Shown: positions 1 through 64,000 of the stretch, piece after piece
Numbering within the stretch: position 1 is the first letter of the stretch
Layout of the letters: every line of letters begins with the position of its first letter
NCBI GenBank assembly: GCA_964580065.1
Contig: CAZOJE010000001.1
Coordinates: 87,717-151,716, forward strand
Length of the DNA stretch: 64,000 nt
Direction: 5' to 3'
Origin: an uncultured Candidatus Saccharibacteria bacterium
Lineage (GTDB): Bacteria; Patescibacteriota; UBA1384; DTJR01
Program-made: the position numbers and the translations under genes
The notes under the pieces: generated by a model
What the model was told of the DNA's origin: nothing
The model's input: only the letters and a program-made list of their open reading frames with translations
Database searches by the model: none

Positions 1-533
1 CGCCAATTAATTTGGCTAGCGTGGCCAGTTTTTGTTTTATTACTGGTCGCGAATTCAATTTTGCCAAATTCGTGCCACACTTTAACAAACCGGATTTTAG
101 AATGCAGTTAGTAAAGGAAAAGGGCTCGCTCAAATTTTTTAATGATTCGGCCGCTACAAACCCAATTTCGACTATCGAAGCAGTTAACTTAGCCCAGGAC
201 GATTTTATTTTAATCTGTGGCGGTTCGAACAAAGGGCTTGAGTATGGCGAATTGGGAAAAATTTTAGCGCAAAATAATTTGTTTAAGAAAGTCTATCTTT
301 TTGGCGAAGTTGCTCCTGAAATGGAGCGAGATTTTCTTAGCTCTGGTGTGATAGGAGATAGGATCGTCCATAAAGAAACTTTAGAAGATGTTATGCGAAC
401 AATCAGCCAAGAAAATATTTCCGTCGGTTCGATTATATTTTCTCCTTCTGCGGCTAGTTTTGATCAATTTAGCAATTATAAAGAAAGGGGCGAGCGATTT
501 AACGACTTAGTAAAAAAATGGCCAAATATTTAA
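1..533 (+). CDS. murD: UDP-N-acetylmuramoylalanine--D-glutamate ligase MurD, C-terminal part (gene starts upstream of window; ORF-track Met at 12 is an artefact)
   Basis: C-terminal Mur-ligase domain pattern (…FITGREFNFAKF…DSAATNP…ICGGSNKG…); followed directly by ftsW/murG as in dcw clusters. Confidence 0.7.
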   Translation, partial: PINLASVASFCFITGREFNFAKFVPHFNKPDFRMQLVKEKGSLKFFNDSAATNPISTIEAVNLAQDDFILICGGSNKGLEYGELGKILAQNNLFKKVYLFGEVAPEMERDFLSSGVIGDRIVHKETLEDVMRTISQENISVGSIIFSPSAASFDQFSNYKERGERFNDLVKKWPNI

Positions 534-1642
534 AACAAAAATCTAAGCCCGATTTCAAGGTGGCTCTTTTGGTTGTAGGCATGGCCCTTTTCGGTATTAT
601 CATGATCGCTTCGGCTTCAGATGTAATTGCTCACGAAAAATACAAATCAATCGCTAATATTTATGTTATTCGTCAAATAGCCGCTTTTTTGGCTGGGCTG
701 GTTGTGATGGCGATTTTTTCTAATATTGATTATCGAAATTACAAAAAAATCTCCCTGACTCTGATTGTCATTACCTTGATTGCTTTAGTAGTGGTTTTTT
801 TGCCCGGCATTGGCTACGAATCTAACGGTGCGCATCGATGGATTAATTTGGGCTTTACGAGAGTTCAGCCGTCAGAGTTTGCTAAAATCACATTTTTAAT
901 TTATTTATGCAGTTGGCTTGATTCAAAAGAAAAATATATTAACTCTTTTAAAGATTTCTTTTTGCCGTTTATTATGATGCTTGTGGCTATGTCTCTGTTA
1001 ATAATCTTGCAACCCGATCTTGGCACATTAACGACAATTATTATTTCATCCATAGCTGTTTTCTTTGTTTCTGGCGCACCGGCTTGGCAATTTGAATCAA
1101 TTACAGTGTTTATGATTGCGGCCTTTGCTGTGTTTATTAAATCCGAGCCATATCGTTGGAACAGATTGATGACTTTTTTGAATCCCTCGGCCGAAACGCT
1201 TGGTGAAGGGTATCACATAAATCAGGCCTTCATTGCCGTCAGCCAAGGCGGCTTTTGGGGCTTGGGCTTTGGCCGTTCTATTCAAAAAATGGAATATTTG
1301 CCCGAGCCGCACACTGATTCGATTTTTGCGATTATCTGCGAAGAATTAGGTTTTGTCAGATCATCTTTGGTTGTAGTTGCTTATCTTTTTCTTTTTATTT
1401 TCGGCGTTCGTATTGCCAAAAAAGCGGTTGATAGATTTGGCAAATTATTGGCGACAGGAATCACCGTAGCCCTTTGTGCCCAAGCCGTTGTTAATATTTC
1501 GGCGATGCTTGGACTGGTGCCGCTCACGGGCGTTACCTTGCCATTTGTTTCATACGGCGGATCTTCGTTAGTCGTTTCATTTTTGCTGATCGGGATTTTA
1601 TTAAATATTTCGAAAGTGAGTAACCAATATGTCGAAGCATAA
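518..1642 (+). CDS. ftsW: SEDS-family peptidoglycan glycosyltransferase / cell-division protein FtsW
   Basis: ~10 TM helices, FtsW/RodA signature region (…EPHTDSIFAIICEELGF…LPFVSYGGSS…); position between murD and murG. Confidence 0.8.
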   Translation: MAKYLKQKSKPDFKVALLVVGMALFGIIMIASASDVIAHEKYKSIANIYVIRQIAAFLAGLVVMAIFSNIDYRNYKKISLTLIVITLIALVVVFLPGIGYESNGAHRWINLGFTRVQPSEFAKITFLIYLCSWLDSKEKYINSFKDFFLPFIMMLVAMSLLIILQPDLGTLTTIIISSIAVFFVSGAPAWQFESITVFMIAAFAVFIKSEPYRWNRLMTFLNPSAETLGEGYHINQAFIAVSQGGFWGLGFGRSIQKMEYLPEPHTDSIFAIICEELGFVRSSLVVVAYLFLFIFGVRIAKKAVDRFGKLLATGITVALCAQAVVNISAMLGLVPLTGVTLPFVSYGGSSLVVSFLLIGILLNISKVSNQYVEA

Positions 1643-4058
1643 AATAATTCTCACTGGCGGCGGAACGGGCGGACACATTTATCCGTTGCTTCGGTTAGCG
1701 GAGAAGCTAAAAAATGACTACGAGCTGATTTATATTGGTTCTAATTTAGACTTTGAAAAGGAAGAAGTTGCCAAAGAAAAAATAAAACATATTGCCATTC
1801 CTTGCGGCAAATTCCGCCGCAACTTTTCTCTGTTAAACCTGCTTTTAAATATCATTGATTTTTTCAAAGTAATTTTTGGCATAATTAAATCACTGGCTCT
1901 GCTAATTTTAATTAAACCGGATTTAGTTTTTTCTAAAGGCGGCTATGTTGCCTTACCTGTTTGTTTTGCCGCGCGCTTGCTTTCAATCAAAATTATTATC
2001 CACGAATCTGACATAACCCTTGGTTTAACCAACCGGATTACGGCCAGGTTTGCCGACAGGATATTAGTGGCTTTTCCTTTGGACGCTTATAATCTAAAAT
2101 ACGCCTCACGCTCTATCCATGTAGGCATACCTTTGCGAAAGGAATTTTTTGATTTTGACAACAAACGAAACGATTATGTTTTGTTTGTTGGCGGCAGTAG
2201 CGGCGCGGTAAAAATCAATGAATTAGTTTACGAAATTGCCCCGAAATTGCTCAAAGAAGAAAAAATTGTTCATTTAACGGGCAAAAATAATTTTGCTCAA
2301 GCTCAAGAATTTAAAAAAAGTTTGGACGAAAATTTGGCAAGAAATTATGAGCCAATTGATTATTCTTCCCATATGGAGGAATTAATTGCCAAAGCTAAAG
2401 TGGTTGTTACGCGCTCCGGTGCCACGGCTATTTTTGAAGCGGCGATATTTGAAAAACCATTGATATTAGTGCCAATTTCGGGCGATGTAGCCGCTCACCA
2501 AAGCGAAAATGCCAAATATCTAAAATCAATTAATTGCGGTGAGATTTTTGACCAAACAAAACCAGCCAGCGATCTACTTCATTTAATTAAATCGGTAAAA
2601 GAAAGTCGCAATAGTAAAATTAGCGAATTAGTGATTAAAAAATCGGCGGAAAAAATCAAAGAAATTATCGATGACGAAATTGCCGACGATTTAGCTAAAA
2701 TTAAGAAAGTTCATTTCATTGGCGCTGGTGGTGTTTCAATGAAATTGATTTCCAGAATTCTTACATCACTGGACAAACAGGTTACGAGTTCGGATTTAAA
2801 AACTGGCGGCCACAAAAAAGAATTTATTACCAAGGATTTGGATTTGGTGGTTTATTCTTCGGCCGCTGGCGCCAATTCGGCTGCTGCCCCAGAACACGAA
2901 CAGGCAAAAAAATTTGGTATCAAAACGATCAAAAGATCGAAAATGATTGATATTTTGGCGCAAACTAAAAGCGTCATCGCGGTTTCTGGAATGCACGGCA
3001 AGACCACGATTTCTTCTTTAATTGCGAGGGCTATGGAAAATGCCGGTCTCGGTCCTTCCTATTTAATCGGCGCCGATTATACAATGAAAAATCCAACGGC
3101 GAATTACACTAAAAAAAGTGAATATTTTGTTGTCGAATCTTGCGAATATGACGGCTCATTTCTCGATATATCACCTGAAATTGCTTTGATCGCTAATATC
3201 GAAAGGGAGCATTTAGACTATTTCAAAGGCGGGCTTTTAGATATAATCGACCAGTTTGGCAAATTCGTTGAAAATATTAAGCCCGGGGGGATTTTGGTTT
3301 ATTGCCGTGATGACGAAAATATTGTCAAGGTGATACGCCAAGCCGCCTCAACGCTGAATGAAAAATCAGTCAAACTCGTTTCTTATGGCGTGAGCCACGA
3401 CAGCGATTTTATTTTGACTAGAGTAGATTTTATTGACGGGCAAAATCGATTTAAAATAAAGCACATAAATTATGAGCAGGAATTTACTTCGCCTGTCCCG
3501 GGAGAACATTTTGCCCTAAATTGTTGCGGCGCCTATGCCTTGCTTAAAACTTTTGCTATATCCGATAGTCAAATAATCACTACTTTTGCCAATTTCTATG
3601 GCGCCGATCGAAGATTTAGTTTTGTTGGCAACATTGCCAATAGCAAGGTGTATGATGATTATGCTCATCACCCCACAGAAATTGCTGCTACTTTGACGGC
3701 TTTGCGTGAGGCCTTCCCTCAAGAAGAAAAAATCGTTATTTTTGAGCCGCATCAGCAAAAAAGATTTGATGACTTTTATGCCCAATTTGTTGATGTTTTT
3801 TCGCAAAGCAAAATAGACCATCTTGTTTTATTACCCGTGTTCAAAATTGCCGGTCGTGACACTGATGAAGTTAGAAATTGCCTTAAGCTGAAAAATGATC
3901 TTTTAAAAAGCGGGCTTGACGTAATGTACGCGACTAATTATCAGGAAGCCGCCGCCGAGATTGAAAAATTAATTGAACAAAAATCTGTTATTTTAACGAT
4001 GGGGGCGACCAATGTAAATCGCGTCGGGACGATTTTGCTTAAAAATAAAAAAAGATAA
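1629..4058 (+). CDS. murG-murC: Bifunctional fusion: MurG glycosyltransferase (N-terminal) + MurC UDP-N-acetylmuramate--L-alanine ligase (C-terminal)
   Basis: N-terminus ILTGGGTGGHIYPLL (MurG G-loop). From ~aa 360, VHFIGAGGVSMKLIS…GMHGKTTISSLIA (MurC Rossmann + P-loop) and later Mur-ligase C-domain. Single 809-aa frame. Confidence 0.8.
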   Translation: MSKHKIILTGGGTGGHIYPLLRLAEKLKNDYELIYIGSNLDFEKEEVAKEKIKHIAIPCGKFRRNFSLLNLLLNIIDFFKVIFGIIKSLALLILIKPDLVFSKGGYVALPVCFAARLLSIKIIIHESDITLGLTNRITARFADRILVAFPLDAYNLKYASRSIHVGIPLRKEFFDFDNKRNDYVLFVGGSSGAVKINELVYEIAPKLLKEEKIVHLTGKNNFAQAQEFKKSLDENLARNYEPIDYSSHMEELIAKAKVVVTRSGATAIFEAAIFEKPLILVPISGDVAAHQSENAKYLKSINCGEIFDQTKPASDLLHLIKSVKESRNSKISELVIKKSAEKIKEIIDDEIADDLAKIKKVHFIGAGGVSMKLISRILTSLDKQVTSSDLKTGGHKKEFITKDLDLVVYSSAAGANSAAAPEHEQAKKFGIKTIKRSKMIDILAQTKSVIAVSGMHGKTTISSLIARAMENAGLGPSYLIGADYTMKNPTANYTKKSEYFVVESCEYDGSFLDISPEIALIANIEREHLDYFKGGLLDIIDQFGKFVENIKPGGILVYCRDDENIVKVIRQAASTLNEKSVKLVSYGVSHDSDFILTRVDFIDGQNRFKIKHINYEQEFTSPVPGEHFALNCCGAYALLKTFAISDSQIITTFANFYGADRRFSFVGNIANSKVYDDYAHHPTEIAATLTALREAFPQEEKIVIFEPHQQKRFDDFYAQFVDVFSQSKIDHLVLLPVFKIAGRDTDEVRNCLKLKNDLLKSGLDVMYATNYQEAAAEIEKLIEQKSVILTMGATNVNRVGTILLKNKKR

Positions 4059-4069
4059 GAAATTTAAAT

Positions 4070-5023
4070 TTGGGATATAATGATTTTATGGAAAATTGGC
4101 TTAAAGAATTAAAAGAAGAATTACCCGGTATTTTAGAAGGCGAGCGCTTAGGCCGTTACAGCACGATGGGGGTCGGCGGACCGGCGCGGGCGGTTTTTGT
4201 CTCGAGAAATTTTGAGGAGCTTTCGGAAGCTGTGTTTACGGCTAAGAAACTAAAAATAAAATTTCGAGTTATTGGCAACGGTTCCAATATTATTTTCCCC
4301 GATGAATTATATGACGGTTTAATTATTATCAATAAGGCGAATAATATTTATATTGATAAAATGAGCGGGCGAGTGATTGCTGAATCCGGTGCTCCGTTAT
4401 CCAAACTGATTTTGGAATCGGCCGCGGCCGGTTTGTCAGGTCTGGAAAAACTTTATGGTGTGCCGGGAACGGTGGGTGGAGCGATAGTGGCTAACGCCGG
4501 CACGCACGGCGTAGCGATTGCTGATTATTTGAAGACTGCCACAATAATTACCGGTGAGGAAAAAATTCTAAGTTGTAAAAATAAATGGTTCGATTTTGGT
4601 TATCGAAAAAGCAAGCTGAAATATAAAAAAGTAAATTCTCCTGTTGTTGTTCTGAATGCTATTTTTCAGTTTCAAAGACGGAAAAACGAGGGTATTTTAG
4701 ATGACATCAGCAAGGCCAAATTGATCAGGCAAACTAAACAACCTTTGGGCGAAAAAACGTGCGGCAGTGTTTTTCGCAATCCGGCTGGAACGGATAACAT
4801 TTCGGGAGATCAAATTACTTATGCGGCGGGGTATCTATTGGAGCAAGCGGGGGCAAAGAGAATGTCGGTTGGCGGGGCTAAAGTTTCAAAAATTCATGCT
4901 AATTGGATTGTAAATTCGGGCTCGGCCACGGCAGAAGACATAAAAGGGCTGGTAAAAAAAATGAAAGAGGCCGTTAAAGAAAAGTTTTCCATTGAACTGG
5001 AAGAAGAAATTGAATTTTTATAA
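4070..5023 (+). CDS. murB: UDP-N-acetylenolpyruvoylglucosamine reductase MurB
   Basis: FAD-binding PCMH-type N-domain (…GVGGPARAVFV…IGNGSNI…) and MurB C-terminal domain; dcw cluster context. Confidence 0.8.
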   Translation: MGYNDFMENWLKELKEELPGILEGERLGRYSTMGVGGPARAVFVSRNFEELSEAVFTAKKLKIKFRVIGNGSNIIFPDELYDGLIIINKANNIYIDKMSGRVIAESGAPLSKLILESAAAGLSGLEKLYGVPGTVGGAIVANAGTHGVAIADYLKTATIITGEEKILSCKNKWFDFGYRKSKLKYKKVNSPVVVLNAIFQFQRRKNEGILDDISKAKLIRQTKQPLGEKTCGSVFRNPAGTDNISGDQITYAAGYLLEQAGAKRMSVGGAKVSKIHANWIVNSGSATAEDIKGLVKKMKEAVKEKFSIELEEEIEFL

Positions 5024-5029
5024 TTTGCG

Positions 5030-5809
5030 ATGGAAAGAAAAAAATCTTTACCAACAAGAAGAGATTTTAGAAAAGTCGAGATTTTTTCTAAAACCGAAAA
5101 AAGCGAAAAACCTAAAATTCATTTGAATTTTAAGCCGTTAAAAAATATTTTCGTTATCGTTGTTGTTTTGGCAGCGGCTTATTATGTTTTGTTTAGCCCG
5201 ATTTTTAAAATAAAAGATGTCGAGGTGGAGGGAATTCGATCGGTTGATATTATCGATAAAATAAAAATTTCTCTCACGGGAAAGCACATACTCTTTATTA
5301 ATATTGGCAATTTTTTAAGCGATTTGACGCGCGAATTTCCGGTGCTGGAAGAAGTTAGGGTCGTCAGGGGCTTACCGAATAGCATTAAAGTAATTGGCTC
5401 GGAAAGGGAAAGCGCTCTCATTTGGTGCTCGAGTGAATGTTATAAAATGGACCCCAGTGGTTATATTTACGAGAAAATTGACAAGCCAGTAGACAAAATT
5501 TATATCCAGCAAAAAGATGCCACGGAAATTTCGTTGGGTCAGAAAGTTGCCACGACCAAATTCGTGATGTTCTATGTCAGTTGCGTTGACGGTTTGGCTA
5601 AGCAGGGAATTAGCGTGAAATCAGCCGAAGTTTCGGATATGATTTATCAGCTAGGTTTTGTTACAAGCGATGGTTGGCGGGCGATTTTTGATACTTCTGA
5701 ATCTTTAGATAATCAACTTTATGCCCTCAAACAGGTCCTAGAAAAAAATCGTTCTGACGTAAAAGAGTATGTCAATCTTGGCGTTAAAGGACAGGCCTAC
5801 ATTAAGTAA
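5030..5809 (+). CDS. ftsQ: Cell division protein FtsQ/DivIB-like (N-terminal TM + POTRA-like domain)
   Basis: Basic cytoplasmic N-terminus, single TM (IFVIVVVLAAAYYVLF), periplasmic domain; position after murB. Confidence 0.5.
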   Translation: MERKKSLPTRRDFRKVEIFSKTEKSEKPKIHLNFKPLKNIFVIVVVLAAAYYVLFSPIFKIKDVEVEGIRSVDIIDKIKISLTGKHILFINIGNFLSDLTREFPVLEEVRVVRGLPNSIKVIGSERESALIWCSSECYKMDPSGYIYEKIDKPVDKIYIQQKDATEISLGQKVATTKFVMFYVSCVDGLAKQGISVKSAEVSDMIYQLGFVTSDGWRAIFDTSESLDNQLYALKQVLEKNRSDVKEYVNLGVKGQAYIK

Positions 5810-5862
5810 ATTTGCTATTTTTGGGCGTTTGCTGATAATCTAACTTTTAGTAAAGGAGGCGA

Positions 5863-7521
5863 TTGAGTAAGGTGAATTGGCAAATAATTAATAAATATCC
5901 TAAAGACCTAATTGCTGCTATTGCGAAATCGCGCGGCATTAAGAATTTTGATAATTTCGTTAATCCCGATTTCGGTGCTCTGGTTGATCCTTTTTTAATC
6001 CCGGGTATGAAAAAAGGCGTTAAGAGAATTCAAACGGCCATTAAAAATAACGAAAAAATCGGGATTTTTATGGATTATGATGCTGACGGCATTCCGGGCG
6101 GGGCGATTATTTACAAGGCCTTAACAAAATTTACCAAAAATGTTTTTACACACGTTCCTTTGCGAGAAGATGGCTATGGTTTAAATATTTCCGCCATTGA
6201 TAATTTTAAAAATAATGGCGTTAGTTTGCTGATTACGGTAGATTGCGGCATTAAAAATATCAAAGAAGTGGCGCACGCTAAAAAAAGTGGCATCGACATA
6301 ATCATCACCGACCATCACACTTTGGGTGATGATCTACCGGAGGCCGATGTTATTATCCATCCTTTGATTGAGCAAAAAAATAAATTGAAATTCAAAGATT
6401 TTTCCGGCGGCGGCGTGGCTTTTATGCTGGCTAAGGCCTTGTCGAAAAATGACGGTCAGGAAAAATGGCTTTTGGATTTAGCGGCCATTTCTTCGATAGC
6501 CGATATTGTGACGCTTCGTGATGACAATCGACTGATTGTCAAATATGGTTTAGTCGTTTTAAACAAAACCCGAAATTTGGGGCTAAAAACTTTAATTGAT
6601 GTTGCTAAAATCAATTGGGGTAATATTGGCACCTACGAAGTGGGTTATTTGATTGCGCCAAGAATAAACGCGGCTGGACGAATCTCTTCGCCGCAAAAAA
6701 GTTTTCAACTTTTGATTACTGAAGATAAAAATGAAGCCAAAAAATTAGCTCAAGAGCTTGATAGTCTTAATGCCGAGCGCCAAGAAATTTTAACTTCCGC
6801 GCAAAAATCAGCCGAACAGACCGTTAGGGAAAAGAAACTTTATGAAAATAAGCTTATTTTACTTCACAACTCTGCTTGGCCTGAAGGAATAATTGGCTTG
6901 ATTGCCGGCAAAATCGCCCAACAGTATTATTGCCCAACGATCGTTTTAAATGAACGCGCTGGCAAAATGAAGGGGAGCGCGCGTTCGATTGCTGGCATTA
7001 ATATCACGCAATTAATCGGTAAGAGCGAAAAATATCTTTTAAGTTTTGGCGGTCATGAACAGGCAGCGGGTCTTTCGTTGGAGTCGAAAAATCTGGAAAA
7101 GTTTGAAAAATCAATCCTAAATAACGCCCAAAAATTCCCATCGAATTTATATGAAAAAACGCTCAAAATTGATGCATTGGCCGAACCGAAACAAATCAAT
7201 TTAACGCTGGCGCGTCAAATGGAAAAACTAGAACCCTTTGGGCCGGGGAATTATCGTCCGGTTATCGGCTTGGAAGAAATGAGAATTATGTCTTTGCGTC
7301 AAGTTGGCCGAGACGGTAAACATTTACATTTAGAGGTGGCCAAATCGGGCGAGAAACAAGACTCTCACCGCCTGATTGCTTTCAACTATGAAGCAAACGG
7401 CTGGAAGATCGAAAGGGGCGATATTGTTGATTTGGCTTTTTCGGTTAAATTAGGTGAATTTAATGGTCAGCAGAAATTAGATTTAATTTTAGAGGATATT
7501 AAAAAAGTCAATGGCGATTAA
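5863..7521 (+). CDS. recJ: Single-stranded-DNA-specific exonuclease RecJ
   Basis: DHH motifs (…DYDADGI…ITDHH…) and DHHA1 (…GGHEQAAGL…). Confidence 0.85.
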   Translation: MSKVNWQIINKYPKDLIAAIAKSRGIKNFDNFVNPDFGALVDPFLIPGMKKGVKRIQTAIKNNEKIGIFMDYDADGIPGGAIIYKALTKFTKNVFTHVPLREDGYGLNISAIDNFKNNGVSLLITVDCGIKNIKEVAHAKKSGIDIIITDHHTLGDDLPEADVIIHPLIEQKNKLKFKDFSGGGVAFMLAKALSKNDGQEKWLLDLAAISSIADIVTLRDDNRLIVKYGLVVLNKTRNLGLKTLIDVAKINWGNIGTYEVGYLIAPRINAAGRISSPQKSFQLLITEDKNEAKKLAQELDSLNAERQEILTSAQKSAEQTVREKKLYENKLILLHNSAWPEGIIGLIAGKIAQQYYCPTIVLNERAGKMKGSARSIAGINITQLIGKSEKYLLSFGGHEQAAGLSLESKNLEKFEKSILNNAQKFPSNLYEKTLKIDALAEPKQINLTLARQMEKLEPFGPGNYRPVIGLEEMRIMSLRQVGRDGKHLHLEVAKSGEKQDSHRLIAFNYEANGWKIERGDIVDLAFSVKLGEFNGQQKLDLILEDIKKVNGD

Positions 7522-8803
7522 AGCAAAAAAACTTTATGTTTGTAGTGAATGCGGCGGCGAGCATATCAGCTGGTCGGGCAAGTGCTCTTATTGCGGTCGC
7601 TGGAATACTTTAAAAGAACTCAATATTAGTCCCGAAAAAGGACCGTCAGTGCAAAAAGCCCAAGTGAAAAAGCTTTCTTCGGTTGAAATTAGAAAAGGCG
7701 AACGAATGCCGACGGGGATTAGTGAAGCGGATTTGGTTTTTGGCGGCGGTATTGTCGAAGGTTCGGTTCTGCTTTTGGGGGGACATCCGGGCATCGGCAA
7801 ATCAACTTTAGTATGGCAAATTTCGGCGGCAGTTAAGGGCAAGGTTCTCTATATTGCCGGTGAGGAGTCGCCGGAACAAATAAAATTAAGATCTCAACGG
7901 CTCAAAACGACGGGCGACAACATTTTTGTTATCGATAATTCTGATATTAATAGTTGGCTGGATAATCTTAAATCAGACGAATACAAGCTGCTAATCATTG
8001 ATTCGATTCAAACGATCTTTGATTCATCAATTGCTTCTTCGGCCGGAAGTATTATGCAACTAAAACAATGCACTTTACGAATAATTAAAAAAGCCAAAGA
8101 GATTGGTCTCTCGACTATCATTATTGGTCATGTTACTAAAGAGGGTGAAGTGGCAGGACCAAAAACGCTAGAACATCTTGTTGATGGTGTTTTTTATCTT
8201 GAAGGCGAAAAATATTCTTCGGAAAGGTTTTTGCGAAGTCAAAAAAATCGCTTTGGGCCAACGGAAGAATTGGGCGTTTTTGAACTAACGGAAAAAGGTT
8301 TGGTGGCAAAGGCCGATTTTGGCCGGTTGAAAACAGATCAGGAGGTGCCGGTGGGCGTGGCCAGAACCGCCGTAGCCGAGGGCAGTCGAATCTACATGGT
8401 GGAAGTTCAGTCTTTAGTCCAAAAAACCAGCTATGGCTTGCCACGGCGAAATGCGGTTGGTTTTGATTTTAATCGTTTGCAAATGATTATCGCGGTGATG
8501 GGAAAGCACACCAAAATCGACCTTTCTGGCCATGATGTTTTTTTGAATATTTCTGAAGGATATAAATTGAAAGAACCGTCGGCAGACATGGCGGTGGTAA
8601 TATCACTAGCGAGCTCATATTTTGGCAAAAGCGCTTCGGGCAATGAAATATTTGTTGGCGAAACAGATTTGGCTGGCCGTGTTCATCTTCAAGGCCAAGT
8701 GAAAAAAATTGTAAAAACTTGCCAAAAACTGGGCTTCAAGATTCCCAATCCGACAACAACAGATCTAGAGCAATTTATTAAAAAATCGCTTAAAGTGTCG
8801 TAA
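7511..8803 (+). CDS. radA: DNA repair protein RadA/Sms
   Basis: N-terminal C4 zinc ribbon (CSECGGEH…CSYCGRW), Walker A GGHPGIGKST, C-terminal Lon-like domain. Confidence 0.9.
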   Translation: MAIKAKKLYVCSECGGEHISWSGKCSYCGRWNTLKELNISPEKGPSVQKAQVKKLSSVEIRKGERMPTGISEADLVFGGGIVEGSVLLLGGHPGIGKSTLVWQISAAVKGKVLYIAGEESPEQIKLRSQRLKTTGDNIFVIDNSDINSWLDNLKSDEYKLLIIDSIQTIFDSSIASSAGSIMQLKQCTLRIIKKAKEIGLSTIIIGHVTKEGEVAGPKTLEHLVDGVFYLEGEKYSSERFLRSQKNRFGPTEELGVFELTEKGLVAKADFGRLKTDQEVPVGVARTAVAEGSRIYMVEVQSLVQKTSYGLPRRNAVGFDFNRLQMIIAVMGKHTKIDLSGHDVFLNISEGYKLKEPSADMAVVISLASSYFGKSASGNEIFVGETDLAGRVHLQGQVKKIVKTCQKLGFKIPNPTTTDLEQFIKKSLKVS

Positions 8804-11564
8804 ACGATCCTTGAACAGCGTTTTCTAAACCGTCCAAAGTTGTGACGGTGATTTTGTAATAATATTTGGTTTTTCCTTGCAGGGCGTTCAAAGTAAGCGA
8901 ATGCGATGTTGTCTGTAAGCCACCGTATTTTTCGATATCGTAGCTGTCGGTGCTTGTGCCTACCTTGACAGATGAATCGGCCGCTTTGTCAGTGGTGAAT
9001 TTAATCGTTCCTCCATTTGAGGAAATGCCGGAAACCGATAAATTTTGAATTTGGACAGTCTCGCCACTGACAATTTTGACATTAATGGAACTTTCTCCGC
9101 TAACGCCGTTTCGATCAGTCAGCCGAGCGGTTAATTTGTATGTGCCGCTAGAAAAAGCGCTTGGATCAATTTCGGCTGAATAGGGAGAGTTAGTGGCAGT
9201 GGCGATTATTTTATCACCAAGAATATAAGTGACTGAATCAATGGGCTGTTCGGAATCTGTCGCTACAGCAACCCTTGTTTTCGTTTTAATAGTTGCGCCG
9301 TCCAACGGTTCACTAATGGTTATTTTTGGTGATTTAGTGTAGCTGGTGTCTTTCTCGTAATCTGGCAGGAGATAACCGTTGGCTTGTGCCCATGATCGAA
9401 TCGGCGCTTCCCAATTAGGATATTTCGCCCAATCATCGCCCCATTCATTATGAAGGTTAAAGAAATATTTTTCTTCAATTAATTCAGGCGGTGTCGAGCC
9501 GGTTGCGATCTTATTGTTTGCTTTATTTACTTTGAGAAGAACATTGATGTTATCGTGGTCGGTTGGCACTTGCCAAGGGGCAAAAATATCTTTTGTAAAC
9601 GATTTGGAATATTCACTTGGCAGCTTGCCGGAATATTTTTCGACGGTTAAATCTTTAATGGTATCTGGCCGCGTGAAGTCGGTTTCGTCAGCATATTTAG
9701 CCATAAATGTATGGAAAATGGGGGCGGCGACAACCGAACCGTCGGCGCCGTTGGACATTTTTGAGTTATCATTATTGCCAACCCAAACGGCTGTGGCAAT
9801 TTTAGTAGTGTAACCGACTGTCCAAGCGTCGTGAAATTCTTGGGTGGTACCAGTTTTGGCGGCAACATGATTATCGCCAAAATTTAAGGCATTTTGGCGA
9901 CCAAAAACCATACTTCTGGCATCGTCGTCGTCGAGGATATTACTGATTTCATAAGCAATTTCGGGAGCAATAGCGTTGTAAGCACTTGATTCTTTTTTAT
10001 ATTCATAAAGCGTTTTGCCCTTGCTGTCTTCAACTTTCAAAATTGGCGTTGGTTGATGAAAAACACCGTTATTACCGAAGGTGGCGAAAGCCCCAGCCAT
10101 TTCAATCGGCTTGACTTCACCGCCGCCGAGAACAAGCGATAGCCCATAGCGATCAGTTTGCGTTAGGGTAGTGATGCCAAGATCTTTAGCGGTTTTAAGA
10201 GCTTCAGGAATACCGACGAGTCCGAGGGTTTTAACGGCGGGAATATTCAGCGAGTTAGCTAAGGCGGTGCGCATTGTGACGGGGCCGTGCGTTGAACCAT
10301 CATAGTTTTGCGGTTTGTAACCGCTAAAGTCGGTTTGCAGGTCGAAGATATTGGTCCCGGGGGAATATCTCGAGCTTTTGAAAGCGGTGGCGTAAACGAT
10401 TGGCTTAAACGACGAACCGGGCTGGCGTAGGGAGTCAGTAACATTTACATTTCCATCGTTGCTGATGTCAAAATAGTCCTTGCTCCCAACCATGGCCAGT
10501 ATTTCGCCCGAAGTAGTATCAACCGAAACAAGTGCGGCGTTAGAAGCATTATATTTGGTCAGCTTTTTGGTGTTGTCAGTGATGGCTTGCTCGGCGGCGT
10601 TCTGCTTTTCCATATCTAGGGTAGTAGTCACTTTCAAGCCGCCACTATTAACCAGACGTTCACCGTACATTTCAACTAATTTTTCTTTGACGTACATGAC
10701 AAAATGTGGCGCTAAAATATTCTCGCGTTTCTGCTTAAAAGTAAGATTTTCCTTAGTCGGCGCTTCGGTCTTGGCCTTAGAGGCGTCTTCTTTGGAGACA
10801 TAATTTAAAGACGTCATTCGATCTAAAATATAATCCTTGCGAATGAAAAGAGCGTTAGTGTGAGTGCCGGTAGGCGAATAATAAGTTGGGGCGCGCGGAA
10901 TGGCCGCTAGTGTGGCGGTTTCTGACAAAGAAAGATCTTTGGCTGATTTGCCAAAATACGTTTGACTGGCTTGCTCAATACCATAAACATTTCCGCCATA
11001 AGGAATCTCGTTGAGGTACATAGCTAAAATATCTTCCTTACTATAAATTTGTTCAATTTCAATGGCGAGAATGAATTCTTTAATCTTTCGCGAGAAAGTT
11101 TTTTCGTTAGACAAGAGGGCGTTTTTAACAAACTGTTGAGTGATGGTAGAGCCGCCTTGAGATAAATTTAAATGCAAAACGTCAGAAATTGCCGCCCTTA
11201 ATATTCCTTTAAAATCAACGCCGCTATGAGAATAAAAATTGGCGTCTTCAGCGGCCACTGTTGCTTGTTTAACCTTATCGGGAATAGCGCTCTTGTCGAT
11301 AACAGTTCTTCTTTCTTCGCCGGTTTCGTAAAGCGTTGTTCCGTTTCGATCAAGAATCTTAGTTGATTCAGTAGCGTGAATTTTCGCTAATTTTGCGGGT
11401 GTGGGGAGGTCTTTTAAGTTCCACAAGAACATCAAAATAATAATGCCAAAAATACCCCCCAAGGTGTAAAGTATTACTTTCTTGGGAGTTAGACGTTTGT
11501 TGATTGCGAACCGTTTCAAACGTCTTTTTTGTTTTTTCAGATTAACAATTCCTGCAATTTTCAC
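8790..11564 (-). CDS. ponA: Class A penicillin-binding protein (PBP1A-type transglycosylase/transpeptidase) with C-terminal Ig/FN3-like extension
   Basis: N-terminal TM, GT51 motifs (…EDANFYSHSGVD…), transpeptidase SxxK/SxN/KTG-like region (…KTGTTQ…), ~170-aa beta-rich C-terminal tail. Confidence 0.8.
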   Translation of the reverse strand: MKIAGIVNLKKQKRRLKRFAINKRLTPKKVILYTLGGIFGIIILMFLWNLKDLPTPAKLAKIHATESTKILDRNGTTLYETGEERRTVIDKSAIPDKVKQATVAAEDANFYSHSGVDFKGILRAAISDVLHLNLSQGGSTITQQFVKNALLSNEKTFSRKIKEFILAIEIEQIYSKEDILAMYLNEIPYGGNVYGIEQASQTYFGKSAKDLSLSETATLAAIPRAPTYYSPTGTHTNALFIRKDYILDRMTSLNYVSKEDASKAKTEAPTKENLTFKQKRENILAPHFVMYVKEKLVEMYGERLVNSGGLKVTTTLDMEKQNAAEQAITDNTKKLTKYNASNAALVSVDTTSGEILAMVGSKDYFDISNDGNVNVTDSLRQPGSSFKPIVYATAFKSSRYSPGTNIFDLQTDFSGYKPQNYDGSTHGPVTMRTALANSLNIPAVKTLGLVGIPEALKTAKDLGITTLTQTDRYGLSLVLGGGEVKPIEMAGAFATFGNNGVFHQPTPILKVEDSKGKTLYEYKKESSAYNAIAPEIAYEISNILDDDDARSMVFGRQNALNFGDNHVAAKTGTTQEFHDAWTVGYTTKIATAVWVGNNDNSKMSNGADGSVVAAPIFHTFMAKYADETDFTRPDTIKDLTVEKYSGKLPSEYSKSFTKDIFAPWQVPTDHDNINVLLKVNKANNKIATGSTPPELIEEKYFFNLHNEWGDDWAKYPNWEAPIRSWAQANGYLLPDYEKDTSYTKSPKITISEPLDGATIKTKTRVAVATDSEQPIDSVTYILGDKIIATATNSPYSAEIDPSAFSSGTYKLTARLTDRNGVSGESSINVKIVSGETVQIQNLSVSGISSNGGTIKFTTDKAADSSVKVGTSTDSYDIEKYGGLQTTSHSLTLNALQGKTKYYYKITVTTLDGLENAVQGSFTTL

Positions 11565-11608
11565 TTGGTTATTGTACCATTTTTGATTAATATTTTCGAT
11601 ACCTTTGC

Positions 11609-13738
11609 CTATAAAGCAAATAAATTGAGCTTATTATCAATTTTAACTGCGGCGGTTCTTTTCTCGGGTATTACAACTAAATCATCGGCATCTGATATTT
11701 CAATTTCACTTTGCTTAACAGTCGTGCCATTCTTTCTTAGTTCGAGAACACGAATGCCGAACTTATCTTTACCAAGAAGAAAAATGCTAGATGATCCTTG
11801 AGAGGAAGTGATGCTAATCCAGCCGACATCACTTTGGAGAGAGCTAAAAGATTCCACTTCATTACCCTTGGAAAATTTCCGGATTTTTTTGTCGGCATTC
11901 AAGGAAAAAATATTGCCGTCAACGGCGAAATCAGAAATCGAGCTTTCCGGCGCTTGTTTTAAATAGGCGCTGAATTGACTGAAACCATTTTCTGTGTAAG
12001 ACGATTTATTTATCTGTGAAGAATCCTCGGATAGCAAATAAATGTTTGAGCCAAAAGTCTTTATTTTTTTTCCTGTTGCGGCAATATTTTCTTTTGATGG
12101 GGCTGTTTTAGTGGATTCAATTGTGTAAAGTTTATCGCCAGCAGTCAGACCATATATGCCGCTTTCTTCCATGAAAAAGATTTGCTTAATTTGATCGGAA
12201 AAATTTTCTATTTGAAATTTTTCCGTTTTTTCGTATTTGATGAGATCGACACTACTGACAGTATTGTTTTTTTCAAGCACAATGAGATTGTTGCTTTCGC
12301 CGGCCAGCAGAGCCGAATCATCTACATCTAACTGTTTGGTTGCTTGAAGAAGCTTGATATCACTTGCTTTAAAATATTCCTCTTTGGCTTGAGAGATTTT
12401 TTCGGCCATTTCTTTTTTAGCCGTTTCGTCAGTTATTTTACTCAAATCAAAATCAATAATTGATTGCCAAAGCGCCGCTGCTTTTTGCTTGTCGGTTGCT
12501 TGGGATTGCTGTTTTGCCTCGTTAAAGAGATTATTGAATTCATCTTCGTTTTTTTGGCTTGCGGCTAATTTTGCTTTATTAGCATTGCTCGATATTGGCA
12601 TAGCCACAGCACAAATTAAAATGATCAAAACGAGGGCAATGCAAAGAAGAAGCCGATTTTGTTTGCCCGGGACATACAATCTCATTCGGATCAAAATTCG
12701 GCGAAAGCGGTTTTTTATTTTTGTAAAATTTTTTTTCAGACTAGGGGGTAACTTGGTTGATTGTAAAAGAGGTTTTTTATGGCTTTTTTCTTGGTCGTTT
12801 TCGCGCAAATTTACACTGGTAAAAAGCGGACTTTCTTTTATTCGGGAAATTGATTTTTGAGTTGTTTTATTTATTTTTATAATATTTTCAACAGGCAATT
12901 TAATTGGATTTTTTTGCTTAAAAGCGGAGAGTTTATTAAGCGACGAATGAAATGCTGGCGAAAATTTCTTGAATACTTTTTTGGCCGTGTTGAGAAGATT
13001 GCCGTAAGAATGGTCGATATAAACGGTGTCAATTTTTTCTTCGGGCGACAAATTTGCCATTTGTTCTTTGGTCGTTAACTCTATTAAAATGGCATTGGCT
13101 GCACGAACGCTTCGATTTTTCAAAATCTTGGCCCATTCGATCATTGCACTGGCCACTGTTTCGTTTGTGGCGGTTAACCGCAATTCGGCTGGTTTGATCG
13201 TGTCAAAAAATATTTTATTGGCAACGACAATTTTATCATTTAGTTCTAGCGTGCCACTGGTTAAATTAGTAAAAGTTTTGAGAGGGTGGGGCGAATGTTC
13301 GGCCTCGCTGTTTTCGGTAATAAAATTAATTTTATTATCGCGATAAAGATAGGTATGCGATGTGCCGGTTTGGGCAACATGGATGTTGGCGCCATTAATC
13401 AAGACCAAAACGGCGTTAAATTTGCCAATCCAATCGGTTTCGCCGGTTTGGGCAATACCGGAGAGGGCTTCGTTGACTTTTTTGATTGCTCTTTCAAAAT
13501 TTGCCAGTTCAGAATTATTTTCCAGCTTATAATATTCTCGAATGAGAGTGTTAATGACACTTTGACCGATTTGAGCGTTTACTGTCCATGGCCCGATAAT
13601 TTCAAGATGACAAAAAAGCTGGCCTGCTTTGGCTTTTTCAGGATCGACAGGTTCATATACTTGGCATGTTGCGAACCTATCAGATAACCTGTCAGACGTG
13701 GTTAATCTGGTGTAATTAATAATCTGGCCCATTTTCAC
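11609..13738 (-). CDS. Membrane protein: cytoplasmic PP2C-like (apparently degenerate) domain + TM + extracellular beta-rich domain
   Basis: N-terminal ~250 aa align by eye to PP2C Ser/Thr phosphatases (…LVLINGANIHVAQTGTSHTYLYRDNKINFITENS…) but the canonical metal-ligand Asp motifs (DGMGG, GDSR, DN) appear substituted. TM at ~aa 355-380. Confidence 0.35.
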   Translation of the reverse strand: MKMGQIINYTRLTTSDRLSDRFATCQVYEPVDPEKAKAGQLFCHLEIIGPWTVNAQIGQSVINTLIREYYKLENNSELANFERAIKKVNEALSGIAQTGETDWIGKFNAVLVLINGANIHVAQTGTSHTYLYRDNKINFITENSEAEHSPHPLKTFTNLTSGTLELNDKIVVANKIFFDTIKPAELRLTATNETVASAMIEWAKILKNRSVRAANAILIELTTKEQMANLSPEEKIDTVYIDHSYGNLLNTAKKVFKKFSPAFHSSLNKLSAFKQKNPIKLPVENIIKINKTTQKSISRIKESPLFTSVNLRENDQEKSHKKPLLQSTKLPPSLKKNFTKIKNRFRRILIRMRLYVPGKQNRLLLCIALVLIILICAVAMPISSNANKAKLAASQKNEDEFNNLFNEAKQQSQATDKQKAAALWQSIIDFDLSKITDETAKKEMAEKISQAKEEYFKASDIKLLQATKQLDVDDSALLAGESNNLIVLEKNNTVSSVDLIKYEKTEKFQIENFSDQIKQIFFMEESGIYGLTAGDKLYTIESTKTAPSKENIAATGKKIKTFGSNIYLLSEDSSQINKSSYTENGFSQFSAYLKQAPESSISDFAVDGNIFSLNADKKIRKFSKGNEVESFSSLQSDVGWISITSSQGSSSIFLLGKDKFGIRVLELRKNGTTVKQSEIEISDADDLVVIPEKRTAAVKIDNKLNLFAL

Positions 13739-13799
13739 TCATTTTACCAATTATTTCATATTTTATAAAATAGGGTTATAATTTTGCCACTGGAGGAAC

Positions 13800-15017
13800 A
13801 TGCCGCTGGCGAATGATTTAAGACCTAAAACATTGGACGAATTCATCGGCCAAACACATATAATGGGGCCGAAGAGTTGGCTTACTCAAGCGATTAAAAA
13901 CGATGCGTTGAGTTCTTTGATTTTATTTGGGCCGCCTGGAAGCGGTAAGACAACCTTGGCCAACATCATTGCCAACTCAACGAAGGCACAGTTTGTTCAT
14001 CTTAACGCCACGAGCGGTTCGGCCAAAACACTTAAACAAGAATTAGAAAAAGCCCAAATTGCCCTCGAGGGAAAACAAAAAACAACTATTTTTATTGACG
14101 AAATTCACCGTTTTAACAAAGCCCAGCAAGATGTTCTTTTGCCCTATATCGAAAGAGGAGTAATCACGCTAATTGGTGCCACCACCGAAAATCCGTCTTT
14201 TACCGTTATTTCGCCAATTATTTCCCGATCAAAAGTTATCGAATTAAAGCGTCTCGAAAACGAAGATTTAGCCAAGATTTTTGAACGGGCGAACGAACGT
14301 TATCCACGTTTGAAATTTACCGACGAAGCAAAAAAACTAATTATCGAAAGTGCTAACGGCGACGCGAGAATTTTACTAAATTTGTTTGAAGACATTCTCT
14401 CGTCGGGAGAAAACAAGATTTCTCGTGCCACAATCGAAAAACTTAATGTTATCAAAACTTTAAAATATGATCGTGGCGGTGAGGAACATTACAATATTAT
14501 TTCCGCTTTGCATAAATCAATGCGGGACAGCGATCCCGATGCGGCGGTTTATTGGATAATGCGAATGCTTGAGGCCGGTGAAGATCCGCTCTATATTGCC
14601 AGAAGATTGATAAGATTTGCCAGTGAAGACATTGGCTTAGCTGATCCGCACGCTCTTCTGGTGGCTGTGTCAGCTTATCAGGCCTGCCATTTCATTGGTA
14701 TGCCGGAATGTGATGTTATGCTGGCGCAAGCGGCCATTCATTTGGCTTGCGCGCCGAAATCAAATGCTTGCTACAAGGCAGTTATTTCGGCGCGAAAAGA
14801 CATTCGCGAGTTTGGTAACTTAGATGTGCCCAAGCATTTACGCAACGCACCAACCAATTTGATGAAAAATTTGGGTTATGGCAAGGGCTATAAATATGCT
14901 CATGATTTTGCTGGTGCCAAAGTTGATCAAGAGCATCTGCCGGAACGTCTGAAGGGAAAAAAATATTATTTCCCCACTGATCGTGGTTTAGAAAAGAAAA
15001 TTTCTTCTAAAAAATAG
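13800..15017 (+). CDS. rarA: Replication-associated recombination protein A (RarA/MgsA), AAA+ ATPase
   Basis: Walker A LILFGPPGSGKTTLA, Walker B TIFIDEIHRFNKAQQD, MgsA C-terminal helical domains. Confidence 0.9.
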   Translation: MPLANDLRPKTLDEFIGQTHIMGPKSWLTQAIKNDALSSLILFGPPGSGKTTLANIIANSTKAQFVHLNATSGSAKTLKQELEKAQIALEGKQKTTIFIDEIHRFNKAQQDVLLPYIERGVITLIGATTENPSFTVISPIISRSKVIELKRLENEDLAKIFERANERYPRLKFTDEAKKLIIESANGDARILLNLFEDILSSGENKISRATIEKLNVIKTLKYDRGGEEHYNIISALHKSMRDSDPDAAVYWIMRMLEAGEDPLYIARRLIRFASEDIGLADPHALLVAVSAYQACHFIGMPECDVMLAQAAIHLACAPKSNACYKAVISARKDIREFGNLDVPKHLRNAPTNLMKNLGYGKGYKYAHDFAGAKVDQEHLPERLKGKKYYFPTDRGLEKKISSKK

Positions 15018-15024
15018 GGAAATC

Positions 15025-15056
15025 AAAAAAGGCCCCCGTAGGAGGCCTTTTTTGAT
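15025..15056. terminator. Bidirectional rho-independent terminator between convergent rarA and pilin genes
   Basis: AAAAAGGCC-cccgtagga-GGCCTTTTT perfect 9-bp stem, A-run on one side and T-run on the other. Confidence 0.5.
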
Positions 15057-15067
15057 TGTTGAAAATT

Positions 15068-15514
15068 TTATCTTGTGGCCGAAATTGTAGCGCCTTGTTC
15101 AGCGCTCGGAGCGCTAACCGTGATTCTTCCGGTCGTAGCATCGCGAAGAATTTGATATCCGGCACTTGGATCAGACGATGACGGATCGTTTGGAACAGCG
15201 CCAATGTATCTACCGCTGGCTGTTAAGGTAGACAAATCAACTAAACCAGTGCAAGCAGAAGCACCTGTGCGGCAAATGTCTGTTGCGGTGGCGGTAATTC
15301 CAGCCGGAATTTGACCGTTATTATCAATAGAATATTGATAAACGGCATTCAAAATCGTGCCAACATCTGACCTACGTTGGGCATTGCGCGCTTCCCCCAT
15401 TTGTTTGCCCGGGTTAATAGCGACAATAACGATGGCCGCTAAAACCGCGATAATAGCAATAACGAGCAAAACCTCTAGTAAGGTGAAGCCCTTTTTCTTA
15501 CGAAGCATTTTCAT
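15068..15514 (-). CDS. Type IV pilin (prepilin, class III signal peptide)
   Basis: N-terminus …KKGFTLLEVLLVIAIIAVLAAIVIVAINP (G/F cleavage site + Glu5 + hydrophobic helix). Confidence 0.75.
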   Translation of the reverse strand: MKMLRKKKGFTLLEVLLVIAIIAVLAAIVIVAINPGKQMGEARNAQRRSDVGTILNAVYQYSIDNNGQIPAGITATATDICRTGASACTGLVDLSTLTASGRYIGAVPNDPSSSDPSAGYQILRDATTGRITVSAPSAEQGATISATR

Positions 15515-15575
15515 TCTCCCTCCTTATATTTTTGTTTTATTTGCTAATTATACAAAATATTGTTTTTTAGCACAA

Positions 15576-15971
15576 CTAAAATTGATCGGTCAAGGTGTAT
15601 GAGGAAATAGTCACTTGCGGGTTGACTTGACTAACTTGAATAATATATCGCTTGATCGCATTTCCGTTTTGACCAGATACTTTAACGATCGGCGTTTGCG
15701 TGCCCGAATTTTCAATCGCCAGAATCTGGCAAGTGCCTTTGTCAAAAGAAACCGATTCATTTCCGGCGTAATTTAGATCGAGACGTAAATTAGCCAAAGC
15801 TTTTTCACTACAAGATCGGGCGTAATATTCTGCTTGTTTGCCGGATTCGTATTCGCTGGCTGATTTAATACTGTCTATACTAATGGTCGTTAAAGCAAGA
15901 GTAGCCGCTGTTCCGATGAGGCCGACGACGATGACGCTAATAATAGTAATGTATGATTTTTGTTTTTTCAT
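15576..15971 (-). CDS. Small membrane-anchored protein in pilus operon (PilX/minor-pilin-like?)
   Basis: N-terminal TM without canonical G-F prepilin site; located between pseudopilin genes. Confidence 0.3.
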   Translation of the reverse strand: MKKQKSYITIISVIVVGLIGTAATLALTTISIDSIKSASEYESGKQAEYYARSCSEKALANLRLDLNYAGNESVSFDKGTCQILAIENSGTQTPIVKVSGQNGNAIKRYIIQVSQVNPQVTISSYTLTDQF

Positions 15972-16468
15972 TTTTCGATTGAAGCAGTTGTTTGAAACGT
16001 TTTTTGATAATCATATTCGTTGCGGTTGCTGGTGTTGTTAAAACTTATCGTAAAATTGACTTGAATGGCACCGCTCGTGCTACCGGCGTTTTGCGTGTTA
16101 GTAAAATTTAAATTTGAGACGGTTATTTTGGAATTGGTAAGTTTTTCATTTGGTAGGGCTCCTTCGGCAATAGTTAGAGCGCCAGAGGACAAGGCGTAAA
16201 CAGTGGGTGTGGTGTTGACGTCGTTGGTAGCAAGAGACAACGAGTCGCCCGTTGTGGCGGCGGGAAGATTTACCGATTGAGCTTCATTAATTGATTTTGT
16301 AATTGTTTCAACTAAAAACTGCCCTTGGCTTTCAACCTCAAGCATTGTCTCGGTTTTAATTCTGGCGTTAAGAATCATTGCTAACAAAGTGCTAACAGCC
16401 AAGATGATGATCGAAACCATGCTGATGTAAAGGAGAATCTCAATTAAGCTGAAAGATTTTTGTTTCAT
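15968..16468 (-). CDS. Pseudopilin / minor pilin
   Basis: …KQKSFSLIEILLYISMVSIIILAV prepilin-type N-terminus. Confidence 0.6.
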   Translation of the reverse strand: MKQKSFSLIEILLYISMVSIIILAVSTLLAMILNARIKTETMLEVESQGQFLVETITKSINEAQSVNLPAATTGDSLSLATNDVNTTPTVYALSSGALTIAEGALPNEKLTNSKITVSNLNFTNTQNAGSTSGAIQVNFTISFNNTSNRNEYDYQKTFQTTASIEK

Positions 16469-17919
16469 TTGAATGGATTTATGACAAAAAATTCTGAATT
16501 TGGATTGGGTCCGACGGCAAAAACTCTATCCTTGCCAGAACTGTAGCAAATACCGTTAAGCATATCGGATAAATCGATAGAGCTGATCTTTTGCAAAGAC
16601 GAGGGATTTGACACATCAACAACTTGAAATTCTGCCGTGGGAGAATCGCTTGCAATATAAGTAAACTGATTATTGGGACCAAAAGCCAGATCGTTTGGTC
16701 GGCCACCGATATTGTAAGTGCCGTTCAACTGGGCGTTGAGAGGATCGGTGACGTCGTAAACATACAAATTATTAGCCGGTCCTTCTTGCCCGAGAACGAC
16801 GCGGTTGCCGTAGCCGCTGACAGATACAGCGTTGCCAAACCGCAGGTTAGTTAAGGAAAACGGCGTGTAGCTTTTTTTGACTACGGCTTGGGGCTGGGTG
16901 ATGTCTATGGCGACGAGATAGGGTACAAGACCAAGGCCGGTTTGAAAAAATCCAGCTGCAACGTAAGCATAGCTGCCGGAAGCATAAACGTCATATGCAG
17001 AAATAGGCAGATTAAAGACTGGTTCTTTTAGCCGGATATAACTTAGTGCGGTCGGCACGGTTGGGTTGCTGATATCGACAACATAAAAAGTGGGCGAATT
17101 AGAAATTTGCTTGTATTCTCGCGTTAAGTAAGCTCGGTTGCCTTGAACAAAAATCCCGGTAGCTGGCTCGTTGCCGATACCTTTAAATGAATTAGCGGAA
17201 TTAAAGATTGGACTTTCGGGATTGGTTATATCAATTATTTGCATATTTTGATTTGAATCGCGGTTTGAAACGTAAGCGTAATTACCGGAAACAGCAATAT
17301 TTGTTGGCGTTCCTGGGAGAGTAAGAGAACTTTTAATTTTTGGAATGCTGGGGTCGGTCACATCGATGATGGAAAAATTATTGGTACTGCCAGCTTGTAT
17401 GACATAAGCATAATTTCCTTGAATTTGGATTTTTAGTCCGGCGAATGTATCGGGCAAGTCAACGGGCTTGTCTCCGGGGTCTGTCCAATCGCTTGGTTGA
17501 GTAGTCTTCCAGTTGGTAACTAAAGATTCTAGCGAAACAGTGTTCTGTTTGGTGCCAACATCAACCCAGCCAACATTAACGGCTACTTTTTTGGTATTGC
17601 CATCAACGGTCGAAACAGTTAGGGTTCTGGTGAATATCCCAGTTGTGTCTTGCGAGCTTATCAGCGTCCATGCCCCATTAACTATCGATATACCATATTG
17701 CCCGTCGGTTAAATTAGCAAAATCAGCGTTGCGGATTTCCTTACTCGCTTCTATGCCTTCTCGAGCTAAATCCATGGCCCTTGAGCGGTTGCTAACGGAG
17801 AAATTAGACCCGCGGGCATAGATTATCGCACCGGCCATGAAACTGATGAGCATGGCAAAGAGGGCGATTGATAAAATCACTTCGACTAACGAAAACGATT
17901 TTTGACGTCTAGTAATCAA
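16465..17919 (-). CDS. Large pseudopilin with C-terminal repeated beta-propeller-like (LVIVD-type) repeats
   Basis: …RRQKSFSLVEVILSIALFAML prepilin N-terminus; repeated NYAYV/SGNYAYVS-type motifs. Confidence 0.55.
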   Translation of the reverse strand: MITRRQKSFSLVEVILSIALFAMLISFMAGAIIYARGSNFSVSNRSRAMDLAREGIEASKEIRNADFANLTDGQYGISIVNGAWTLISSQDTTGIFTRTLTVSTVDGNTKKVAVNVGWVDVGTKQNTVSLESLVTNWKTTQPSDWTDPGDKPVDLPDTFAGLKIQIQGNYAYVIQAGSTNNFSIIDVTDPSIPKIKSSLTLPGTPTNIAVSGNYAYVSNRDSNQNMQIIDITNPESPIFNSANSFKGIGNEPATGIFVQGNRAYLTREYKQISNSPTFYVVDISNPTVPTALSYIRLKEPVFNLPISAYDVYASGSYAYVAAGFFQTGLGLVPYLVAIDITQPQAVVKKSYTPFSLTNLRFGNAVSVSGYGNRVVLGQEGPANNLYVYDVTDPLNAQLNGTYNIGGRPNDLAFGPNNQFTYIASDSPTAEFQVVDVSNPSSLQKISSIDLSDMLNGICYSSGKDRVFAVGPNPNSEFFVINPFK

Positions 17920-18343
17920 TGACCCCCCTTGAATTGACTGAAATTTCTTTATCTTCGCCTGATGAGCTTATTTTAATGGTTGCTGGCGCGTAAGGAAGAA
18001 GTGAATTTTTCTTAAAATTCACTTCTTCCGTGCCGGAAAAAGTAATGTCTTCTGGCACGGTTGTCGTTTCATCTAAAGTCGTACTTCGGCCGGCGTAATC
18101 ATTGCCGCAGTAAACGATAATCGAATGAGCGTCGAATTTTACGCCCCAGTTAGAATCATGTGAAGCAGAACGGGAAAGAATTTGGGCTCGTCTGATTAGC
18201 TGAAGTGCTTGTGTTTGGGCTAAATCCAAATCATTTTTATTTTTCATTGAAAGAAAACTAGGGAATGAAAATGAAGCAATGCCGGTTATTAAAGCCATGA
18301 CAAGGAGCAACTCAACCAGTGTAAATGCGCGTTGTTTTTTCAT
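17909..18343 (-). CDS. Pseudopilin (likely start at internal Met, MKKQRAFTLVELL…)
   Basis: Prepilin N-terminus KKQRAFTLVELLLVMALI; ORF-track start at 18427 overlaps pilC by 88 nt, so the internal Met is preferred. Confidence 0.6.
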   Translation of the reverse strand: MKKQRAFTLVELLLVMALITGIASFSFPSFLSMKNKNDLDLAQTQALQLIRRAQILSRSASHDSNWGVKFDAHSIIVYCGNDYAGRSTTLDETTTVPEDITFSGTEEVNFKKNSLLPYAPATIKISSSGEDKEISVNSRGVIDY

Positions 18344-19650
18344 TTTATTGCCGATGTAGAAAATCCGCCGACCAATCCGTAAATTGGTAAAATTACCGAC
18401 AAGGCGACAAAAACGACTACTAGCCATATCACGACTAAAAGAATCGGTTCCAGAATGACGGCAAGATTTTTTGTTGAAATATCGGTTTTTTCTTCATACA
18501 TTTCGCCGATTGACATTAGTGATTCTTTCAAGCTGCCTGATTGTTCACTGGTAATAATCATCTGCTGGATAGGAAAGGGAATCAACCGCTCGGTTTTTTT
18601 ATACATTGAAAAACATTTTTGAAATGAGTTGCCTTCTTCTACCATGTCGCGCAAAAAAACATAAAATTTTTGATATTCCAAAAACGAAGATATTTCCCGA
18701 AGCGAATCAAGCGAAGCGACAAGGGGCATGCCGGCGTCGAGAAGATTGCCCAAAGTGTAACCAAAACGAGAAAGTTCGATTTCCTGAACGAGGGAATTAA
18801 TGCCCGGTATGGCAAAAATAATTTTTTGACCAATGAATTTAGTTTTTTTATAGCCAAAAAGAAAATAAATTACCAAAATTGAAAAAACTATGAAAATAGG
18901 GATAACGGTAATGCCGTGCTTGCCTAAAAATTTGCCAAAGTTAATTAAAATCTTTGTGATAAGAGGCAATTCCATTCGCATAGAATCAAAAACTTTGGCT
19001 AGATTAGGCAAAATAAACCAAGCAATACCGATGCCAATAACGAAAGTCAAGCATAAAACAGCCACAGGATACATTAAGGCCGAAAAAAGTTTTTGACGAA
19101 AAAGACGCTCTTTTTGAGTTTGAATGGAAATGACTTTGAGATTAGCGGGAAGGCGACCAGATTCTTCGCCGATTTTAATTAAAGCAATGGCGTGATTGGA
19201 AACGAGACCGGTGTTATCAAGAGCCCGCCAAATAGGCGAGCCGTCATCAATTTGCACTTTTAAATCATCAACGATTTGCTTCATGATTTTTGAGCGCAAG
19301 CCCGATTTTATAGCTTCAAGAGCGGCGGTAATGTTCATGCCGGAGGCCAAAAGCATCGAAAGATTTTCCATAAAGTAATCGCGCTCTTTGCCTAAGCCGA
19401 GATTTGAAAACGCCGAGCGCTTCTTGAACTTTCCTTCTTGCGGCTTTTGATCTGGCTTGGCTTTGGACTTTTTTTCTGGCTGATCTGGATCTACTTGTGA
19501 ATTTTTCTCCGATTTGACTTCTTGTTTTTCTTCAGGTTTGTCTTCAGGTTTTTCTTCTAATTTTCCTACTTGCTTTTCTTCTGGATTTTTCGGAGTGTTT
19601 TCGCCTTCGTTTTCCGCGACTTGGTCGTTTTTTTTGATTTCTTCGTCCAT
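18340..19650 (-). CDS. pilC: Type IV pilus platform protein PilC/GspF family, with low-complexity K/P/E-rich N-terminal extension
   Basis: Two GspF repeats with 3 TM segments; ~100-aa N-terminal (EKPEDKPEEKQ…) extension. Confidence 0.8.
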   Translation of the reverse strand: MDEEIKKNDQVAENEGENTPKNPEEKQVGKLEEKPEDKPEEKQEVKSEKNSQVDPDQPEKKSKAKPDQKPQEGKFKKRSAFSNLGLGKERDYFMENLSMLLASGMNITAALEAIKSGLRSKIMKQIVDDLKVQIDDGSPIWRALDNTGLVSNHAIALIKIGEESGRLPANLKVISIQTQKERLFRQKLFSALMYPVAVLCLTFVIGIGIAWFILPNLAKVFDSMRMELPLITKILINFGKFLGKHGITVIPIFIVFSILVIYFLFGYKKTKFIGQKIIFAIPGINSLVQEIELSRFGYTLGNLLDAGMPLVASLDSLREISSFLEYQKFYVFLRDMVEEGNSFQKCFSMYKKTERLIPFPIQQMIITSEQSGSLKESLMSIGEMYEEKTDISTKNLAVILEPILLVVIWLVVVFVALSVILPIYGLVGGFSTSAIK

Positions 19651-19653
19651 AAT

Positions 19654-21312
19654 TTATTTTTCCGGCGGCGAGGCAACCCTAAGCAGTTCTTCAATAGTTG
19701 TCAGCCCCTTCTTTACTTTTTCAATGCCATCATCAAATAAAGGTTTCGAACCTTGTTTGGCAGCGTATTCCCAAATTTCTTTTGTCGAAGGATTTTTTAA
19801 AATCAGCTCTTGCATATCGGGTGAATTATAAATAAATTCAAAAATCGCTGTACGACCAGAATAACCCTTATTGCCACAGGCGTTGCACCCCTTACCTTTA
19901 AAAAGGGTGATTTTTCCACTACCAAAATATTTTTCCGCATCAGGTAAAATTTTGGCTATTTCAGAAATTTCAACTTCTTCACTATAGCGACATTGTTCAC
20001 AAACTTTTCGCACCAAGCGTTGAGCGGCAACCAGCTGTAGCGTTGAGGCAAGCAAAAACGGTTCAACTCCCATATCAAGAAGACGGGGGATACCGGTAGC
20101 GGCGTCATTAGCATGAAAAGTAGAAAAAAGAAGATGGCCGGTTAAGGCGGCGTTAACAGCAATTTCGGCCGTTTCAGTATCACGAATTTCCCCAACCAAA
20201 ATAATGTCAGGGTCTTGTCTAACGATTGAACGCAACCCCTTCGCAAAAGTGAGGTTAGTTTGGTCGTTAACTTGAATTTGATTGGCGCCGGCAATTTTAT
20301 ATTCAACCGGATCTTCAATCGTGGTGATATTAACTTCGCTGTTGGAAAAGTTTTTTAAAATTGAATAAAGCGTAGTTGATTTACCAGAGCCGGTGGGACC
20401 GACAACCAGGACCATGCCAAATGGCTTTTTAGCGGCGCGCATTAAGAGCTCTTGATCTTGTGTCGAGATACCTAGGTCGGTTAAAGTCAGCCCTTGGACA
20501 TAAACGGCCAACATTCTAATAACAACTTTCTCGCCGTCGATCGTAGGGATAATTGAAACACGCAGATCGACATTGCCTTCCTCGCGTGAATATCGCATCG
20601 AACCGTCTTGAGAAGAAAAATGTTCGTCTACTCTTAAATGGCTCAAGACTTTGATTCTATTTAAAATATTTTCGTAGTTTATTTTTGGGATACGACCGAC
20701 TTCGTGCAAAACACCGTCAATCCTAAACCTAATGACGACTTCTTTTTCTTGCGGCTCAAAGTGAATGTCGGAAGTGTGGCTGGCGAGAGCATCTTCAATA
20801 ATTTCGTCGATAATCTCTGGTGCTACTCTGGTTTGAGAAGCGATTATTTTGGAAAATCGTGTTTCAAGCGATTTTTGGGATTGAACGATACCGGCATCTA
20901 TATCATCAGGAAAAGAAAAAGCAACATTGACTTGTTTGTCTTTAAATATTTCGGCAAATTCGGCTTCTATTTCTTCTTTTTTAGTCGGATTATCTGTGGC
21001 AATAGTGACGTTTTTTTCATTTTCCTCAAATAAAACAACCCTTAGTTTTTTGGCCGACTCTTCGGGAATTTTTAAATTTTGTTCGTGACTGGTTTGACGC
21101 GCCGAAAGTTCAACATAAGGAACATTAAAAAATTCCCCGATCGCCTGACCCAAAATATCCTTAGTCAGCAAATGTTCGGCTAGAAGATAATCAACAATCG
21201 AGCTGTCATTTTTCTTCGCAAATTCATATGCTTTGTCTATATTCTCTTTTTTAGCGTATTCCTGCTTCAAAAGAATTTCGGCGAGTTGATCGTCATCAAT
21301 AAATTTTTTCAT
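19654..21312 (-). CDS. pilB: Type IV pilus assembly ATPase PilB/GspE family
   Basis: Walker A VVGPTGSGKSTTLYS, Asp box, His box, tetracysteine (CEQC…CNACGNKG). Confidence 0.85.
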   Translation of the reverse strand: MKKFIDDDQLAEILLKQEYAKKENIDKAYEFAKKNDSSIVDYLLAEHLLTKDILGQAIGEFFNVPYVELSARQTSHEQNLKIPEESAKKLRVVLFEENEKNVTIATDNPTKKEEIEAEFAEIFKDKQVNVAFSFPDDIDAGIVQSQKSLETRFSKIIASQTRVAPEIIDEIIEDALASHTSDIHFEPQEKEVVIRFRIDGVLHEVGRIPKINYENILNRIKVLSHLRVDEHFSSQDGSMRYSREEGNVDLRVSIIPTIDGEKVVIRMLAVYVQGLTLTDLGISTQDQELLMRAAKKPFGMVLVVGPTGSGKSTTLYSILKNFSNSEVNITTIEDPVEYKIAGANQIQVNDQTNLTFAKGLRSIVRQDPDIILVGEIRDTETAEIAVNAALTGHLLFSTFHANDAATGIPRLLDMGVEPFLLASTLQLVAAQRLVRKVCEQCRYSEEVEISEIAKILPDAEKYFGSGKITLFKGKGCNACGNKGYSGRTAIFEFIYNSPDMQELILKNPSTKEIWEYAAKQGSKPLFDDGIEKVKKGLTTIEELLRVASPPEK

Positions 21313-21680
21313 TGCCCCTCAAAATATTTTTTGACGTAATCGACGATTCCGGTAATGGTTGTTTCGAACTTTGATAAAAAAGTAATCGCTCCCATTTTCT
21401 TGACCTTCTCAATATCTTCAGGTTGGTCAAGGTTACTCATAACAATTTTAGGTATTTGATTATTTAGCCCGTGTAATTTTTCTAAAAGATCAAAGCCGTT
21501 CATTTGGGGCATTATCAAATCCATCAAGATTAAGTCAAACTTGCCGGTTTTTAGCTGTTCAATTGCTTGTTCTCCGTTTTCGGCAATTTTAACCGAGAAA
21601 CCAGCGTTGTTTAGCTTCAGCTCAAGGATTTCTCTAATCGCCCTGTCATCTTCGACCAGTAGAATTGACTTATTTACCAT
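21309..21680 (-). CDS. Stand-alone response-regulator receiver (CheY-like) protein
   Basis: ILLVEDDRAIRE…DLILMDLIMPQMNGFDLL…; no output domain; first gene of pilus cluster 1. Confidence 0.8.
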   Translation of the reverse strand: MVNKSILLVEDDRAIREILELKLNNAGFSVKIAENGEQAIEQLKTGKFDLILMDLIMPQMNGFDLLEKLHGLNNQIPKIVMSNLDQPEDIEKVKKMGAITFLSKFETTITGIVDYVKKYFEGQ

Positions 21681-21822
21681 AATAACAATATAATCTTACC
21701 ACATCGCTAATAATGCAAACAGTTTTTGTGTTTTCATCGGCTGATTTGGCTGTTCGGTGGCTTTCGTTTTTGGCGGTAATTATGTAATATTGGTAAAAAT
21801 ATAATATATAGGAAGGAGCAAG

Positions 21823-21942
21823 ATGGACGAAGAAAAAGACAAGCAAACTCAAGAGGAATCCGAAGAAGAAACCGAAGATTCTGAAAATGAGGAAAAACCT
21901 TGTTGCGACGGTAACTGTGAAGGTTGCTGCTGCAATAAATAA
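21823..21942 (+). CDS. Small (39-aa) peptide: highly acidic N-terminus + C-terminal cysteine cluster (not in supplied ORF track, which omits ORFs <60 aa)
   Basis: Strong SD GGAAGGAG 4 nt upstream of ATG; translation MDEEKDKQTQEESEEETEDSENEEKPCCDGNCEGCCCNK*; followed by 16-bp-stem palindrome. Confidence 0.4.
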   Translation: MDEEKDKQTQEESEEETEDSENEEKPCCDGNCEGCCCNK

Positions 21943-21951
21943 AAATAGTTT

Positions 21952-21986
21952 GGGGGGTGTGTTTTTTTTGAAAAAAACACACCCCC
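21952..21986. terminator. Long perfect palindrome (possible terminator/regulatory hairpin) after the small Cys-peptide ORF
   Basis: GGGGGTGTGTTTTTTT-tg-AAAAAAACACACCCCC. Confidence 0.4.
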
Positions 21987-22004
21987 ATTCTATATAATTT
22001 ATAT

Positions 22005-22652
22005 ATGGATAAAATTGAGTATGCTTTAGTGCGAACCAACTCACGCGCTATTTCGATCAGCGTGAAAAATGGAGTAGTGAAAGTGCGATCGCCGCGATTT
22101 TTAAGTAAGTGGTTGATTGATCGTTTTGTTAAAAATAATCTTGCCTGGATCAAGGAGAGTCTAGAAAAAGAAAGCCAAAATCGCCGCACCTATGAAGCAG
22201 GCGATTCTTTTTTATTTTTAAACGAATCTTACACTATCAAATTGGCTTCACAAGAACAAAAAGAAAATATAGTTATTATTGACGACGAGGTTGTATTTAA
22301 TCGTGAAATTCTTTCGCCTAAAGATGCCGCTTTAGATTTTTATCGGGAAAAAACCCTGGAAATGGTTGGGGAATTTATCGGGGCATTCGGTATCGATATC
22401 GAAAGGCGAAAAATTGTTGTAAAATTATATCAGTCAAAATGGGGTAGTCTTTCGGCAAAATCAATCGCTTTTAATTTAAAATTAGCCATGGCGCCAAAAG
22501 AAGTTGTTAAATATGTTGTGGCCCACGAATTGACCCACATTAAAGTTTTTAATCATTCTAAGAAATTTTGGCAAAAATTGGCCGAAATTTATCCAGATTA
22601 TCGTCAACAAAGAAAATGGATCAGAGATAATTCGACAAACTTAAAAATATGA
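22005..22652 (+). CDS. DUF45/YgjP-family (M48/WLM-like) zinc-dependent hydrolase
   Basis: C-terminal HExxH in …VVAHELTHIKVFNHSKKFW…; TATAAT ~8 nt upstream of ATG and no SD, so possibly leaderless. Confidence 0.6.
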   Translation: MDKIEYALVRTNSRAISISVKNGVVKVRSPRFLSKWLIDRFVKNNLAWIKESLEKESQNRRTYEAGDSFLFLNESYTIKLASQEQKENIVIIDDEVVFNREILSPKDAALDFYREKTLEMVGEFIGAFGIDIERRKIVVKLYQSKWGSLSAKSIAFNLKLAMAPKEVVKYVVAHELTHIKVFNHSKKFWQKLAEIYPDYRQQRKWIRDNSTNLKI

Positions 22653-23398
22653 AAATTATCACTTGGAATATTAACGGATTGCGTTCGGGCTTTGAAAAAT
22701 TGCAGGAATTGGCGGCGGCGGAACGCCCCGATATTATTTGTCTGCAGGAAATAAAAATTTCGCCTGACGATACCCACGACGGCTATAAAAAATTTGCCTC
22801 TTACACGGGCTATTTTTGCCATGCGCAAAAAAAGGGATATTCAGGTGTGGCGATTTATTCTTTGACGAAGCCGAAAAAAATTGATTGTGGGTTGGGTAAC
22901 GACGAAATCGACCGCGAGGGGCGAGCAATCGTGGCCCATTATGATGATTTTGATCTCGTAAATTATTATTTTCCTCACAGCAACCGCGAACTTAGCCGCC
23001 TGCCGTTTAAGGAAAAATTTAATCAAGCATTTTTAGACCATTTGAATAAATTTGATCAAAACCGACTGATTGTTTGCGGCGATCTCAACGTAGCGCATGA
23101 GGAAATCGATTTGGCTCGTCCTAAAGACAATCGAAAAAACGCTGGTTTTACCGATATTGAGCGTCACTGGATGGACAAGATTTTAAATTTTGGTCTTAAA
23201 GATATTTTCCGCGAACTTTATCCCGATAAGGTTCAATATACTTGGTGGTCGAATTTCTTTCACGCCCGTGACAAAAATATTGGCTGGCGTATAGACTATT
23301 TTCTTTGCAACGAAAAGTTTTTTTCTAAAATAAAAGATTGCCGAATTGAAAATAAATATTTGGGTTCGGATCACTGTCCGGTGATTTTAGAGTTTTAA
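22649..23398 (+). CDS. xth: Exodeoxyribonuclease III (AP endonuclease Xth)
   Basis: MKIITWNINGLR…ICLQEIK…SDHCPV (EEP fold signature residues). Confidence 0.9.
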   Translation: MKIITWNINGLRSGFEKLQELAAAERPDIICLQEIKISPDDTHDGYKKFASYTGYFCHAQKKGYSGVAIYSLTKPKKIDCGLGNDEIDREGRAIVAHYDDFDLVNYYFPHSNRELSRLPFKEKFNQAFLDHLNKFDQNRLIVCGDLNVAHEEIDLARPKDNRKNAGFTDIERHWMDKILNFGLKDIFRELYPDKVQYTWWSNFFHARDKNIGWRIDYFLCNEKFFSKIKDCRIENKYLGSDHCPVILEF

Positions 23399-23402
23399 TC
23401 AA

Positions 23403-23687
23403 ATGAGCGAACTGGAACAGAAAGCAAGATTTATTGGCAAGGATATTTTATTTGTTCTGCGGCTATTTGCTGGATTTGTCTTAATTATTATCGGCACCGT
23501 TGGTCTTATTTTTCCCGTAATGCCGGATTGGATTTTGATTTTAGTCGGAATTGGTTTTTTTGATACGGAAGGGAAACTGCGCAAAAAAATTTTAAAAGTA
23601 GTGCCCAATAAATACCAAAAATCTGTGGCAAAAATTTTGTTTTATGATTTGTATTTGCGGGAAAAGCGCCAACGAGCTCTTAAATAA
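23403..23687 (+). CDS. Small two-TM membrane protein (PGPGW-like?)
   Basis: Two hydrophobic helices flanking …FPVMPDW…. Confidence 0.35.
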   Translation: MSELEQKARFIGKDILFVLRLFAGFVLIIIGTVGLIFPVMPDWILILVGIGFFDTEGKLRKKILKVVPNKYQKSVAKILFYDLYLREKRQRALK

Positions 23688-24783
23688 TTTCGGCGATGAC
23701 ACCACCGCCGATAACTGTGTTACGACTATAAAAAACAATTGACTGGCCCGGTGTGGGGGAAAATACTGGTTTGTCGAATTTAACCAAGGCCGTTTCGTTT
23801 TCGGCAGGGGAGACGGTGCAGACAATTTCTTCCTGATGAAGGCGAGTTTTAGCGCTGGCGGCGAGGGGCTTTTCCAGCTTTTCAACCGAAATCCAGTTTA
23901 AATCCTTGACCTTGAGGGCGGTTTTAAAAAGATCTTCTTTAGGCCCGACAACTACCTCATTTTTTGCTGCGTTGATTTTGGCGACATATAACGGCCCTTG
24001 ACTACTGCTGATTTTAATTCCTTTCCTTTGGCCGATAGTAAAATTGGTAATCCCTTGATGCGTTCCTAATACTTTGCCGTTTTTGTCAACAATATTGCCG
24101 GACGTAACTTTTTTGTCGCGAAAAAATAACGAGTTACTTTTGCACTCAAAAAAGTCTTGGCTTTCTTCTTTTTGAGCAAGTTCGCTAAATCCCGAATCTT
24201 TGGCTAATTGTTTGATTGATTCTTTGGTAAATGAGCCGAGCGGAAAAATAAGTTCGCTTAGTTGCGATTGGCTTAACCGATATAGAAAATATGATTGATC
24301 CTTGGTTTTGTCGGCCGCTTTTTTAAGTAGATAGCGTTTCTTATTTTTATCGTAACTTACCTTGGCATAATGGCCGGTGGCAAAATAATCAAAATCAAGG
24401 CCGGAAAGCCGAGCTTTTTCGAGTAGAAGACCAAATTTAATTTTCTGGTTACACCGGACGCAAGGGTTGGGCGTTTTCCCCTCTAAGTAAGTGGCAATAT
24501 AATTATCAAGAACGTTTTGGCTATATTCTTTTTTTAAATCAACAACGATGTGCTTAATGCCAAGCTTTTTAGCAAATTTTTGAGCCGCTTCGGTATCCTT
24601 TTCTTCGTCTGGGCCATAGCAACCGCTTTTGTGCTGGTCTTTTATTTCAAAACGCCCGTCCCAGATTTTCATGGTCGCGCCAATTACTTCGTAACCTTGT
24701 TTCAATAAAAGTAGGGCGGTCATAGTTGAATCGACGCCACCGCTCATTCCGACTAAAACAGTTTTTTGCGCTTTGTTGTTCAT
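23680..24783 (-). CDS. mnmA: tRNA-specific 2-thiouridylase MnmA
   Basis: PP-loop VLVGMSGGVDSTMTALLL, catalytic Cys region …NPCVRCN…. Confidence 0.9.
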   Translation of the reverse strand: MNNKAQKTVLVGMSGGVDSTMTALLLLKQGYEVIGATMKIWDGRFEIKDQHKSGCYGPDEEKDTEAAQKFAKKLGIKHIVVDLKKEYSQNVLDNYIATYLEGKTPNPCVRCNQKIKFGLLLEKARLSGLDFDYFATGHYAKVSYDKNKKRYLLKKAADKTKDQSYFLYRLSQSQLSELIFPLGSFTKESIKQLAKDSGFSELAQKEESQDFFECKSNSLFFRDKKVTSGNIVDKNGKVLGTHQGITNFTIGQRKGIKISSSQGPLYVAKINAAKNEVVVGPKEDLFKTALKVKDLNWISVEKLEKPLAASAKTRLHQEEIVCTVSPAENETALVKFDKPVFSPTPGQSIVFYSRNTVIGGGVIAEII

Positions 24784-25047
24784 AAAATTTGAATGAAAAA
24801 TGGTAAGTGAATTATAGACTATTTTTGATAATAATTCTAGAGTGTACCCATGTATTTACATAGTAAGTTTTTTTACTATATAATTAAAACAATAATCCGA
24901 AGTTGATTTTAATATATGAAGCAAGGAGGGATTATTAAATACATAGTTTTAGCTATTTTTGATGTGCGAAACTATAACCGATTTAAAGGTTCGGATTTTT
25001 GTAAAAGCGCCCAAAACACCTATTAAAGGTGTTTTTATGTTGAAAAA

Positions 25048-28000
25048 ATGAATTCAGATAAACCACAAGATTTAAATCAAATAGAAAACAAAACCCTGTT
25101 TTTTGCTTCGAGGCACGCAGCTTTTTTTAGGTCTCTCGGTCGCTTTGTTCGTAAAGGCGCTCGGATTGGACGGATAAAAGTGGGGCCGAAATCGGTTTTA
25201 GCGGTTTTGTTGGTTGTGTCAATTGCATATATTCTTGCCCCTTTTCAATCTAAAGCCGGCTATAGTTTTCAGGCAAATTATGATGACGGTAGCTTGGACG
25301 CTTATAACGCCCTTGGTTCGAGAACGGCTGGTACCGACACCTCCTTGCCGTCTTTGAACGCTTCCGGTTATAACAGTACCAATTCTTTGTCGTATTCCTA
25401 CGATGGCACCAGCACTCTTAAATACGCTACCGCCTCCAATCTTCCCACTGATAAGGGCTCGGTCGAAATGAAGTTCCAAAAGAGTGCTTATGGCAATAAT
25501 GCCGATCAAGACAAGGGGAGTATGTATCGTCCGTCGGGCATCGCTTACGATCCCGCCACCCAATATATTTATACGGCCGACCGTCAGAACCACCGCATTA
25601 TCAAAACTAAAATTGACGGGACCGACTGGACAACTTTCGGGCATTACGGTACCGGTACGGGGGAATTTAGCTATCCCTCTGATGTGGCCATAGATTCATC
25701 AACGGGATTTATCTTTGTAAAAGACTCGTGTAACGGTAGAGTTGTAAAAACTAAATTTGATGGCACGGGCTGGCAAACTTTGACGGGATTCTCGACTACC
25801 GAATGTAACACTAGAAATCTTGGCTGGTATCACGAAAATGAGCATCGCATTTACTACGATTCAGCCAGTGAATACATTTATTCTGTTAGCGCTGCTGGCT
25901 CAATCGTTAAATCAAAAATTGACGGCACAGGTCGAACCACTCTATCCAGTTTTGGTGGGCATAAAATGCCTGCTGATATATCGGGTCTGACTTATGACAG
26001 CGCTTCGGGTTATCTCTTCGCTACCACTACTAATGGTCATTTAGTGCGGACTAAAGAAGATGGTACAGATTGGTCTGATGTTACTGGACTAAATACTACT
26101 GCTACCGGTAGCATTTTCTACGATCCGGTAAGCACTTATCTGTATATTGCTAACTCCAATAGCGGCCAGATTGTCAAATGCTATTACGATGGTTCAAGTT
26201 GGCAGACTTTGGGCGGTTTTTCCTTCCCTACTAGTGTCTTTGTCGATACCGCCTCTGGCATGATGTATGTGTCAAATTCAAGCGGCCATAATATCATTAA
26301 AACAGCTGATTTCAGCACTACCGGCTGGACGGCTTATGGGAGCTATTATAATAATTTGATGAAGTTTGGTGGAGGCGCGGGGTCTGGCTACGATGATAAT
26401 CCTGGCGTTTCATATGACCCATCAACTGGGTATTTATATATCGCTGACAATCCCAGATGTCGAATTATCAAAACTAAAATGGATGGTACAGGCTGGCAAG
26501 CTTATGGCACCTGTGGCTCAGGTGTTGGCCAATTTAAATATCCGTCCGGTGTATTTTATGACAGTAGCTCTGGCTATATTTATGTGGGAGACCGTGGAAA
26601 CAGTCGGCTTGTCAAAACAAAAATTGATGGCACTGGCTGGACCGCATTGAATGTTAGTGAAGGTTTTATGGGAATTTTTTACGATTCAGCCACTGATTAT
26701 ATATATTATACGGATTATAATTATTTGAAAAAAACGAAAATTGATGGGACGGGATCAGGCTCTTTGGCTGGATTTAATCAACCGATTAATATTTTTTATG
26801 ATATAGCTAGTGATCCCAGCCATGATGGGAGTGGTGATTTTTACATTGCCAATAAAGGAGCCAATAATATTATCAAAACTAAATTTAATGGGACTGGCTG
26901 GACAGCTTACGGTACAAACGGCAGCGGCACAGGACAATTCAGTTCTCCCAAAGGTGTTAGCTACGATTCGTCAACCGGCTTTTTATATGTAAGCGATGCC
27001 GGAAATTATCGCATGGTGAAAACAAAATTAGATGGTAGCTGGACTGGTTGGACGGCTTATGGTGCTAGTGGCGGTGGAACGGGGCAGTTTAATAGCAACA
27101 AATGCTTGAGCTACGATAGTTCGTCTAGCAATCTTTATATTTACGACCAAAATAATTATCGCATTGTAAAAATCAGTGATTCTTTGGATGGCACCGGTTG
27201 GCAGACGACAAGCGATTATACTGCCAAGGAAAAGATTCTCTTCTCTGCTCAAGCTACTGATGATTCGCGATTAGTCTATGATGTTGCTTCGCGCAAATTG
27301 CGCTTTTATCTGGCTTATTCCAATAAAGCCCAATTCGTCGAGACCCCGACGCTTAATCTAACCGATGGCCAGTGGTACACGGTCAAGGCCTCATTCAATA
27401 AAGCCGCTCATACGCTTTCTATCGATCTTGACGGTACCAATCAGGCGACCGCAACTTACGATAGCGATTGGGGCAGCTTAAGCTTTGGCACTTACTTCTA
27501 TATCGGCGCTCGTAATGCTTCGACTACTGATCGTTGGGACGGCATGATTGATGATATAAATGTTGATATTCAGGCAGTTGATACGACCGATCCAGCTAAT
27601 CCGACCGCGGCACATGTTTATTCTTCTTCTGATCTTCAGACTGAATATAATAGTGGCGGCTGGGGTTCGGATAATGATCCGTATATCACTTTTTCCGGAG
27701 CGGCCGACGATGATAGCGGTCTAAAAGGATATTACATATATTTTGGCACTTCTAATGCGGCTGATCCGGTGACAACTTCGGGAGTTTTGGAGTCCGGAGG
27801 TGCTTTTCACTATCAAGACCATTCTGGGGCGGACGATGCTGTCCAAACGGTGCAAGTACCTACCGACGCTTTGGCCGATGGCTCAACATATTATCTTTTA
27901 ATAAAAACACAAGATACGGATTTAAATGTTTCTGATAACGCGGCCGGCTTATTTACTTTTAAATCTGATGTGACAAACCCTAGCGCCAATCCTTCCACTT

Positions 28001-30453
28001 TTGCGGGTTATGATACTTCGGCAAAAGCAAATGAGCTTGAAACGGGCCATTGGTATAATTACGCCCACCCATATTTTGAATGGTCGGGTGCGACTGACGC
28101 TGGTTCGGGCATTTACGGATATTATGTTTATTTTGGCACCAATGTTGATGCTAATCCTGTGGTTAGCGGCTCGCTCGTTACAAGCGCTAGTTATACTTAT
28201 TCAGGAACAGTAGCAAACGGCTCGACATATTATTTGCGTGTAAAGGCGGCCGATTTTGCCCTAAATACCTTTGCTGAAGCAACGACTGCATTTACCTATA
28301 AATACACTAATGATGCTCCAGGAGGCCCAACAATCTCTGGTTGGGACACTTCGGCTAAAGAAAATGCGATTTTAAGTGACGCGTGGTATGGCTATAATGC
28401 ACCGCATTTTGAATGGCTCGGCTCAACCTCTACTTCCGGCATTGCTGGCTATTATGTTTATTTTGGCTCAAACGGATCTGCCAATCCAGAAGTAGATGGG
28501 TCTTGGCAAACATCTACTAGTTACGATGTTTCTTCGCAAATGTCTGCTGGCTCAACTTATTATTTACGTATTCAATCAAAAGATAACGCTAACAATATTT
28601 CGTCTGCGATACAGTTTGTTTACAAATTTGACAACCAGTCGCCCAGTAGTAATCCGACAAGTTTCAAAGGATATAGCGATTCCCAAAAAACTGCTACTTT
28701 GACTTCGGATAACTGGTATAATATCGCTCAACCATATTTTGAATGGGACGGGGCGGTAGATTCCCATTCTGGCATTAAGGGCTATTGGGTTTATTTTGGT
28801 ACTGACGCCGACGCGGTCCCTTCAACGGCTGGAACTTTTCAAACGGCGGTCAGTAAAACTATTAGTCAAACGTTAACTTCTGGAACAACTTATTATTTCA
28901 TTCTCCAGTCTGAAAATAATGCTGGTAATAAAATCGCTCGTACCAGTTATTTCACATATAAGTTTGATAGTGCGGCGCCGACAATGGCAGAGCTGATAAA
29001 TGTTTCGCCGGTAGGTTGTTCGATTCAACCGACTTTTTCGATGAGCTGGGACGCGGCAGTTGATCCGGCGCCGGGTTCAGGATTTAAAACTTATCAATAT
29101 AAAATAGGGTCAACTGGAACAACGCACGACTTATCGGCTGTTTCCATTGACGTGCCTAGCTATCAAGACGGCGATAATGTCTTTTATCTGCGTGGCGTTG
29201 ATAATGCCGGCAATATTTCTAATTGGCAAACGGGTGTGTATTGTTCAACGGGTGTGGCGCATATTATTGACGGGCCAAACGTTAAGGCCGGACCGGCCTC
29301 GTTAACGGTTTCATGGACATCATCAAAACCGACCAAGGGCTCGGTGGTAGTTTATGAGGGAAATGAATACTTAACCGAACAAACTGGCGGGGAATTTGAC
29401 ATCAATCACAATGTCAAAGTGGTTGGTTTGGAACCGGAAAAATCATATCGCTATCAGTTGAAATGGTACGATGCTTCGGGAAATTCGGGCGTTTCTGATT
29501 GGTTTACGACTACTACGACAACAGCGCCGTCTATAGAGAATTTCAATGTTGCGGTTTTATCAACGGATAGAGCAATTTTTAGCTGGAGTACAAGTGAAAA
29601 TGCTACCTCAACCTTAACATATGGTAAAGATATTTTGGACACGACTATTGTTATCGCCGGAACAGCGACTTCATTCAGCCGAGAAATAACTGGCTTAACT
29701 GGCGGAACAACTTATCAGGTGAGAATAAATGCTCGAACAGTTGATGAGTTCCCGTTTTATTATGTTGCAAGCTTTTCAACTCCACCGCTACCAATTATTA
29801 CCGGATTAAAATTTGAACCTGTTAGCGGTCAGGCAGAAACAACGGTGAGCGTTACTTGGGCAACTAATGTCGAAACTACTTCGGCGCTTTTTTACGGGCC
29901 TAAAGGTGAAAACAAAAAAGAAATTTCTTCTATCGAAAAAACAAAAGATCATTCGATGGAAATTAAGGGATTATTAGATTCGACAAGCTATGAAATATAT
30001 GCCGTCGGCACAGACCAATACGGCAATATAGCCCAATCGGAAACTAATACATTTATGACGCCGAATGACACAAGACCACCGAAAATTTCGGCTATCTCTA
30101 CCGAAACATCTAACGTTGGCTTGGATAAGCAAGACCAAGCACAGATTGTCGTTAGCTGGAGAACAGACGAATTGTCAACAAGTTATGTTGAATATGACGA
30201 AGGATTATCAGGGGCAGAATACAAGAACAAAACTTCCGAAAATAAAGCTTTAACGAATAGTCATTTAGTTGTCGTAACCGCTTTAAAACCCGGCCAGCCC
30301 TATCACTTGCGCGTTTCTTCGGCCGATAAAGCGGGCAATTTAGTTTCAAGCGAGGATATAACAATAGTAACCGGAGACGTTCCGAAGTCGGTATTTAGTA
30401 TTCTTATCGGCACTTTGGAAAATATTTTTGGCTGGCTAAGTAGTGCTCTCTGA
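25048..30453 (+). CDS. Giant (1801-aa) cell-surface protein: N-terminal TM/signal, ~12 NHL-type beta-propeller repeats, LamG/ConA-like domain, multiple FN3-like domains, C-terminal TM anchor
   Basis: Repeats of the form Y(I/L)Y(V/I)(A/S)D…N(H/R)R(I/L)(I/V)KTK(I/F)DGTGW; …NVDIQ… LamG-like segment; repeated …YYVYFGT… FN3-like modules; C-terminal hydrophobic SVFSILIGTLENIFGWL. Confidence 0.65.
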   Translation: MNSDKPQDLNQIENKTLFFASRHAAFFRSLGRFVRKGARIGRIKVGPKSVLAVLLVVSIAYILAPFQSKAGYSFQANYDDGSLDAYNALGSRTAGTDTSLPSLNASGYNSTNSLSYSYDGTSTLKYATASNLPTDKGSVEMKFQKSAYGNNADQDKGSMYRPSGIAYDPATQYIYTADRQNHRIIKTKIDGTDWTTFGHYGTGTGEFSYPSDVAIDSSTGFIFVKDSCNGRVVKTKFDGTGWQTLTGFSTTECNTRNLGWYHENEHRIYYDSASEYIYSVSAAGSIVKSKIDGTGRTTLSSFGGHKMPADISGLTYDSASGYLFATTTNGHLVRTKEDGTDWSDVTGLNTTATGSIFYDPVSTYLYIANSNSGQIVKCYYDGSSWQTLGGFSFPTSVFVDTASGMMYVSNSSGHNIIKTADFSTTGWTAYGSYYNNLMKFGGGAGSGYDDNPGVSYDPSTGYLYIADNPRCRIIKTKMDGTGWQAYGTCGSGVGQFKYPSGVFYDSSSGYIYVGDRGNSRLVKTKIDGTGWTALNVSEGFMGIFYDSATDYIYYTDYNYLKKTKIDGTGSGSLAGFNQPINIFYDIASDPSHDGSGDFYIANKGANNIIKTKFNGTGWTAYGTNGSGTGQFSSPKGVSYDSSTGFLYVSDAGNYRMVKTKLDGSWTGWTAYGASGGGTGQFNSNKCLSYDSSSSNLYIYDQNNYRIVKISDSLDGTGWQTTSDYTAKEKILFSAQATDDSRLVYDVASRKLRFYLAYSNKAQFVETPTLNLTDGQWYTVKASFNKAAHTLSIDLDGTNQATATYDSDWGSLSFGTYFYIGARNASTTDRWDGMIDDINVDIQAVDTTDPANPTAAHVYSSSDLQTEYNSGGWGSDNDPYITFSGAADDDSGLKGYYIYFGTSNAADPVTTSGVLESGGAFHYQDHSGADDAVQTVQVPTDALADGSTYYLLIKTQDTDLNVSDNAAGLFTFKSDVTNPSANPSTFAGYDTSAKANELETGHWYNYAHPYFEWSGATDAGSGIYGYYVYFGTNVDANPVVSGSLVTSASYTYSGTVANGSTYYLRVKAADFALNTFAEATTAFTYKYTNDAPGGPTISGWDTSAKENAILSDAWYGYNAPHFEWLGSTSTSGIAGYYVYFGSNGSANPEVDGSWQTSTSYDVSSQMSAGSTYYLRIQSKDNANNISSAIQFVYKFDNQSPSSNPTSFKGYSDSQKTATLTSDNWYNIAQPYFEWDGAVDSHSGIKGYWVYFGTDADAVPSTAGTFQTAVSKTISQTLTSGTTYYFILQSENNAGNKIARTSYFTYKFDSAAPTMAELINVSPVGCSIQPTFSMSWDAAVDPAPGSGFKTYQYKIGSTGTTHDLSAVSIDVPSYQDGDNVFYLRGVDNAGNISNWQTGVYCSTGVAHIIDGPNVKAGPASLTVSWTSSKPTKGSVVVYEGNEYLTEQTGGEFDINHNVKVVGLEPEKSYRYQLKWYDASGNSGVSDWFTTTTTTAPSIENFNVAVLSTDRAIFSWSTSENATSTLTYGKDILDTTIVIAGTATSFSREITGLTGGTTYQVRINARTVDEFPFYYVASFSTPPLPIITGLKFEPVSGQAETTVSVTWATNVETTSALFYGPKGENKKEISSIEKTKDHSMEIKGLLDSTSYEIYAVGTDQYGNIAQSETNTFMTPNDTRPPKISAISTETSNVGLDKQDQAQIVVSWRTDELSTSYVEYDEGLSGAEYKNKTSENKALTNSHLVVVTALKPGQPYHLRVSSADKAGNLVSSEDITIVTGDVPKSVFSILIGTLENIFGWLSSAL

Positions 30454-30464
30454 AGCATATATTT

Positions 30465-31124
30465 ATGAGCGAATCATTAAATATAAATAAAAAAAGAAAT
30501 TTTTGGTTGATGCTGGCGCTAGTTTTAACGATTGGTATTGTGGCGGGCTGGTTTAGCAGAGGATGGGTGAAAGCGAGAGGAGAAGATATTGATTCATCAG
30601 TTTCGGAATCTGCCACAGCCGCTCCAGTCAACCCAATCGTCACTCCTAATTCAAACGAGACAGTAATTGTTTATGGTGGTGAATATGATAATTGGCAGAA
30701 GTTCACTAGCGCGGATTATCCTTTTACATTGAATTATCCTTCTGGCTGGATGCAGGAAGATAGCGGAACAGACGTAATAGAAATAACGACGCCAGACGAA
30801 AAATATCAATTAAAAATTGCTGTAAAAGCGAATTTGGCAAAGGAAAATTTTTCGCCCCTTGATCAGATCGTTAAGGGTGAATTGCAATCGGTTGGTTCGC
30901 TAACCATAGCACAAACGCCGATTGATAAGGAAGGGCTTTTTGTCGATGGTAAATCAAAACAGTATTTTTATGCCCGCGAGGGCAAGGTATTAAAGGGCGA
31001 GAAATATTTATTTTCTGCTACCTTTCTTCCGGTTGACTCAAAAAACATCAAGGATATTGATTTAGAAGCGTTCGATTATCGTGCTTTAGCGGAAAAAACC
31101 TTAAAATCAATCGAGCTTAAATAG
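30465..31124 (+). CDS. Hypothetical membrane-anchored extracytoplasmic protein
   Basis: N-terminal TM FWLMLALVLTIGIVAGWF, then soluble domain; no recognised motifs. Confidence 0.35.
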   Translation: MSESLNINKKRNFWLMLALVLTIGIVAGWFSRGWVKARGEDIDSSVSESATAAPVNPIVTPNSNETVIVYGGEYDNWQKFTSADYPFTLNYPSGWMQEDSGTDVIEITTPDEKYQLKIAVKANLAKENFSPLDQIVKGELQSVGSLTIAQTPIDKEGLFVDGKSKQYFYAREGKVLKGEKYLFSATFLPVDSKNIKDIDLEAFDYRALAEKTLKSIELK

Positions 31125-31126
31125 CG

Positions 31127-31810
31127 CTACTTAAAAAAATCCTGGTCGTAAAGCCAACACCAACCGTTGTCAGTTTGCACGAAATAGGCGGGCCTTTTTT
31201 GATTCTCCGTTTTATTACCGTCGACAAATTTATATATAAAATTAACGGTTAAGACATTATTATAATTTTTCGCCAAAAGCTTTGAATAGTATGAATTTGT
31301 TTGGGCAATTTCGTAAGACACGTCGGCAAGATTTAGGCCAAGCTTTTTGCTTTTAAGCTGCCAGCCGTTGGCTTGCGATAAATAATCCTCTTCCGATATT
31401 TTTGATTTTAATCCATCGTCAATAGATTCATAATTTTTTCTAAAAAGGTTGAGCTTGAGATTGCGGGCAAAATCTTGCAAAAATATCCCCGAACCGTGAT
31501 TGATTGAAATTTCAACATATTTTTTCCGGCCGACTTCAAAGTTTAAAGGTGCAAAAGACTGTTGATCGTTTATTTGAATAGTTTTATTTCGGCTGGGATT
31601 GTATTGGTTGATTGTGAAATTGCCTTTTTCGTCGGGTTTAATTGTCTGATTATTATAAACAAGTTCAATATTTTTACCAATGGCTTGGCCACTATTTGCG
31701 TCAATGATTTTTCCGCTCAAGGAATAGCTTTTAGTACAGAAAAAGTAAACGCATGCGGCACAAACTAAAATTAATTCGACTGTTAAGACAGATTTTGTAA
31801 TTTTTTCCAT
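31127..31810 (-). CDS. Hypothetical membrane protein (start chosen at internal Met to avoid 97-nt overlap)
   Basis: TM segment LTVELILVCAACVYFF; otherwise unrecognised. Confidence 0.3.
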   Translation of the reverse strand: MEKITKSVLTVELILVCAACVYFFCTKSYSLSGKIIDANSGQAIGKNIELVYNNQTIKPDEKGNFTINQYNPSRNKTIQINDQQSFAPLNFEVGRKKYVEISINHGSGIFLQDFARNLKLNLFRKNYESIDDGLKSKISEEDYLSQANGWQLKSKKLGLNLADVSYEIAQTNSYYSKLLAKNYNNVLTVNFIYKFVDGNKTENQKRPAYFVQTDNGWCWLYDQDFFK

Positions 31811-34047
31811 TTTCTCCTTGTGTAAATAACTACTCCTATAAGCGATAGCAAAATTATGGGCAAAACTATTCTTAACCAAATTGGTATGATGTAAATTTTA
31901 GCTCCGTAAATCGGCCCCGAATTTGCCTGATTTTTTTCAATGTTTAAAAGCAGCATGTGCGGTCCGTCGGCAATGGCATCGTCAAATTTAACATTCCATT
32001 TTCCTTGACTGTCGGAAACAGTCTTCTTTTCATATGATTTACTAAAGATCGTAATCGAAACATTTGCGTGAGATGCGGTCGTGCCGCTAACGATCAAGGG
32101 CTTGCCACTAAAAAGAACGATCAGCTTTTCAGGGTTTTTAATCTGGCGATTGTTAATTTTTAAAACAAGTGTATTTTTTTCAATTTTGTTTTTGAAATCA
32201 TTATCAACTTGGTTAATTTTATCCCTTATTTTCGCTAGATTTTCGGGATTTTGGGCGAATTGAGAAATAATATTTTCGGTTAATTCACTGATTGTTTGTG
32301 TGGCGGGACACTCTGCTGATGACGAAGTGGTTGGTGAACATTTTTCGCACGGCTGACAAGTGGCCGATAGGGGATCAACGTCATAAACAACAGCATAAAG
32401 ATCTTCCGGAGATAGTTTGTTGCCAGCATTATCAGCGACATTTATAGAAATAGCTACGGGATTATCGGCACTAAAAGGATTAACGGGCTTAATCTTGATT
32501 AAATAATCCGAAGCATCGCCGCTATAAGTAAAACTGTTTTGTCCAAGCAAAGTGTAGGTGTCTTCGCCGATAACTACTAAAAGGGTGTCTAAATTAACAC
32601 CGACTCCCGTATCGGAAACGTGAAAAGAAATTGTTTCATACGGACTAATATCGTTAGCCCCTTTTGGCGGGTTCCAGCGGTCAACGGTTGGTCCAATAGT
32701 ATCTTCGGTAAAAAAGCTCCAGTTATAATTAGCCATGACATTGGCTGGCGAAGTGTTATCGGCAACATTTTTGACCGTCACCAAAACCTGTTCGCTTTGG
32801 CTGAAATTTTCACTTGGATTGATGACGACGTCATAGGCCCAAATCAGCCCGTTATTAGTTAAACCGGTGCAAACGGTGTTGGTGTCTCCGCATATATAAG
32901 TATGAATTCCCTTTTGGCTAGTAACGTCAACGGAAATTGTGCTTGGGTTAATGCCAACGCCGTGAGTGCCATTTACGGCGACAGAAGTTTTTACATCTTT
33001 TATTTGGAAAGAGATGTTGGTGTCAATATTTTCCGCTGATCCGGTCGGCGAAGCGTTTGTTAAAGTAGGCGCGTCAACATCATTTTCGGTTGTAAAAGTG
33101 AAAGTGACCGGATCCATTGTATTCGGCCCGGCTGGGGATTGGTTTGCTGAAGCTTTATCTTGAGCGTCTTGAATTTTTACGGTGTAGCTTGTTTGGTAAT
33201 TCCAGTTGCGGTTGCCAATATCGGACGGGTTTATTGTCACAAGACAATCATTTGTCGCCCAAAGACCGCTGCAAGAAGTTGTAACCCAGCTATTGCGATT
33301 AACGTTTGCGCCGCCAGATTCTTGAATAAAAATATTAGATGTTGAAATATTAACGCCGGTTTCGTCGTCCTTCAAATGAAAAGTGATATTACTTTCAACC
33401 GGAACATTTTGGGCACCGTCGGCATAATTTAAAGAATCGACATAAGGTTTGTCTGTGTCGGGAAGTAATTGCCAATTAGAATTTTCCACTGAAGACAATA
33501 TATCTTGAGAGTCGCCAGAGCGAACAATATTGCTGTCGATAGTTGAGCCCGATGTGAAATCAATGGTAGTTGAAAGAGAACTGGCCTTTTGGGCAAGCAC
33601 AGTGAAACTAATTGTGCCAAAAACACCTGCTCCGGCATAATTAGCGCCGCTTGTGTTGGCGCCAGTCAACCTAATTACTCCACCGGCGACGGTGTTGCCG
33701 GAATCAGGGTAACTTTCGTATAAAGTGCCGGCGGAAATTTGGGTTCCTGTAACGGCCGGCTTGCTGTCGTTGACTGTAAGGTAATTTGTATCGTAGTTGA
33801 TGATAATGTTGGCGCTTTTAGTGTCGACTGCGCCAGTGGAAATCATAATTTTAGCGTCAAAAGTTTGCCCGACGTAAAATTTATTAAGTGTGCCATTACC
33901 GTCGCCTGAACAATCGCCACCGGTAACGGGGGAGACACAAAGCTCAAAATATGGTGCTGTAGGTGAGGCGGCGCTTGCATATAACGGCATTGCTAAATTA
34001 GCGACGAGCAAAAAAGTTTGCAAAAATATCAAAAATTTAGTTTTCAT
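31783..34047 (-). CDS. Large secreted, C-terminally membrane-anchored surface protein with Ig-like repeats
   Basis: Signal peptide (MKTKFLIFLQTFLLVANLAMPLYASA), beta-rich repeats, C-terminal TM (IVLPIILLSLIGVVIYT) + basic tail. Confidence 0.45.
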   Translation of the reverse strand: MKTKFLIFLQTFLLVANLAMPLYASAASPTAPYFELCVSPVTGGDCSGDGNGTLNKFYVGQTFDAKIMISTGAVDTKSANIIINYDTNYLTVNDSKPAVTGTQISAGTLYESYPDSGNTVAGGVIRLTGANTSGANYAGAGVFGTISFTVLAQKASSLSTTIDFTSGSTIDSNIVRSGDSQDILSSVENSNWQLLPDTDKPYVDSLNYADGAQNVPVESNITFHLKDDETGVNISTSNIFIQESGGANVNRNSWVTTSCSGLWATNDCLVTINPSDIGNRNWNYQTSYTVKIQDAQDKASANQSPAGPNTMDPVTFTFTTENDVDAPTLTNASPTGSAENIDTNISFQIKDVKTSVAVNGTHGVGINPSTISVDVTSQKGIHTYICGDTNTVCTGLTNNGLIWAYDVVINPSENFSQSEQVLVTVKNVADNTSPANVMANYNWSFFTEDTIGPTVDRWNPPKGANDISPYETISFHVSDTGVGVNLDTLLVVIGEDTYTLLGQNSFTYSGDASDYLIKIKPVNPFSADNPVAISINVADNAGNKLSPEDLYAVVYDVDPLSATCQPCEKCSPTTSSSAECPATQTISELTENIISQFAQNPENLAKIRDKINQVDNDFKNKIEKNTLVLKINNRQIKNPEKLIVLFSGKPLIVSGTTASHANVSITIFSKSYEKKTVSDSQGKWNVKFDDAIADGPHMLLLNIEKNQANSGPIYGAKIYIIPIWLRIVLPIILLSLIGVVIYTRRKWKKLQNLS

Positions 34048-34762
34048 TAAAGCCGTCCCCAGTTTTATCCAAATTTTCGATTAAAATCCCTAAATCGACT
34101 GCGTTAACAATGCCATCTTTGTTGACGTCTTGCTTTTCGACAGCGCTTGAAGCGTCTAGCTTTTCGATTTCGATCGCTAAATCAATCGAATTTATAATAT
34201 CGTCACCCCTCTTCCAAGCGTCCTGACTGTCTAAAATATTAACGTCACCAGCAAGCAGATACTCGGTGTCGGCCGAAGAAAAATCGATAAAATTATTGCC
34301 GTTTACGATACTTACGTTTGTTTTCCTTTTGTTGAGATGGGAATATCCTTTGGCATAAATATCATAAGTTCCTTCCGTGATATTGGTGAGCGGTTCGGGA
34401 TTATCATGTAAACCGTTTTGATCTGTATCGAATTGCTGGCTGTAAACTACGCTGCTGGTGCCAGCATTTTTTATTTCAATTACGACGTGGCTGGAGTAGT
34501 TATTGCTTGAAGGGCTTATTTTCTCGGGTATGGCTTTAAAGGTAAAAGAGCTGCCGCCGACATGCACGGAAATTCCTAGTGACCCGTCATCACCTTTGGC
34601 AAGATTTTGATCACAAAAAACACCTAGAGCAACGCCCAAAACCACTAATACAAACGTAATTTTATATTTGCGTGCCAATTTTTCCTTGTATAAATTATAC
34701 CAGAGATTTTTTATGTGTTGTTGGCGATTGGGTCTGTTGCGCGAATATAACTTGTAGCTCAT
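34037..34762 (-). CDS. Membrane-anchored protein with C-terminal dockerin-type Ca-binding repeats
   Basis: Two D-x-N-x-D-G-x-(I/V)-N-x-x-D-like repeats (DVNILDSQDAWKRGDDIINSIDL… and DVNKDGIVNAVDLGILIENL). Confidence 0.5.
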   Translation of the reverse strand: MSYKLYSRNRPNRQQHIKNLWYNLYKEKLARKYKITFVLVVLGVALGVFCDQNLAKGDDGSLGISVHVGGSSFTFKAIPEKISPSSNNYSSHVVIEIKNAGTSSVVYSQQFDTDQNGLHDNPEPLTNITEGTYDIYAKGYSHLNKRKTNVSIVNGNNFIDFSSADTEYLLAGDVNILDSQDAWKRGDDIINSIDLAIEIEKLDASSAVEKQDVNKDGIVNAVDLGILIENLDKTGDGFNEN

Positions 34763-34789
34763 TTAGATTCCTTTTTATCTTGCAGAAGT

Positions 34790-34836
34790 CCAATATGTAT
34801 CGAAACTTATGCGTCTTTCTTCTCTTTAAAAACAAA
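34790..34836 (-). terminator. Rho-independent terminator (minus strand) of the GC-rich two-gene unit
   Basis: Minus-strand reading: GCCCCTGCATGCG…CGTGTGCGGGGGC hairpin followed by TTTTGTTTTT. Confidence 0.5.
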
Positions 34837-34937
34837 AGCCCCCGCACACGTTGGCCAGTGTTGGCTAACGCATGCAGGGGCTTGGTCTTTCGGTTGCAGG
34901 GGATCGGTAACGGCAAAATCCCTGGGAGTTGGTGCTA

Positions 34938-35534
34938 TTACTTGCGACCGAGGATTATCCCCGTATCGCTGCACCACAATTTCCCTACGGATCGGGCCAC
35001 GATAGTGGCTCGAGAGGAGCGGCAGAAGCGGCACGGCACCAGCAACCCCTTTTCGCTATGCAGAAGCGAGTTGGGGTCTGTTGCGGTTACATACTGGAGA
35101 CCACTCTGCTCGAACTCAAGCCACGGCAGCTCGCACGTTAGGAACGGAAAGAGCAGGTGCTCGTATCCACTCTCTTCAACGAGCTGCTTGAGCTCCTCGT
35201 AGTTTTCTACTACTGGGAGGTTGAGCTTCAGGTCAACAAGCCTCCCATTCTCGTCAGTAACTACTTTGAGTTTTCCGTAGTCACCGTCTACCGGGATGTC
35301 GAGCTTCCCGATAGCCACCGGTCTCTTTACAAGGCCTTCCGGCCATGCGGCGAGGCCTTTGCGTGAACGCCATGCGTGGTCAGAGGGGTGAGGAACGAAA
35401 GCGTCTGGCGGTATACTATCACCGCCAAAGGAGTAGCGGATATTTGCCATGATCTTGGCGATCCGATCGGGATCGCCACTCTTCCCGAAGTCGACCCCAA
35501 CTTCTCCTTCCCAGATAATCTTGATCCCGGCCAT
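34938..35534 (-). CDS. Hypothetical protein, compositionally foreign (GC-rich) ORF A
   Basis: 198-aa ORF with G/C-ending codons throughout; no recognisable motif; second gene of a minus-strand pair. Confidence 0.5.
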   Translation of the reverse strand: MAGIKIIWEGEVGVDFGKSGDPDRIAKIMANIRYSFGGDSIPPDAFVPHPSDHAWRSRKGLAAWPEGLVKRPVAIGKLDIPVDGDYGKLKVVTDENGRLVDLKLNLPVVENYEELKQLVEESGYEHLLFPFLTCELPWLEFEQSGLQYVTATDPNSLLHSEKGLLVPCRFCRSSRATIVARSVGKLWCSDTGIILGRK

Positions 35535-35613
35535 ACAAACGTCTCCTTTCTCTTTCCGTCGTTTTTGCAGCCACTGCCGGTCAAACAGGGAACGCTTTCA
35601 TGCGCCTAAGGCA

Positions 35614-36141
35614 TCAAACTCTTCGCGATACTTGTGGGGAGCCAGGCAGGGCGCCGTTGCCGCCCCAGACGCCGGTGGCAAAGTCGAGTCCGAACCCGAA
35701 GTAGACCGGGCCGAGGCCGAGGCAGAACGGGCGGAAGCGGCCGTCGAGCCGCCAGAGCTCTTCGTTGCTCTGGCGCAAGGCGACTAACCACCTCATGCCC
35801 AGCTCGTAGAGCCCGTTGCGGATCTGCTCCGGCTCGTTCTCCGGCAGCGCCAGTGAGGCGATCTCGACCGGCCAGCTGAATCCAATGCCCGAGGCCTCCT
35901 GCTTCTGCCGGCCTTGCGCCGTGTTGAATTCCTGGTGATCCCAGAGAATCGGGAGGGTTGCTGCCTCAACGACTCCGGTCTGACCGCCGTTCCACAACCC
36001 CATCAGCTCTTCCGGCCACTTGGCGATGTCGGGATTGCTTTCGGGCAGTAACCCGACCGCCTGCTTGGGCGTAAGACCGTAATCGATCTTGACGCCCTTC
36101 AGCTGGTAAGCCGGCTGGGGTAAAACCAATCGTGCGCCCAT
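35614..36141 (-). CDS. Hypothetical protein, compositionally foreign (GC-rich) ORF B
   Basis: 175-aa ORF, same strand and composition as ORF A, 79-nt spacer; no recognisable motif. Confidence 0.5.
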   Translation of the reverse strand: MGARLVLPQPAYQLKGVKIDYGLTPKQAVGLLPESNPDIAKWPEELMGLWNGGQTGVVEAATLPILWDHQEFNTAQGRQKQEASGIGFSWPVEIASLALPENEPEQIRNGLYELGMRWLVALRQSNEELWRLDGRFRPFCLGLGPVYFGFGLDFATGVWGGNGALPGSPQVSRRV

Positions 36142-36182
36142 GTGAACCGTCTCTCTTTCGCGAAGCTTTTTTGGGGGCTTTG

Positions 36183-36233
36183 TTGGTAACTGCTTTCAGC
36201 GCACAAATTATTTTCGCTGAAAGCAGTTACCAA
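36183..36233. promoter_or_regulatory. 19-bp perfect inverted repeat (13-nt loop) in the 5' leader of ORF B
   Basis: TTGGTAACTGCTTTCAGCG-cacaaattatttt-CGCTGAAAGCAGTTACCAA; no flanking U-tract on either strand, so not a classic terminator. Confidence 0.4.
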
Positions 36234-36267
36234 TCTATAAGTATTGTAAATGTTCGAATAACAGGAG

Positions 36268-36296
36268 AATGTAGTAAATTGCAGCCTGTTTGTCAA
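36268..36296 (-). promoter_or_regulatory. Candidate sigma70-like promoter for ORF B/ORF A (minus strand)
   Basis: Minus-strand TTGACA-17 nt-TACATT. Confidence 0.3.
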
Positions 36297-36805
36297 CGAT
36301 TGTATTTAATGACAAGCATCTTCGCAATAGGCCGGTAGCTTTTGCTCGTTTCAAATGATGTACTAAAAATGATAAGAAACCCTTTGAACGCTAGACTTGT
36401 TTGAACGGCACGGCAAAATTTGAGAACAATTTAGCGAATTTGACGAAAATAAATTATAAAAGTATTGGATAACCGAATTTATTAAAAACGAAATTCGGAC
36501 TTATTTTGAAAAGAAAAACTCCGAAACAACAAATACATCATAGCGTGTTTTCTTCTGTTGGAGCTTCTACCTTCGCTCTTCGAGCTACGGATAGACAGGC
36601 GGGCGGAGCAAGGCGGCGCCCTCGCAAACAAAAAATTTTTTTATTTATGGCCGTGGCATCTCGAGGGTGGAACTAGAGATCTTTTTGTTTAAAAAACGGC
36701 CGAAAATTTGAAGTTTGAATTGGGAAGGAGGAAGAAAAGGTTGAAAAAAGAAAATAATTGGTAAATAATGAAATCAAACAGGACAATTATTGAGGAAGGA
36801 AAAAT

Positions 36806-38830
36806 ATGCCAGTTGAGTCAGGCCCGGGACCAAAATTTCTAGAACAAAAATACTATTTGCACAATAGCGACGAAGTTAAATCTGCGAAAAAACGGAGCGA
36901 AGTTCGAGATGGCGAGGAAATCAGACAAAATCCAGATGAGCTAATTCAAAATTATTTGGATCGCTTCAAAGAGATTACAGACCGAACCGATCCGGAAAAA
37001 CGCCAGCGAGGCATTGAAGCACTAAAAAAAGTTTTACATGATAAATTTATTGTCAAACCGGAAGAGATTCCAGAAAGCTACTGGGAATCGCAAAAACGAA
37101 TTATCCGCGAACGGGGCCAAGGCGCTGACTTGGAGCAAGCTGATTGGAATGAACTCAAAAGACAAAACACTGAAGCAATAATTGCAGATCAAAACTCATC
37201 ACTTGATAACTGGATTGATTATCTAACATCACCCGATGCAACCTATCCTGACTGGCTAAAATATTTTGCTTTTCGCAGCATTACAACAATGGGCGGCTTT
37301 GACAAAGAGCGATATGTTTTTTCCAAACGCTCGACTGGTACAACCAAGCCATTTCCAGATATCAATCGTGAGGCCTTGGCATATGTGCTTGATGCAGTTG
37401 AAAAAGGTCAAAGCCAGAAGTATTTTGATTCAAAAGAGAGTGTTCGACAGCTAAAGAATCAAATCAAAAAATTAAAAGGCGAACAAAGAAGCGGCGCAAC
37501 AATCCAAGAAGTGGAGATCTCAAATCTACAGGATAAAATATCTGAGGAGGAGAAGAGGCAAAAAGAGATTGTATTTGGCGCTTTGGCAGAAGAAAGCTCC
37601 GATGAGGAGCTATCGACGCTTCTTCGCGATCAAGATTTTGCCAAACTCTACGCTTGGGCAATTGAAAAAGTTACTCCGGCTTCAGTTGAACAAATCACAG
37701 TAACCGAAGGCAAGTGGGTTAAATACGACCAAGGATCCGACCATATGCCTTTAGTTCAGTCGCTACAGGGACATGGAACCGGCTGGTGCACCGCCGGAGA
37801 ATCGACAGCCAAAACCCAACTTCGCGGGGGAGACTTTTATGTGTACTACTCGCACGATCAACAAGGCCAGCCGACAATTCCGCGTGCCGCTATTCGAATG
37901 GAAGAAGGAAAAATCGCTGAAGTTCGCGGTATTGCTGCAGAACAAAACCTCGACCCATACATTGCTGATGTCGTCCAGGACAAATTACAGGAATTTCCCG
38001 ACGGCAAAGCTTATGAAAAGAAAAATTCTAATATGAAACAATTGACGGAAATCGAGAATAAAATGAGGTCCGGACAAGAACTTTCTAAAGCAGAGTTGGT
38101 TTTTCTTTATGAAATTGATCAACCGATCGAGGGTTTTGGTTATCAGCGCGATCCGAGAATCGAAGAACTTCGTAGCCAGAGAAATGCAACGGAAGACGCA
38201 CCAATAGTATTGGATTGCCAACCGGAAGAGATTGCTCGGAGTGCTGATCAAATACAAGAAAATACCAAATCCTACATTGGACCATTATTTCCGGGAATTT
38301 TTAAGCTACAAAATATTGAAAATATCTACACCTCATTTCCTGAAGGTAAAGTTCGGAAAAGCGAACTGGAGATTGGTGGCAAAACTAAGGTTGAATTAGT
38401 CGCGGAGTTAAAGGCTAGAGGTATAAAAATTTATGATTATGCTCAGGATATGTTAGATAGTCCAGAATTTGCGACTCAATCAAATCCTGAACAAATTGAT
38501 TTAGTCCGCCTAAAGGTTCGAGATTTTGGTTTCCCAAATGGCGCTACGACCGAACAAATTTATGCCAAAGCAGAAGAATTTGGACTTGAACTCTGTCCGG
38601 CGGAAGTCGGACCGCATCAAAGATTAAAAGATTTAGATCAACCGCTAGCTGCCTGGTACAGAATTGCTATGAAGCAAATTTCAGGCCGGAACGGCCTCCC
38701 TAGCGTCTTCGACTTGGGACACAATGACGTCCGCTTGTGGCTCAACTACAGTTGGGCGGTACCTGGCAACGAGTGTGACGCTGGCCTTGTGCTCATGTTC
38801 CGTCTTCGCAAGTTTCCTCAAGAATCTTGA
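36806..38830 (+). CDS. Large (674-aa) cytoplasmic hypothetical protein, no recognisable domains; coiled-coil middle, GC-richer 3' end
   Basis: Good SD (GGAAGGA), no signal peptide/TM; Cys-containing segment …HGTGWCTAGES…; 3'-terminal ~200 nt noticeably GC-richer than neighbours. Confidence 0.55.
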   Translation: MPVESGPGPKFLEQKYYLHNSDEVKSAKKRSEVRDGEEIRQNPDELIQNYLDRFKEITDRTDPEKRQRGIEALKKVLHDKFIVKPEEIPESYWESQKRIIRERGQGADLEQADWNELKRQNTEAIIADQNSSLDNWIDYLTSPDATYPDWLKYFAFRSITTMGGFDKERYVFSKRSTGTTKPFPDINREALAYVLDAVEKGQSQKYFDSKESVRQLKNQIKKLKGEQRSGATIQEVEISNLQDKISEEEKRQKEIVFGALAEESSDEELSTLLRDQDFAKLYAWAIEKVTPASVEQITVTEGKWVKYDQGSDHMPLVQSLQGHGTGWCTAGESTAKTQLRGGDFYVYYSHDQQGQPTIPRAAIRMEEGKIAEVRGIAAEQNLDPYIADVVQDKLQEFPDGKAYEKKNSNMKQLTEIENKMRSGQELSKAELVFLYEIDQPIEGFGYQRDPRIEELRSQRNATEDAPIVLDCQPEEIARSADQIQENTKSYIGPLFPGIFKLQNIENIYTSFPEGKVRKSELEIGGKTKVELVAELKARGIKIYDYAQDMLDSPEFATQSNPEQIDLVRLKVRDFGFPNGATTEQIYAKAEEFGLELCPAEVGPHQRLKDLDQPLAAWYRIAMKQISGRNGLPSVFDLGHNDVRLWLNYSWAVPGNECDAGLVLMFRLRKFPQES

Positions 38831-38922
38831 CTTCTAATACACAGAAGAGCGTGAGCCGAACCAAATTGGCGGTTGGCTCGGCGAGCATTTCAACTTTCAA
38901 AAATTTTTCAAAAAGTATGAAT

Positions 38923-38998
38923 TGGTCGGGCCAGCGAGACTCGAACTCGCGACCTCCGGACCCCCAGCCCGGCGCACTACCAACTGTGCTATAGCCCG
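38923..38998 (-). tRNA. tRNA-Pro (anticodon GGG)
   Basis: Minus strand cloverleaf: acceptor CGGGCUA/UGGCCCG, anticodon arm CCGGG-CUGGGGG-UCCGG, T-loop GUUCGAGUC, 3' CCA. Confidence 0.75.
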
Positions 38999-39174
38999 TT
39001 TACGCATTAAACTAAGCGGCCTTGGTGCTGGGGGACTGTCCGTCTTGCGCTAAGTGGGTGAACGCACTCTTGAACCAAAGTTTAAGAAAATGTTGTTCTC
39101 CCAATAATATTTGTGTTCAGACAAATGCGCACCAGCAGATCAAGGCCACCCTTAATTTAGCACAATTTTTATTC

Positions 39175-39780
39175 TTATGAAATGAGACCGATGAGGAATT
39201 GGCTGATTTTGCCAACAAACGTGAGCAAAAAATTATTAGCCGTAGATGAAAAAATTAAAACGGCAATCAAAATAACCGGCCCAAATCTTTCAAGGGTGAA
39301 AGCGCTTTCGGCTGGTAAAATAAGATACCAGATTTTACTGCCGTCTAAAGGGGGAATAGGCAACAGATTAAAAACGCCCAAAGTTATGTTGATTTGAATT
39401 AAAAGATACAAAATTGTTCTTAAAATTGACGTATCAGGGAAGAACCTCATTACTAGGGCGGCTACAACAGCAAAAACAAAATTGGCTAACGGCCCAGCCA
39501 TCGAAGAAAGAAAATAATCCCTTGTGGGGTTTTTAAAATTGCGCGGGTCAATCATCACTGGTTTGGCCCAGCCAAAAACCGGCGCTCCAGTAATGGCTAA
39601 AACAAGGGGAACAATCACCGTGCCATACATATCAATGTGAGCGAGGGGGTTTAATGTCATGCGCCCTTCGACTTTGGCGGTAGCGTCGCCTAATTTATAA
39701 GAAGCCCAAGCGTGAGCCGCTTCATGAGCTGCCAAACAGATAAAAAATACTATTATTTGGATTAATAAGGCGATAATCAT
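39175..39780 (-). CDS. M50-family (site-2 protease-like) membrane zinc metalloprotease
   Basis: HEAAH in first TM region (…AAHEAAHAWAS…), multiple TM helices. Confidence 0.65.
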   Translation of the reverse strand: MIIALLIQIIVFFICLAAHEAAHAWASYKLGDATAKVEGRMTLNPLAHIDMYGTVIVPLVLAITGAPVFGWAKPVMIDPRNFKNPTRDYFLSSMAGPLANFVFAVVAALVMRFFPDTSILRTILYLLIQINITLGVFNLLPIPPLDGSKIWYLILPAESAFTLERFGPVILIAVLIFSSTANNFLLTFVGKISQFLIGLIS

Positions 39781-39834
39781 CTTGATTTATCTTATTTAAT
39801 TTGCTAATCTACTTTAGTAATTAACATTATAAAT

Positions 39835-40044
39835 ATGGCAAAAGTAGAACTTAAACACAAGTCGAGCAATTCCTGCGCAATTTGCGGCAAAGCAGATATG
39901 TCTATTTTGAATAGGCCCCACTCTTTGCACAAAACAAAAAGGATTGTTAAACCAAATTTCCAAAAAAGATGGGGAGTTGAGCTTTGTCAAAACTGTTTCA
40001 GGACAGTCAAAAAGCACAACATCGAGCTAACGGGTGATATTTAA
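39835..40044 (+). CDS. rpmB: 50S ribosomal protein L28
   Basis: …CAICGK…NRPHSLHKTKRIVKPNFQKRW… matches L28 core (NRSHALNATKRRF.PNL…W). Confidence 0.65.
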   Translation: MAKVELKHKSSNSCAICGKADMSILNRPHSLHKTKRIVKPNFQKRWGVELCQNCFRTVKKHNIELTGDI

Positions 40045-40373
40045 GCGTCTTTTTTCGATTCAGAAACGAGTTTGCTATAACAATCGGCGCATAAGGCAAC
40101 GCGGTCTTTTGGCGGAGGGGCAAGCATGCCACCGTCTTTATCGCATACGCCGCAGTGAATATAGAACATACCATTTTCACGCAATTTGTTGGCTTTTTCG
40201 CGGCACCGATTACATTTTTGCGGTTTTTTAGCAAATCCTTTTTTCTTGTAATAGAGCTGTTCTCGAGCGGTCCAAACAAATTCCTGCTGGCAGGTTTTGC
40301 AGAAAATCTTAATGTCTTGTAGTGGTTCCATTTTATTGATTAAATCTAAGAACAATTTTATTAGAGTTTGCAC
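40041..40373 (-). CDS. Small protein with four CxxC pairs (zinc-ribbon)
   Basis: CKTCQQ…CNRCREK…CGVCDKD…CADCYSK. Confidence 0.4.
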   Translation of the reverse strand: MQTLIKLFLDLINKMEPLQDIKIFCKTCQQEFVWTAREQLYYKKKGFAKKPQKCNRCREKANKLRENGMFYIHCGVCDKDGGMLAPPPKDRVALCADCYSKLVSESKKDA

Positions 40374-41066
40374 CGGAGGTCAAATATGGAGCTGTTTTTT
40401 GAAAAAGTTTTGGAAAAATTAACCGGCTCCCAACCTGTTTTAATTGCTGGCCCGTCTGGAAAGCGAGAGGGTATTGCTAAACTCGTTATAGAAGAGCTAA
40501 AAATTTCCCGATCTGATTTAGCAATTTTTTCTTCAGATCAACCGGTGGCGCAACTGCGCGAAATTATTGGCAATCTTTCAGTCAAGCCGCACAGCAGCCA
40601 ATATCGTCTGCTTATAATAAAAGATGCTGATAAAATTAATTCTCAATCAGCCAATACACTGCTAAAAAACCTCGAAGAACCACCTTTTTATCAAAGAACA
40701 ATCCTTTTTTGCAATTCATTTTCGGCGGTTTTAGCCACAATAAAATCGAGATGTAAAAAGCTTGTTTTGCCCGATAAACATCTTGCTAACGAAGGCGAAG
40801 ATTTAACAAGTTTTTTTGATTCTCCCAGTTTTATTGATTTTTCAAAATATATTGAGAAAAAAGAGGGGGCAGAGCTTGGCGAAATAGTGGCTAACACCCT
40901 TGAAGTTATGAGATTAAAAGGGTTAAATAAGACTGAAGAACATTTATATAAAGATTTAGCTTCAGCTTTTATAAAAATTTCAAGCTCAAACATCAATCCA
41001 AAAATAAAATTGGAAGAGGTGTACCTAAAGTTTTTACAAAAAAATGCCAGAAATAATTTACCCTAG
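40368..41066 (+). CDS. holB: DNA polymerase III delta' subunit-like (short form)
   Basis: P-loop-like LIAGPSGKREG, SANTLLKNLEEPP (delta' sensor motif), only 232 aa. Confidence 0.6.
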   Translation: MHRRSNMELFFEKVLEKLTGSQPVLIAGPSGKREGIAKLVIEELKISRSDLAIFSSDQPVAQLREIIGNLSVKPHSSQYRLLIIKDADKINSQSANTLLKNLEEPPFYQRTILFCNSFSAVLATIKSRCKKLVLPDKHLANEGEDLTSFFDSPSFIDFSKYIEKKEGAELGEIVANTLEVMRLKGLNKTEEHLYKDLASAFIKISSSNINPKIKLEEVYLKFLQKNARNNLP

Positions 41067-41664
41067 TTTAATCATTCTTTCACTTGTGACAATTTTTATC
41101 ATAATTTGGCGCAAAGCATATTATGTACAGTCAACCGGTCTTGATATTCAGCCGAAAACTCCAGCTATTGAAGAAGCAGCAATACCAACAGAAGAATTAG
41201 AGCCGCTCAAAGAAGAAGATTTTAGCGATTTTTGGAGCGGAGTTGAAATACAAGAGGAAAAAGAACCTATGCCAAGTCGGAAAATTGTAAAAAAAGTGAC
41301 AAAAGAAGCGGCGCCGGAAGAAATGACCAGAGCCGAAGAATTGTTTAAAAAAGGACAATATATTTCTGCTGAAAAATGGTACATCGAGGCGGCCAAAAAA
41401 ACGCCAAAAGAATCCAGGATATATTCGCGACTGGGTATAATTTATCTGGAACAAAAAAACTTTCCCGATGCAGAGGAGGCCCTTAAGGAGGCGATTCGAT
41501 TAGATGATTCTGTTTCTAGCCGTCTTTTTAATCTGTCATATACTCTTTGGTGTCAAAGTAAGTTTAAGGAATCGTTAATGTATGCCCGAAAAGCCACAAA
41601 AACTGATCCTCAAAACCAAAAATATAAATCTTGGTACGAAAAATTGCGTTCCGAAGGATTTTAA
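41044..41664 (+). CDS. N-terminally anchored TPR-repeat protein
   Basis: TM IYPSLIILSLVTIFIIIW, acidic linker, 3 TPR-like repeats (…AEKWYIEAAKK…, …AEEALKEAIRLD…). Confidence 0.55.
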   Translation: MPEIIYPSLIILSLVTIFIIIWRKAYYVQSTGLDIQPKTPAIEEAAIPTEELEPLKEEDFSDFWSGVEIQEEKEPMPSRKIVKKVTKEAAPEEMTRAEELFKKGQYISAEKWYIEAAKKTPKESRIYSRLGIIYLEQKNFPDAEEALKEAIRLDDSVSSRLFNLSYTLWCQSKFKESLMYARKATKTDPQNQKYKSWYEKLRSEGF

Positions 41665-41800
41665 TCTTCGTATTGAGTAAATCAATCTTTTCTGCTATCT
41701 TATATAGCAGTTTTGGCTGTAGTATTTGTGGCATGGCAGAATTTGGCAGACTTATCATAAAACGAAATTTATCTTATACTTACAGTAAAGTTTTAGTTGT

Positions 41801-41875
41801 GCCAACGTAGCTCAGCGGTAGAGCAGCTGTTTTGTAAACAGCAGGTCGTGGGTTCAAATCCCTCCGTTGGCTCCA
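41801..41875 (+). tRNA. tRNA-Thr (anticodon UGU)
   Basis: Acceptor GCCAACG/CGUUGGC, anticodon arm GCUGU-UUUGUAA-ACAGC, GGTTCAAATCC T-arm, CCA. Confidence 0.75.
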
Positions 41876-41882
41876 GAGAAAT

Positions 41883-41969
41883 GCCGGGTTGGCAGAGTGG
41901 TCAATTGCATCTGACTGTAAATCAGACGCCCTTGCGGCTACGGTGGTTCGAATCCATCACCCGGCACCA
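41883..41969 (+). tRNA. tRNA-Tyr (anticodon GUA), long variable arm
   Basis: Acceptor GCCGGGU/ACCCGGC, anticodon arm UCUGA-CUGUAAA-UCAGA, 15-nt variable arm, GGTTCGAATCC, CCA. Confidence 0.85.
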
Positions 41970-41976
41970 GAAAGAT

Positions 41977-42106
41977 AGTTGGTTAGTGGTTAGTTTTTAG
42001 TGGTTAGGGGAGAAAAGAGTCAGTAGGTTAGTCGGTTAGCGGGTAGCAAATAGTAAGTTAGTAGGTTAGTGGGTAGCAAATAGTAGGTTAGTTGTTAGTG
42101 GTTAGG
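41977..42106. repeat. Array of ~14 degenerate GGTTAG(T)-type heptamer repeats with a ~30-nt internal duplication, between tRNA-Tyr and tRNA-Thr
   Basis: GGTTAGTGGTTAGTTTTTAGTGGTTAGGGG…GGTTAGTCGGTTAGCGGGTAGCAAATAGTAAGTTAGTAGGTTAGTGGGTAGCAAATAGTAGGTTAGTTGTTAGTGGTTAGG. Confidence 0.6.
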
Positions 42107-42138
42107 AAATACAGAAAAATTCAAAAACTAACCAAAGT

Positions 42139-42214
42139 GCCGAGATAGCTCAGTTGGTAGAGCACATCCATGGTAAGGATGGGGTCAGGGGTCCGAATCC
42201 CCTTCTCGGCTCCA
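42139..42214 (+). tRNA. tRNA-Thr (anticodon GGU)
   Basis: Acceptor GCCGAGA/UCUCGGC, anticodon arm CAUCC-AUGGUAA-GGAUG, GGTCCGAATCC, CCA. Confidence 0.85.
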
Positions 42215-42270
42215 GACAAGTGAATGAGCCGTGAACCCCACGTGTTTATGGCCAAAATAAAAGGAGAATT

Positions 42271-42492
42271 ATGAAAAAATTTTTTACTTCATATGTTTTG
42301 TCGGTTCCGCTGCTACTAGCAGGATTAGTTTGTCTGATCCAAGCAAGTAATAGTTCCTTAACTGTTGCGGCCGACGAGATTAACAGTGGCTCAATGTCGA
42401 GCAGTCGATTGCTGATTGGCACGGGCGTGGTTTTATTTGTTTTGGGGTTTGTTTCAATTGTTTTTAGATTTATGTCAAAGGACAAGAGGTAA
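42271..42492 (+). CDS. Small secreted/membrane protein
   Basis: Signal peptide + C-terminal TM; no motifs. Confidence 0.3.
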   Translation: MKKFFTSYVLSVPLLLAGLVCLIQASNSSLTVAADEINSGSMSSSRLLIGTGVVLFVLGFVSIVFRFMSKDKR

Positions 42493-42494
42493 AA

Positions 42495-42662
42495 ATGGCA
42501 AAAAAAGGAACCAGACTAAATAATCTAGTTTTGGAGTGCACTGTTTGCGGCCGCCGAAACTATGTTTCGGCCAGATCCAATATTCAGCCAATCAAGAAGC
42601 TGGAGCTTAAAAAGCACTGTCTGAACTGTCGCAAGCATACAGCACACAAAGAGTCCAAGTAA
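42495..42662 (+). CDS. rpmG: 50S ribosomal protein L33 (55 aa; absent from ORF track, <60 aa)
   Basis: MAKKGTRLNNLVLECTVCGRRNYVSARSNIQPIKKLELKKHCLNCRKHTAHKESK: two CxxC pairs + KLELKK core typical of L33; sits before tRNA-Trp as in many bacteria. Confidence 0.65.
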   Translation: MAKKGTRLNNLVLECTVCGRRNYVSARSNIQPIKKLELKKHCLNCRKHTAHKESK

Positions 42663-42695
42663 TTTTGGGCTCTTTGTATTAAAATATAGATATGT

Positions 42696-42771
42696 AGGGG
42701 TGTAGCTCAGCTGGTAGAGCGACGGTCTCCAAAACCGCAGGTCGCGGGTTCGAATCCTGCCACCCCTGCCA
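42696..42771 (+). tRNA. tRNA-Trp (anticodon CCA)
   Basis: Acceptor AGGGGUG/CACCCCU, anticodon loop CUCCAAA, GGTTCGAATCC, CCA; one A·C mismatch at top of anticodon stem. Confidence 0.75.
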
Positions 42772-42859
42772 TGAACCATGCATTGAGTAGGGGACTAAAA
42801 ATCGTCCCTTTTTTGCATTTTGTTTGCTACCGTTCATACTTTATTTGTTATTTTAACTT

Positions 42860-43843
42860 TTAAACAAAGTTCAATAAGTAACCCATCAAAACAATTCCGA
42901 ATATCGTAATGCCGAAGAATATCGCCAATAGCTGCCATTTCATTACTTTTTTAAGCATCAGCGCTTCCGGAAGTGATAGGGTTACAGTTGCTGTCATAAA
43001 CGCCAGTGCCGTTCCAATTGGCACGCTCTTGCCAACTAATGCTTGAATAATAGGGATTACACTAACAGAATTGGCATAGAGCGGGGCTCCAATCAGGGTA
43101 GCGGCAGGAACGGTCCACCAAGCTTTCATGCCAAGATATTTTTCGATTAAGGATTGGGGGATAAATCCGTGAATGATTGCTCCGACAGCTACGCCAAGAA
43201 TTACATAAGGAAAAATCTTTTTAGTAATGCTAATGCCGTCATTCCACCAAAGCTTTAATCTTTGTGAAAAGGTTGGTTCTTGTCCTCCGTTATCAGAGGT
43301 AACTTGAGCTCTATTCTTAAACTGTAATAGTTCTGCATTTACATATTTATCTACTTTTAGTTTTTGAATTAACATACCGCCCAAGATGCTGACCACAATT
43401 CCCAACAGGTTGTAGAGGATTGTTGTTTTTATTCCAAACAGTGCCGGGAATAAGAAAAGCGACGATTCGTTCATGAGCGGAGAACTTATTAAAAAGGCAA
43501 AGGTTACCCCGAGAGGAATCCCCGCGCTAAGAAAACCAATAAAAAGCGGAATGGAGGAACAGGAGCAGAAGGGAGTTACTACGCCCAGCAGCACAGCAAA
43601 TAGATAGTCTAAACCGAACCAGCGTCTTTTCGTCAGGATGTCCCTCACTTTTTCCATTGGAAAATAATAGCGAGTTACGGCCATTAAATAATTAATAGCC
43701 AGTAGTAGCAAACCAATCTTTATCGAGTCATAAACAAAAAAGCTTACAGCATCGCCAAGATATGTGCCTTTTTCAATGTTTAGCCAGTTATAAGTTAAAA
43801 CATTTACAAACAACTCAATCGGCTTAAATACGTCCATAATCAC
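42860..43843 (-). CDS. ArsP/YraQ-type (DUF318) permease
   Basis: 8+ TM helices with …TPFCSCSSIPLFIGF… motif. Confidence 0.6.
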   Translation of the reverse strand: MIMDVFKPIELFVNVLTYNWLNIEKGTYLGDAVSFFVYDSIKIGLLLLAINYLMAVTRYYFPMEKVRDILTKRRWFGLDYLFAVLLGVVTPFCSCSSIPLFIGFLSAGIPLGVTFAFLISSPLMNESSLFLFPALFGIKTTILYNLLGIVVSILGGMLIQKLKVDKYVNAELLQFKNRAQVTSDNGGQEPTFSQRLKLWWNDGISITKKIFPYVILGVAVGAIIHGFIPQSLIEKYLGMKAWWTVPAATLIGAPLYANSVSVIPIIQALVGKSVPIGTALAFMTATVTLSLPEALMLKKVMKWQLLAIFFGITIFGIVLMGYLLNFV

Positions 43844-43850
43844 CTTTCAA

Positions 43851-44153
43851 TTATTTGTTGTCGCAAGCACAACTAAAACCGTCTTTAGCTTCTTTTGGTA
43901 CCTTACTGATAACTGATTTCTTCCCTTCTAGTAGCTCTTTTATTTCGTTGATGCTCAATACTTTGCCGGCAGATACAACCTTATCCTCTATTATAATGGC
44001 AGGAAGAGACATAATCCCATAAGATGATATTTCTTGAAAATCCTCAATCTTTTCAACTTTTGTATCTAGACCAAGTGCTTTTGCCGCCTCCTCAACATTT
44101 TGCTTAAATTTCTTGCATCTTCCGCAACCAACGCCTAATACTTTAATAATCAT
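43851..44153 (-). CDS. Thioredoxin-fold redox-active disulfide protein
   Basis: 100 aa, N-terminal …VLGVGCGRCKK… CxxC; permease-coupled. Confidence 0.6.
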   Translation of the reverse strand: MIIKVLGVGCGRCKKFKQNVEEAAKALGLDTKVEKIEDFQEISSYGIMSLPAIIIEDKVVSAGKVLSINEIKELLEGKKSVISKVPKEAKDGFSCACDNK

Positions 44154-44472
44154 TATTATTTCCTTTCTTTTGGCTTAATACCTTATTAAGGATTTCTTTA
44201 TATTTATTTAACTTATCCTCATTGATTGAGTAATAAACATTCAAACCCTCTTTTCTAGAAATTAAGAGGTCAAAATCTTTTAGTACTTTCAAATGGTGAG
44301 AAACGAGATTCTGGGGGAGTTCGAGAAAATGCCAAATTTCGCAAACACACTGTTCGCCAGATTGCAAAAAACAGATAATCTTTAATCGGTTTTCCTCCGA
44401 AATTATCCTTAAAAAATCAGCAAATAAAGATATGTTGATATTATCTTTTTTACAAATATTAATTTTGTTCAC
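44143..44472 (-). CDS. arsR: ArsR/SmtB-family metalloregulatory transcriptional repressor
   Basis: wHTH …CVCEIWHFLELPQNLVSHHLKVLKDFDLL… with metal-site Cys pair in helix 3 region. Confidence 0.8.
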   Translation of the reverse strand: MNKINICKKDNINISLFADFLRIISEENRLKIICFLQSGEQCVCEIWHFLELPQNLVSHHLKVLKDFDLLISRKEGLNVYYSINEDKLNKYKEILNKVLSQKKGNNNDY

Positions 44473-44481
44473 TTTTAAAGT

Positions 44482-44501
44482 ATATCAACAGCGGTTGATA
44501 T
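44482..44501. promoter_or_regulatory. Probable ArsR operator: 8-4-8 perfect palindrome 10 nt upstream of arsR start
   Basis: ATATCAAC-agcg-GTTGATAT. Confidence 0.5.
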
Positions 44502-45049
44502 TGTAAACAGTAAAATATTACGCAATAGATCCAGCAAGACAGAAATAACTAGCTTCAACTGTTGCATCCATTTAGAAAAATAAACGCTCTAAGGGCGGCC
44601 GAACCAAGACATAAATTGTAAAATATCCGGTAGCAGGGGCTAGGTGACGGTTCTCTTTTTGTTAAATAAAAAAATTAAAAAGGCCTAAAGCTATGGTTCA
44701 AAAAAACTGTCTCCTTTTTTTCCATTTCTATGCTATTTTGAAAAAAAAGAGCCCCGACGGCGAGTCTCGCAAAGCGAGACTACCATCGAGGCCCTAGGGG
44801 GCGAAATGGACAAGCACGACTTAGATACCGAAAAATCTTATTGAAATGTTCTTCGTTAAATAGTTAAAAACCTTACTAAAGTCTACCAAGCTACCAAGAT
44901 CGAAAAATAGGCAAAAATAAGGAACTAAAAATAGAAAAATAGCTCGCCCTTCTCTTTTTAAGTAATTTGCTTTTTTGTCGTAAAATGTCAAAATTTAATG
45001 GAGAATAATTTTAATTAATCTTTCTAAAACCAAGCAAGGAGGGTTTTTC

Positions 45050-46504
45050 TTGGTACCAACGAAATCTCATCCTGGGTTATTTGCTCGCGTCAGGTTTGTT
45101 TTTGTCGCGCTAGTAGTTTTGTTTACTGCTCTTAGCGGAATTCTGGCAAAAATGATCAGCGAGAATGCATCAGCCGACTCCGGCACGGTTATAATCGAGT
45201 CTAATAAAACTTATGGGACACTAAGCACCGAACTGACCGGTCGGGATATTGTGGTAAAAAGCGGCGCAACGCTGACTTTAAGCGGAAAGCAAAGATTTAA
45301 TAGTTTGCATATTGAAAGCGGTGCTACTGTGACTCATCCTGCCCTAGAGTTAACCGATATTGATTTGCAAACAAACGAGCTTAATACAACAGGGTCGGAA
45401 AAGGTACTTGATCTTGAAATAACTAACGATTTACTTGTTGCGGGTCGGATCGATGTATCGGGCAAAGGTTATCCGGCCTATCCAGCTGAAAACATTACTC
45501 ACGATTGCATGGCAAAAAACACCTGTGGGGCTGGTTATGGCCCGGGGGCAGGGAGCAACGTTGACACTCACGACGAAGCAACGCGAGCCGCCGGCGCCGG
45601 ACATGGCGGTACGGGCGCCAACGGCAACATAAACGGCACGGTTAGCACAAAAGTATTGGGTGGAAGAGCTTATGATTTTGCCATCAGGCCAACCTTACAT
45701 GGTTCTTCTGGAGGAAGTGCCAGCCGACATCGACACGATAATCATTCTGACGGTGGCCGCGGCGGCGGGGTTGTTTTGATTAAAGCTAGCGCTTTGCAAA
45801 TATCAGGTGGCGGGTCAATTGCCGCTAATGGTTTATCACAAACCGGAAGTGCAAACGGTGACATTTGGGGCGGCGGCGGTTCTGGCGGCACAATCAATAT
45901 TTTAGTTGACGATCCCAACCCGATTTCTTCATATATCAGCTCGGCAACTGTTTCGGAATATACCGAACTATTTAATTATGGCGTGGCTAATAGTGAAGGC
46001 ACGGTAATCGGAGCGACAAAATCGTCACAAGTTACCGAAGAAAGGCGCGGTTCTGGAGCAGTCAATCATTTTTATATTTTAGGCGGTGACGCGGTACTCA
46101 AAGCGCAAGGTGGCGCTTCGCAATATGGCGGTTTGGGCGCCGGAGGTCGAATATATGTTGGAAAAAATGATGACGCTTCACTAAATTCTTCTTCAATTGG
46201 TGTAATTAAAACAACTTATTCCGATTCAGCGATGACAAAAGTCGAATCAACCTTTGAAAAAGATCAAAAAGTTTACGTTAAGATTTTAATATATCAGCCG
46301 ATTGATTATTCGGGAAAAATTGTTTTTACCGATGATATTTCGAATGTTCAAAACGGTTCGGTAAAAACAGCCGAAGCATCTTTAAAAGATCGCAATTACG
46401 ATCCTTATTCTGGAATTACCAGCGAAGCTCGGCTGACATTTGAATTTCCGAGTGGACTAAAGAAGGGTTACGAAGAAATAACTTATGAATATGTTGCCAA
46501 TTAA
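45050..46504 (+). CDS. Secreted/N-anchored beta-helix-like Gly-rich protein (putative adhesin)
   Basis: N-terminal TM, Gly/Ser/Asn-rich repeats (…GGGGSGGTINILVDD…). Confidence 0.4.
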   Translation: MVPTKSHPGLFARVRFVFVALVVLFTALSGILAKMISENASADSGTVIIESNKTYGTLSTELTGRDIVVKSGATLTLSGKQRFNSLHIESGATVTHPALELTDIDLQTNELNTTGSEKVLDLEITNDLLVAGRIDVSGKGYPAYPAENITHDCMAKNTCGAGYGPGAGSNVDTHDEATRAAGAGHGGTGANGNINGTVSTKVLGGRAYDFAIRPTLHGSSGGSASRHRHDNHSDGGRGGGVVLIKASALQISGGGSIAANGLSQTGSANGDIWGGGGSGGTINILVDDPNPISSYISSATVSEYTELFNYGVANSEGTVIGATKSSQVTEERRGSGAVNHFYILGGDAVLKAQGGASQYGGLGAGGRIYVGKNDDASLNSSSIGVIKTTYSDSAMTKVESTFEKDQKVYVKILIYQPIDYSGKIVFTDDISNVQNGSVKTAEASLKDRNYDPYSGITSEARLTFEFPSGLKKGYEEITYEYVAN

Positions 46505-48350
46505 AAATAAAAATAGCAGCAAAAAAATGAATAAATGGCTGTCATTGGGACTGATTGTTTTGCTGGTGTCGGGCGTAGCGGTTTTTGCCCGATCGGGCTT
46601 GGTCTCTTCTGACACACACACGCCGGAAAAATATACAACTGATTTGGCGGGCAACAGTAAAACGACTTTCACCGTGGGGGAACAGGGCTATTTGAATCTC
46701 AAAATTTATGCTGAATCGATTGCCGCCTCGGCTGACAAAGCCGACGTCGTTTTGGCTCTCGACGCTTCCGGCTCAATGGACACCGTTGTCGGCTCGACGA
46801 CCAAGCTAGCCCAAGCCAAGGAAGCCATCAAAGCGTTTATTGGAAATATTCAAGATTCAGATGATATGAAAGTTGCGCTTGTGCTGTATGGCGGCAAGGT
46901 TCACTGTAGCATTATCGATCCGGCGCCGGAGGGCGTCGCGGCAACCTATTATCCGTTGACTTTAATGAACGATACCAACAGGAGCAATTTTAGTTCGCAA
47001 GTTGATGCTTTAGACGCGGCGGCGATCCAAACCAGTTTAGGCACGTCATCTTGCTACGGCTCAAATTACGCTAATCGAAATACGGGCGTCGGGTCGGGCA
47101 TGGACAGCGCGATTAACATTTTAAATGGGGCGCCTTCTCGTGGGGCTAAAAAAGCGGCGGTTTTGTTAACGGACGGACAGGAAAATTCCACGCCTTACGC
47201 CAACACAAATTTTTTTGCTGTTGCCGCCGCGGCTGATCGGCTGACTGCCGTGGTTGATAATTCGCCGATTGATAAAGCGATCAAGAATGACGTTTCCTTT
47301 TTTACCATTCACTATGGTTCAACTGGCAGTGCCTGTCGGGCAATGGCGGGCCCGTTCGCCAGCCCGCCAGCCGACGGTAGCGGCGGTTGCGCTCTGATGC
47401 GTTTCATTGCCGCTAAAACTAATAATCAAGTCATACCAACCGGCAAAACTTTTTCTTCTGATTACAAGCAAATAAGCGGCGTGGATGAAAAATTTTTCTA
47501 CAAAACGGCCAGTGCCGACGAACTCGAACTAATTTACAAAAATATCCTGAATGAAATTGCCGGAGCGGCTGGAGTACCGATCAATGTTTATGAAAAACTT
47601 TCCACTAACGCAACTTACGGTGGCTTTATTTCGGCTATTGATAAAGGCGGCCGGTCATATTCTCCAGCGGAATCCGACGGTTCGAAGGGTGAAAAAGTTT
47701 ATGCTTTTAACCAAGTTCCAAAATCTTACTTTTGTAATGCTGGCGAATCAGCTTGTAACGCCCAAGCAACAAAAAGCGGCTCGACCTACACGATCAGCGA
47801 CAACTATATCATTGTCAAAATAAAATTTACAGCCAATTCTTCGGGCGAATTTGATATGGATAGCAACCGTTCTCAATGTGGCGCAAGCGTAACCGAGCCG
47901 GTGTCTAAAGTTGAAATGCTCGATCCACAAGCCAACAATAAAGTGCGCGACACTTATGTTTTCCCTGAACTTTGTTTACATTTTGTTGATAGAACAGACC
48001 AAAGTATGCAGATTATTAAAAAGACTTATGGCAGTCCGCAAGGAGACGATGCCGATGAATCGCAACAAAAAGCTTTTTTTGACTCCGGCGATAAAGTTTA
48101 TGTTCGCTTAGAGGTCTTTGAACCCAATACGACCAGAACGCAATACGAAATCAAAGACGAGGTTCCGCCGACGGTTAGTGGTGAAATTCAGTATAATTTA
48201 AAGAGAATGTCTGACGGCACTAGCTATGCGGGTAAAGCTTCGGTATCAGTTGAAAACGGTCACCGAAGCTTAAAAATTATTGGCGCAACAGGTGTGGGCA
48301 ATAATTTATTAAATGGCAAAAATATAATTCAGTATTCTTATGAAATGTAG
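46485..48350 (+). CDS. von Willebrand factor A (vWA) domain surface protein
   Basis: N-terminal TM; MIDAS motif VVLALDASGSMDT…; …TDGQEN…. Confidence 0.7.
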   Translation: MNMLPIKNKNSSKKMNKWLSLGLIVLLVSGVAVFARSGLVSSDTHTPEKYTTDLAGNSKTTFTVGEQGYLNLKIYAESIAASADKADVVLALDASGSMDTVVGSTTKLAQAKEAIKAFIGNIQDSDDMKVALVLYGGKVHCSIIDPAPEGVAATYYPLTLMNDTNRSNFSSQVDALDAAAIQTSLGTSSCYGSNYANRNTGVGSGMDSAINILNGAPSRGAKKAAVLLTDGQENSTPYANTNFFAVAAAADRLTAVVDNSPIDKAIKNDVSFFTIHYGSTGSACRAMAGPFASPPADGSGGCALMRFIAAKTNNQVIPTGKTFSSDYKQISGVDEKFFYKTASADELELIYKNILNEIAGAAGVPINVYEKLSTNATYGGFISAIDKGGRSYSPAESDGSKGEKVYAFNQVPKSYFCNAGESACNAQATKSGSTYTISDNYIIVKIKFTANSSGEFDMDSNRSQCGASVTEPVSKVEMLDPQANNKVRDTYVFPELCLHFVDRTDQSMQIIKKTYGSPQGDDADESQQKAFFDSGDKVYVRLEVFEPNTTRTQYEIKDEVPPTVSGEIQYNLKRMSDGTSYAGKASVSVENGHRSLKIIGATGVGNNLLNGKNIIQYSYEM

Positions 48351-51300
48351 TCAAGCATTTAAAGGGTTTAAATATTTATTCATTGTTTCGATAACCATGG
48401 CAATTTTGCCGTTAGCCGGTTCAAAGGCGGCTGACCATATTGTGATGAAATGGCAAAATGACAATCAATGGAAAAGTACGATTGACCCTTGGACTTTGAA
48501 TAATGTCGATTTAGTCGGACAAAATGGCGGCTTAAGACTTGAGCGCAAAGATTTGGGTTATGCCGCCGAAGGGTACGCTACCTACCATTATTCACCCGGA
48601 AGCGTTAACGCGTGGAAGGGTGTGAGTGCCGAAGAAGGTTCAGTTAGTGAAGCTCGAACCAGCATTTGGCTTTCTGTCCACGACAAAGATACTCTGGCGC
48701 AACTAGCTCCGGACGGAACAATTATAAAGGAATGGTCGGTCGGCAAAGATCCTTCGCGAGTGGCAATGGGCTGTGACAGTGATGTTTGGGTAGCTAATAG
48801 GAGTTTGGTGGACGGCGGCACGAATTTGGCAAACTCCATTTCGCATATCATTCCTTTGCAAAATAAGGTTGTTACTCGAGCTTTTTCGCCCAATATTACT
48901 AATCCAACCGCGATATCGGTGCAATGCTCCGAAGGCAGCGCGTCAGTTTGGGTTGGCGTTGAAAATGATGACGTTTTCTATCGAATTGATGCGGATGAAT
49001 TCGACGGTTTGGCCGAAGGAACGGCAATCGATCCAACGGCAACGGCTTCGGGCGACCCTGTCTCGCTGGGTTGTACAGGAGAATGTACTTTGGGCTCTGT
49101 ATTAAGCCAAGATGGTAAATTCCTTTATGTTTTGGGCCGAACGAAGGTGATGAAAATTGACACAACAAGTTTAACAAAAACAAAGGAATTTACTATTTCA
49201 AGTGGGCAGATGATAACTAAGGATAACCGTGGCAATATTTGGGTCACTGACGGGGACAACAACACAATTTATCGAATTGATTCGGCGGAAAATTTATCAA
49301 CCTTAAATGTCAATTTGCCAACGGCGGGGATAACGGTTATTCCGCCGGGCGAACCGCTAAGCGCTGAAATTTTAGCATTTACAAATAAGGCGACAGGGGC
49401 ACTTTGCAAAGCGGAAATTACGGGCAATGATACAGCCGCCCCAACGCTCGGAACAATTACTTGTGCTGATGCGCCACCGGAAAACGCGCGCGGCTCCGGT
49501 ATTAGCTACGACCCTGTTACGAAAGACATTTGGTTAACATTAAAAGACGCCGCCAAGGTTTACAAGTACAGTTTTTCCAGTAATTATCTTTCTGCTCAAG
49601 CATACGATTCAAACACTTTGCAGGGAACATTGGATAGCTATGCTGATTTTGTAGGCACGACGTATTCGGAGGATAATCAGCATTTGGAATATCAATTTTC
49701 AACAGATAATCAAACATGGTATTCGAAAGACGATTTTAATGCCGGACGCCTGCCCAACTCGTCTGACCTTTATATTATGGTGAGATTTTATGGCAATACC
49801 TATTCTTCGCCCGTACTTAAGAGCCTGTCGGTGTCCTACGATATTGTCGACAATAATTTTTCAGGTGTAATTTTAGAAAAGAAGACTTTTTTGGCCGAAG
49901 GGGCGGGGTCGCTAAAATATACCGCTACAATCGAGCCCGGCAATGACGTAGTTGCTCGAATTAAAATTAAATCGGCTAATGCAATTTCAGGGGCAAGCTT
50001 AACTGATATTAGACCGAATACCGGTCTTTCAGGAGTGAGCCAAATTGGCAAGGCGGAATGCGGATTGGGCAATTTAGATAATTTAAGCCAACAAAATTTC
50101 AGTATTGACTCGCAAAATAATGTTTCTTGGAAAAAAATTGATTTAGCCGCTGGTGCTGAAACTTATTTCTGCTACAAATTTAAGCTCGATTATACTAAGG
50201 ATAAAAATGAGCTGATTCAAGCAAGGGCGATTTTAAGTGCGCCAAGTACCTCGAACAATAACGAAAATTCTATTCTTGCAACCTCGAATAATTATTACTT
50301 AATGAAAGGGTTGGCGTATCTGGCTTCGGATAGCACAACAAAAGAATTTGATTCGGCAACTTCGCCACTTTATGAAATAAATGACGAACTAAATCCATCA
50401 AATTCGGCTTACGTCAACGAAACAAATTCTGGTAAGTCGGTGCCTTTTTATGTCTACGAACGCGGTTTCGGTTCCCATAGCCGCGGTGGTAATTTGCTGA
50501 ATTTGCCAGTAACGGTTTCCTCTGGCGGCGAGGATATTGCTTTCGATCAATCTTATCTGCTTTATAATCCGGCCTTTTATTTATTCGGCAACATATTTTC
50601 CGGCTCGAACTATGCCGGCAATGCGCTCGACTTTAATTCACGCTTCGGCTCAATTAGTAATAAATCAGCCGATGACACCAATAAGCAAAATGGTGAGTCG
50701 GCCCTTTATGGTTATTATTTTGACAAAGAGTCAGTGGTTTATTGGGGTGATAGCGCCTCGGGCGGGAGTGACGAATATAAAAATAAGATAATGGCGGACA
50801 ATATTTCTAAATATACCGCCACGGCCACGCCCGATATCGAATGCAAACTTTCTGATGCCAACAAGCTAAAAACATCACCACTTAATTTTCAAACGAATGA
50901 TTGTGCTAATCTTGGCTCTATGGCCGACAAGGGCGATTCGTGGCCAAATGGAAGGGTTTGGTATTTGAGTACCGAAACCAATACTATTAATCTTGGTCCA
51001 ACAAACGGTTCGGCGGCCAATGTTTACGGCCGAGGGACGTTAATTGTTGATTTTAAAAACGAAGGAGCAAACAAGGTCATTATCAATAATTTGTCTTTTG
51101 TCGATCAGGCGAAACTTGGATTGATTGTTTTGGGCGGTGACGTTGAGTTTTCACGTTCAGCTACAAGCTTTAAAGGCATAATCTTTAACCCAAGTAATTC
51201 AAGCCGAAACACTTACTCGGGCGGCAAGGTGACTTTTATCAGCGAAGGAGAGCCGCTGAAAATTTATGGATCAATCGTGGCGGAAGAAATTGCTTTTAAC

Positions 51301-51411
51301 AAAAGGAAAAAATCTGGTAGCTATGGTATTGCGATTTACTCTGATGCCAAACTGATGAATCAGCCCCTGCCGGCGTTTGAAGGAATTAATTCAGTTTTGA
51401 CGGGAAAGTAA
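48340..51411 (+). CDS. Large (1023-aa) secreted beta-propeller-like protein
   Basis: Signal peptide/anchor; beta-rich repeats; no enzymatic motifs recognised. Confidence 0.4.
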   Translation: MKCSQAFKGFKYLFIVSITMAILPLAGSKAADHIVMKWQNDNQWKSTIDPWTLNNVDLVGQNGGLRLERKDLGYAAEGYATYHYSPGSVNAWKGVSAEEGSVSEARTSIWLSVHDKDTLAQLAPDGTIIKEWSVGKDPSRVAMGCDSDVWVANRSLVDGGTNLANSISHIIPLQNKVVTRAFSPNITNPTAISVQCSEGSASVWVGVENDDVFYRIDADEFDGLAEGTAIDPTATASGDPVSLGCTGECTLGSVLSQDGKFLYVLGRTKVMKIDTTSLTKTKEFTISSGQMITKDNRGNIWVTDGDNNTIYRIDSAENLSTLNVNLPTAGITVIPPGEPLSAEILAFTNKATGALCKAEITGNDTAAPTLGTITCADAPPENARGSGISYDPVTKDIWLTLKDAAKVYKYSFSSNYLSAQAYDSNTLQGTLDSYADFVGTTYSEDNQHLEYQFSTDNQTWYSKDDFNAGRLPNSSDLYIMVRFYGNTYSSPVLKSLSVSYDIVDNNFSGVILEKKTFLAEGAGSLKYTATIEPGNDVVARIKIKSANAISGASLTDIRPNTGLSGVSQIGKAECGLGNLDNLSQQNFSIDSQNNVSWKKIDLAAGAETYFCYKFKLDYTKDKNELIQARAILSAPSTSNNNENSILATSNNYYLMKGLAYLASDSTTKEFDSATSPLYEINDELNPSNSAYVNETNSGKSVPFYVYERGFGSHSRGGNLLNLPVTVSSGGEDIAFDQSYLLYNPAFYLFGNIFSGSNYAGNALDFNSRFGSISNKSADDTNKQNGESALYGYYFDKESVVYWGDSASGGSDEYKNKIMADNISKYTATATPDIECKLSDANKLKTSPLNFQTNDCANLGSMADKGDSWPNGRVWYLSTETNTINLGPTNGSAANVYGRGTLIVDFKNEGANKVIINNLSFVDQAKLGLIVLGGDVEFSRSATSFKGIIFNPSNSSRNTYSGGKVTFISEGEPLKIYGSIVAEEIAFNKRKKSGSYGIAIYSDAKLMNQPLPAFEGINSVLTGK

Positions 51412-51466
51412 AAATGTTTGCGTTTGATTTTGAAAATAGTGTATAATTTTATCTAAGAGGAGGGGA

Positions 51467-52078
51467 GTGGTCTCCGAAGAAGAAAAAAAGAAACTTCTCG
51501 ATACAGTTAGTGATGATATAGAAGATACTTCAAGGTCAGAAGGCACGAAGGTGGCGACTTTTGTTGTGTTCGGTTTTTGCGCCGCCGTGTTGGTGGCGGT
51601 AGTGATTGCTTTTAGCGCGCAAAAATCTAAAGAATCAGCCATAGAATCATTGGATTTATCCATTCAAAATGAGGTTACTAGCCAGTTGAATTCTTTGAAA
51701 ACGGAACAAAAACAGATTGCAACCATTCAGAAACAATTAGGTACCTTGAAGACTGCTCTTGATTCTCGCGAAAGTTTTGGCAAGATTCTGGGCGATTTTT
51801 CGGGGAATACTTTTAAAAGCGCTAGAATCAAGACCCTTTCGATCCAACAAGAAGAAATCAGCTTGACCGGAGAAACCGATAATTATTCCGATTTAGCAAA
51901 AGTGGTTAGCGGCTACCGTAAAATAGCTTCGATTGAGGATGTCAAATTGCAATCAGCTAGCTTCAATCAAGATTCGAAAAAAGTTGAATTTTCAATTGCT
52001 TTAAAAATCGACAGGTCGAAATACATTCTTAAAAAAGCGTCTGCGTCAGCGACAGCTACCGCGACACCTTCTTTATAA
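51467..52078 (+). CDS. PilN-like bitopic pilus assembly protein
   Basis: Short cytoplasmic N-terminus, one TM (VATFVVFGFCAAVLVAVVIAF), periplasmic coiled coil; first gene of pilus cluster 2. Confidence 0.4.
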   Translation: MVSEEEKKKLLDTVSDDIEDTSRSEGTKVATFVVFGFCAAVLVAVVIAFSAQKSKESAIESLDLSIQNEVTSQLNSLKTEQKQIATIQKQLGTLKTALDSRESFGKILGDFSGNTFKSARIKTLSIQQEEISLTGETDNYSDLAKVVSGYRKIASIEDVKLQSASFNQDSKKVEFSIALKIDRSKYILKKASASATATATPSL

Positions 52079-52079
52079 A

Positions 52080-52661
52080 ATGGAAAATAAAAATTCTTCT
52101 CAAACAATAATTCTCGCCGCGGCCGGTTTTTTGTTGGTGGCTTTTGTGGCGATAATTACTTACCTTGTACCAAAAGTGTCAGAAATAAAAACGCTTAATG
52201 ATTCCATTGCTAACAAACAACAAGAGCTAGCTTTGGGCCGACAAAAAGTGCAGGCAATACGAGATGCTATACAGGTGATTAATAAGGCCAAAAGAGAAAT
52301 TGAAATTTTGGGGATTGCGATTCCGGACAAGGAAAAAGCCGAAGAATCCTTAGTCCAGATCACCACGATTGCTTCAGCTAACGAGATAACGATTTCAAAT
52401 ATGTCATTTTCAAGCGGTTCGGATAAGAAAGCTAGCAAATTAACAGTCAATGTCACGGCGCAAGGTGACTATGGCAAGTTTGCCAGCTTTTTTAACGCTC
52501 TTAATACCAATCTTCGCCCCGTGGCTGTCTCGGGAATTAATTTTTCAAATAACGACAGTACAAATCAACTCGAAGCGGGGTTTGATTTAGTTTTTCCATA
52601 TCTAAGCGAAGATAGCGTTGCATCAACAAGTCAGGCAGACAACGGAGGCACAAATGAATAA
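52080..52661 (+). CDS. PilO-like bitopic pilus assembly protein
   Basis: TM IILAAAGFLLVAFVAIITYL + coiled coil + beta domain. Confidence 0.4.
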   Translation: MENKNSSQTIILAAAGFLLVAFVAIITYLVPKVSEIKTLNDSIANKQQELALGRQKVQAIRDAIQVINKAKREIEILGIAIPDKEKAEESLVQITTIASANEITISNMSFSSGSDKKASKLTVNVTAQGDYGKFASFFNALNTNLRPVAVSGINFSNNDSTNQLEAGFDLVFPYLSEDSVASTSQADNGGTNE

Positions 52662-52905
52662 AGGCGTTTTATATTTAGTCGCCAGTTTTGGGATAACCTT
52701 AGTTCTTTCAATCACATTGGGCTGGTTTTTGACTAAAACAAGTGTTGCCAGTGTCGATCCGGTTGCCAGCCAAACTGAAAGTATTACAGAAGAAGATTTA
52801 AGATCCGGTTCTTCGCAAACAAATTCGCTGAAGAATTACGGCGATCTTCCTCTGATACCTTCGGCCGATCAGCTTGGTCGAGAAAATCCATTCAGCTCAT
52901 ATTAA
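52618..52905 (+). CDS. Small membrane-anchored protein (PilP-like?)
   Basis: N-terminal TM only. Confidence 0.2.
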   Translation: MHQQVRQTTEAQMNKGVLYLVASFGITLVLSITLGWFLTKTSVASVDPVASQTESITEEDLRSGSSQTNSLKNYGDLPLIPSADQLGRENPFSSY

Positions 52906-52910
52906 CGTAA

Positions 52911-55088
52911 ATGCAACAAGGCGCATTAACACTAGTCAAAGATGAAACTATGGCTGTGGGAACTTTTTTGAGTTCCCTCGTTGATGTTGGTTATTTAAAA
53001 AAAGAAGACGCTTTCCCGTTAAAGGCAAAATATTCAAAAATTGAAGATTTGTATGACGCTTTGGCTAGTTTCGGTACGATTCCAGCCGAAAGATTGGCCG
53101 AGATTTTTGCTAAAGCGGTTGGCGTGCCCTTTGTTAATTTGAAATCAATCGATCCTAAGGCAATCGAGCTCATCGACAAGGACGTGGCTAAGAAATACGG
53201 TTTCGTTCCTTTTTATTACGACGAAAATATAAAGCTTCTTCAGGTGGCTCTTCTCGATCCGATCAAATTTTCGCGATTAGATCAATCGTCGGTTCAGGCA
53301 CTTGAGCAAAAACTTGGTCTCAATATCGAATTTTTTATCGCGCCACGTTCGGTTTCGGAAAAGGCGATTGATAGCGGTGTGGTAACGCCGCCAGCTAATG
53401 ATGGCGAGATAAAGCCGATGCCGATTAGGTTTGATGCCTCTAGCATTAAAGAAGAGATTTTGAAAAAAATTCCTCTTGATATCGCGGAAAAATATAAAGC
53501 GATAATTTTTCAAACCGGTGAAAATGGCGCATACGATGTAGCGGTGGCCGACACAAAAAACCCGGGATTGAACGAAATATTTAAGTTTGTTGAACAAAAA
53601 AGCGGTATCAAATTGAATTTAGTTTTGGCTGATTCAAGAGATATTGATGCGGCGCTCAATCGCTATAAGGCGCTTAACCAAAGTCCGCAAGCAATTCCAC
53701 CGGTTGAAGAAAAACCCGCTCCGGTTTCAACTGAATCGACAAAAAGCATTTTAGATTTAGCTTCGCAAAGCCATAGCGATACTGAATCGAAAATGAATCA
53801 GATTTCTGCCTCGGCTGGAAAAAACGACTCGACGATGGAAAATCCGGATCTAGCAAAATTTTTGCAAAAAGACAATGTGACGATTGATGATCTGAAAATG
53901 TTTACTAACACCGGACAGATTCCTCAAGCGGTTGCGGCAATATTATTTTTGGCTGTAACAAATCGAGCCAGCGATATCCACATTGAACCATACGAAAAAG
54001 CAGTTAGGGTGAGATTTAGAATTGACGGCGAGTTGAGCGAAGTAATTTTAATCCCCAGTAGTTTGAGTGCCGGCGTTGTGGCAAGGGTGAAAATTTTAGC
54101 AAAACTTAAAATTGACGAACAAAGGGTGCCTCAAGATGGCCGAATTGATGTTTTGGTCAAAAACGAAGCGGTTGATGTCAGAATTTCTACCTTGCCAACA
54201 GTTTTTGGCGAAAAAATTGTTATGCGTCTTTTATCGAAATCAAAAACTTTGGAAAAACTTGAAGATCTTGGTATAGATGGCTTGGCCTATGACCGAATTG
54301 TCCGAGCCATGAACCGCCCATATGGTGTTATTTTATCGACTGGCCCCACCGGTTCGGGCAAGTCAACAACTTTGTATTCGATTTTATCGCGGCTTAACCA
54401 GCCCCAGACAAATATTGTCACTCTTGAAGATCCGGTTGAATATGAAATTCAAGGTATTAATCAAGTTCAGGTTAAGCCGCAAATCGGTTTTGGTTTTGCC
54501 GATGGTTTGAGAAGTGTTTTACGCCAAGACCCCAATATTATTATGGTTGGCGAAATTCGCGATAAAGAAACGGCCGATTTGGCTACGCAAGCGGCTCTCA
54601 CGGGCCACCTTGTTTTATCCACGCTTCATACTAATAATTCGGCAGGCGCTTTGCCGCGGCTTTCGGATCTTGGCGTTGAACCGTTTCTTTTGACTTCGGC
54701 AATCAATGCCGTTGCCGGTCAGCGTCTTGTGAGGAGAATTTGTCCAAAGTGTCGAGAGGAAGTCAGCGTGCCTCAATCGGTTATGATCGAAGTAAAAAAA
54801 CAGTTTGAAAAAATTAATTTTTCACACCAGATGCAATTTTTTAAAGGGCGAGGTTGTGAAAATTGCAAAAATGGTTTCAAAGGGCGAGTGGGTATTTTTG
54901 AAGTTTTAGAGATGTCGAGTGAAATTGAAAATATGCTTCTTAACCATAAATCTTCGGAAGAAATATTTGCGCAGGCAACGAAAGAAGGTATGATTAGTAT
55001 GAGGCAGGACGGTTTAATCAAAGCGGTCAAGGGCCTCACTACTGTTGATGAAGTTTTAAGAGCAACAAGCGAAACCAAGGAGGGATAA
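52911..55088 (+). CDS. pilB: Type IV pilus assembly ATPase PilB/GspE (with duplicated N-terminal GSPII_E_N-like domains)
   Basis: Walker A LSTGPTGSGKSTTLYS, tetracysteine CPKC…CENCKNG. Confidence 0.85.
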   Translation: MQQGALTLVKDETMAVGTFLSSLVDVGYLKKEDAFPLKAKYSKIEDLYDALASFGTIPAERLAEIFAKAVGVPFVNLKSIDPKAIELIDKDVAKKYGFVPFYYDENIKLLQVALLDPIKFSRLDQSSVQALEQKLGLNIEFFIAPRSVSEKAIDSGVVTPPANDGEIKPMPIRFDASSIKEEILKKIPLDIAEKYKAIIFQTGENGAYDVAVADTKNPGLNEIFKFVEQKSGIKLNLVLADSRDIDAALNRYKALNQSPQAIPPVEEKPAPVSTESTKSILDLASQSHSDTESKMNQISASAGKNDSTMENPDLAKFLQKDNVTIDDLKMFTNTGQIPQAVAAILFLAVTNRASDIHIEPYEKAVRVRFRIDGELSEVILIPSSLSAGVVARVKILAKLKIDEQRVPQDGRIDVLVKNEAVDVRISTLPTVFGEKIVMRLLSKSKTLEKLEDLGIDGLAYDRIVRAMNRPYGVILSTGPTGSGKSTTLYSILSRLNQPQTNIVTLEDPVEYEIQGINQVQVKPQIGFGFADGLRSVLRQDPNIIMVGEIRDKETADLATQAALTGHLVLSTLHTNNSAGALPRLSDLGVEPFLLTSAINAVAGQRLVRRICPKCREEVSVPQSVMIEVKKQFEKINFSHQMQFFKGRGCENCKNGFKGRVGIFEVLEMSSEIENMLLNHKSSEEIFAQATKEGMISMRQDGLIKAVKGLTTVDEVLRATSETKEG

Positions 55089-56152
55089 TGCAATCTGCCG
55101 AGCGAATGGCGTCTATTTTACAAAGGGCGATAAATTCGAGAGCGAGTGATTTGCACTTGGTTTCTTTGGAAAAACCCGTAATTAGAGTTGATGGTCAGCT
55201 GCAGAAATTAGAAGACGAAAACACCCTGTCAACCGAGGAAGCTCAAGAGCTAATCGCCACAACCCTAAAAGCAGAATACGTTAGCAAACTAAAATCAGAA
55301 AAGGAAGTTGATTTTTCATTCGACTTTGATGGTGCTAGAGTTCGCGCCAATGTTTATTTTGAAGCCGGTCGGGTAGCGGGTTCTTTTAGATTCATTCCGC
55401 AAGAAATAAAATTAATTCCCGAGCTTGGTTTGCCGCCGATAATCCAAGAATTTGGCAATCGAGAGCAGGGTTTGTTGGTGATAACTGGCCCGACTGGCCA
55501 CGGTAAATCGACGACTATCGCCGCTATTATCGAATATATAAATCAAAATTTTGCTAAACACGTTGTCACCATCGAAGATCCGGTAGAATATGTTTTTAAA
55601 AATAAAAAAAGTATTTTGACCCAGCGGGAATTAAGCACTGATACATTGAGTTTTTCACGCGCCCTTAGAAGTGTCTTGCGTGAAGACCCAGACGTTGTTT
55701 TAGTCGGAGAAATGAGAGACGTCGAAACTTTTGAAGCGGCTTTGACCATTGCTGAAACTGGTCATTTGGTTTTGACGACTTTGCACACTAACAGCGCCTC
55801 ACAAACGCCTGACAGAATTATTGATGTTTTTCCTAAAAATCAGCAGTCACAGATTCGTCAGCAGTTGGCCAATGTGCTAGTCGGTGTTGTTTCACAAAGA
55901 CTGATTCAAAAAGCATCGGGGTCGGGCCGAATTGCCGTTTGCGAAATTATGGTGGCTAATCAGGCAATTAGAAGCTTAATCCGCGAGGGCAAAACGCACA
56001 TGATTCAATCTGTTATCCAAACAAGCGCTTCTGAAGGAATGATCACCCTAGATAAAGTTTTAGCCGATTGTGTTTCGAGAGGGGAGATCGCTCTCGAAGA
56101 GGCAATTAAATGGGCCAGCGATATTAAGATGTTCAAACAAATGGTGTTCTAA
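55088..56152 (+). CDS. pilT: Twitching-motility retraction ATPase PilT
   Basis: ~350 aa, Walker A ITGPTGHGKSTT, AIRSLIREGK (PilT signature). Confidence 0.85.
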   Translation: MQSAERMASILQRAINSRASDLHLVSLEKPVIRVDGQLQKLEDENTLSTEEAQELIATTLKAEYVSKLKSEKEVDFSFDFDGARVRANVYFEAGRVAGSFRFIPQEIKLIPELGLPPIIQEFGNREQGLLVITGPTGHGKSTTIAAIIEYINQNFAKHVVTIEDPVEYVFKNKKSILTQRELSTDTLSFSRALRSVLREDPDVVLVGEMRDVETFEAALTIAETGHLVLTTLHTNSASQTPDRIIDVFPKNQQSQIRQQLANVLVGVVSQRLIQKASGSGRIAVCEIMVANQAIRSLIREGKTHMIQSVIQTSASEGMITLDKVLADCVSRGEIALEEAIKWASDIKMFKQMVF

Positions 56153-57222
56153 TGCCTGCCGAAGTAAAAATTAACCTCTTTCAAAGAATCTCAATCAAGG
56201 AAAAATCTCTTTTTACGAGGTCTCTTTCAACGATGATTTCGGCTGGTTTGCCAATTATTCGCGCGCTGACGCTGCTGTCTAAGCAAACAAGCAATCCAAC
56301 ATTAAGCAAGGTGATTAAAGATGTAATCAAGCGGCTTGAAGAAGGGGAGGCGCTTTCAAGTGCTTTTAGCCATCACTCCATAATGTTTGATGAGGTTTAC
56401 CTCGCAAGCTTAAAAGCGGCAGAAGCGTCGGGCAAATTCGAACAGGTTTTGCAAGAACTTTCCGATCAGGAGGAAGCCGACTATAAGCTGAGTTCGTCAA
56501 TGAGGGCGGCGGTTATTTATCCGTTTTTCATCATTTGTGCCATGATTGTGGCGGTGATAATTTTGATGGTTTTGGTTATTCCTAAAATGGAAGAAATTTT
56601 TACGACATCGAATATGGAATTACCTTGGACGACCAAGGCCCTGATTGCAACATCAAATTTCATGATTAATTATTGGTATATTTTAATTTTGGCTGTTGTT
56701 GGTCTGGTTGTTTGGGCAAAATATTATTTTAAATCTAAAAGTGGTCGCGAAGTTTTAGGTCAGATTATTTTGCAAACACCGGGCCTAAACAGCTTTTTCA
56801 TCAGTGCCTACATGACACGTTTTACTCGAACTTTCAGCATGTTAGTTGGTGCCGGCGTGCCAATTATTCAAGCAATAAAATTAGTCGGAAAAGTCATAGA
56901 CAATACTGTTTATGAAAAAATTTTAAACAATGTGGCGAAACAGTTAGAGCGTGGCGTACCAATGTCACAGCCGCTTTTTGACCAAGAGCCAGCTTTTCCG
57001 GCCATTGTGCCGCAAATGATTGCTGTCGGTGAGCAAACCGGTAAAATCGATGAAGTTTTGTTATCTTTGTCGAGATTTTTTCAAGATGAAACCGAGAAAC
57101 GAATTAAATCATTAACCAGCTTATTGGAACCAATTCTTTTGATTATTGTTGGTTTGGGCGTGGGTGTGATTGTCTTTTCAATTCTTATTCCGATTTATCA
57201 AATTTCTGGTAATATCAGTTAA
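56152..57222 (+). CDS. pilC: Type IV pilus platform protein PilC/GspF
   Basis: Duplicated GspF domain, 3 TM. Confidence 0.85.
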   Translation: MPAEVKINLFQRISIKEKSLFTRSLSTMISAGLPIIRALTLLSKQTSNPTLSKVIKDVIKRLEEGEALSSAFSHHSIMFDEVYLASLKAAEASGKFEQVLQELSDQEEADYKLSSSMRAAVIYPFFIICAMIVAVIILMVLVIPKMEEIFTTSNMELPWTTKALIATSNFMINYWYILILAVVGLVVWAKYYFKSKSGREVLGQIILQTPGLNSFFISAYMTRFTRTFSMLVGAGVPIIQAIKLVGKVIDNTVYEKILNNVAKQLERGVPMSQPLFDQEPAFPAIVPQMIAVGEQTGKIDEVLLSLSRFFQDETEKRIKSLTSLLEPILLIIVGLGVGVIVFSILIPIYQISGNIS

Positions 57223-57251
57223 ATATTATTTTTTTAAAAAAAAGGAGGAAA

Positions 57252-57716
57252 GTGAAAAAGAAAGCATTTACATTAGTGGAGTTGCTCATTGTGGTCGTCA
57301 TTATTGGAATTCTGGCAACCTTTGTTGTTTTGGCTTTAAGCAATGCGACAAAGAAAACCAGAGACGCGAGAGCGAAAAGGTCTATCGAATCAGTTAGGGA
57401 TGCCGTGGAACAATACATTGCCGGAACGGATGGTGCCAATCTATCGTCTACCTTCAGCGGAACGATTAGTGATATTAAAGGACAAATGAATACCGATTTA
57501 AAAAGCGGTGGAGCGACCGGTTTCACTACTCAACCAGTTGACTATCAAGGTAACTCGATTAAATTCCGGGCATCGGGGACAGAGGGCTATGAAATTACAG
57601 CCGGAAGTTCAAGGGGAAATAGTGGAAGCTATTGCTGGCGGTATGTAAAAGATTCGTCAACTGGAATTGTCGATGACAATTTATCATCCAGCAATCCGGC
57701 CGGACCATGCTTGTAA
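57252..57716 (+). CDS. Type IV pilin (likely major pilin of cluster 2)
   Basis: MKKKAFTLVELLIVVVIIGILATFVVLAL; strong SD AAGGAGG; C-terminal Cys pair. Confidence 0.8.
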   Translation: MKKKAFTLVELLIVVVIIGILATFVVLALSNATKKTRDARAKRSIESVRDAVEQYIAGTDGANLSSTFSGTISDIKGQMNTDLKSGGATGFTTQPVDYQGNSIKFRASGTEGYEITAGSSRGNSGSYCWRYVKDSSTGIVDDNLSSSNPAGPCL

Positions 57717-58462
57717 TAGTAATTTTGTTTGGGCTTATAGCCGGTTCATTTTTAACGGCAGTACAAAATCGACTCGATCACCTCGGGTCGATTTTGTACG
57801 ACCGGAGCCGTTGTCCTAAATGCAACCACGTTCTTGGTTTTTGGGATTTGTTTCCAATTTTGAGCTATTTATTTTTAGGCGGCCGATGCCGTTGGTGCGG
57901 CAAGAAAATTAGCATTTTGTATCCGCTGACTGAATTAATTACCGTCGGCTTGGCTCTATTTGTTTGGTATTTTTACGGATTAAACTTTTCTACCTTTATT
58001 TTGTTTGCCGCGCTATGGGTTCTTCTGCTGGCAGTAATTTGTGACATTAAAACTCAAGAAGTAGACGATTGGGTGTTTGCTGCGGCGATTGCACTGGTGG
58101 TTATTTGGCGTGGGTTTAACCGTTCAAACGCTGATTTTTTTGACCTTATGCTGGGCGGCGTTATTGCAACAATTTTACCGTTTTGTTTAGCTTTTTTTTC
58201 GCGGGAAAAGTGGATGGGCTACGGTGATAGTTTTTTTGCTTTTTTTCTGGGAGCTTTGTGTGGTTTTCCGGCGGCCACAGTTGGGTTATTTGCCGCATTT
58301 TTGTTAGGCAGCATATTTGGTATAATTGTCTTGATAATAAATGGCAAAAAAGGTTTGAAAATAAGAGTCCCATTTGGCCCTTTTCTGGCGATGGGCAGTT
58401 TGATCGGGCTTATTTGGGGGACGCAAATTTTTGACGCATATTTAAAAATACTGGGTTTTTAA
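57707..58462 (+). CDS. pilD: Prepilin peptidase / N-methyltransferase PilD (A24 family)
   Basis: CPKCNH…CRWCGKK zinc motif, multi-TM, catalytic Asp-containing loops. Confidence 0.85.
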   Translation: MLVIVILFGLIAGSFLTAVQNRLDHLGSILYDRSRCPKCNHVLGFWDLFPILSYLFLGGRCRWCGKKISILYPLTELITVGLALFVWYFYGLNFSTFILFAALWVLLLAVICDIKTQEVDDWVFAAAIALVVIWRGFNRSNADFFDLMLGGVIATILPFCLAFFSREKWMGYGDSFFAFFLGALCGFPAATVGLFAAFLLGSIFGIIVLIINGKKGLKIRVPFGPFLAMGSLIGLIWGTQIFDAYLKILGF

Positions 58463-58470
58463 GGAGGATT

Positions 58471-58998
58471 ATGAAAAGATCAACAAGATCGAAAGCATTT
58501 ACACTCGCCGAATTAATGATTGTCGTAACGGTTATTTTGATTTTAGCGACTTTTGTGGTGTTGAATGTAACGAACGCGCGCAAAAAAGCTATCCTTGATA
58601 AGCAAAAAACAAACGCCAATTTAGTTGCCAACGCCCTTGACCAGTATGCCATTAGCAATGGTCGAAAATTTCCCTTGCCAAGCACAACCGGTACCCTTGT
58701 CTTGGATAAATATTATGTCTTTACTTTGAGCTCTTTGTCGAGCGTGACGGGTTTTAGTGCTCTTATAAACAGCGATAATGTTTTGAACGATGCAGCCATG
58801 CAATATGTCGTTCGGGGCGATCTGAAAAATGCCGCCATCATTGTTAAACCAACTTCTAGCACCGAAAAACTTTCCGACTGTAAGTTTACCGACTCGTCTG
58901 ATGTTCCGACCATAGTTAAGCAATACGTTGATAACAATATTTTAAATGAAGGCGGCGGAGATATAGCAAATTCTCCATGCTATTATGTGGCGAGATAA
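58471..58998 (+). CDS. Pseudopilin / minor pilin
   Basis: …SKAFTLAELMIVVTVILILATFVVLNV. Confidence 0.65.
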   Translation: MKRSTRSKAFTLAELMIVVTVILILATFVVLNVTNARKKAILDKQKTNANLVANALDQYAISNGRKFPLPSTTGTLVLDKYYVFTLSSLSSVTGFSALINSDNVLNDAAMQYVVRGDLKNAAIIVKPTSSTEKLSDCKFTDSSDVPTIVKQYVDNNILNEGGGDIANSPCYYVAR

Positions 58999-59500
58999 GG
59001 ATCGAAAATCTTTCACATTAATTGAATTAGTTGTAACGGTAGGAGTTACATTAATTTTGTTGGCCGTTGGTTATCCACTCATCGGAAAAACATCAAAATT
59101 AGAAAGCTTGGATTCACAGTATGATCGTGTAAAAACACAAATTGAATCGGCCAAAACTTTTGCCCAAAATCCCGAAAGCGTCGAAGCGATTGGCTATGCC
59201 GCCGTTCTTGAGGCCAATCGGGTAGTGATTAAAAAAATTATCGCTGGCGACAGCTTAGCTGATATAGCTGACGGCGAAATGAAATTGCCTTCTGGCACAA
59301 CTCTGACGCTTTTGTCGAGCGGATGTTCTGGTGGGGCGAAGGAGGTCCGTTTTTATTCACCTTCGGGAGAGCAAAGGTGCACCAGTAACACTTCGTCAAA
59401 AAAATTATCTTTTGAACTAGCGAAATCAGGTTTAAAAAAGAATTTTATTGTGGAGGACGGGCAAATTGCCATTAGCTCGGATTCCGGAATTACGCCTTAA
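58985..59500 (+). CDS. Pseudopilin / minor pilin
   Basis: …RKSFTLIELVVTVGVTLILLAVGYPLI. Confidence 0.6.
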   Translation: MWRDKDRKSFTLIELVVTVGVTLILLAVGYPLIGKTSKLESLDSQYDRVKTQIESAKTFAQNPESVEAIGYAAVLEANRVVIKKIIAGDSLADIADGEMKLPSGTTLTLLSSGCSGGAKEVRFYSPSGEQRCTSNTSSKKLSFELAKSGLKKNFIVEDGQIAISSDSGITP

Positions 59501-59501
59501 T

Positions 59502-60047
59502 ATGAAAAAGACACAAAAAAGCTTTGGGTTGATTGAAGCGATTGCCGCCTCGACAATCATCGTTTTGGTTGTGTCTTCGGCTGTGGCCTTAGCTTCTAGC
59601 TCGATGCGCTCGGCTGCTTTGGACCAATCGTATTTAGAAGCAGAAAACATTGCCGAAGAAATTTTAGAGACAATTCAGGAGAAAAAAGCCCAAGGTCAAA
59701 TTTTCTTTGTAAGCTCCGGTACAGTTCAGCCAACGGCCATAAATATTGCCTGTTATGATGTGGCAAAATTAGGCAAAGTAGGGTGTGAAGACGATAAAAC
59801 GGGCATTGATACGAGTGCGTCTCTGGAAAGTAATTATCGCCCATATAAAAGTATGACCATTAATCCGGCCTTTGGCGAAGGATTTTTCTCCTTTAAGATA
59901 GAAACACAAATAAATCCAAACATAGTTAGCGCTGATGTGGCTGATGCTGACAAAACTGCTCTCGTTAAAATTGACATTAAATGGCAAGATTTAGGAGGCG
60001 AAAAACATTATTATGCCCGACAATTATTTACGGATTGGGAAAGATGA
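59502..60047 (+). CDS. Pseudopilin / minor pilin (start at internal Met MKKTQKSFGLIEAI…)
   Basis: Prepilin-type N-terminus; ORF-track start 59448 overlaps upstream gene. Confidence 0.55.
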   Translation: MKKTQKSFGLIEAIAASTIIVLVVSSAVALASSSMRSAALDQSYLEAENIAEEILETIQEKKAQGQIFFVSSGTVQPTAINIACYDVAKLGKVGCEDDKTGIDTSASLESNYRPYKSMTINPAFGEGFFSFKIETQINPNIVSADVADADKTALVKIDIKWQDLGGEKHYYARQLFTDWER

Positions 60048-60763
60048 GAAAAAAAGCTTTTACATTAGTTGAAATTTTAGTTTCCTCGCTAATATTTGTA
60101 ATCGTAGTTAGCGTGGGGGTGAGCTCGTTTGCTTTAATTCGTCGTTCTAACGAAAAAGCTGACGATATGCGTCTTTCAGACCAATGCGTCCGCCAAATTC
60201 GTGATTATGTTTCTGAAAGAGTGCGAGAAACGGCTAAAGATTATGACGGAGCTAAAATAAAAGCGATTATTGCCTCCGGCAATACTTTCTCGTTGGCAGA
60301 AAACAAAAAAACTGATTTTGCCAGTCGTTATCCGAACGGAGTGGCGGGAGTGGCTTTGTTTAAGGCCAATAATGCCTTTGAAGCAATTTATAAAAGAGAT
60401 GGTGTTTATAAAAAAGGCGATTATACGGTTTTGGGTTCGGGCGCTCTAATTAGTTTTTCTAGTAATGATATAAATATTGCTTCTTCCGATTGTGCCGCTT
60501 ACGTCAGCGTGCCAGCCGCTGCATCGGCAGATTTAGACGGATATCAATTCACTTCGCCTTTTAGGGTTTATTATTTGGAACATCAGCCGGATTATGACGG
60601 CACGATCAAAGATAAAATTTATAAAGTTGAAATTGACGATATTATTTTTCGGGCAAATAAAAACAATCAGGAAGGAGTTGAAACGCCCGAAACCAGCTAC
60701 ACCAATCATACTTTTTCTAAATTATCGGTAGATGTGACAAACAGCGCGAGGAAACTATGGTAA
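60044..60763 (+). CDS. Pseudopilin / minor pilin (start at internal Met MRKKAFTLVEIL…)
   Basis: Prepilin-type N-terminus KKAFTLVEILVSSLIFVIVV. Confidence 0.6.
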   Translation: MRKKAFTLVEILVSSLIFVIVVSVGVSSFALIRRSNEKADDMRLSDQCVRQIRDYVSERVRETAKDYDGAKIKAIIASGNTFSLAENKKTDFASRYPNGVAGVALFKANNAFEAIYKRDGVYKKGDYTVLGSGALISFSSNDINIASSDCAAYVSVPAAASADLDGYQFTSPFRVYYLEHQPDYDGTIKDKIYKVEIDDIIFRANKNNQEGVETPETSYTNHTFSKLSVDVTNSARKLW

Positions 60764-61758
60764 AAAAACAAAAATCTTCAGCATTATTAATTGCCATTTT
60801 AATCGGAATTTTGATGAGCGGTTTAGTGATTGGCGTAGCGGCGGTAATGAGCGGACACATTAAATTAGCCGGTCAATCACGCGAAGGTCGTTTGGCTTAT
60901 CGGGCGGCGTTGAGCGGAATCGAAGAGGGGCTGTTAGAGCTAAAATACGCCAAAGCTAATTCGACGCTGTCAAGTTTATACGGTAAGTCGAATAAAGGCG
61001 ATTTAGCAATGGGCGATCCAATTCAGCCCGATCCGGTGAAATATGAGTTAAGCTTTGCCACAACATTTAACAACACTTCTAGCAGTGAGGCCGAATTTGC
61101 ACCTTGGTCGTCAATGTGGCCAACAGACGAGCAAATAGCTAAAGCAAAAAAAGTAAATATTGACGATACGTTGGATATTGATTTGACGGAAGCGACTCAT
61201 CGTGATAGTGCGGTCGGCCAAATAACGATTTATTTTTCGGGTGTTTACGATCACGACGGCACAAAATTAACGAATAATTTTGACGCGCTAAATTATACTC
61301 TGCTTGATCTGTCAAAAAATCAGAACACAGGAACAGAAAAACAGATTGTCAACGGGCAAAACAAAACCAACGGTAGTTCGGTAACCTATAAAATAGATCT
61401 CGATTTGACCTATTGTGCCGACAAAAGCACAGAATGCCATTTGCGAATTAAACCTCAAGCAACACAAATAAATTCTCGAAGTCAGCAAACAAGGAGATTC
61501 GCAGGGGACACGGCGGGGTCGGGGCGCTATGCTTTTATCGCTGTTTCTGCCAAAAATTCAGCCGGAAATATTCTTTATAGCGAAAATCCTGAAGATTTGG
61601 GTGTCATCACCGTAAACTCGATCGGGACAGTCGGTCAGGCCGTGCGAAAATTAACCGCAAAAGTTGATGCTTCTAGCGGAACATATTTGGGGTTGTTTGA
61701 ATTTGGCGTGTACTGTGGTACAAAGTGTACTGGACTAACTCCTGACCAACCAGAATGA
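60757..61758 (+). CDS. PilX-like N-terminally anchored pilus-associated protein
   Basis: TM ALLIAILIGILMSGLVIGVAAV, no G-F cleavage motif; last gene of cluster. Confidence 0.45.
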   Translation: MVKKQKSSALLIAILIGILMSGLVIGVAAVMSGHIKLAGQSREGRLAYRAALSGIEEGLLELKYAKANSTLSSLYGKSNKGDLAMGDPIQPDPVKYELSFATTFNNTSSSEAEFAPWSSMWPTDEQIAKAKKVNIDDTLDIDLTEATHRDSAVGQITIYFSGVYDHDGTKLTNNFDALNYTLLDLSKNQNTGTEKQIVNGQNKTNGSSVTYKIDLDLTYCADKSTECHLRIKPQATQINSRSQQTRRFAGDTAGSGRYAFIAVSAKNSAGNILYSENPEDLGVITVNSIGTVGQAVRKLTAKVDASSGTYLGLFEFGVYCGTKCTGLTPDQPE

Positions 61759-62165
61759 ATGAAATAAAAATTTTTACAGACGGGGGTGCGAGAGGCAATC
61801 CGGGACCGGCGGCGGTTGGGATTGTAATTTTTTCTGACGAGAAAAAAATTGCTCAAATCAAAAAATGTATTGGAACGGCGACCAATAATATTGCCGAATA
61901 TTCCGCCGTATTAGAGGCGCTGGAATATTTAGCGAAGGAAGATTCGGTTAATGAAGCAGAATTTTTTCTTGATTCCGAACTTGTCGTCAAACAACTCAAT
62001 GGTGTTTATAAAGTGAAAGATCCCAAATTAAAGGAACTTTTTTGGCAAATTAAACAAAAAATTTGCGAACTTAAATTGCAAGCTAGTTTCACGCACGTAC
62101 CGCGAGAGCAAAACAAACAAGCCGACGCCTTAGTCAACGAAGCGCTTGACGAAAAGGCCGGTTGA
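61755..62165 (+). CDS. rnhA: Ribonuclease HI
   Basis: IFTDGGARGNPGPAAVGIVI…TNNIAEYSAVLEAL… catalytic DEDD residues. Confidence 0.85.
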   Translation: MNEIKIFTDGGARGNPGPAAVGIVIFSDEKKIAQIKKCIGTATNNIAEYSAVLEALEYLAKEDSVNEAEFFLDSELVVKQLNGVYKVKDPKLKELFWQIKQKICELKLQASFTHVPREQNKQADALVNEALDEKAG

Positions 62166-62181
62166 AAAAAACCGGTTTTTC
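62158..62181 (+). terminator. Rho-independent terminator after rnhA
   Basis: CCGGTT-gaaaaa-AACCGG + TTTTT. Confidence 0.45.
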
Positions 62182-62197
62182 TACTAGGATAATCAGT

Positions 62198-64000
62198 ATG
62201 AGCGAAGAAAAATCTCGCGTTGCTTTATTAGAAGAAGAAACGATTAAATTTTGGCAAGACAATAATATTTTTGCCAAATCAATCCAATCTCGTCCTGACG
62301 ATAACCGTTTTGTTTTTTACGACGGGCCGCCCTTTGCTACCGGCTTACCGCACTATGGTCACATTTTGTCTTCTGTAACAAAAGATATTTTTCCGCGTTA
62401 TCAGACAATGAAGGGTAAGAGGGTCCGCCGCCGCTGGGGCTGGGATTGCCATGGTTTGCCCATTGAAACGTTGGTAGAGAAAAAACTGGGCATCTCCGGC
62501 AAGAAGGAAATCGAAACTAGAGGAGTAGCTGAATTTAATCAAACGGCTCGTTCGATGGTGCTGGAATATGCTGACCAGTGGAAAAAAACAGTCGAAAGAG
62601 TCGGCCGTTGGGTGGAATTTGACAACTCCTATAAAACCATGGACACGGCTTACATGGAAAGCGTTTGGTGGGCGCTAAAAGAATTTTGGAATAAAAAACT
62701 GATTTACGAGGGTAGAAAAGTTTTGATGTATTGTCCGCGATGCGAAACGCCAGTTTCTAATGCTGAAACGGCTATGGACAACAGTTATAAAGACGTGACG
62801 GAAGAATCGGTGGTCGTTAAATTTAAAATTTTGCCAAATCAAAAAATCGGCCAAAAAATTGAAATAACGGGCAATGAATTTATTTTAGCTTGGACGACAA
62901 CGCCCTGGACTTTGCCGGGCAACGTTGCCCTAGCGGTTGGCGAGCAAATCGATTATATTGGCGTTACGACCCAAGGAAGCAAGGGCATATATTTTGTTGC
63001 CAGCGCTTTAGCCGAATCAGTTTTTAAAGATAAGCCGTTTGAAATTATTTATCGAAATTTAAAAGGCAGCGATTTGGCGGGTTTGAATTACGAGCCACTT
63101 TATAAGATCGAAAAAGTCGAGGAAGAGGAAAAAAGGGCATGGTATGTCGCGCCGGCCGATTTTGTTACAACCGAAGACGGTACGGGCATTGTCCACACAG
63201 CCGTAATTTATGGTGAAGATGACTTTAATTTGGGACAAAAAATTGGCTTGCCGCAAGTGCCGCTTTTGGATTCGGCGGGCAAATTTAACGAAGACGCGCC
63301 GGAATTTTTGCAAGGTCGGTATTTTAAAGATGCCGAGCATGAGATTAAACAAGATTTAGAAAGCCGCAATTTACTTTTTTCGCGGGCAAGTTTCACTCAC
63401 TCGTATCCTTTTTGCTGGCGCTGTGACAGTCCGCTCATTTATAACGTCATTTCGGCTTGGTTTATAGATATTCAAAAAAATAAAAAGCGCTTAATCGAGT
63501 TAAATGAAAATATAAATTGGTTTCCGCCATACCTTAAGCACGGTCGTTTTTTGAATATTCTTGAGTCGGCACCGGACTGGAATATTTCACGAAACCGTTA
63601 TTGGGCAACTCCTTTGCCATTTTGGAAATGTGATAAATGCGGCCACGCAGAATGCATCGGCTCAATAGACGAGCTAAAGGAAAAAAGCGTCAATTTCGCC
63701 GAAATTTATGGCGAAAAAAAGACCGAAGAAATCGATCTGCACAAGCCATACATCGATGAAATTGTTTTGCAATGTTCTTGTGGCGAAAAAATGACACGAA
63801 TTCCCGAAGTGATTGATTGTTGGGTTGAATCCGGCTCAATGCCTTTTGCCGAATGGCATTATCCGTTTGAAAATAAGACGGAATTTGAATCAAGATACCC
63901 GGGTGAATTTATCGGCGAATATATTTCGCAAACCAGAGCTTGGTTCTACTATATGCACACTGTCGGATCCTTGCTTTTCAACCAAGAGTGCTATAGCAAT
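62198..64000 (+). CDS. ileS: Isoleucyl-tRNA synthetase, N-terminal part (runs off window; not in ORF track)
   Basis: Open frame to window end; HIGH region …FYDGPPFATGLPHYGHIL…; class-I editing-type aaRS architecture, zinc CxxC pairs. Confidence 0.75.
   Translation, partial: MSEEKSRVALLEEETIKFWQDNNIFAKSIQSRPDDNRFVFYDGPPFATGLPHYGHILSSVTKDIFPRYQTMKGKRVRRRWGWDCHGLPIETLVEKKLGISGKKEIETRGVAEFNQTARSMVLEYADQWKKTVERVGRWVEFDNSYKTMDTAYMESVWWALKEFWNKKLIYEGRKVLMYCPRCETPVSNAETAMDNSYKDVTEESVVVKFKILPNQKIGQKIEITGNEFILAWTTTPWTLPGNVALAVGEQIDYIGVTTQGSKGIYFVASALAESVFKDKPFEIIYRNLKGSDLAGLNYEPLYKIEKVEEEEKRAWYVAPADFVTTEDGTGIVHTAVIYGEDDFNLGQKIGLPQVPLLDSAGKFNEDAPEFLQGRYFKDAEHEIKQDLESRNLLFSRASFTHSYPFCWRCDSPLIYNVISAWFIDIQKNKKRLIELNENINWFPPYLKHGRFLNILESAPDWNISRNRYWATPLPFWKCDKCGHAECIGSIDELKEKSVNFAEIYGEKKTEEIDLHKPYIDEIVLQCSCGEKMTRIPEVIDCWVESGSMPFAEWHYPFENKTEFESRYPGEFIGEYISQTRAWFYYMHTVGSLLFNQECYSN

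Follow-up and report, generated by a model that had tools for sequence, protein, structure and literature searches.

The analyzed window is a 64-kb section of a 155.9-kb contig, and it contains a sole GC-rich island (34840-36150), which holds two genes on the minus strand, designated A (35614-36141, 175 aa) and B (34938-35534, 198 aa). The GC content of the island is 58.9%, compared with a mean of 41.0% (sd 2.5%, maximum 47.9%) for the other windows of the same size (z = 7.0), and the computed values confirm a GC-rich island that the original prediction had claimed by eye. The GC contents of A and B are 63.6% and 55.6%, with fractions of 0.65/0.46/0.80 and 0.61/0.41/0.64 at codon positions 1/2/3, respectively. 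Because this periodicity is combined with conserved protein homologs, the two predicted open reading frames can be regarded as real coding genes. Both island junctions are crossed by independent assemblies, one (L001) with 100% identity over window positions 32400-40486 and the other (L008) with 99% identity over 30407-35555, which shows that the island did not arise as a chimera of the assembly. A tRNA-Pro gene is located 2.8 kb from the island.

The predicted self-contained transcription unit is borne out, as a promoter, a leader, A, B and a terminator are all present in one unit. A consensus scan located the sigma-70-type promoter TTGACA-17-TACATT at 36268-36296 on the minus strand (10/12 positions). 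The A-type genes of L004, L009, L012, L013-L017 and L019 share its -35 region (TTGACAAACAG...) in their upstream DNA, as does one B-type gene in L030. The 5'-UTR that follows contains a conserved box, GAACATTTACAATACTT (36239-36255, minus strand), which is near-identical in L005, L009, L010, L012, L013-L017 and L019. The 19-bp perfect inverted repeat, previously described as a palindromic leader element, corresponds to a conserved 5'-UTR hairpin (36183-36233, minus strand) with a 13-nt loop between arms at 36183-36201 and 36215-36233. Across eight loci, compensatory changes were observed in 9 of its 20 pairs, and 91% of the cells were paired; these values were reached in 0 of 500 shuffles. The sense strand shows G-U pairs, a sign that the repeat may act as an RNA structure. 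In Rfam searches at gathering thresholds, only tRNAs were detected, and the matches within 34500-36800 were at chance level and on the leader hairpin only. The covariation-supported hairpin is common to A- and B-type genes, and it may be a regulator of variable-protein expression.

The A-B spacer (35535-35613, minus strand) carries the AAGGAG ribosome-binding site of B. Comparison of the 3' flanks in the family showed that it lacks the post-VR hairpin and terminator found elsewhere (VR, variable region). RNAfold and a motif scan identified a weak post-stop hairpin after B (CAGGGAT...ATCCCCTG; 34896-34926, minus strand) with a 5-bp core, which is located where the post-VR inverted repeat of the family sits (comparison set: L004, L005, L009, L013, L025, L028, L030 and L034). 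The operon ends in an intrinsic terminator with a 17-bp G+C-rich stem followed by UUUUGUUUUU. A GC-hairpin and U-tract terminator thus exists as predicted, but it lies at ~34828-34883 on the minus strand rather than at 34790-34836. It is homologous, in position and in part of its sequence, to terminators that follow A- and B-type genes at other loci.

Based on homology and fold, the product of gene A is assigned as a single-domain variable protein of the diversity-generating retroelement (DGR) type, with a C-type-lectin fold that carries the VR. It belongs to a family (A-type) with 18 homologs, in which the variation is concentrated at interspersed C-terminal positions, and it shows 64-76% identity to A-type targets with an adjacent template repeat (TR), Avd accessory gene and reverse transcriptase (RT) gene. 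In one of these loci (L004), the VR (8400-8528) is followed by the TR (8901-9029) and then by bAvd and RVT_1 genes, and all 21 VR/TR mismatches fall at TR adenines. Loci L013-L017 share this layout of target, TR, Avd and RT. The VR of A in the window (35627-35757, minus strand) is the only window segment matched by foreign TRs. Aligned with the VR/TR set, it stays in register, and it contains the hypervariable columns of two A-family alignments. With 12 A in 135 nt, the VR is as poor in adenine as active VRs. Its end is the IMH-like sequence CCCCACAAGTATCG at 35626-35639, which has a G-to-A change relative to CCCCGCAAGTA, the end of all family VRs; all TRs end in CCCCGCAACTATC.

Gene B belongs to a second family (B-type). 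Twelve distant homologs were found in an exhaustive HMMER search (E-values from 9e-20 to 9e-4), and the matched family includes P0024 and P0055, which have a proven TR. B is ~30-40% identical to B-type members of this kind. Its presumed VR comprises the C-terminal ~45 aa (34941-35075, minus strand), as judged from the VR pattern of the B family with which it was aligned (NSLxRxxxGxLxVPxxxCxPxxRxL...WxxxTGxLxGCK), and a motif scan showed that it ends in the IMH-like sequence CGCAAGTA at 34939-34946. In the B-type loci L034 and L035, 12 of 12 VR/TR mismatches are at TR adenines, and a C-terminal fragment of Avd is also present; the B-type loci L025-L033 have no TR on their contigs. The AF2 model of B, calculated from three near-identical sequences, was unusable (pLDDT 34). 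Compared by hhalign, the B and A families match across the VR region with a probability of 67% and an E-value of 5e-5.

Both A and B are therefore homologous to demonstrably diversified proteins, and diversification is active in sister lineages. In 18 aligned members of clusters P0012 (50 members) and P0014 (3 members), most of the variation falls at VR positions, and the rest of the sequence is near-identical. The differences in P0024, P0055 and P0056 are confined to the C-terminal VR, which varies in the P0024 cluster as it does in the 50-member P0012 cluster. These alignments and the VR/TR pairs make the A and B families demonstrable DGR targets in relatives. Neither A nor B matched Pfam, PHROGs, PADLOC or NCBIfam at E ≤ 1, and a PDB sequence search with the profiles of both families gave nothing meaningful. 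Both proteins lack an extra domain or an obvious signal peptide. The homologs with flanking DNA are all in a Patescibacteria-type context with housekeeping neighbors, and no A-type relative was found among the viral contigs scanned. The nearest homologs are named Candidatus Berkelbacteria, which supports the Patescibacteria-like host originally proposed.

The spacer also contains a recombination breakpoint at 35555. In L022-L024, the window homology begins at this position and the upstream gene is a different (C-type) target; the L008 contig also starts at 35555. The comparison shows a precise junction at which different types of target are exchanged by recombination as cassettes.

Taken together, we estimate with a probability of roughly 0.85 that the island is one operon, consisting of a promoter, a structured 5'-UTR, A, B and a terminator, for two small single-domain DGR variable proteins of distantly related families. 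In the relatives, the C-terminal ~45 residues are the VR and are rewritten by a cassette ~370 nt downstream, which comprises the TR and the Avd and RT genes. Reverse transcription of the TR transcript misincorporates at adenines, and the resulting cDNA takes the place of the VR. The IMH-like end CGCAAGTA labels the VR as the recipient, and CGCAACTATC labels the TR as the donor. By analogy with Mtd and TvpA, the C-type-lectin fold would display the varied residues as a ligand-binding surface, and A and B are presumably ligand-binding proteins. In the window, the mutagenic machinery is absent; A has an altered IMH-like motif and no longer has a post-VR hairpin and terminator, and B is fused directly behind it.

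Searches of the window fit this picture. The RT and Avd of L004, used as tblastn queries, matched nothing in its 64 kb, whereas at other loci they recovered relatives with 53-74% identity. Blastn with the window VRs and foreign TR regions revealed no TR or second VR copy, and no DGR-RNA remnant is present in the 64 kb either. Because RT and Avd are absent from the window, the island is classed as DGR-target genes only, and not as a DGR. At the level of consensus assemblies, A is represented by one sequence (P0001, a single-member cluster) on four contigs from at least three samples. Likewise at the assembly level, the VR of B is identical in the window and L008, although their flanks differ by ~1% (48 SNPs in 4.8 kb shared). 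Population hypervariability confined to the VR was thus not seen in these data for A (four contigs) or B (window versus L008). From the lack of a TR, Avd or RT within 64 kb, the loss of the post-VR hairpin of A and the absence of VR variation among the available assemblies, we infer that the pair is orphaned or, less likely, a remote target. Orphaned, frozen variable-protein genes are the probable state of the pair rather than currently diversifying ones.

It is possible, though on balance unlikely, that A and B are remote targets, with both VRs diversified in trans by a DGR elsewhere in the genome that has A-type and B-type TRs. IMH-like 3' ends are kept in both VRs (CACAAGTA in A and CGCAAGTA in B), B keeps its post-stop hairpin, and the low adenine content of the VR of A equals that of active VRs. 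Non-adjacent, remote DGR targets are documented (PMC5758913), and the view is of 64 kb of the genome. However, nucleotide homology between the two VRs is limited to the last ~8 nt, and two separate TRs would therefore be required. The 3' end of A carries CCCCACAAGTA, in which a G of the otherwise invariant CCCCGCAAG is replaced by A, and has no downstream hairpin, whereas B carries CGCAAGTA and a hairpin, albeit a weak one. The VR of A is also invariant on its four contigs, and that of B is invariant between two strains ~1% apart.

The original prediction attributed the GC-rich genes to a cassette imported from a donor of much higher GC content, perhaps the host lineage of an episymbiont, and proposed a toxin/immunity or anti-phage pair. 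The atypical GC (z = 7) is in line with such an import, as are the strain-to-strain variation of the locus (other genes lie upstream in L003 and L022-L024), the tRNA-Pro gene nearby and the absence of any function assigned by domain libraries. Nevertheless, we consider it very improbable. No homolog from a GC-rich genome was found in searches of 5.8 billion proteins or 1.84 billion representatives, or in scans of genomes, metagenomes and viruses (the exhaustive HMMER search covering the B family), and the homologs are all in Patescibacteria-type contexts of 37-46% GC. A-type genes have GC contents of 61-65% (GC3 77-85%) and B-type genes 53-61%, with GC3 at 65-85% for the families overall, beside RT and Avd genes of ~30-35%. 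The high GC does not extend past the coding sequence, and the gene and its AT-rich leader are conserved as a pair. Family members diverged to ~60% identity have the high GC in common; one homolog (L018) has a partly ameliorated composition. The proposed toxin/immunity or anti-phage function found no support, as PADLOC gave no match and both families are DGR targets in relatives. Judged from these comparisons, the high GC is a long-standing property of the target-gene families and not a trace of recent import.

Two further explanations of the composition were considered. A recent import that has had no time to ameliorate is disfavored, because the GC contrast between target and RT/Avd genes persists where the RTs have diverged to ~60% identity. 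Whole-gene, adenine-specific depletion by DGR mutagenesis is ruled out, because A and T, like G and C, are about equally frequent, whether counted over the coding strand or over third codon positions. Finally, an assembly chimera, a contaminant fragment or a GC-rich structured RNA is scarcely credible despite the abrupt change in composition and the short contigs (L002, L003 and L008) that break inside or beside the cassette, because L001 and L008 cross both junctions, codon periodicity and conserved protein families are evident with no Rfam match, and the contig breaks coincide with real polymorphisms, namely a 78-nt in-frame indel in B and the cassette swap at 35555.

A speculative and rather doubtful extension is that GC-richness is tied to DGR biology and not to ancestry, as A-, B- and C-type target families keep GC3 values of 65-85% from the start codon to the terminator in genomes of 37-43% GC, beside Avd and RT genes of 30-35%. 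If so, it would fit codon-level selection (for instance, to translate a hypervariable fold slowly or to avoid A/T-rich sequence resembling a template) or, alternatively, recombination-driven GC-biased conversion at cassette-swapping loci, and the 5'-UTR hairpin could be a dedicated regulator of variable-protein expression. Two small, unannotated protein families of Berkelbacteria-like Patescibacteria, without a Pfam or NCBIfam model, are assigned as DGR variable proteins, and the locus is a worked example of target genes that may have outlived their retroelement or be served in trans.

Horizontally acquired islets near tRNA genes, such as toxin-antitoxin and defense islets, share with this locus the atypical GC, the strain-variable content and the nearby tRNA-Pro. 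In contrast to them, the island has no integrase, repeats or defense/toxin-antitoxin domains, its GC anomaly is limited to coding sequences, and in A and B the anomaly is a property of whole gene families in AT-rich Patescibacteria genomes. Remote DGR targets are another parallel. The DGR of Treponema denticola has seven of them (Wu et al. 2018, PMC5758913), which, like A and B, are variable-protein genes with an IMH-like end far from any RT. Known remote targets share one TR-homologous VR, whereas the VRs of A and B show no sequence relationship, A is without the downstream hairpin, and no variation was seen among the assemblies. Compared with Mtd of Bordetella phage BPP-1, TvpA of T. denticola and the targets of the CPR-restricted DGR clade 2 (Roux et al. 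2021, PMC8144416), the window proteins match no Pfam CLec, FGE-sulfatase or DUF1566 model. They are only 175-198 aa in length with no extra domain or signal peptide, and two target families are joined in one operon without a TR, Avd or RT. A further difference from these systems is compositional: the GC content of A- and B-type coding sequences exceeds that of the host DNA, and also that of their own RT and Avd genes, by 15-25 percentage points. Published surveys state that remote targets are missed when the RT is off-contig (PMC8144416). Within AT-rich Patescibacteria genomes, small coding sequences of sharply elevated GC may serve as a flag for DGR targets, including those of this kind.

The GC-rich stretch claimed in the original prediction proved genuine: window 34840–36150 has a GC content of 58.9%, compared with a mean of 41.0% (sd 2.5%, maximum 47.9%) across the remaining windows of equal size (z = 7.0), and the 64 kb contain no second island of comparable strength. 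Its two co-directional ORFs are present on the minus strand, gene A at 35614–36141 (175 aa) and gene B at 34938–35534 (198 aa). The GC contents at codon positions 1, 2, and 3 (0.65, 0.46, and 0.80 in A; 0.61, 0.41, and 0.64 in B) are of the coding type, indicating that both are real genes, as had been asserted, and not chance ORFs of GC-rich DNA. On the same strand, a consensus scan recovered the promoter candidate TTGACA-17-TACATT at 36296–36268 (score 10/12), and the perfect 19-bp inverted repeat upstream of A was confirmed at 36183–36233. The terminator downstream of B exists as well, but it lies at approximately 34828–34883 (minus strand), the predicted position (34790–34836) being approximately 45 nt too low. 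No Rfam family matches the island. An assembly chimera is ruled out because L001 and L008, loci in independent assemblies from other samples, together cross both island edges with 99–100% identity.

No domain library recognizes A, and all of its 18 homologs, some of which bear 'Candidatus Berkelbacteria' names, are unannotated. The first ~130 residues of the family are well conserved, and the last ~45 form a comb of invariant and hypervariable columns (W..G.FRPF.L.L.P..F.F.L..A...W....AL.GAPQV). At locus L004, the gene for homolog P0011 is followed by a 129-nt direct repeat of its 3′ end with 21 mismatches, 21/21 of which are at adenines of the downstream copy, and the repeat is followed by a bAvd gene and then an RVT_1 reverse transcriptase (RT) gene. 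This arrangement is the defining anatomy of a diversity-generating retroelement (DGR). The order of target, template repeat (TR), accessory gene (Avd), and RT is identical in L013–L017, some of which have two A-type targets in tandem. Every TR terminates in CCCCGCAACTATC and every variable region (VR) in CCCCGCAAGTA, which is the distinction between the donor-marking IMH* and the recipient-marking IMH-like motif. When the members of two 90%-identity clusters from a sister lineage, P0012 (50 members) and P0014 (3 members), were aligned, the proteins were nearly identical outside the VR and differed mainly at its comb positions, indicating that the DGR system is active in that lineage. The Asn-rich VR of one P0012-cluster protein, P0041 (DADNDWNDNNALVGAPQLSLFFCL), resembles the TR and has the TR-type end as well; either the assembly has fused VR and TR into a hybrid, or the copy has homed recently and is still unmutated.

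A word-indexed search with B found only two relatives, both near-identical, and an exhaustive HMMER search returned 12 distantly related homologs (107–220 aa). In the B family, the N-terminal part is conserved and the C-terminus again forms a comb (NSL.R...G.L.VP...C.P..R.L........W...TG.L.GCK); a profile-profile comparison matches this comb to the VR region of A-type proteins (67% probability, E = 5e-5). That B-type genes are DGR targets is proven by the P0024 cluster, whose three members are identical across ~133 residues, with all differences confined to the C-terminal region. At L034 and L035, a hairpin, a terminator, and the TR-upstream sequence shared with A-type loci lie downstream of the gene of this cluster; next come a 126-nt TR with 12/12 mismatches at TR adenines and, at the contig end, the C-terminus of an Avd. 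A third target, the C-type, was observed in L009, L012, and L022. The same DGR lineage thus uses A-, B-, and C-type targets, each with its own TR. The identity of window B to P0024-cluster members is only 30–40%, and its structure prediction gave no usable model (pLDDT 34). Gene B also has a 78-nt in-frame indel polymorphism at ~35216–35294 (26 aa, PVDGD...LKLNL), flanked by the short repeats CCGGTAG and CCAGTAG; the segment is absent from L008 (protein P0019), and the L002 and L003 contigs stop there.

RT, Avd, TR, and the TR-upstream RNA sequence were sought throughout the 64-kb window, and none was found. Elsewhere in the family, a hairpin (consensus TTCYGGGGATY...RATCCCYTGGAA) comes after the stop codon, together with a terminator; window A has neither, and B starts 79 nt later. 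The IMH-like motif of A carries a G-to-A change unique to it, its Shine-Dalgarno sequence is weakened (GAGAGACGG versus GGGGAGGTG in relatives), and its protein forms a single-member cluster from four contigs. Window B retains CGCAAGTA together with a hairpin (weak) and a terminator (strong). The B VR is identical in the window and L008 despite 48 SNPs over 4.8 kb between the strains. A and B might be remote targets that are still active, which we consider rather unlikely: taken together, these features favor orphaned, frozen targets, a reading to which we assign, from the 64-kb window, a probability of about 0.6–0.7. Elsewhere, an A-type locus without a DGR (L010, 2632–2830) keeps the TR-preceding sequence of DGR-positive loci, GGAGAGTAGGTTGGAATGCTTTTGGCTA, and resembles a scar left by deletion of a TR-Avd-RT cassette; DGR loss with target retention thus appears recurrent. 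The Berkelbacteria-lineage DGR RT of L009 (6694–7729) and L012 (944–1964) is broken into two ORFs that overlap (198 and 172 aa) and may be frameshifted and inactive; the TR at these loci matches a C-type target, and the adjoining A-type gene has no matching TR.

The palindromic leader element noted originally is a conserved 5′-UTR hairpin, preceded by a conserved box, GAACATTYACAATACTT (box and hairpin at 36183–36255, minus strand, upstream of A). In eight loci, one of them with a B-type gene, compensatory changes support 9/20 pairs, and 91% of cells pair, compared with 26–46% when the pairing partners are slid; the observed values were reached in 0/500 shuffles. G-U pairs are present on the sense strand and suggest a structure formed in RNA. 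An intrinsic terminator is ruled out because no U-tract follows the hairpin. The box and an 18–20-bp hairpin also occur in L005, L009, L010, L012, L013–L017, L019, and L030, preceding DGR target genes of both A-type and B-type, and have no Rfam match.

High GC is a property of the target families. A-type genes have 61–65% GC and a GC3 of 77–85% at every locus but L018 (GC3 0.54), in surroundings of 38–46%; B-type genes have 53–61% amid 37–43%, and the C-type fragment of L022 has 60%. The adjoining Avd and RT genes have 30–35% GC, and the promoter and leader, both AT-rich, are carried along with the target gene. At four-fold degenerate sites, the GC-rich A homologs are 51–77% identical (random expectation 0.29–0.36) and the RT genes of L004 and L015 are 40% identical (0.24), indicating that the composition contrast between target and RT is older than the divergence of these elements. 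No search found a homolog from a GC-rich genome (the exhaustive HMMER search covered the B family only). Import from a high-GC donor, as first proposed, is therefore not supported. Adenine loss through DGR mutagenesis is ruled out by A ~ T and G ~ C on the coding strand. Candidate causes are selection at the codon level and, at a recombining locus, GC-biased conversion.

In three loci from other samples (L022–L024), the B gene is the same (99% identical), but its upstream neighbor is a C-type target and not A. Their homology to the window begins exactly at 35555, 21 nt upstream of the B ATG, where the L008 contig also starts, which suggests a cassette-wise exchange of target genes at this junction. 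B in L022–L024 is also cut short at window 35103, where the sequence continues with window 28518; this represents either an allele with a ~6.6-kb deletion or the same mis-join recurring in three assemblies. Above window 36772, upstream of the A promoter, L003 (1–224; sample SRR9674389) differs, with another small gene in place of the start of a 674-aa ORF; the region from tRNA-Pro to the cassette is thus strain-variable. This uncharacterized ORF (36806–38830, no Pfam domain) lies between the cassette and tRNA-Pro(GGG) (38923–38998), which is 2.8 kb upstream. A tRNA gene in L005 (~1–120), apparently tRNA-Pro as read by eye, ends ~250 nt upstream of an A-type promoter. Immediately downstream of the cassette lie two minus-strand genes, one (34037–34762) for a 241-aa protein in which a type I dockerin domain was detected (E = 3e-5) and the other (31783–34047) for a putative surface protein of 754 aa, whose L008 homolog carries a Big_5 domain; both genes have normal host GC and keep their synteny in L008.

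DGRs are established, as are their non-adjacent targets, their variable proteins with a CLec fold, the IMH and inverted-repeat elements, and a CPR-restricted DGR clade (PMC5758913; PMC8144416), and the island therefore belongs to a known type of system. We do not class it as a DGR itself because a search of the window for RT, Avd, and TR found none of them; it comprises two unannotated DGR variable-protein families in a probably orphaned tandem arrangement. Its striking composition thus has an ordinary identity, to which the GC anomaly of the whole family, the swapping of cassettes, and the conservation of the leader hairpin add small, testable novelties.

Follow-up and report, generated by a model that had tools for sequence, protein, structure and literature searches.

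The region described here lies in a window of 64 kb (the whole stretch of DNA that was analysed), between a gene for a 241-aa protein with a Dockerin_1 domain (E = 3.4e-5) and a tRNA-Pro(GGG) gene. It comprises a GC-rich block of about 1.4 kb with two minus-strand open reading frames, designated gene A and gene B, followed by a gap and by a gene for a 674-aa protein which precedes the tRNA gene. Gene A, the 674-aa gene and probably gene B are related to targets of diversity-generating retroelements (DGRs). In a DGR, transcription of a template repeat (TR) yields an RNA which a dedicated reverse transcriptase (RT), helped by Avd, copies into cDNA with errors at adenines only. This cDNA overwrites the variable region (VR) at the 3′ end of the target gene and thereby changes ligand-contacting residues on a fixed scaffold. 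The features are given by their positions in the window; related contigs and loci bear L numbers.

34827-34883, minus strand: hairpin and T-run resembling an intrinsic terminator, downstream of gene B
34938-35534, minus strand: gene B, 198 aa, of a rare family; GC3 0.643 (z = +8.0)
35167-35307, minus strand: imperfect 78-nt (26-aa) tandem repeat in gene B, found by self-blastn
35614-36141, minus strand: gene A, 175 aa, small DGR-type variable protein; GC3 0.795 (z = +12.7)
35627-35757, minus strand: VR homologue at the 3′ end of gene A, aligning to the TR of L004
36142-36805: AT-rich non-coding gap with hairpins, 664 nt
36183-36233, minus strand: conserved hairpin in the 5′ leader of gene A; perfect stem of 19 bp, 100% complementary
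36268-36296, minus strand: promoter-like site of gene A; TTGACA, 17 nt, TACATT; 10/12 consensus positions
36487-36559, plus strand: conserved non-coding element of 73 nt, upstream of the 674-aa gene
36741-36769, plus strand: promoter-like site of the 674-aa gene; TTGAAA, 17 nt, AATAAT; 10/12 consensus positions
36806-38830, plus strand: open reading frame of 674 aa, member of a very large Patescibacteria family and recurrent DGR target
38678-38813, plus strand: VR homologue at the 3′ end of the 674-aa gene, aligning to the TRs of L008 and L010
38923-38998, minus strand: tRNA-Pro(GGG), found by ARAGORN and Rfam

The mean GC content of the window is 41.1% (sd 2.8%), and the block at about 34800-36200 reaches 52-67%, its 1-kb bin lying at z = +6.4 versus the window. 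Compared with the mean GC3 of the other 43 open reading frames (0.384), genes A and B are true compositional outliers, as had been noticed in the original prediction from the sequence. Its broader claim, by which the whole interval from the dockerin gene to the tRNA is atypical, is untrue, since the 674-aa gene has the codon composition of its host (GC3 0.373, z = -0.3). The AT-rich non-coding stretch with hairpins is present, but measures 664 nt and not 460 nt.

Several non-coding elements surround the genes. The 128 nt downstream of gene B are predicted by ViennaRNA to fold at -47 kcal/mol, with a core stem of 17 bp followed by TTTTGTTTTT, and self-blastn returned an inverted repeat at 34836-34883. 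For the leader hairpin of gene A, RNAalifold on six distinct loci gave 21 pairs, of which five show compensatory double changes; the 19-bp core has no broken pair in these loci. As part of a shared promoter and leader, TTGACAAACAGG together with the leader CTGTTATTGAACATT is conserved at the gene A loci L097-L102 and L104 and is also found in L108, there upstream of a gene B homologue. The 73-nt element is 90% identical to positions 111-183 of L108 and homologous to positions 93-145, 4371-4417 (inverted) and 8807-8842 of L008. It is homologous to the outer end of an inverted repeat which brackets the DGR cassette in L008 and whose arms (93-329 and 4423-4197) share 92% identity across 238 nt.

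Variable regions and their templates in related genomes

The 674-aa protein had been regarded as an orphan, yet Patescibacteria encode at least 2,770 homologues of it, with 50-77% identity over the full length. The lack of a recognisable domain was confirmed by searches of Pfam, NCBIfam, PADLOC and PDB, all without a match, and comparison with PHROG gave non-significant matches only (E = 0.07-0.1). An alignment of 61 family members contains 207 columns conserved to at least 90%; the body of the protein is conserved and includes an invariant GTGWC.AG core (motif GHGTGWCTAGES), and the variable domain is located at the C-terminus. The AlphaFold2 model has a pLDDT of 78.9 overall and above 90 for residues 450-670. 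By eye, the N-terminus appears hydrophilic and shows no apparent signal peptide or membrane segment, and the protein looks cytoplasmic.

The GC enrichment reported for the last ~200 nt of this gene was recovered and coincides with the VR homologue, which has a GC content of 0.574 and an adenine content of 0.169, versus 0.423 and 0.348 in the rest of the gene. This segment aligns to the TR of L008 at 75% over 136 nt (E = 2e-26) and to that of L010 at 71.5% over 130 nt (E = 1e-20). The corresponding proteins are 73% (L008) and 60% (L010) identical to the 674-aa protein. In L008 the target gene is followed by TR, Avd and RVT_1, and L010 shows the same order without Avd; TR adenines account for 22 of the 27 and 21 of the 23 mismatches between TR and VR, respectively. 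A survey of 80 family loci in named Patescibacteria genomes yielded 27 TR/VR pairs with adenine bias, and 549 of their 593 mismatches lie on TR adenines, which makes it unlikely that the C-terminal segments are non-variable across the relatives. Some part of a DGR is located nearby in 16 of the 31 loci that could be assessed on both sides, and none in the other 15. Conserved scaffold residues alternate with hypervariable positions in the VR of the family, and in the closest pairs that are not identical, identity amounts to 90-96% for the body and only 49-62% for the VR. The 674-aa protein probably couples a variable binding surface to the conserved N-terminal domain carrying GTGWC.AG.

The family of gene A is much smaller (18 members). 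Its VR homologue aligns to the TR of L004 at 68% over 131 nt (E = 1.4e-16), and at this locus, which also contains bAvd and RVT_1, 21 of 22 mismatches between VR and TR lie at TR adenines. Adjacent TR, Avd and RT accompany the homologues in L004, L098, L100 and L102, and Avd plus either RT or TR those in L097, L099 and L101, so that adjacent Avd, RT or an adenine-biased TR occurs at 7 of 13 gene A loci. The adenine content of gene A is 0.104 in the VR versus 0.215 in the rest of the gene. Family pairs with at least 90% identity in the N-terminal body (mean 93.5%) are just 55% identical in the VR. The VR scaffold is fully conserved in the window copy. In the families of both gene A and the 674-aa gene, the 3′ end is a true VR in many relatives, and the window copies each carry a homologous, adenine-depleted VR segment.

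Gene B has two close relatives, and 13 relatives among 1.84 billion representative proteins; its homologues are GC-rich too, in AT-rich hosts. The C-terminus of the family displays a fixed scaffold with variable positions and is adenine-depleted. Comparison of the C-terminal ~57 residues with the VR region of gene A by hhalign gave a probability of 72% (E = 3.5e-5). Judged from this single profile-profile match of moderate probability, gene B is probably a remote paralogue of the VR domain of gene A and a third protein of the variable type; the promoter and leader of gene A type that precede its homologue in L108 agree with this kinship. Neither TR nor RT was seen in the four short loci of its family, so that we infer the status of gene B as a DGR target. 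All three proteins would bind ligands through a variable C-terminal surface.

Probable relics or possible targets served in trans

We interpret the region as three clustered genes that encode proteins of the DGR variable type, without a DGR core, rather than as an integrase-borne island, with a probability of roughly 0.85. The three genes would be DGR targets, and either relics or rewritten by a DGR at another place in the genome.

The 64-kb window contains neither TR nor Avd nor RT. A tblastn comparison of the window with three RT and two Avd proteins gave a best E of 1.5, and sensitive blastn detected no second copy of the VR of gene A or of the 674-aa gene in the window and no cognate TR. 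A degenerate TR pattern, in collections from which the source genome is absent, did not recover even the VR of the window itself, and its outcome weighs neither for nor against a DGR acting in trans. As the window has no TR of its own, the adenine-specific mutagenesis seen in the VRs of relatives is not demonstrable for the window copies.

On balance, past diversification has most likely left the VRs of the window as frozen relics. Gene A and the 674-aa protein each occur identically on 3-4 contigs, which stem from no fewer than three sequencing runs, and the 90%-identity cluster of each consists of one sequence, although identity look-ups favour identical copies and assemblies collapse minority variants. 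Furthermore, the VR of the 674-aa protein departs from the family scaffold by W657C (in a 98%-conserved column), G643R and F663L, all changes of a non-adenine type; the frequency of scaffold departures, 3/15 in the VR versus 20/309, does not differ significantly (Fisher p = 0.08). The identical copies across runs, the single-sequence clusters and the type of these scaffold changes argue for frozen VRs.

Alternatively, all three genes may be live targets of one or several DGRs elsewhere in the genome, by which their VRs would be rewritten in trans. We regard this as possible, if somewhat doubtful. All three open reading frames are intact, the scaffold of the gene A VR is wholly conserved, and the 3′ boundary of the 674 VR, TTCCGTCTTCGCAAG, is kept exactly as in relatives with active cassettes. 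In gene A and in the 674-aa gene the VR shows the strong adenine depletion of mutagenised VRs. Since about half of the 674-family loci are without an adjacent DGR, remote arrangements could be common, and remote targets are recognised in the literature (PMC8144416). However, no sequence similarity is detectable between the VR of gene A, that of the 674-aa gene and the C-terminal region of gene B, so that each would need its own TR; no TR, Avd or RT is located within the 64 kb. The identity of the VRs on all contigs obtained, with three or more sequencing runs represented, and the non-adenine type of the 674 scaffold changes also speak against ongoing rewriting and for the relic interpretation.

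Comparison with known variable proteins

DGRs of Patescibacteria were reportedly first surveyed by Paul et al. 2017. A DGR clade restricted to Patescibacteria, clade 2 of Roux et al. 2021, has targets without recognisable domains, and remote targets were undetectable by the approach of that study (PMC8144416). The present locus adds a member to a known type of DGR target, with genes A and B being GC-rich in nearly every host. As in this clade, a C-terminal VR resides on a conserved scaffold, and the relatives have a TR with adenine-specific mismatches, Avd and RVT_1; the window targets also share the lack of a Pfam domain with reported CPR targets. Unlike in this clade, TR, Avd and RT are missing around the window copies within 64 kb, three target-type genes are clustered, and genes A and B are small (~175-200 aa), have their own putative promoter and leader and stand out from their hosts by a strikingly high GC content.

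Prototypical DGR variable proteins with a C-type lectin fold include a phage tail-fibre protein, Mtd, and a surface lipoprotein, TvpA. By analogy with Mtd of Bordetella phage BPP-1 and TvpA of Treponema, a ligand-binding C-terminal surface with adenine-derived variable codons would be expected, but neither shows detectable sequence similarity or a significant structural match to the window proteins. Foldseek searches with both models returned weak matches to C-type lectins (best probability 0.77, none at E <= 0.001), by which a C-type lectin fold is weakly suggested. The 674-aa protein further differs from Mtd and TvpA in its apparently cytoplasmic location and its large conserved N-terminal body. 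In architecture only, it may be compared to known, apparently non-secreted proteins combining a conserved N-terminal domain with a C-terminal DGR-variable binding domain; its own N-terminal domain matches no known signalling or NTPase family.

The neighbourhood of tRNA-Pro(GGG)

The region was originally explained as an acquired island at the 3′ end of tRNA-Pro(GGG), with dark defence or toxin cargo and an integrase that was lost or lies outside. Like integrase-mediated tRNA islands, it adjoins a tRNA 3′ end and contains compositionally atypical genes, the GC3 values of genes A and B being 8-13 standard deviations above those of the other window genes. In three genomes, tRNA-Pro(GGG) has a GC-rich gene of the A/B type on its 3′ side (a gene A homologue in L005, gene B homologues in L109 and L110), and gene A occurs in several unrelated neighbourhoods. 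With regard to synteny, the position of gene A beside tRNA-Pro(GGG) is shared with the related genome L005, and L003 carries the cassette at 99.9% identity beside a different gene, the match to the window extending only up to 36769, the 3′ edge of the promoter-like site of the 674-aa gene.

Despite these points an acquired island is improbable. No direct repeat of the tRNA-Pro 3′ end (at most 3 mismatches in 17 or 32 nt) was found in the 64 kb, so that the proposed att duplication is missing, and integrase, recombinase and transposase, already reported as not visible, are absent among the neighbours and anywhere in the window, as is RT. The gene adjoining the tRNA is host-like in composition and belongs to a widespread family. 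The high GC content of gene A is a family trait in nearly every host (hosts with 38-49% GC) and not a donor signature. Gene A is 76% identical to its L005 homologue at the nucleotide level and housekeeping genes 66-72%, a similar divergence which points to inheritance rather than recent acquisition. Nothing supports a defence or toxin cargo, with no PADLOC matches and no phage relatives. The island interpretation is thereby weakened. Its idea of a cassette whose enzyme lies outside or was lost comes close to the truth, with the difference that the missing partner is a DGR core instead of an integrase.

The last explanation, by which the GC-rich block holds no protein genes and represents either a structured non-coding RNA or an artefact of assembly, would fit the frequent occurrence of structured RNAs as GC-rich islands of AT-rich genomes and the break of several contigs within the block at 35288, but is effectively refuted by the protein-level homologues of conserved length for genes A and B, the coding-type pattern GC3 > GC1 > GC2, the AlphaFold2 model of gene A (pLDDT 91, pTM 0.87), the lack of any Rfam match at E <= 1 and the independent assembly L013, which covers the block identically. 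The contig breaks are accounted for by a polymorphism of the 78-nt repeat in gene B. Its copies at 35167-35229 and 35245-35307 are 65% identical by self-blastn; contigs L002/L014 and L003, from several sequencing runs, stop exactly at 35288, and strain L012 (~99% identical) lacks 26 aa at the repeat.

Composition and gene content of the region

Between the gene of a dockerin protein and tRNA-Pro(GGG), three genes of the type hypermutated by diversity-generating retroelements (DGR) are clustered without the mutator, and the best-supported explanation is that the retroelement has been lost or is physically separate. The genes and their surroundings are arranged as follows:

25048-34762: run of predicted surface- or adhesion-type proteins directly adjoining the cluster, with proteins of 1801 aa (NHL, fn3, Laminin_G), 754 aa (Big_5) and 241 aa (the neighbouring protein, dockerin domain found by Pfam)
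34938-35534, minus strand: gene B, 198 aa, GC3 0.643, co-oriented with gene A in the GC-rich block
35167-35307: imperfect tandem repeat inside gene B, 78 nt (26 aa), polymorphic between strains that are ~99% identical
35614-36141, minus strand: gene A, 175 aa, GC3 0.795
36142-36805: non-coding gap of 664 nt between gene A and the 674-aa ORF
36806-38830, plus strand: 674-aa ORF, GC3 0.373 (z = -0.3), host-like
38923-38998, minus strand: tRNA-Pro(GGG), found by ARAGORN and Rfam

The window has an average GC content of 41.1% with a standard deviation of 2.8% in 1-kb bins. The bin 35001-36000 reaches 59.1% (z = +6.4), with 200-nt windows peaking at 67.5%, and the mean GC3 of the remaining 43 ORFs of at least 150 aa is 0.384 (sd 0.032). 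In the 674-aa gene, only the last ~140 nt are GC-rich (0.574) and poor in adenine (0.169 vs 0.348 elsewhere in the gene). A strong terminator-like hairpin follows downstream of gene B. Another tRNA cluster (Thr-TGT, Tyr-GTA, Thr-GGT, Trp-CCA) is located at 41801-42771, ~3 kb past tRNA-Pro.

The original prediction had regarded everything between the dockerin gene and the tRNA as an atypical genomic island abutting the 3′ end of tRNA-Pro(GGG). Its raw observations are mostly real, and the lack of a visible integrase, recombinase or transposase was confirmed by Pfam searches of the island ORFs and ten flanking ORFs. The island itself is largely a misreading: besides the missing integrase there is no att repeat, as the 3′ end of the tRNA matches only the tRNA itself when up to three mismatches are allowed in 32 nt or 17 nt, and atypical composition is confined to 34.8-36.2 kb, so that the 674-aa gene does not share it. 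Defence cargo finds no support either, since none of the three proteins has a PADLOC match at E <= 1. A phage origin was rejected, as gene A has no relatives in IMG/VR and none of the three proteins has any in INPHARED; the gene B alignment was too divergent for a viral scan. For genome annotation, the case is a caution against equating every compositionally deviant segment next to a tRNA with an integrated island.

Sequence and profile searches with all three proteins in Pfam, NCBIfam, PADLOC, PHROGs and PDB gave no meaningful match. The single A2 match, to the designed protein 7uek, was discounted because no matched stretch was above threshold by itself. A structured RNA in the GC-rich block was also rejected, as Rfam reported nothing at E <= 1 over 33-40 kb besides the tRNA. 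The label of a dark island at a tRNA can be replaced by a testable identity, namely three hypermutation targets minus the mutator.

Target families of the cluster

The 674-aa gene and gene A belong to families that are DGR targets in relatives. The 674-aa protein had been taken for an orphan, but at least 2,770 homologues (the 674 family) were found among 5.8 billion proteins. The best 120 of these at least 2,770 show 49-77% identity, nearly all of them spanning at least 92% of the query. Named hosts include Berkelbacteria, Parcubacteria, Roizmanbacteria, Liptonbacteria and others, and Pfam domains are almost absent among the named members. One member from Liptonbacteria (P0047, 867 aa) carries a SpoU methylase domain (PF00588) as a fusion. 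Several family loci (L025, L029, L065 and L070) are found in metagenome-assembled genomes (MAGs) labelled Gammaproteobacteria, Ignavibacteriaceae, Chlamydiota or Nanoarchaeota, which are probably mis-binned or automatically mislabelled Patescibacteria contigs.

In an alignment of 61 family members, 207 columns are conserved at 90% or more, among them an invariant GTGWC.AG core that forms part of the motif GHGTGWCTAGES. At the C-terminus, scaffold columns conserved at 75-100% are interleaved with columns at 15-37%, and the most similar pairs short of identity agree at 90-96% of positions in the body but at only 49-62% in this variable region (VR). Two related loci carry the retroelement next to the target. 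In L008 (73% identity to the 674-aa protein), the order is target gene, template repeat (TR), the accessory gene bAvd and the reverse transcriptase (RT) domain RVT_1, and 22 of the 27 mismatches between TR and VR are located at TR adenines. In L010 (60% identity), target gene, TR and RVT_1 follow each other, with 21 of 23 mismatches at TR adenines. Positions 38678-38813 of the window align to the TRs of both L008 (E = 2e-26) and L010 (E = 1e-20). By this alignment, the GC-enriched last ~200 nt of the 674-aa gene, a feature noticed correctly from the sequence, are identified as a DGR variable region.

The family was surveyed at 80 loci from named Patescibacteria MAGs, 31 of which were assessable in that the C-terminus was complete and each flank measured 2.5 kb or more. 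An RT, an Avd or an adenine-biased TR is located near 16 of these 31 loci and none of them near the other 15. The 27 adenine-biased TR/VR pairs of the survey place 549 of 593 mismatches (93%) at TR adenines. Thus, one of the most widespread domain-less families of the Patescibacteria is a recurrent DGR target, and it also lends itself to asking which partners an apparently cytoplasmic protein diversified by DGRs may bind in organisms attached to other cells.

Gene A shows 59-77% identity to most members of its family. In L004, a homologue of 64% identity is followed by a 129-nt repeat of the gene's own 3′ end, bAvd and RVT_1. Since 21 of the 22 mismatches between the two repeat copies are found at adenines of the downstream copy, this arrangement represents a DGR signature. 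Positions 35627-35757 on the minus strand of the window align to the L004 TR (E = 1.4e-16), and by this similarity the 3′ end of gene A is a second variable region. An Avd, RT or TR adjoins the gene A homologue in 7 of 13 loci. Where pairs share at least 90% identity over the N-terminal body (93.5% on average), identity in the VR drops to 55%, and adenine amounts to 0.104 in the VR of gene A vs 0.215 in the remainder. Further copies of the 3′ end of gene A in L098 (55-254) and L101 (5474-5673), with 93.5% and 100% identity and no adenine bias, suggest duplicated target genes beside a single DGR.

Gene B is much rarer: only two close relatives were found, and a set of 1.84 billion representative proteins contained 13 relatives. 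In the last ~45 residues of its family, variable positions are set into the fixed scaffold L.VP..C...L....W...TG.L.G.K. BLASTP detects no homology between gene A and gene B, which is seen only in profile-profile comparison (hhalign of the C-terminal region of gene B against the VR region of gene A, probability 72%, E = 3.5e-5). The same type of comparison between the 674 family and either gene A or gene B was not significant. Adenine is depleted in the C-terminal region of all four gene B-family members with DNA, in gene B itself to 0.178 vs 0.246 in the remainder, and in L108 the conserved promoter and leader of the gene A type precede a gene B homologue. Neither a TR, an RT nor an adenine-biased TR/VR pair was found in the homologue loci L107-L111 (contigs of 1-7.6 kb). 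From the hhalign match, the scaffold with variable positions, the adenine depletion and the shared L108 promoter and leader, we infer that gene B encodes a variable protein of the DGR target type.

The tandem repeat of gene B is a site of variation: a 26-aa in-frame indel at 35229-35307 separates the window from strain L012 (~99% identical), the 78-nt repeat is where contigs of several sequencing runs break off, among them L002/L014 and L003, which end at 35288, and a variant protein (P0140) diverges past residue 143. L012 retains Big_5 and dockerin-like genes next to gene B.

The high GC content is a property of both small families. Most gene A homologues have a GC3 of 0.77-0.85 in hosts of 38-49% GC, and gene B homologues reach 0.66-0.82 beside genes with values as low as 0.29. 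Taken together, the two families keep a GC3 of 0.64-0.85 where the hosts' own genes have ~0.29-0.51, and this persists even at housekeeping-level divergence (window; L004, L005, L015, L097-L104, L107-L111). Adenine-specific depletion was rejected as the cause of the gene-wide high GC in gene A, as its coding strand outside the VR contains 0.215 A and 0.167 T.

Fate of the retroelement

No DGR core was found in the window. Sensitive blastn (word size 7) over the 64 kb revealed no second copy of the VR of the 674-aa gene or of gene A and therefore no cognate TR, tblastn with three RT and two Avd proteins of relatives gave a best E of 1.5, and Pfam detected no RVT_1 in the ten flanking ORFs, which contain only housekeeping and surface-protein domains. 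A TR acting in trans was searched for by a pattern that accepts an A in place of any VR base, applied in 66-nt windows. In relatives, this pattern recovered the TR with 68 of 73 windows (L010), 61 of 64 (L004) and only 1 of 66 (L008). In genome and metagenome collections it gave 0 matches, a result which is uninformative because the window's own VR was likewise missed, so that these collections do not contain the source genome.

Two explanations of this arrangement were weighed. With a probability slightly above one half, the VRs of the window are frozen remains left after loss of the retroelement. In agreement with this, neither gene A nor the 674-aa protein varies among the 3-4 contigs, derived from three or more sequencing runs, on which each was recovered, and the 90%-identity cluster of each contains a single sequence. 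Furthermore, the VR scaffold of the 674-aa protein contains changes which adenine mutagenesis cannot yield (W657C by TGG to TGT in a 98%-conserved column, G643R and F663L), although the surplus of scaffold departures is not significant (p = 0.08). Alternatively, the VRs may be live and served in trans by a DGR elsewhere in the genome. All ORFs are intact, the VR scaffold of gene A is completely conserved and the 674 VR still has its conserved 3′ boundary, which keeps this explanation a serious, if less probable, one. The even split of the 674-family loci provides a good system for deciding whether such targets are served in trans or frozen after retroelement loss.

DGRs are enriched in CPR/Patescibacteria and include one clade restricted to this group, with targets without recognisable domains (PMC8144416; PMC11661182). 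The survey describing the Patescibacteria-restricted clade was unable to detect remote targets (PMC8144416). The genes of the window therefore join the DGR variable-protein genes already known from Patescibacteria. In the literature consulted we found no description of three clustered target-type genes without a DGR core, of very small, promoter-equipped and persistently GC-rich targets such as gene A and gene B, or of a very large family split roughly evenly between DGR-linked and DGR-less loci.

Non-coding elements and the tRNA-Pro neighbourhood

The gap between gene A and the 674-aa gene contains the following elements:

36183-36233, minus strand: conserved leader hairpin of gene A with a 19-bp stem
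36268-36296: promoter-like site of gene A
36487-36559: conserved non-coding element of 73 nt, 90% identical to L108 111-183 upstream of a gene B homologue
36741-36769: promoter-like site of the 674-aa gene

Upstream of the gene A hairpin, a conserved promoter box, TTGACAAACAGG, is followed by the leader CTGTTATTGAACATT. Sites homologous to the hairpin are found in L005, L015, L097, L098 and L104, and RNAalifold on six loci supports 21 pairs, five of them with compensatory double changes. In L103, a hairpin of unrelated sequence occupies the same leader position. The hairpin may serve to regulate small DGR targets.

The 73-nt element has a further homologue in L008, at the outer end of an inverted repeat (93-329 and 4197-4423, 92% identity over 238 nt), which brackets the whole DGR cassette of target, TR, Avd and RT. 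A third, partial copy is located at the contig end (8791-8845). As flanking repeats are present at only 3 of 24 DGR cassettes surveyed, they were rejected as a general feature of such cassettes.

Comparison with L005, a contig of a related organism, argues for inheritance of gene A. Its housekeeping genes are 66-72% and its gene A is 76% identical to the window at the nucleotide level; gene A is located directly 3′ of tRNA-Pro(GGG), near MnmA, YgjP-like and Exo_endo_phos genes which the window also has. The 674-aa gene and gene B are not present there, and the run of surface proteins is likewise missing next to gene A of L005.

No clean empty tRNA-Pro site was found in the comparison with L005 and L003. 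The gene B homologue adjoins tRNA-Pro(GGG) in L109 and L110, and gene A occurs in several different neighbourhoods. L003, a 1.7-kb contig from a different sequencing project, is 99.9% identical to the window over gene A and the intergenic stretch as far as ~36770; beyond window position 36769, its nucleotides 1-227 carry a different gene (protein starting MPNPEAPIYAPGSEQTELPK) where the window has the 674-aa gene. The switch reflects either genuine recombination or a chimeric assembly. The tRNA adjacency in L109 and L110, the varied neighbourhoods of gene A and the L003 junction leave room for local cassette turnover at the tRNA-Pro site.

A more speculative and rather improbable explanation treats gene A and gene B as a class apart, that of mini variable-protein cassettes which are self-contained. 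Active maintenance would keep them GC-rich (GC3 0.64-0.85) in AT-rich Patescibacteria, and shuffling or exchange would take place at a preferred site 3′ of tRNA-Pro(GGG). A cassette would comprise a promoter of its own, a conserved leader hairpin and a ~170-aa domain carrying the VR, and the dispersed repeat that brackets the L008 cassette might help the exchange. If true, this would constitute an integrase-free mechanism for the mobilisation or maintenance of DGR targets.

tRNA-Pro(GGG), at 38923-38998 in the window, lies next to a gene A- or gene B-type gene in three different genomes, at 35-110 in L005, 6236-6311 in L109 and 1387-1462 in L110. An M50-family peptidase gene is also nearby in the window and in L109 and L110. 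The first ~16 nt past tRNA-Pro are conserved between the window and L109 (ATTCATACTTTTTGAA vs TTCCATACTTTTTGAA).
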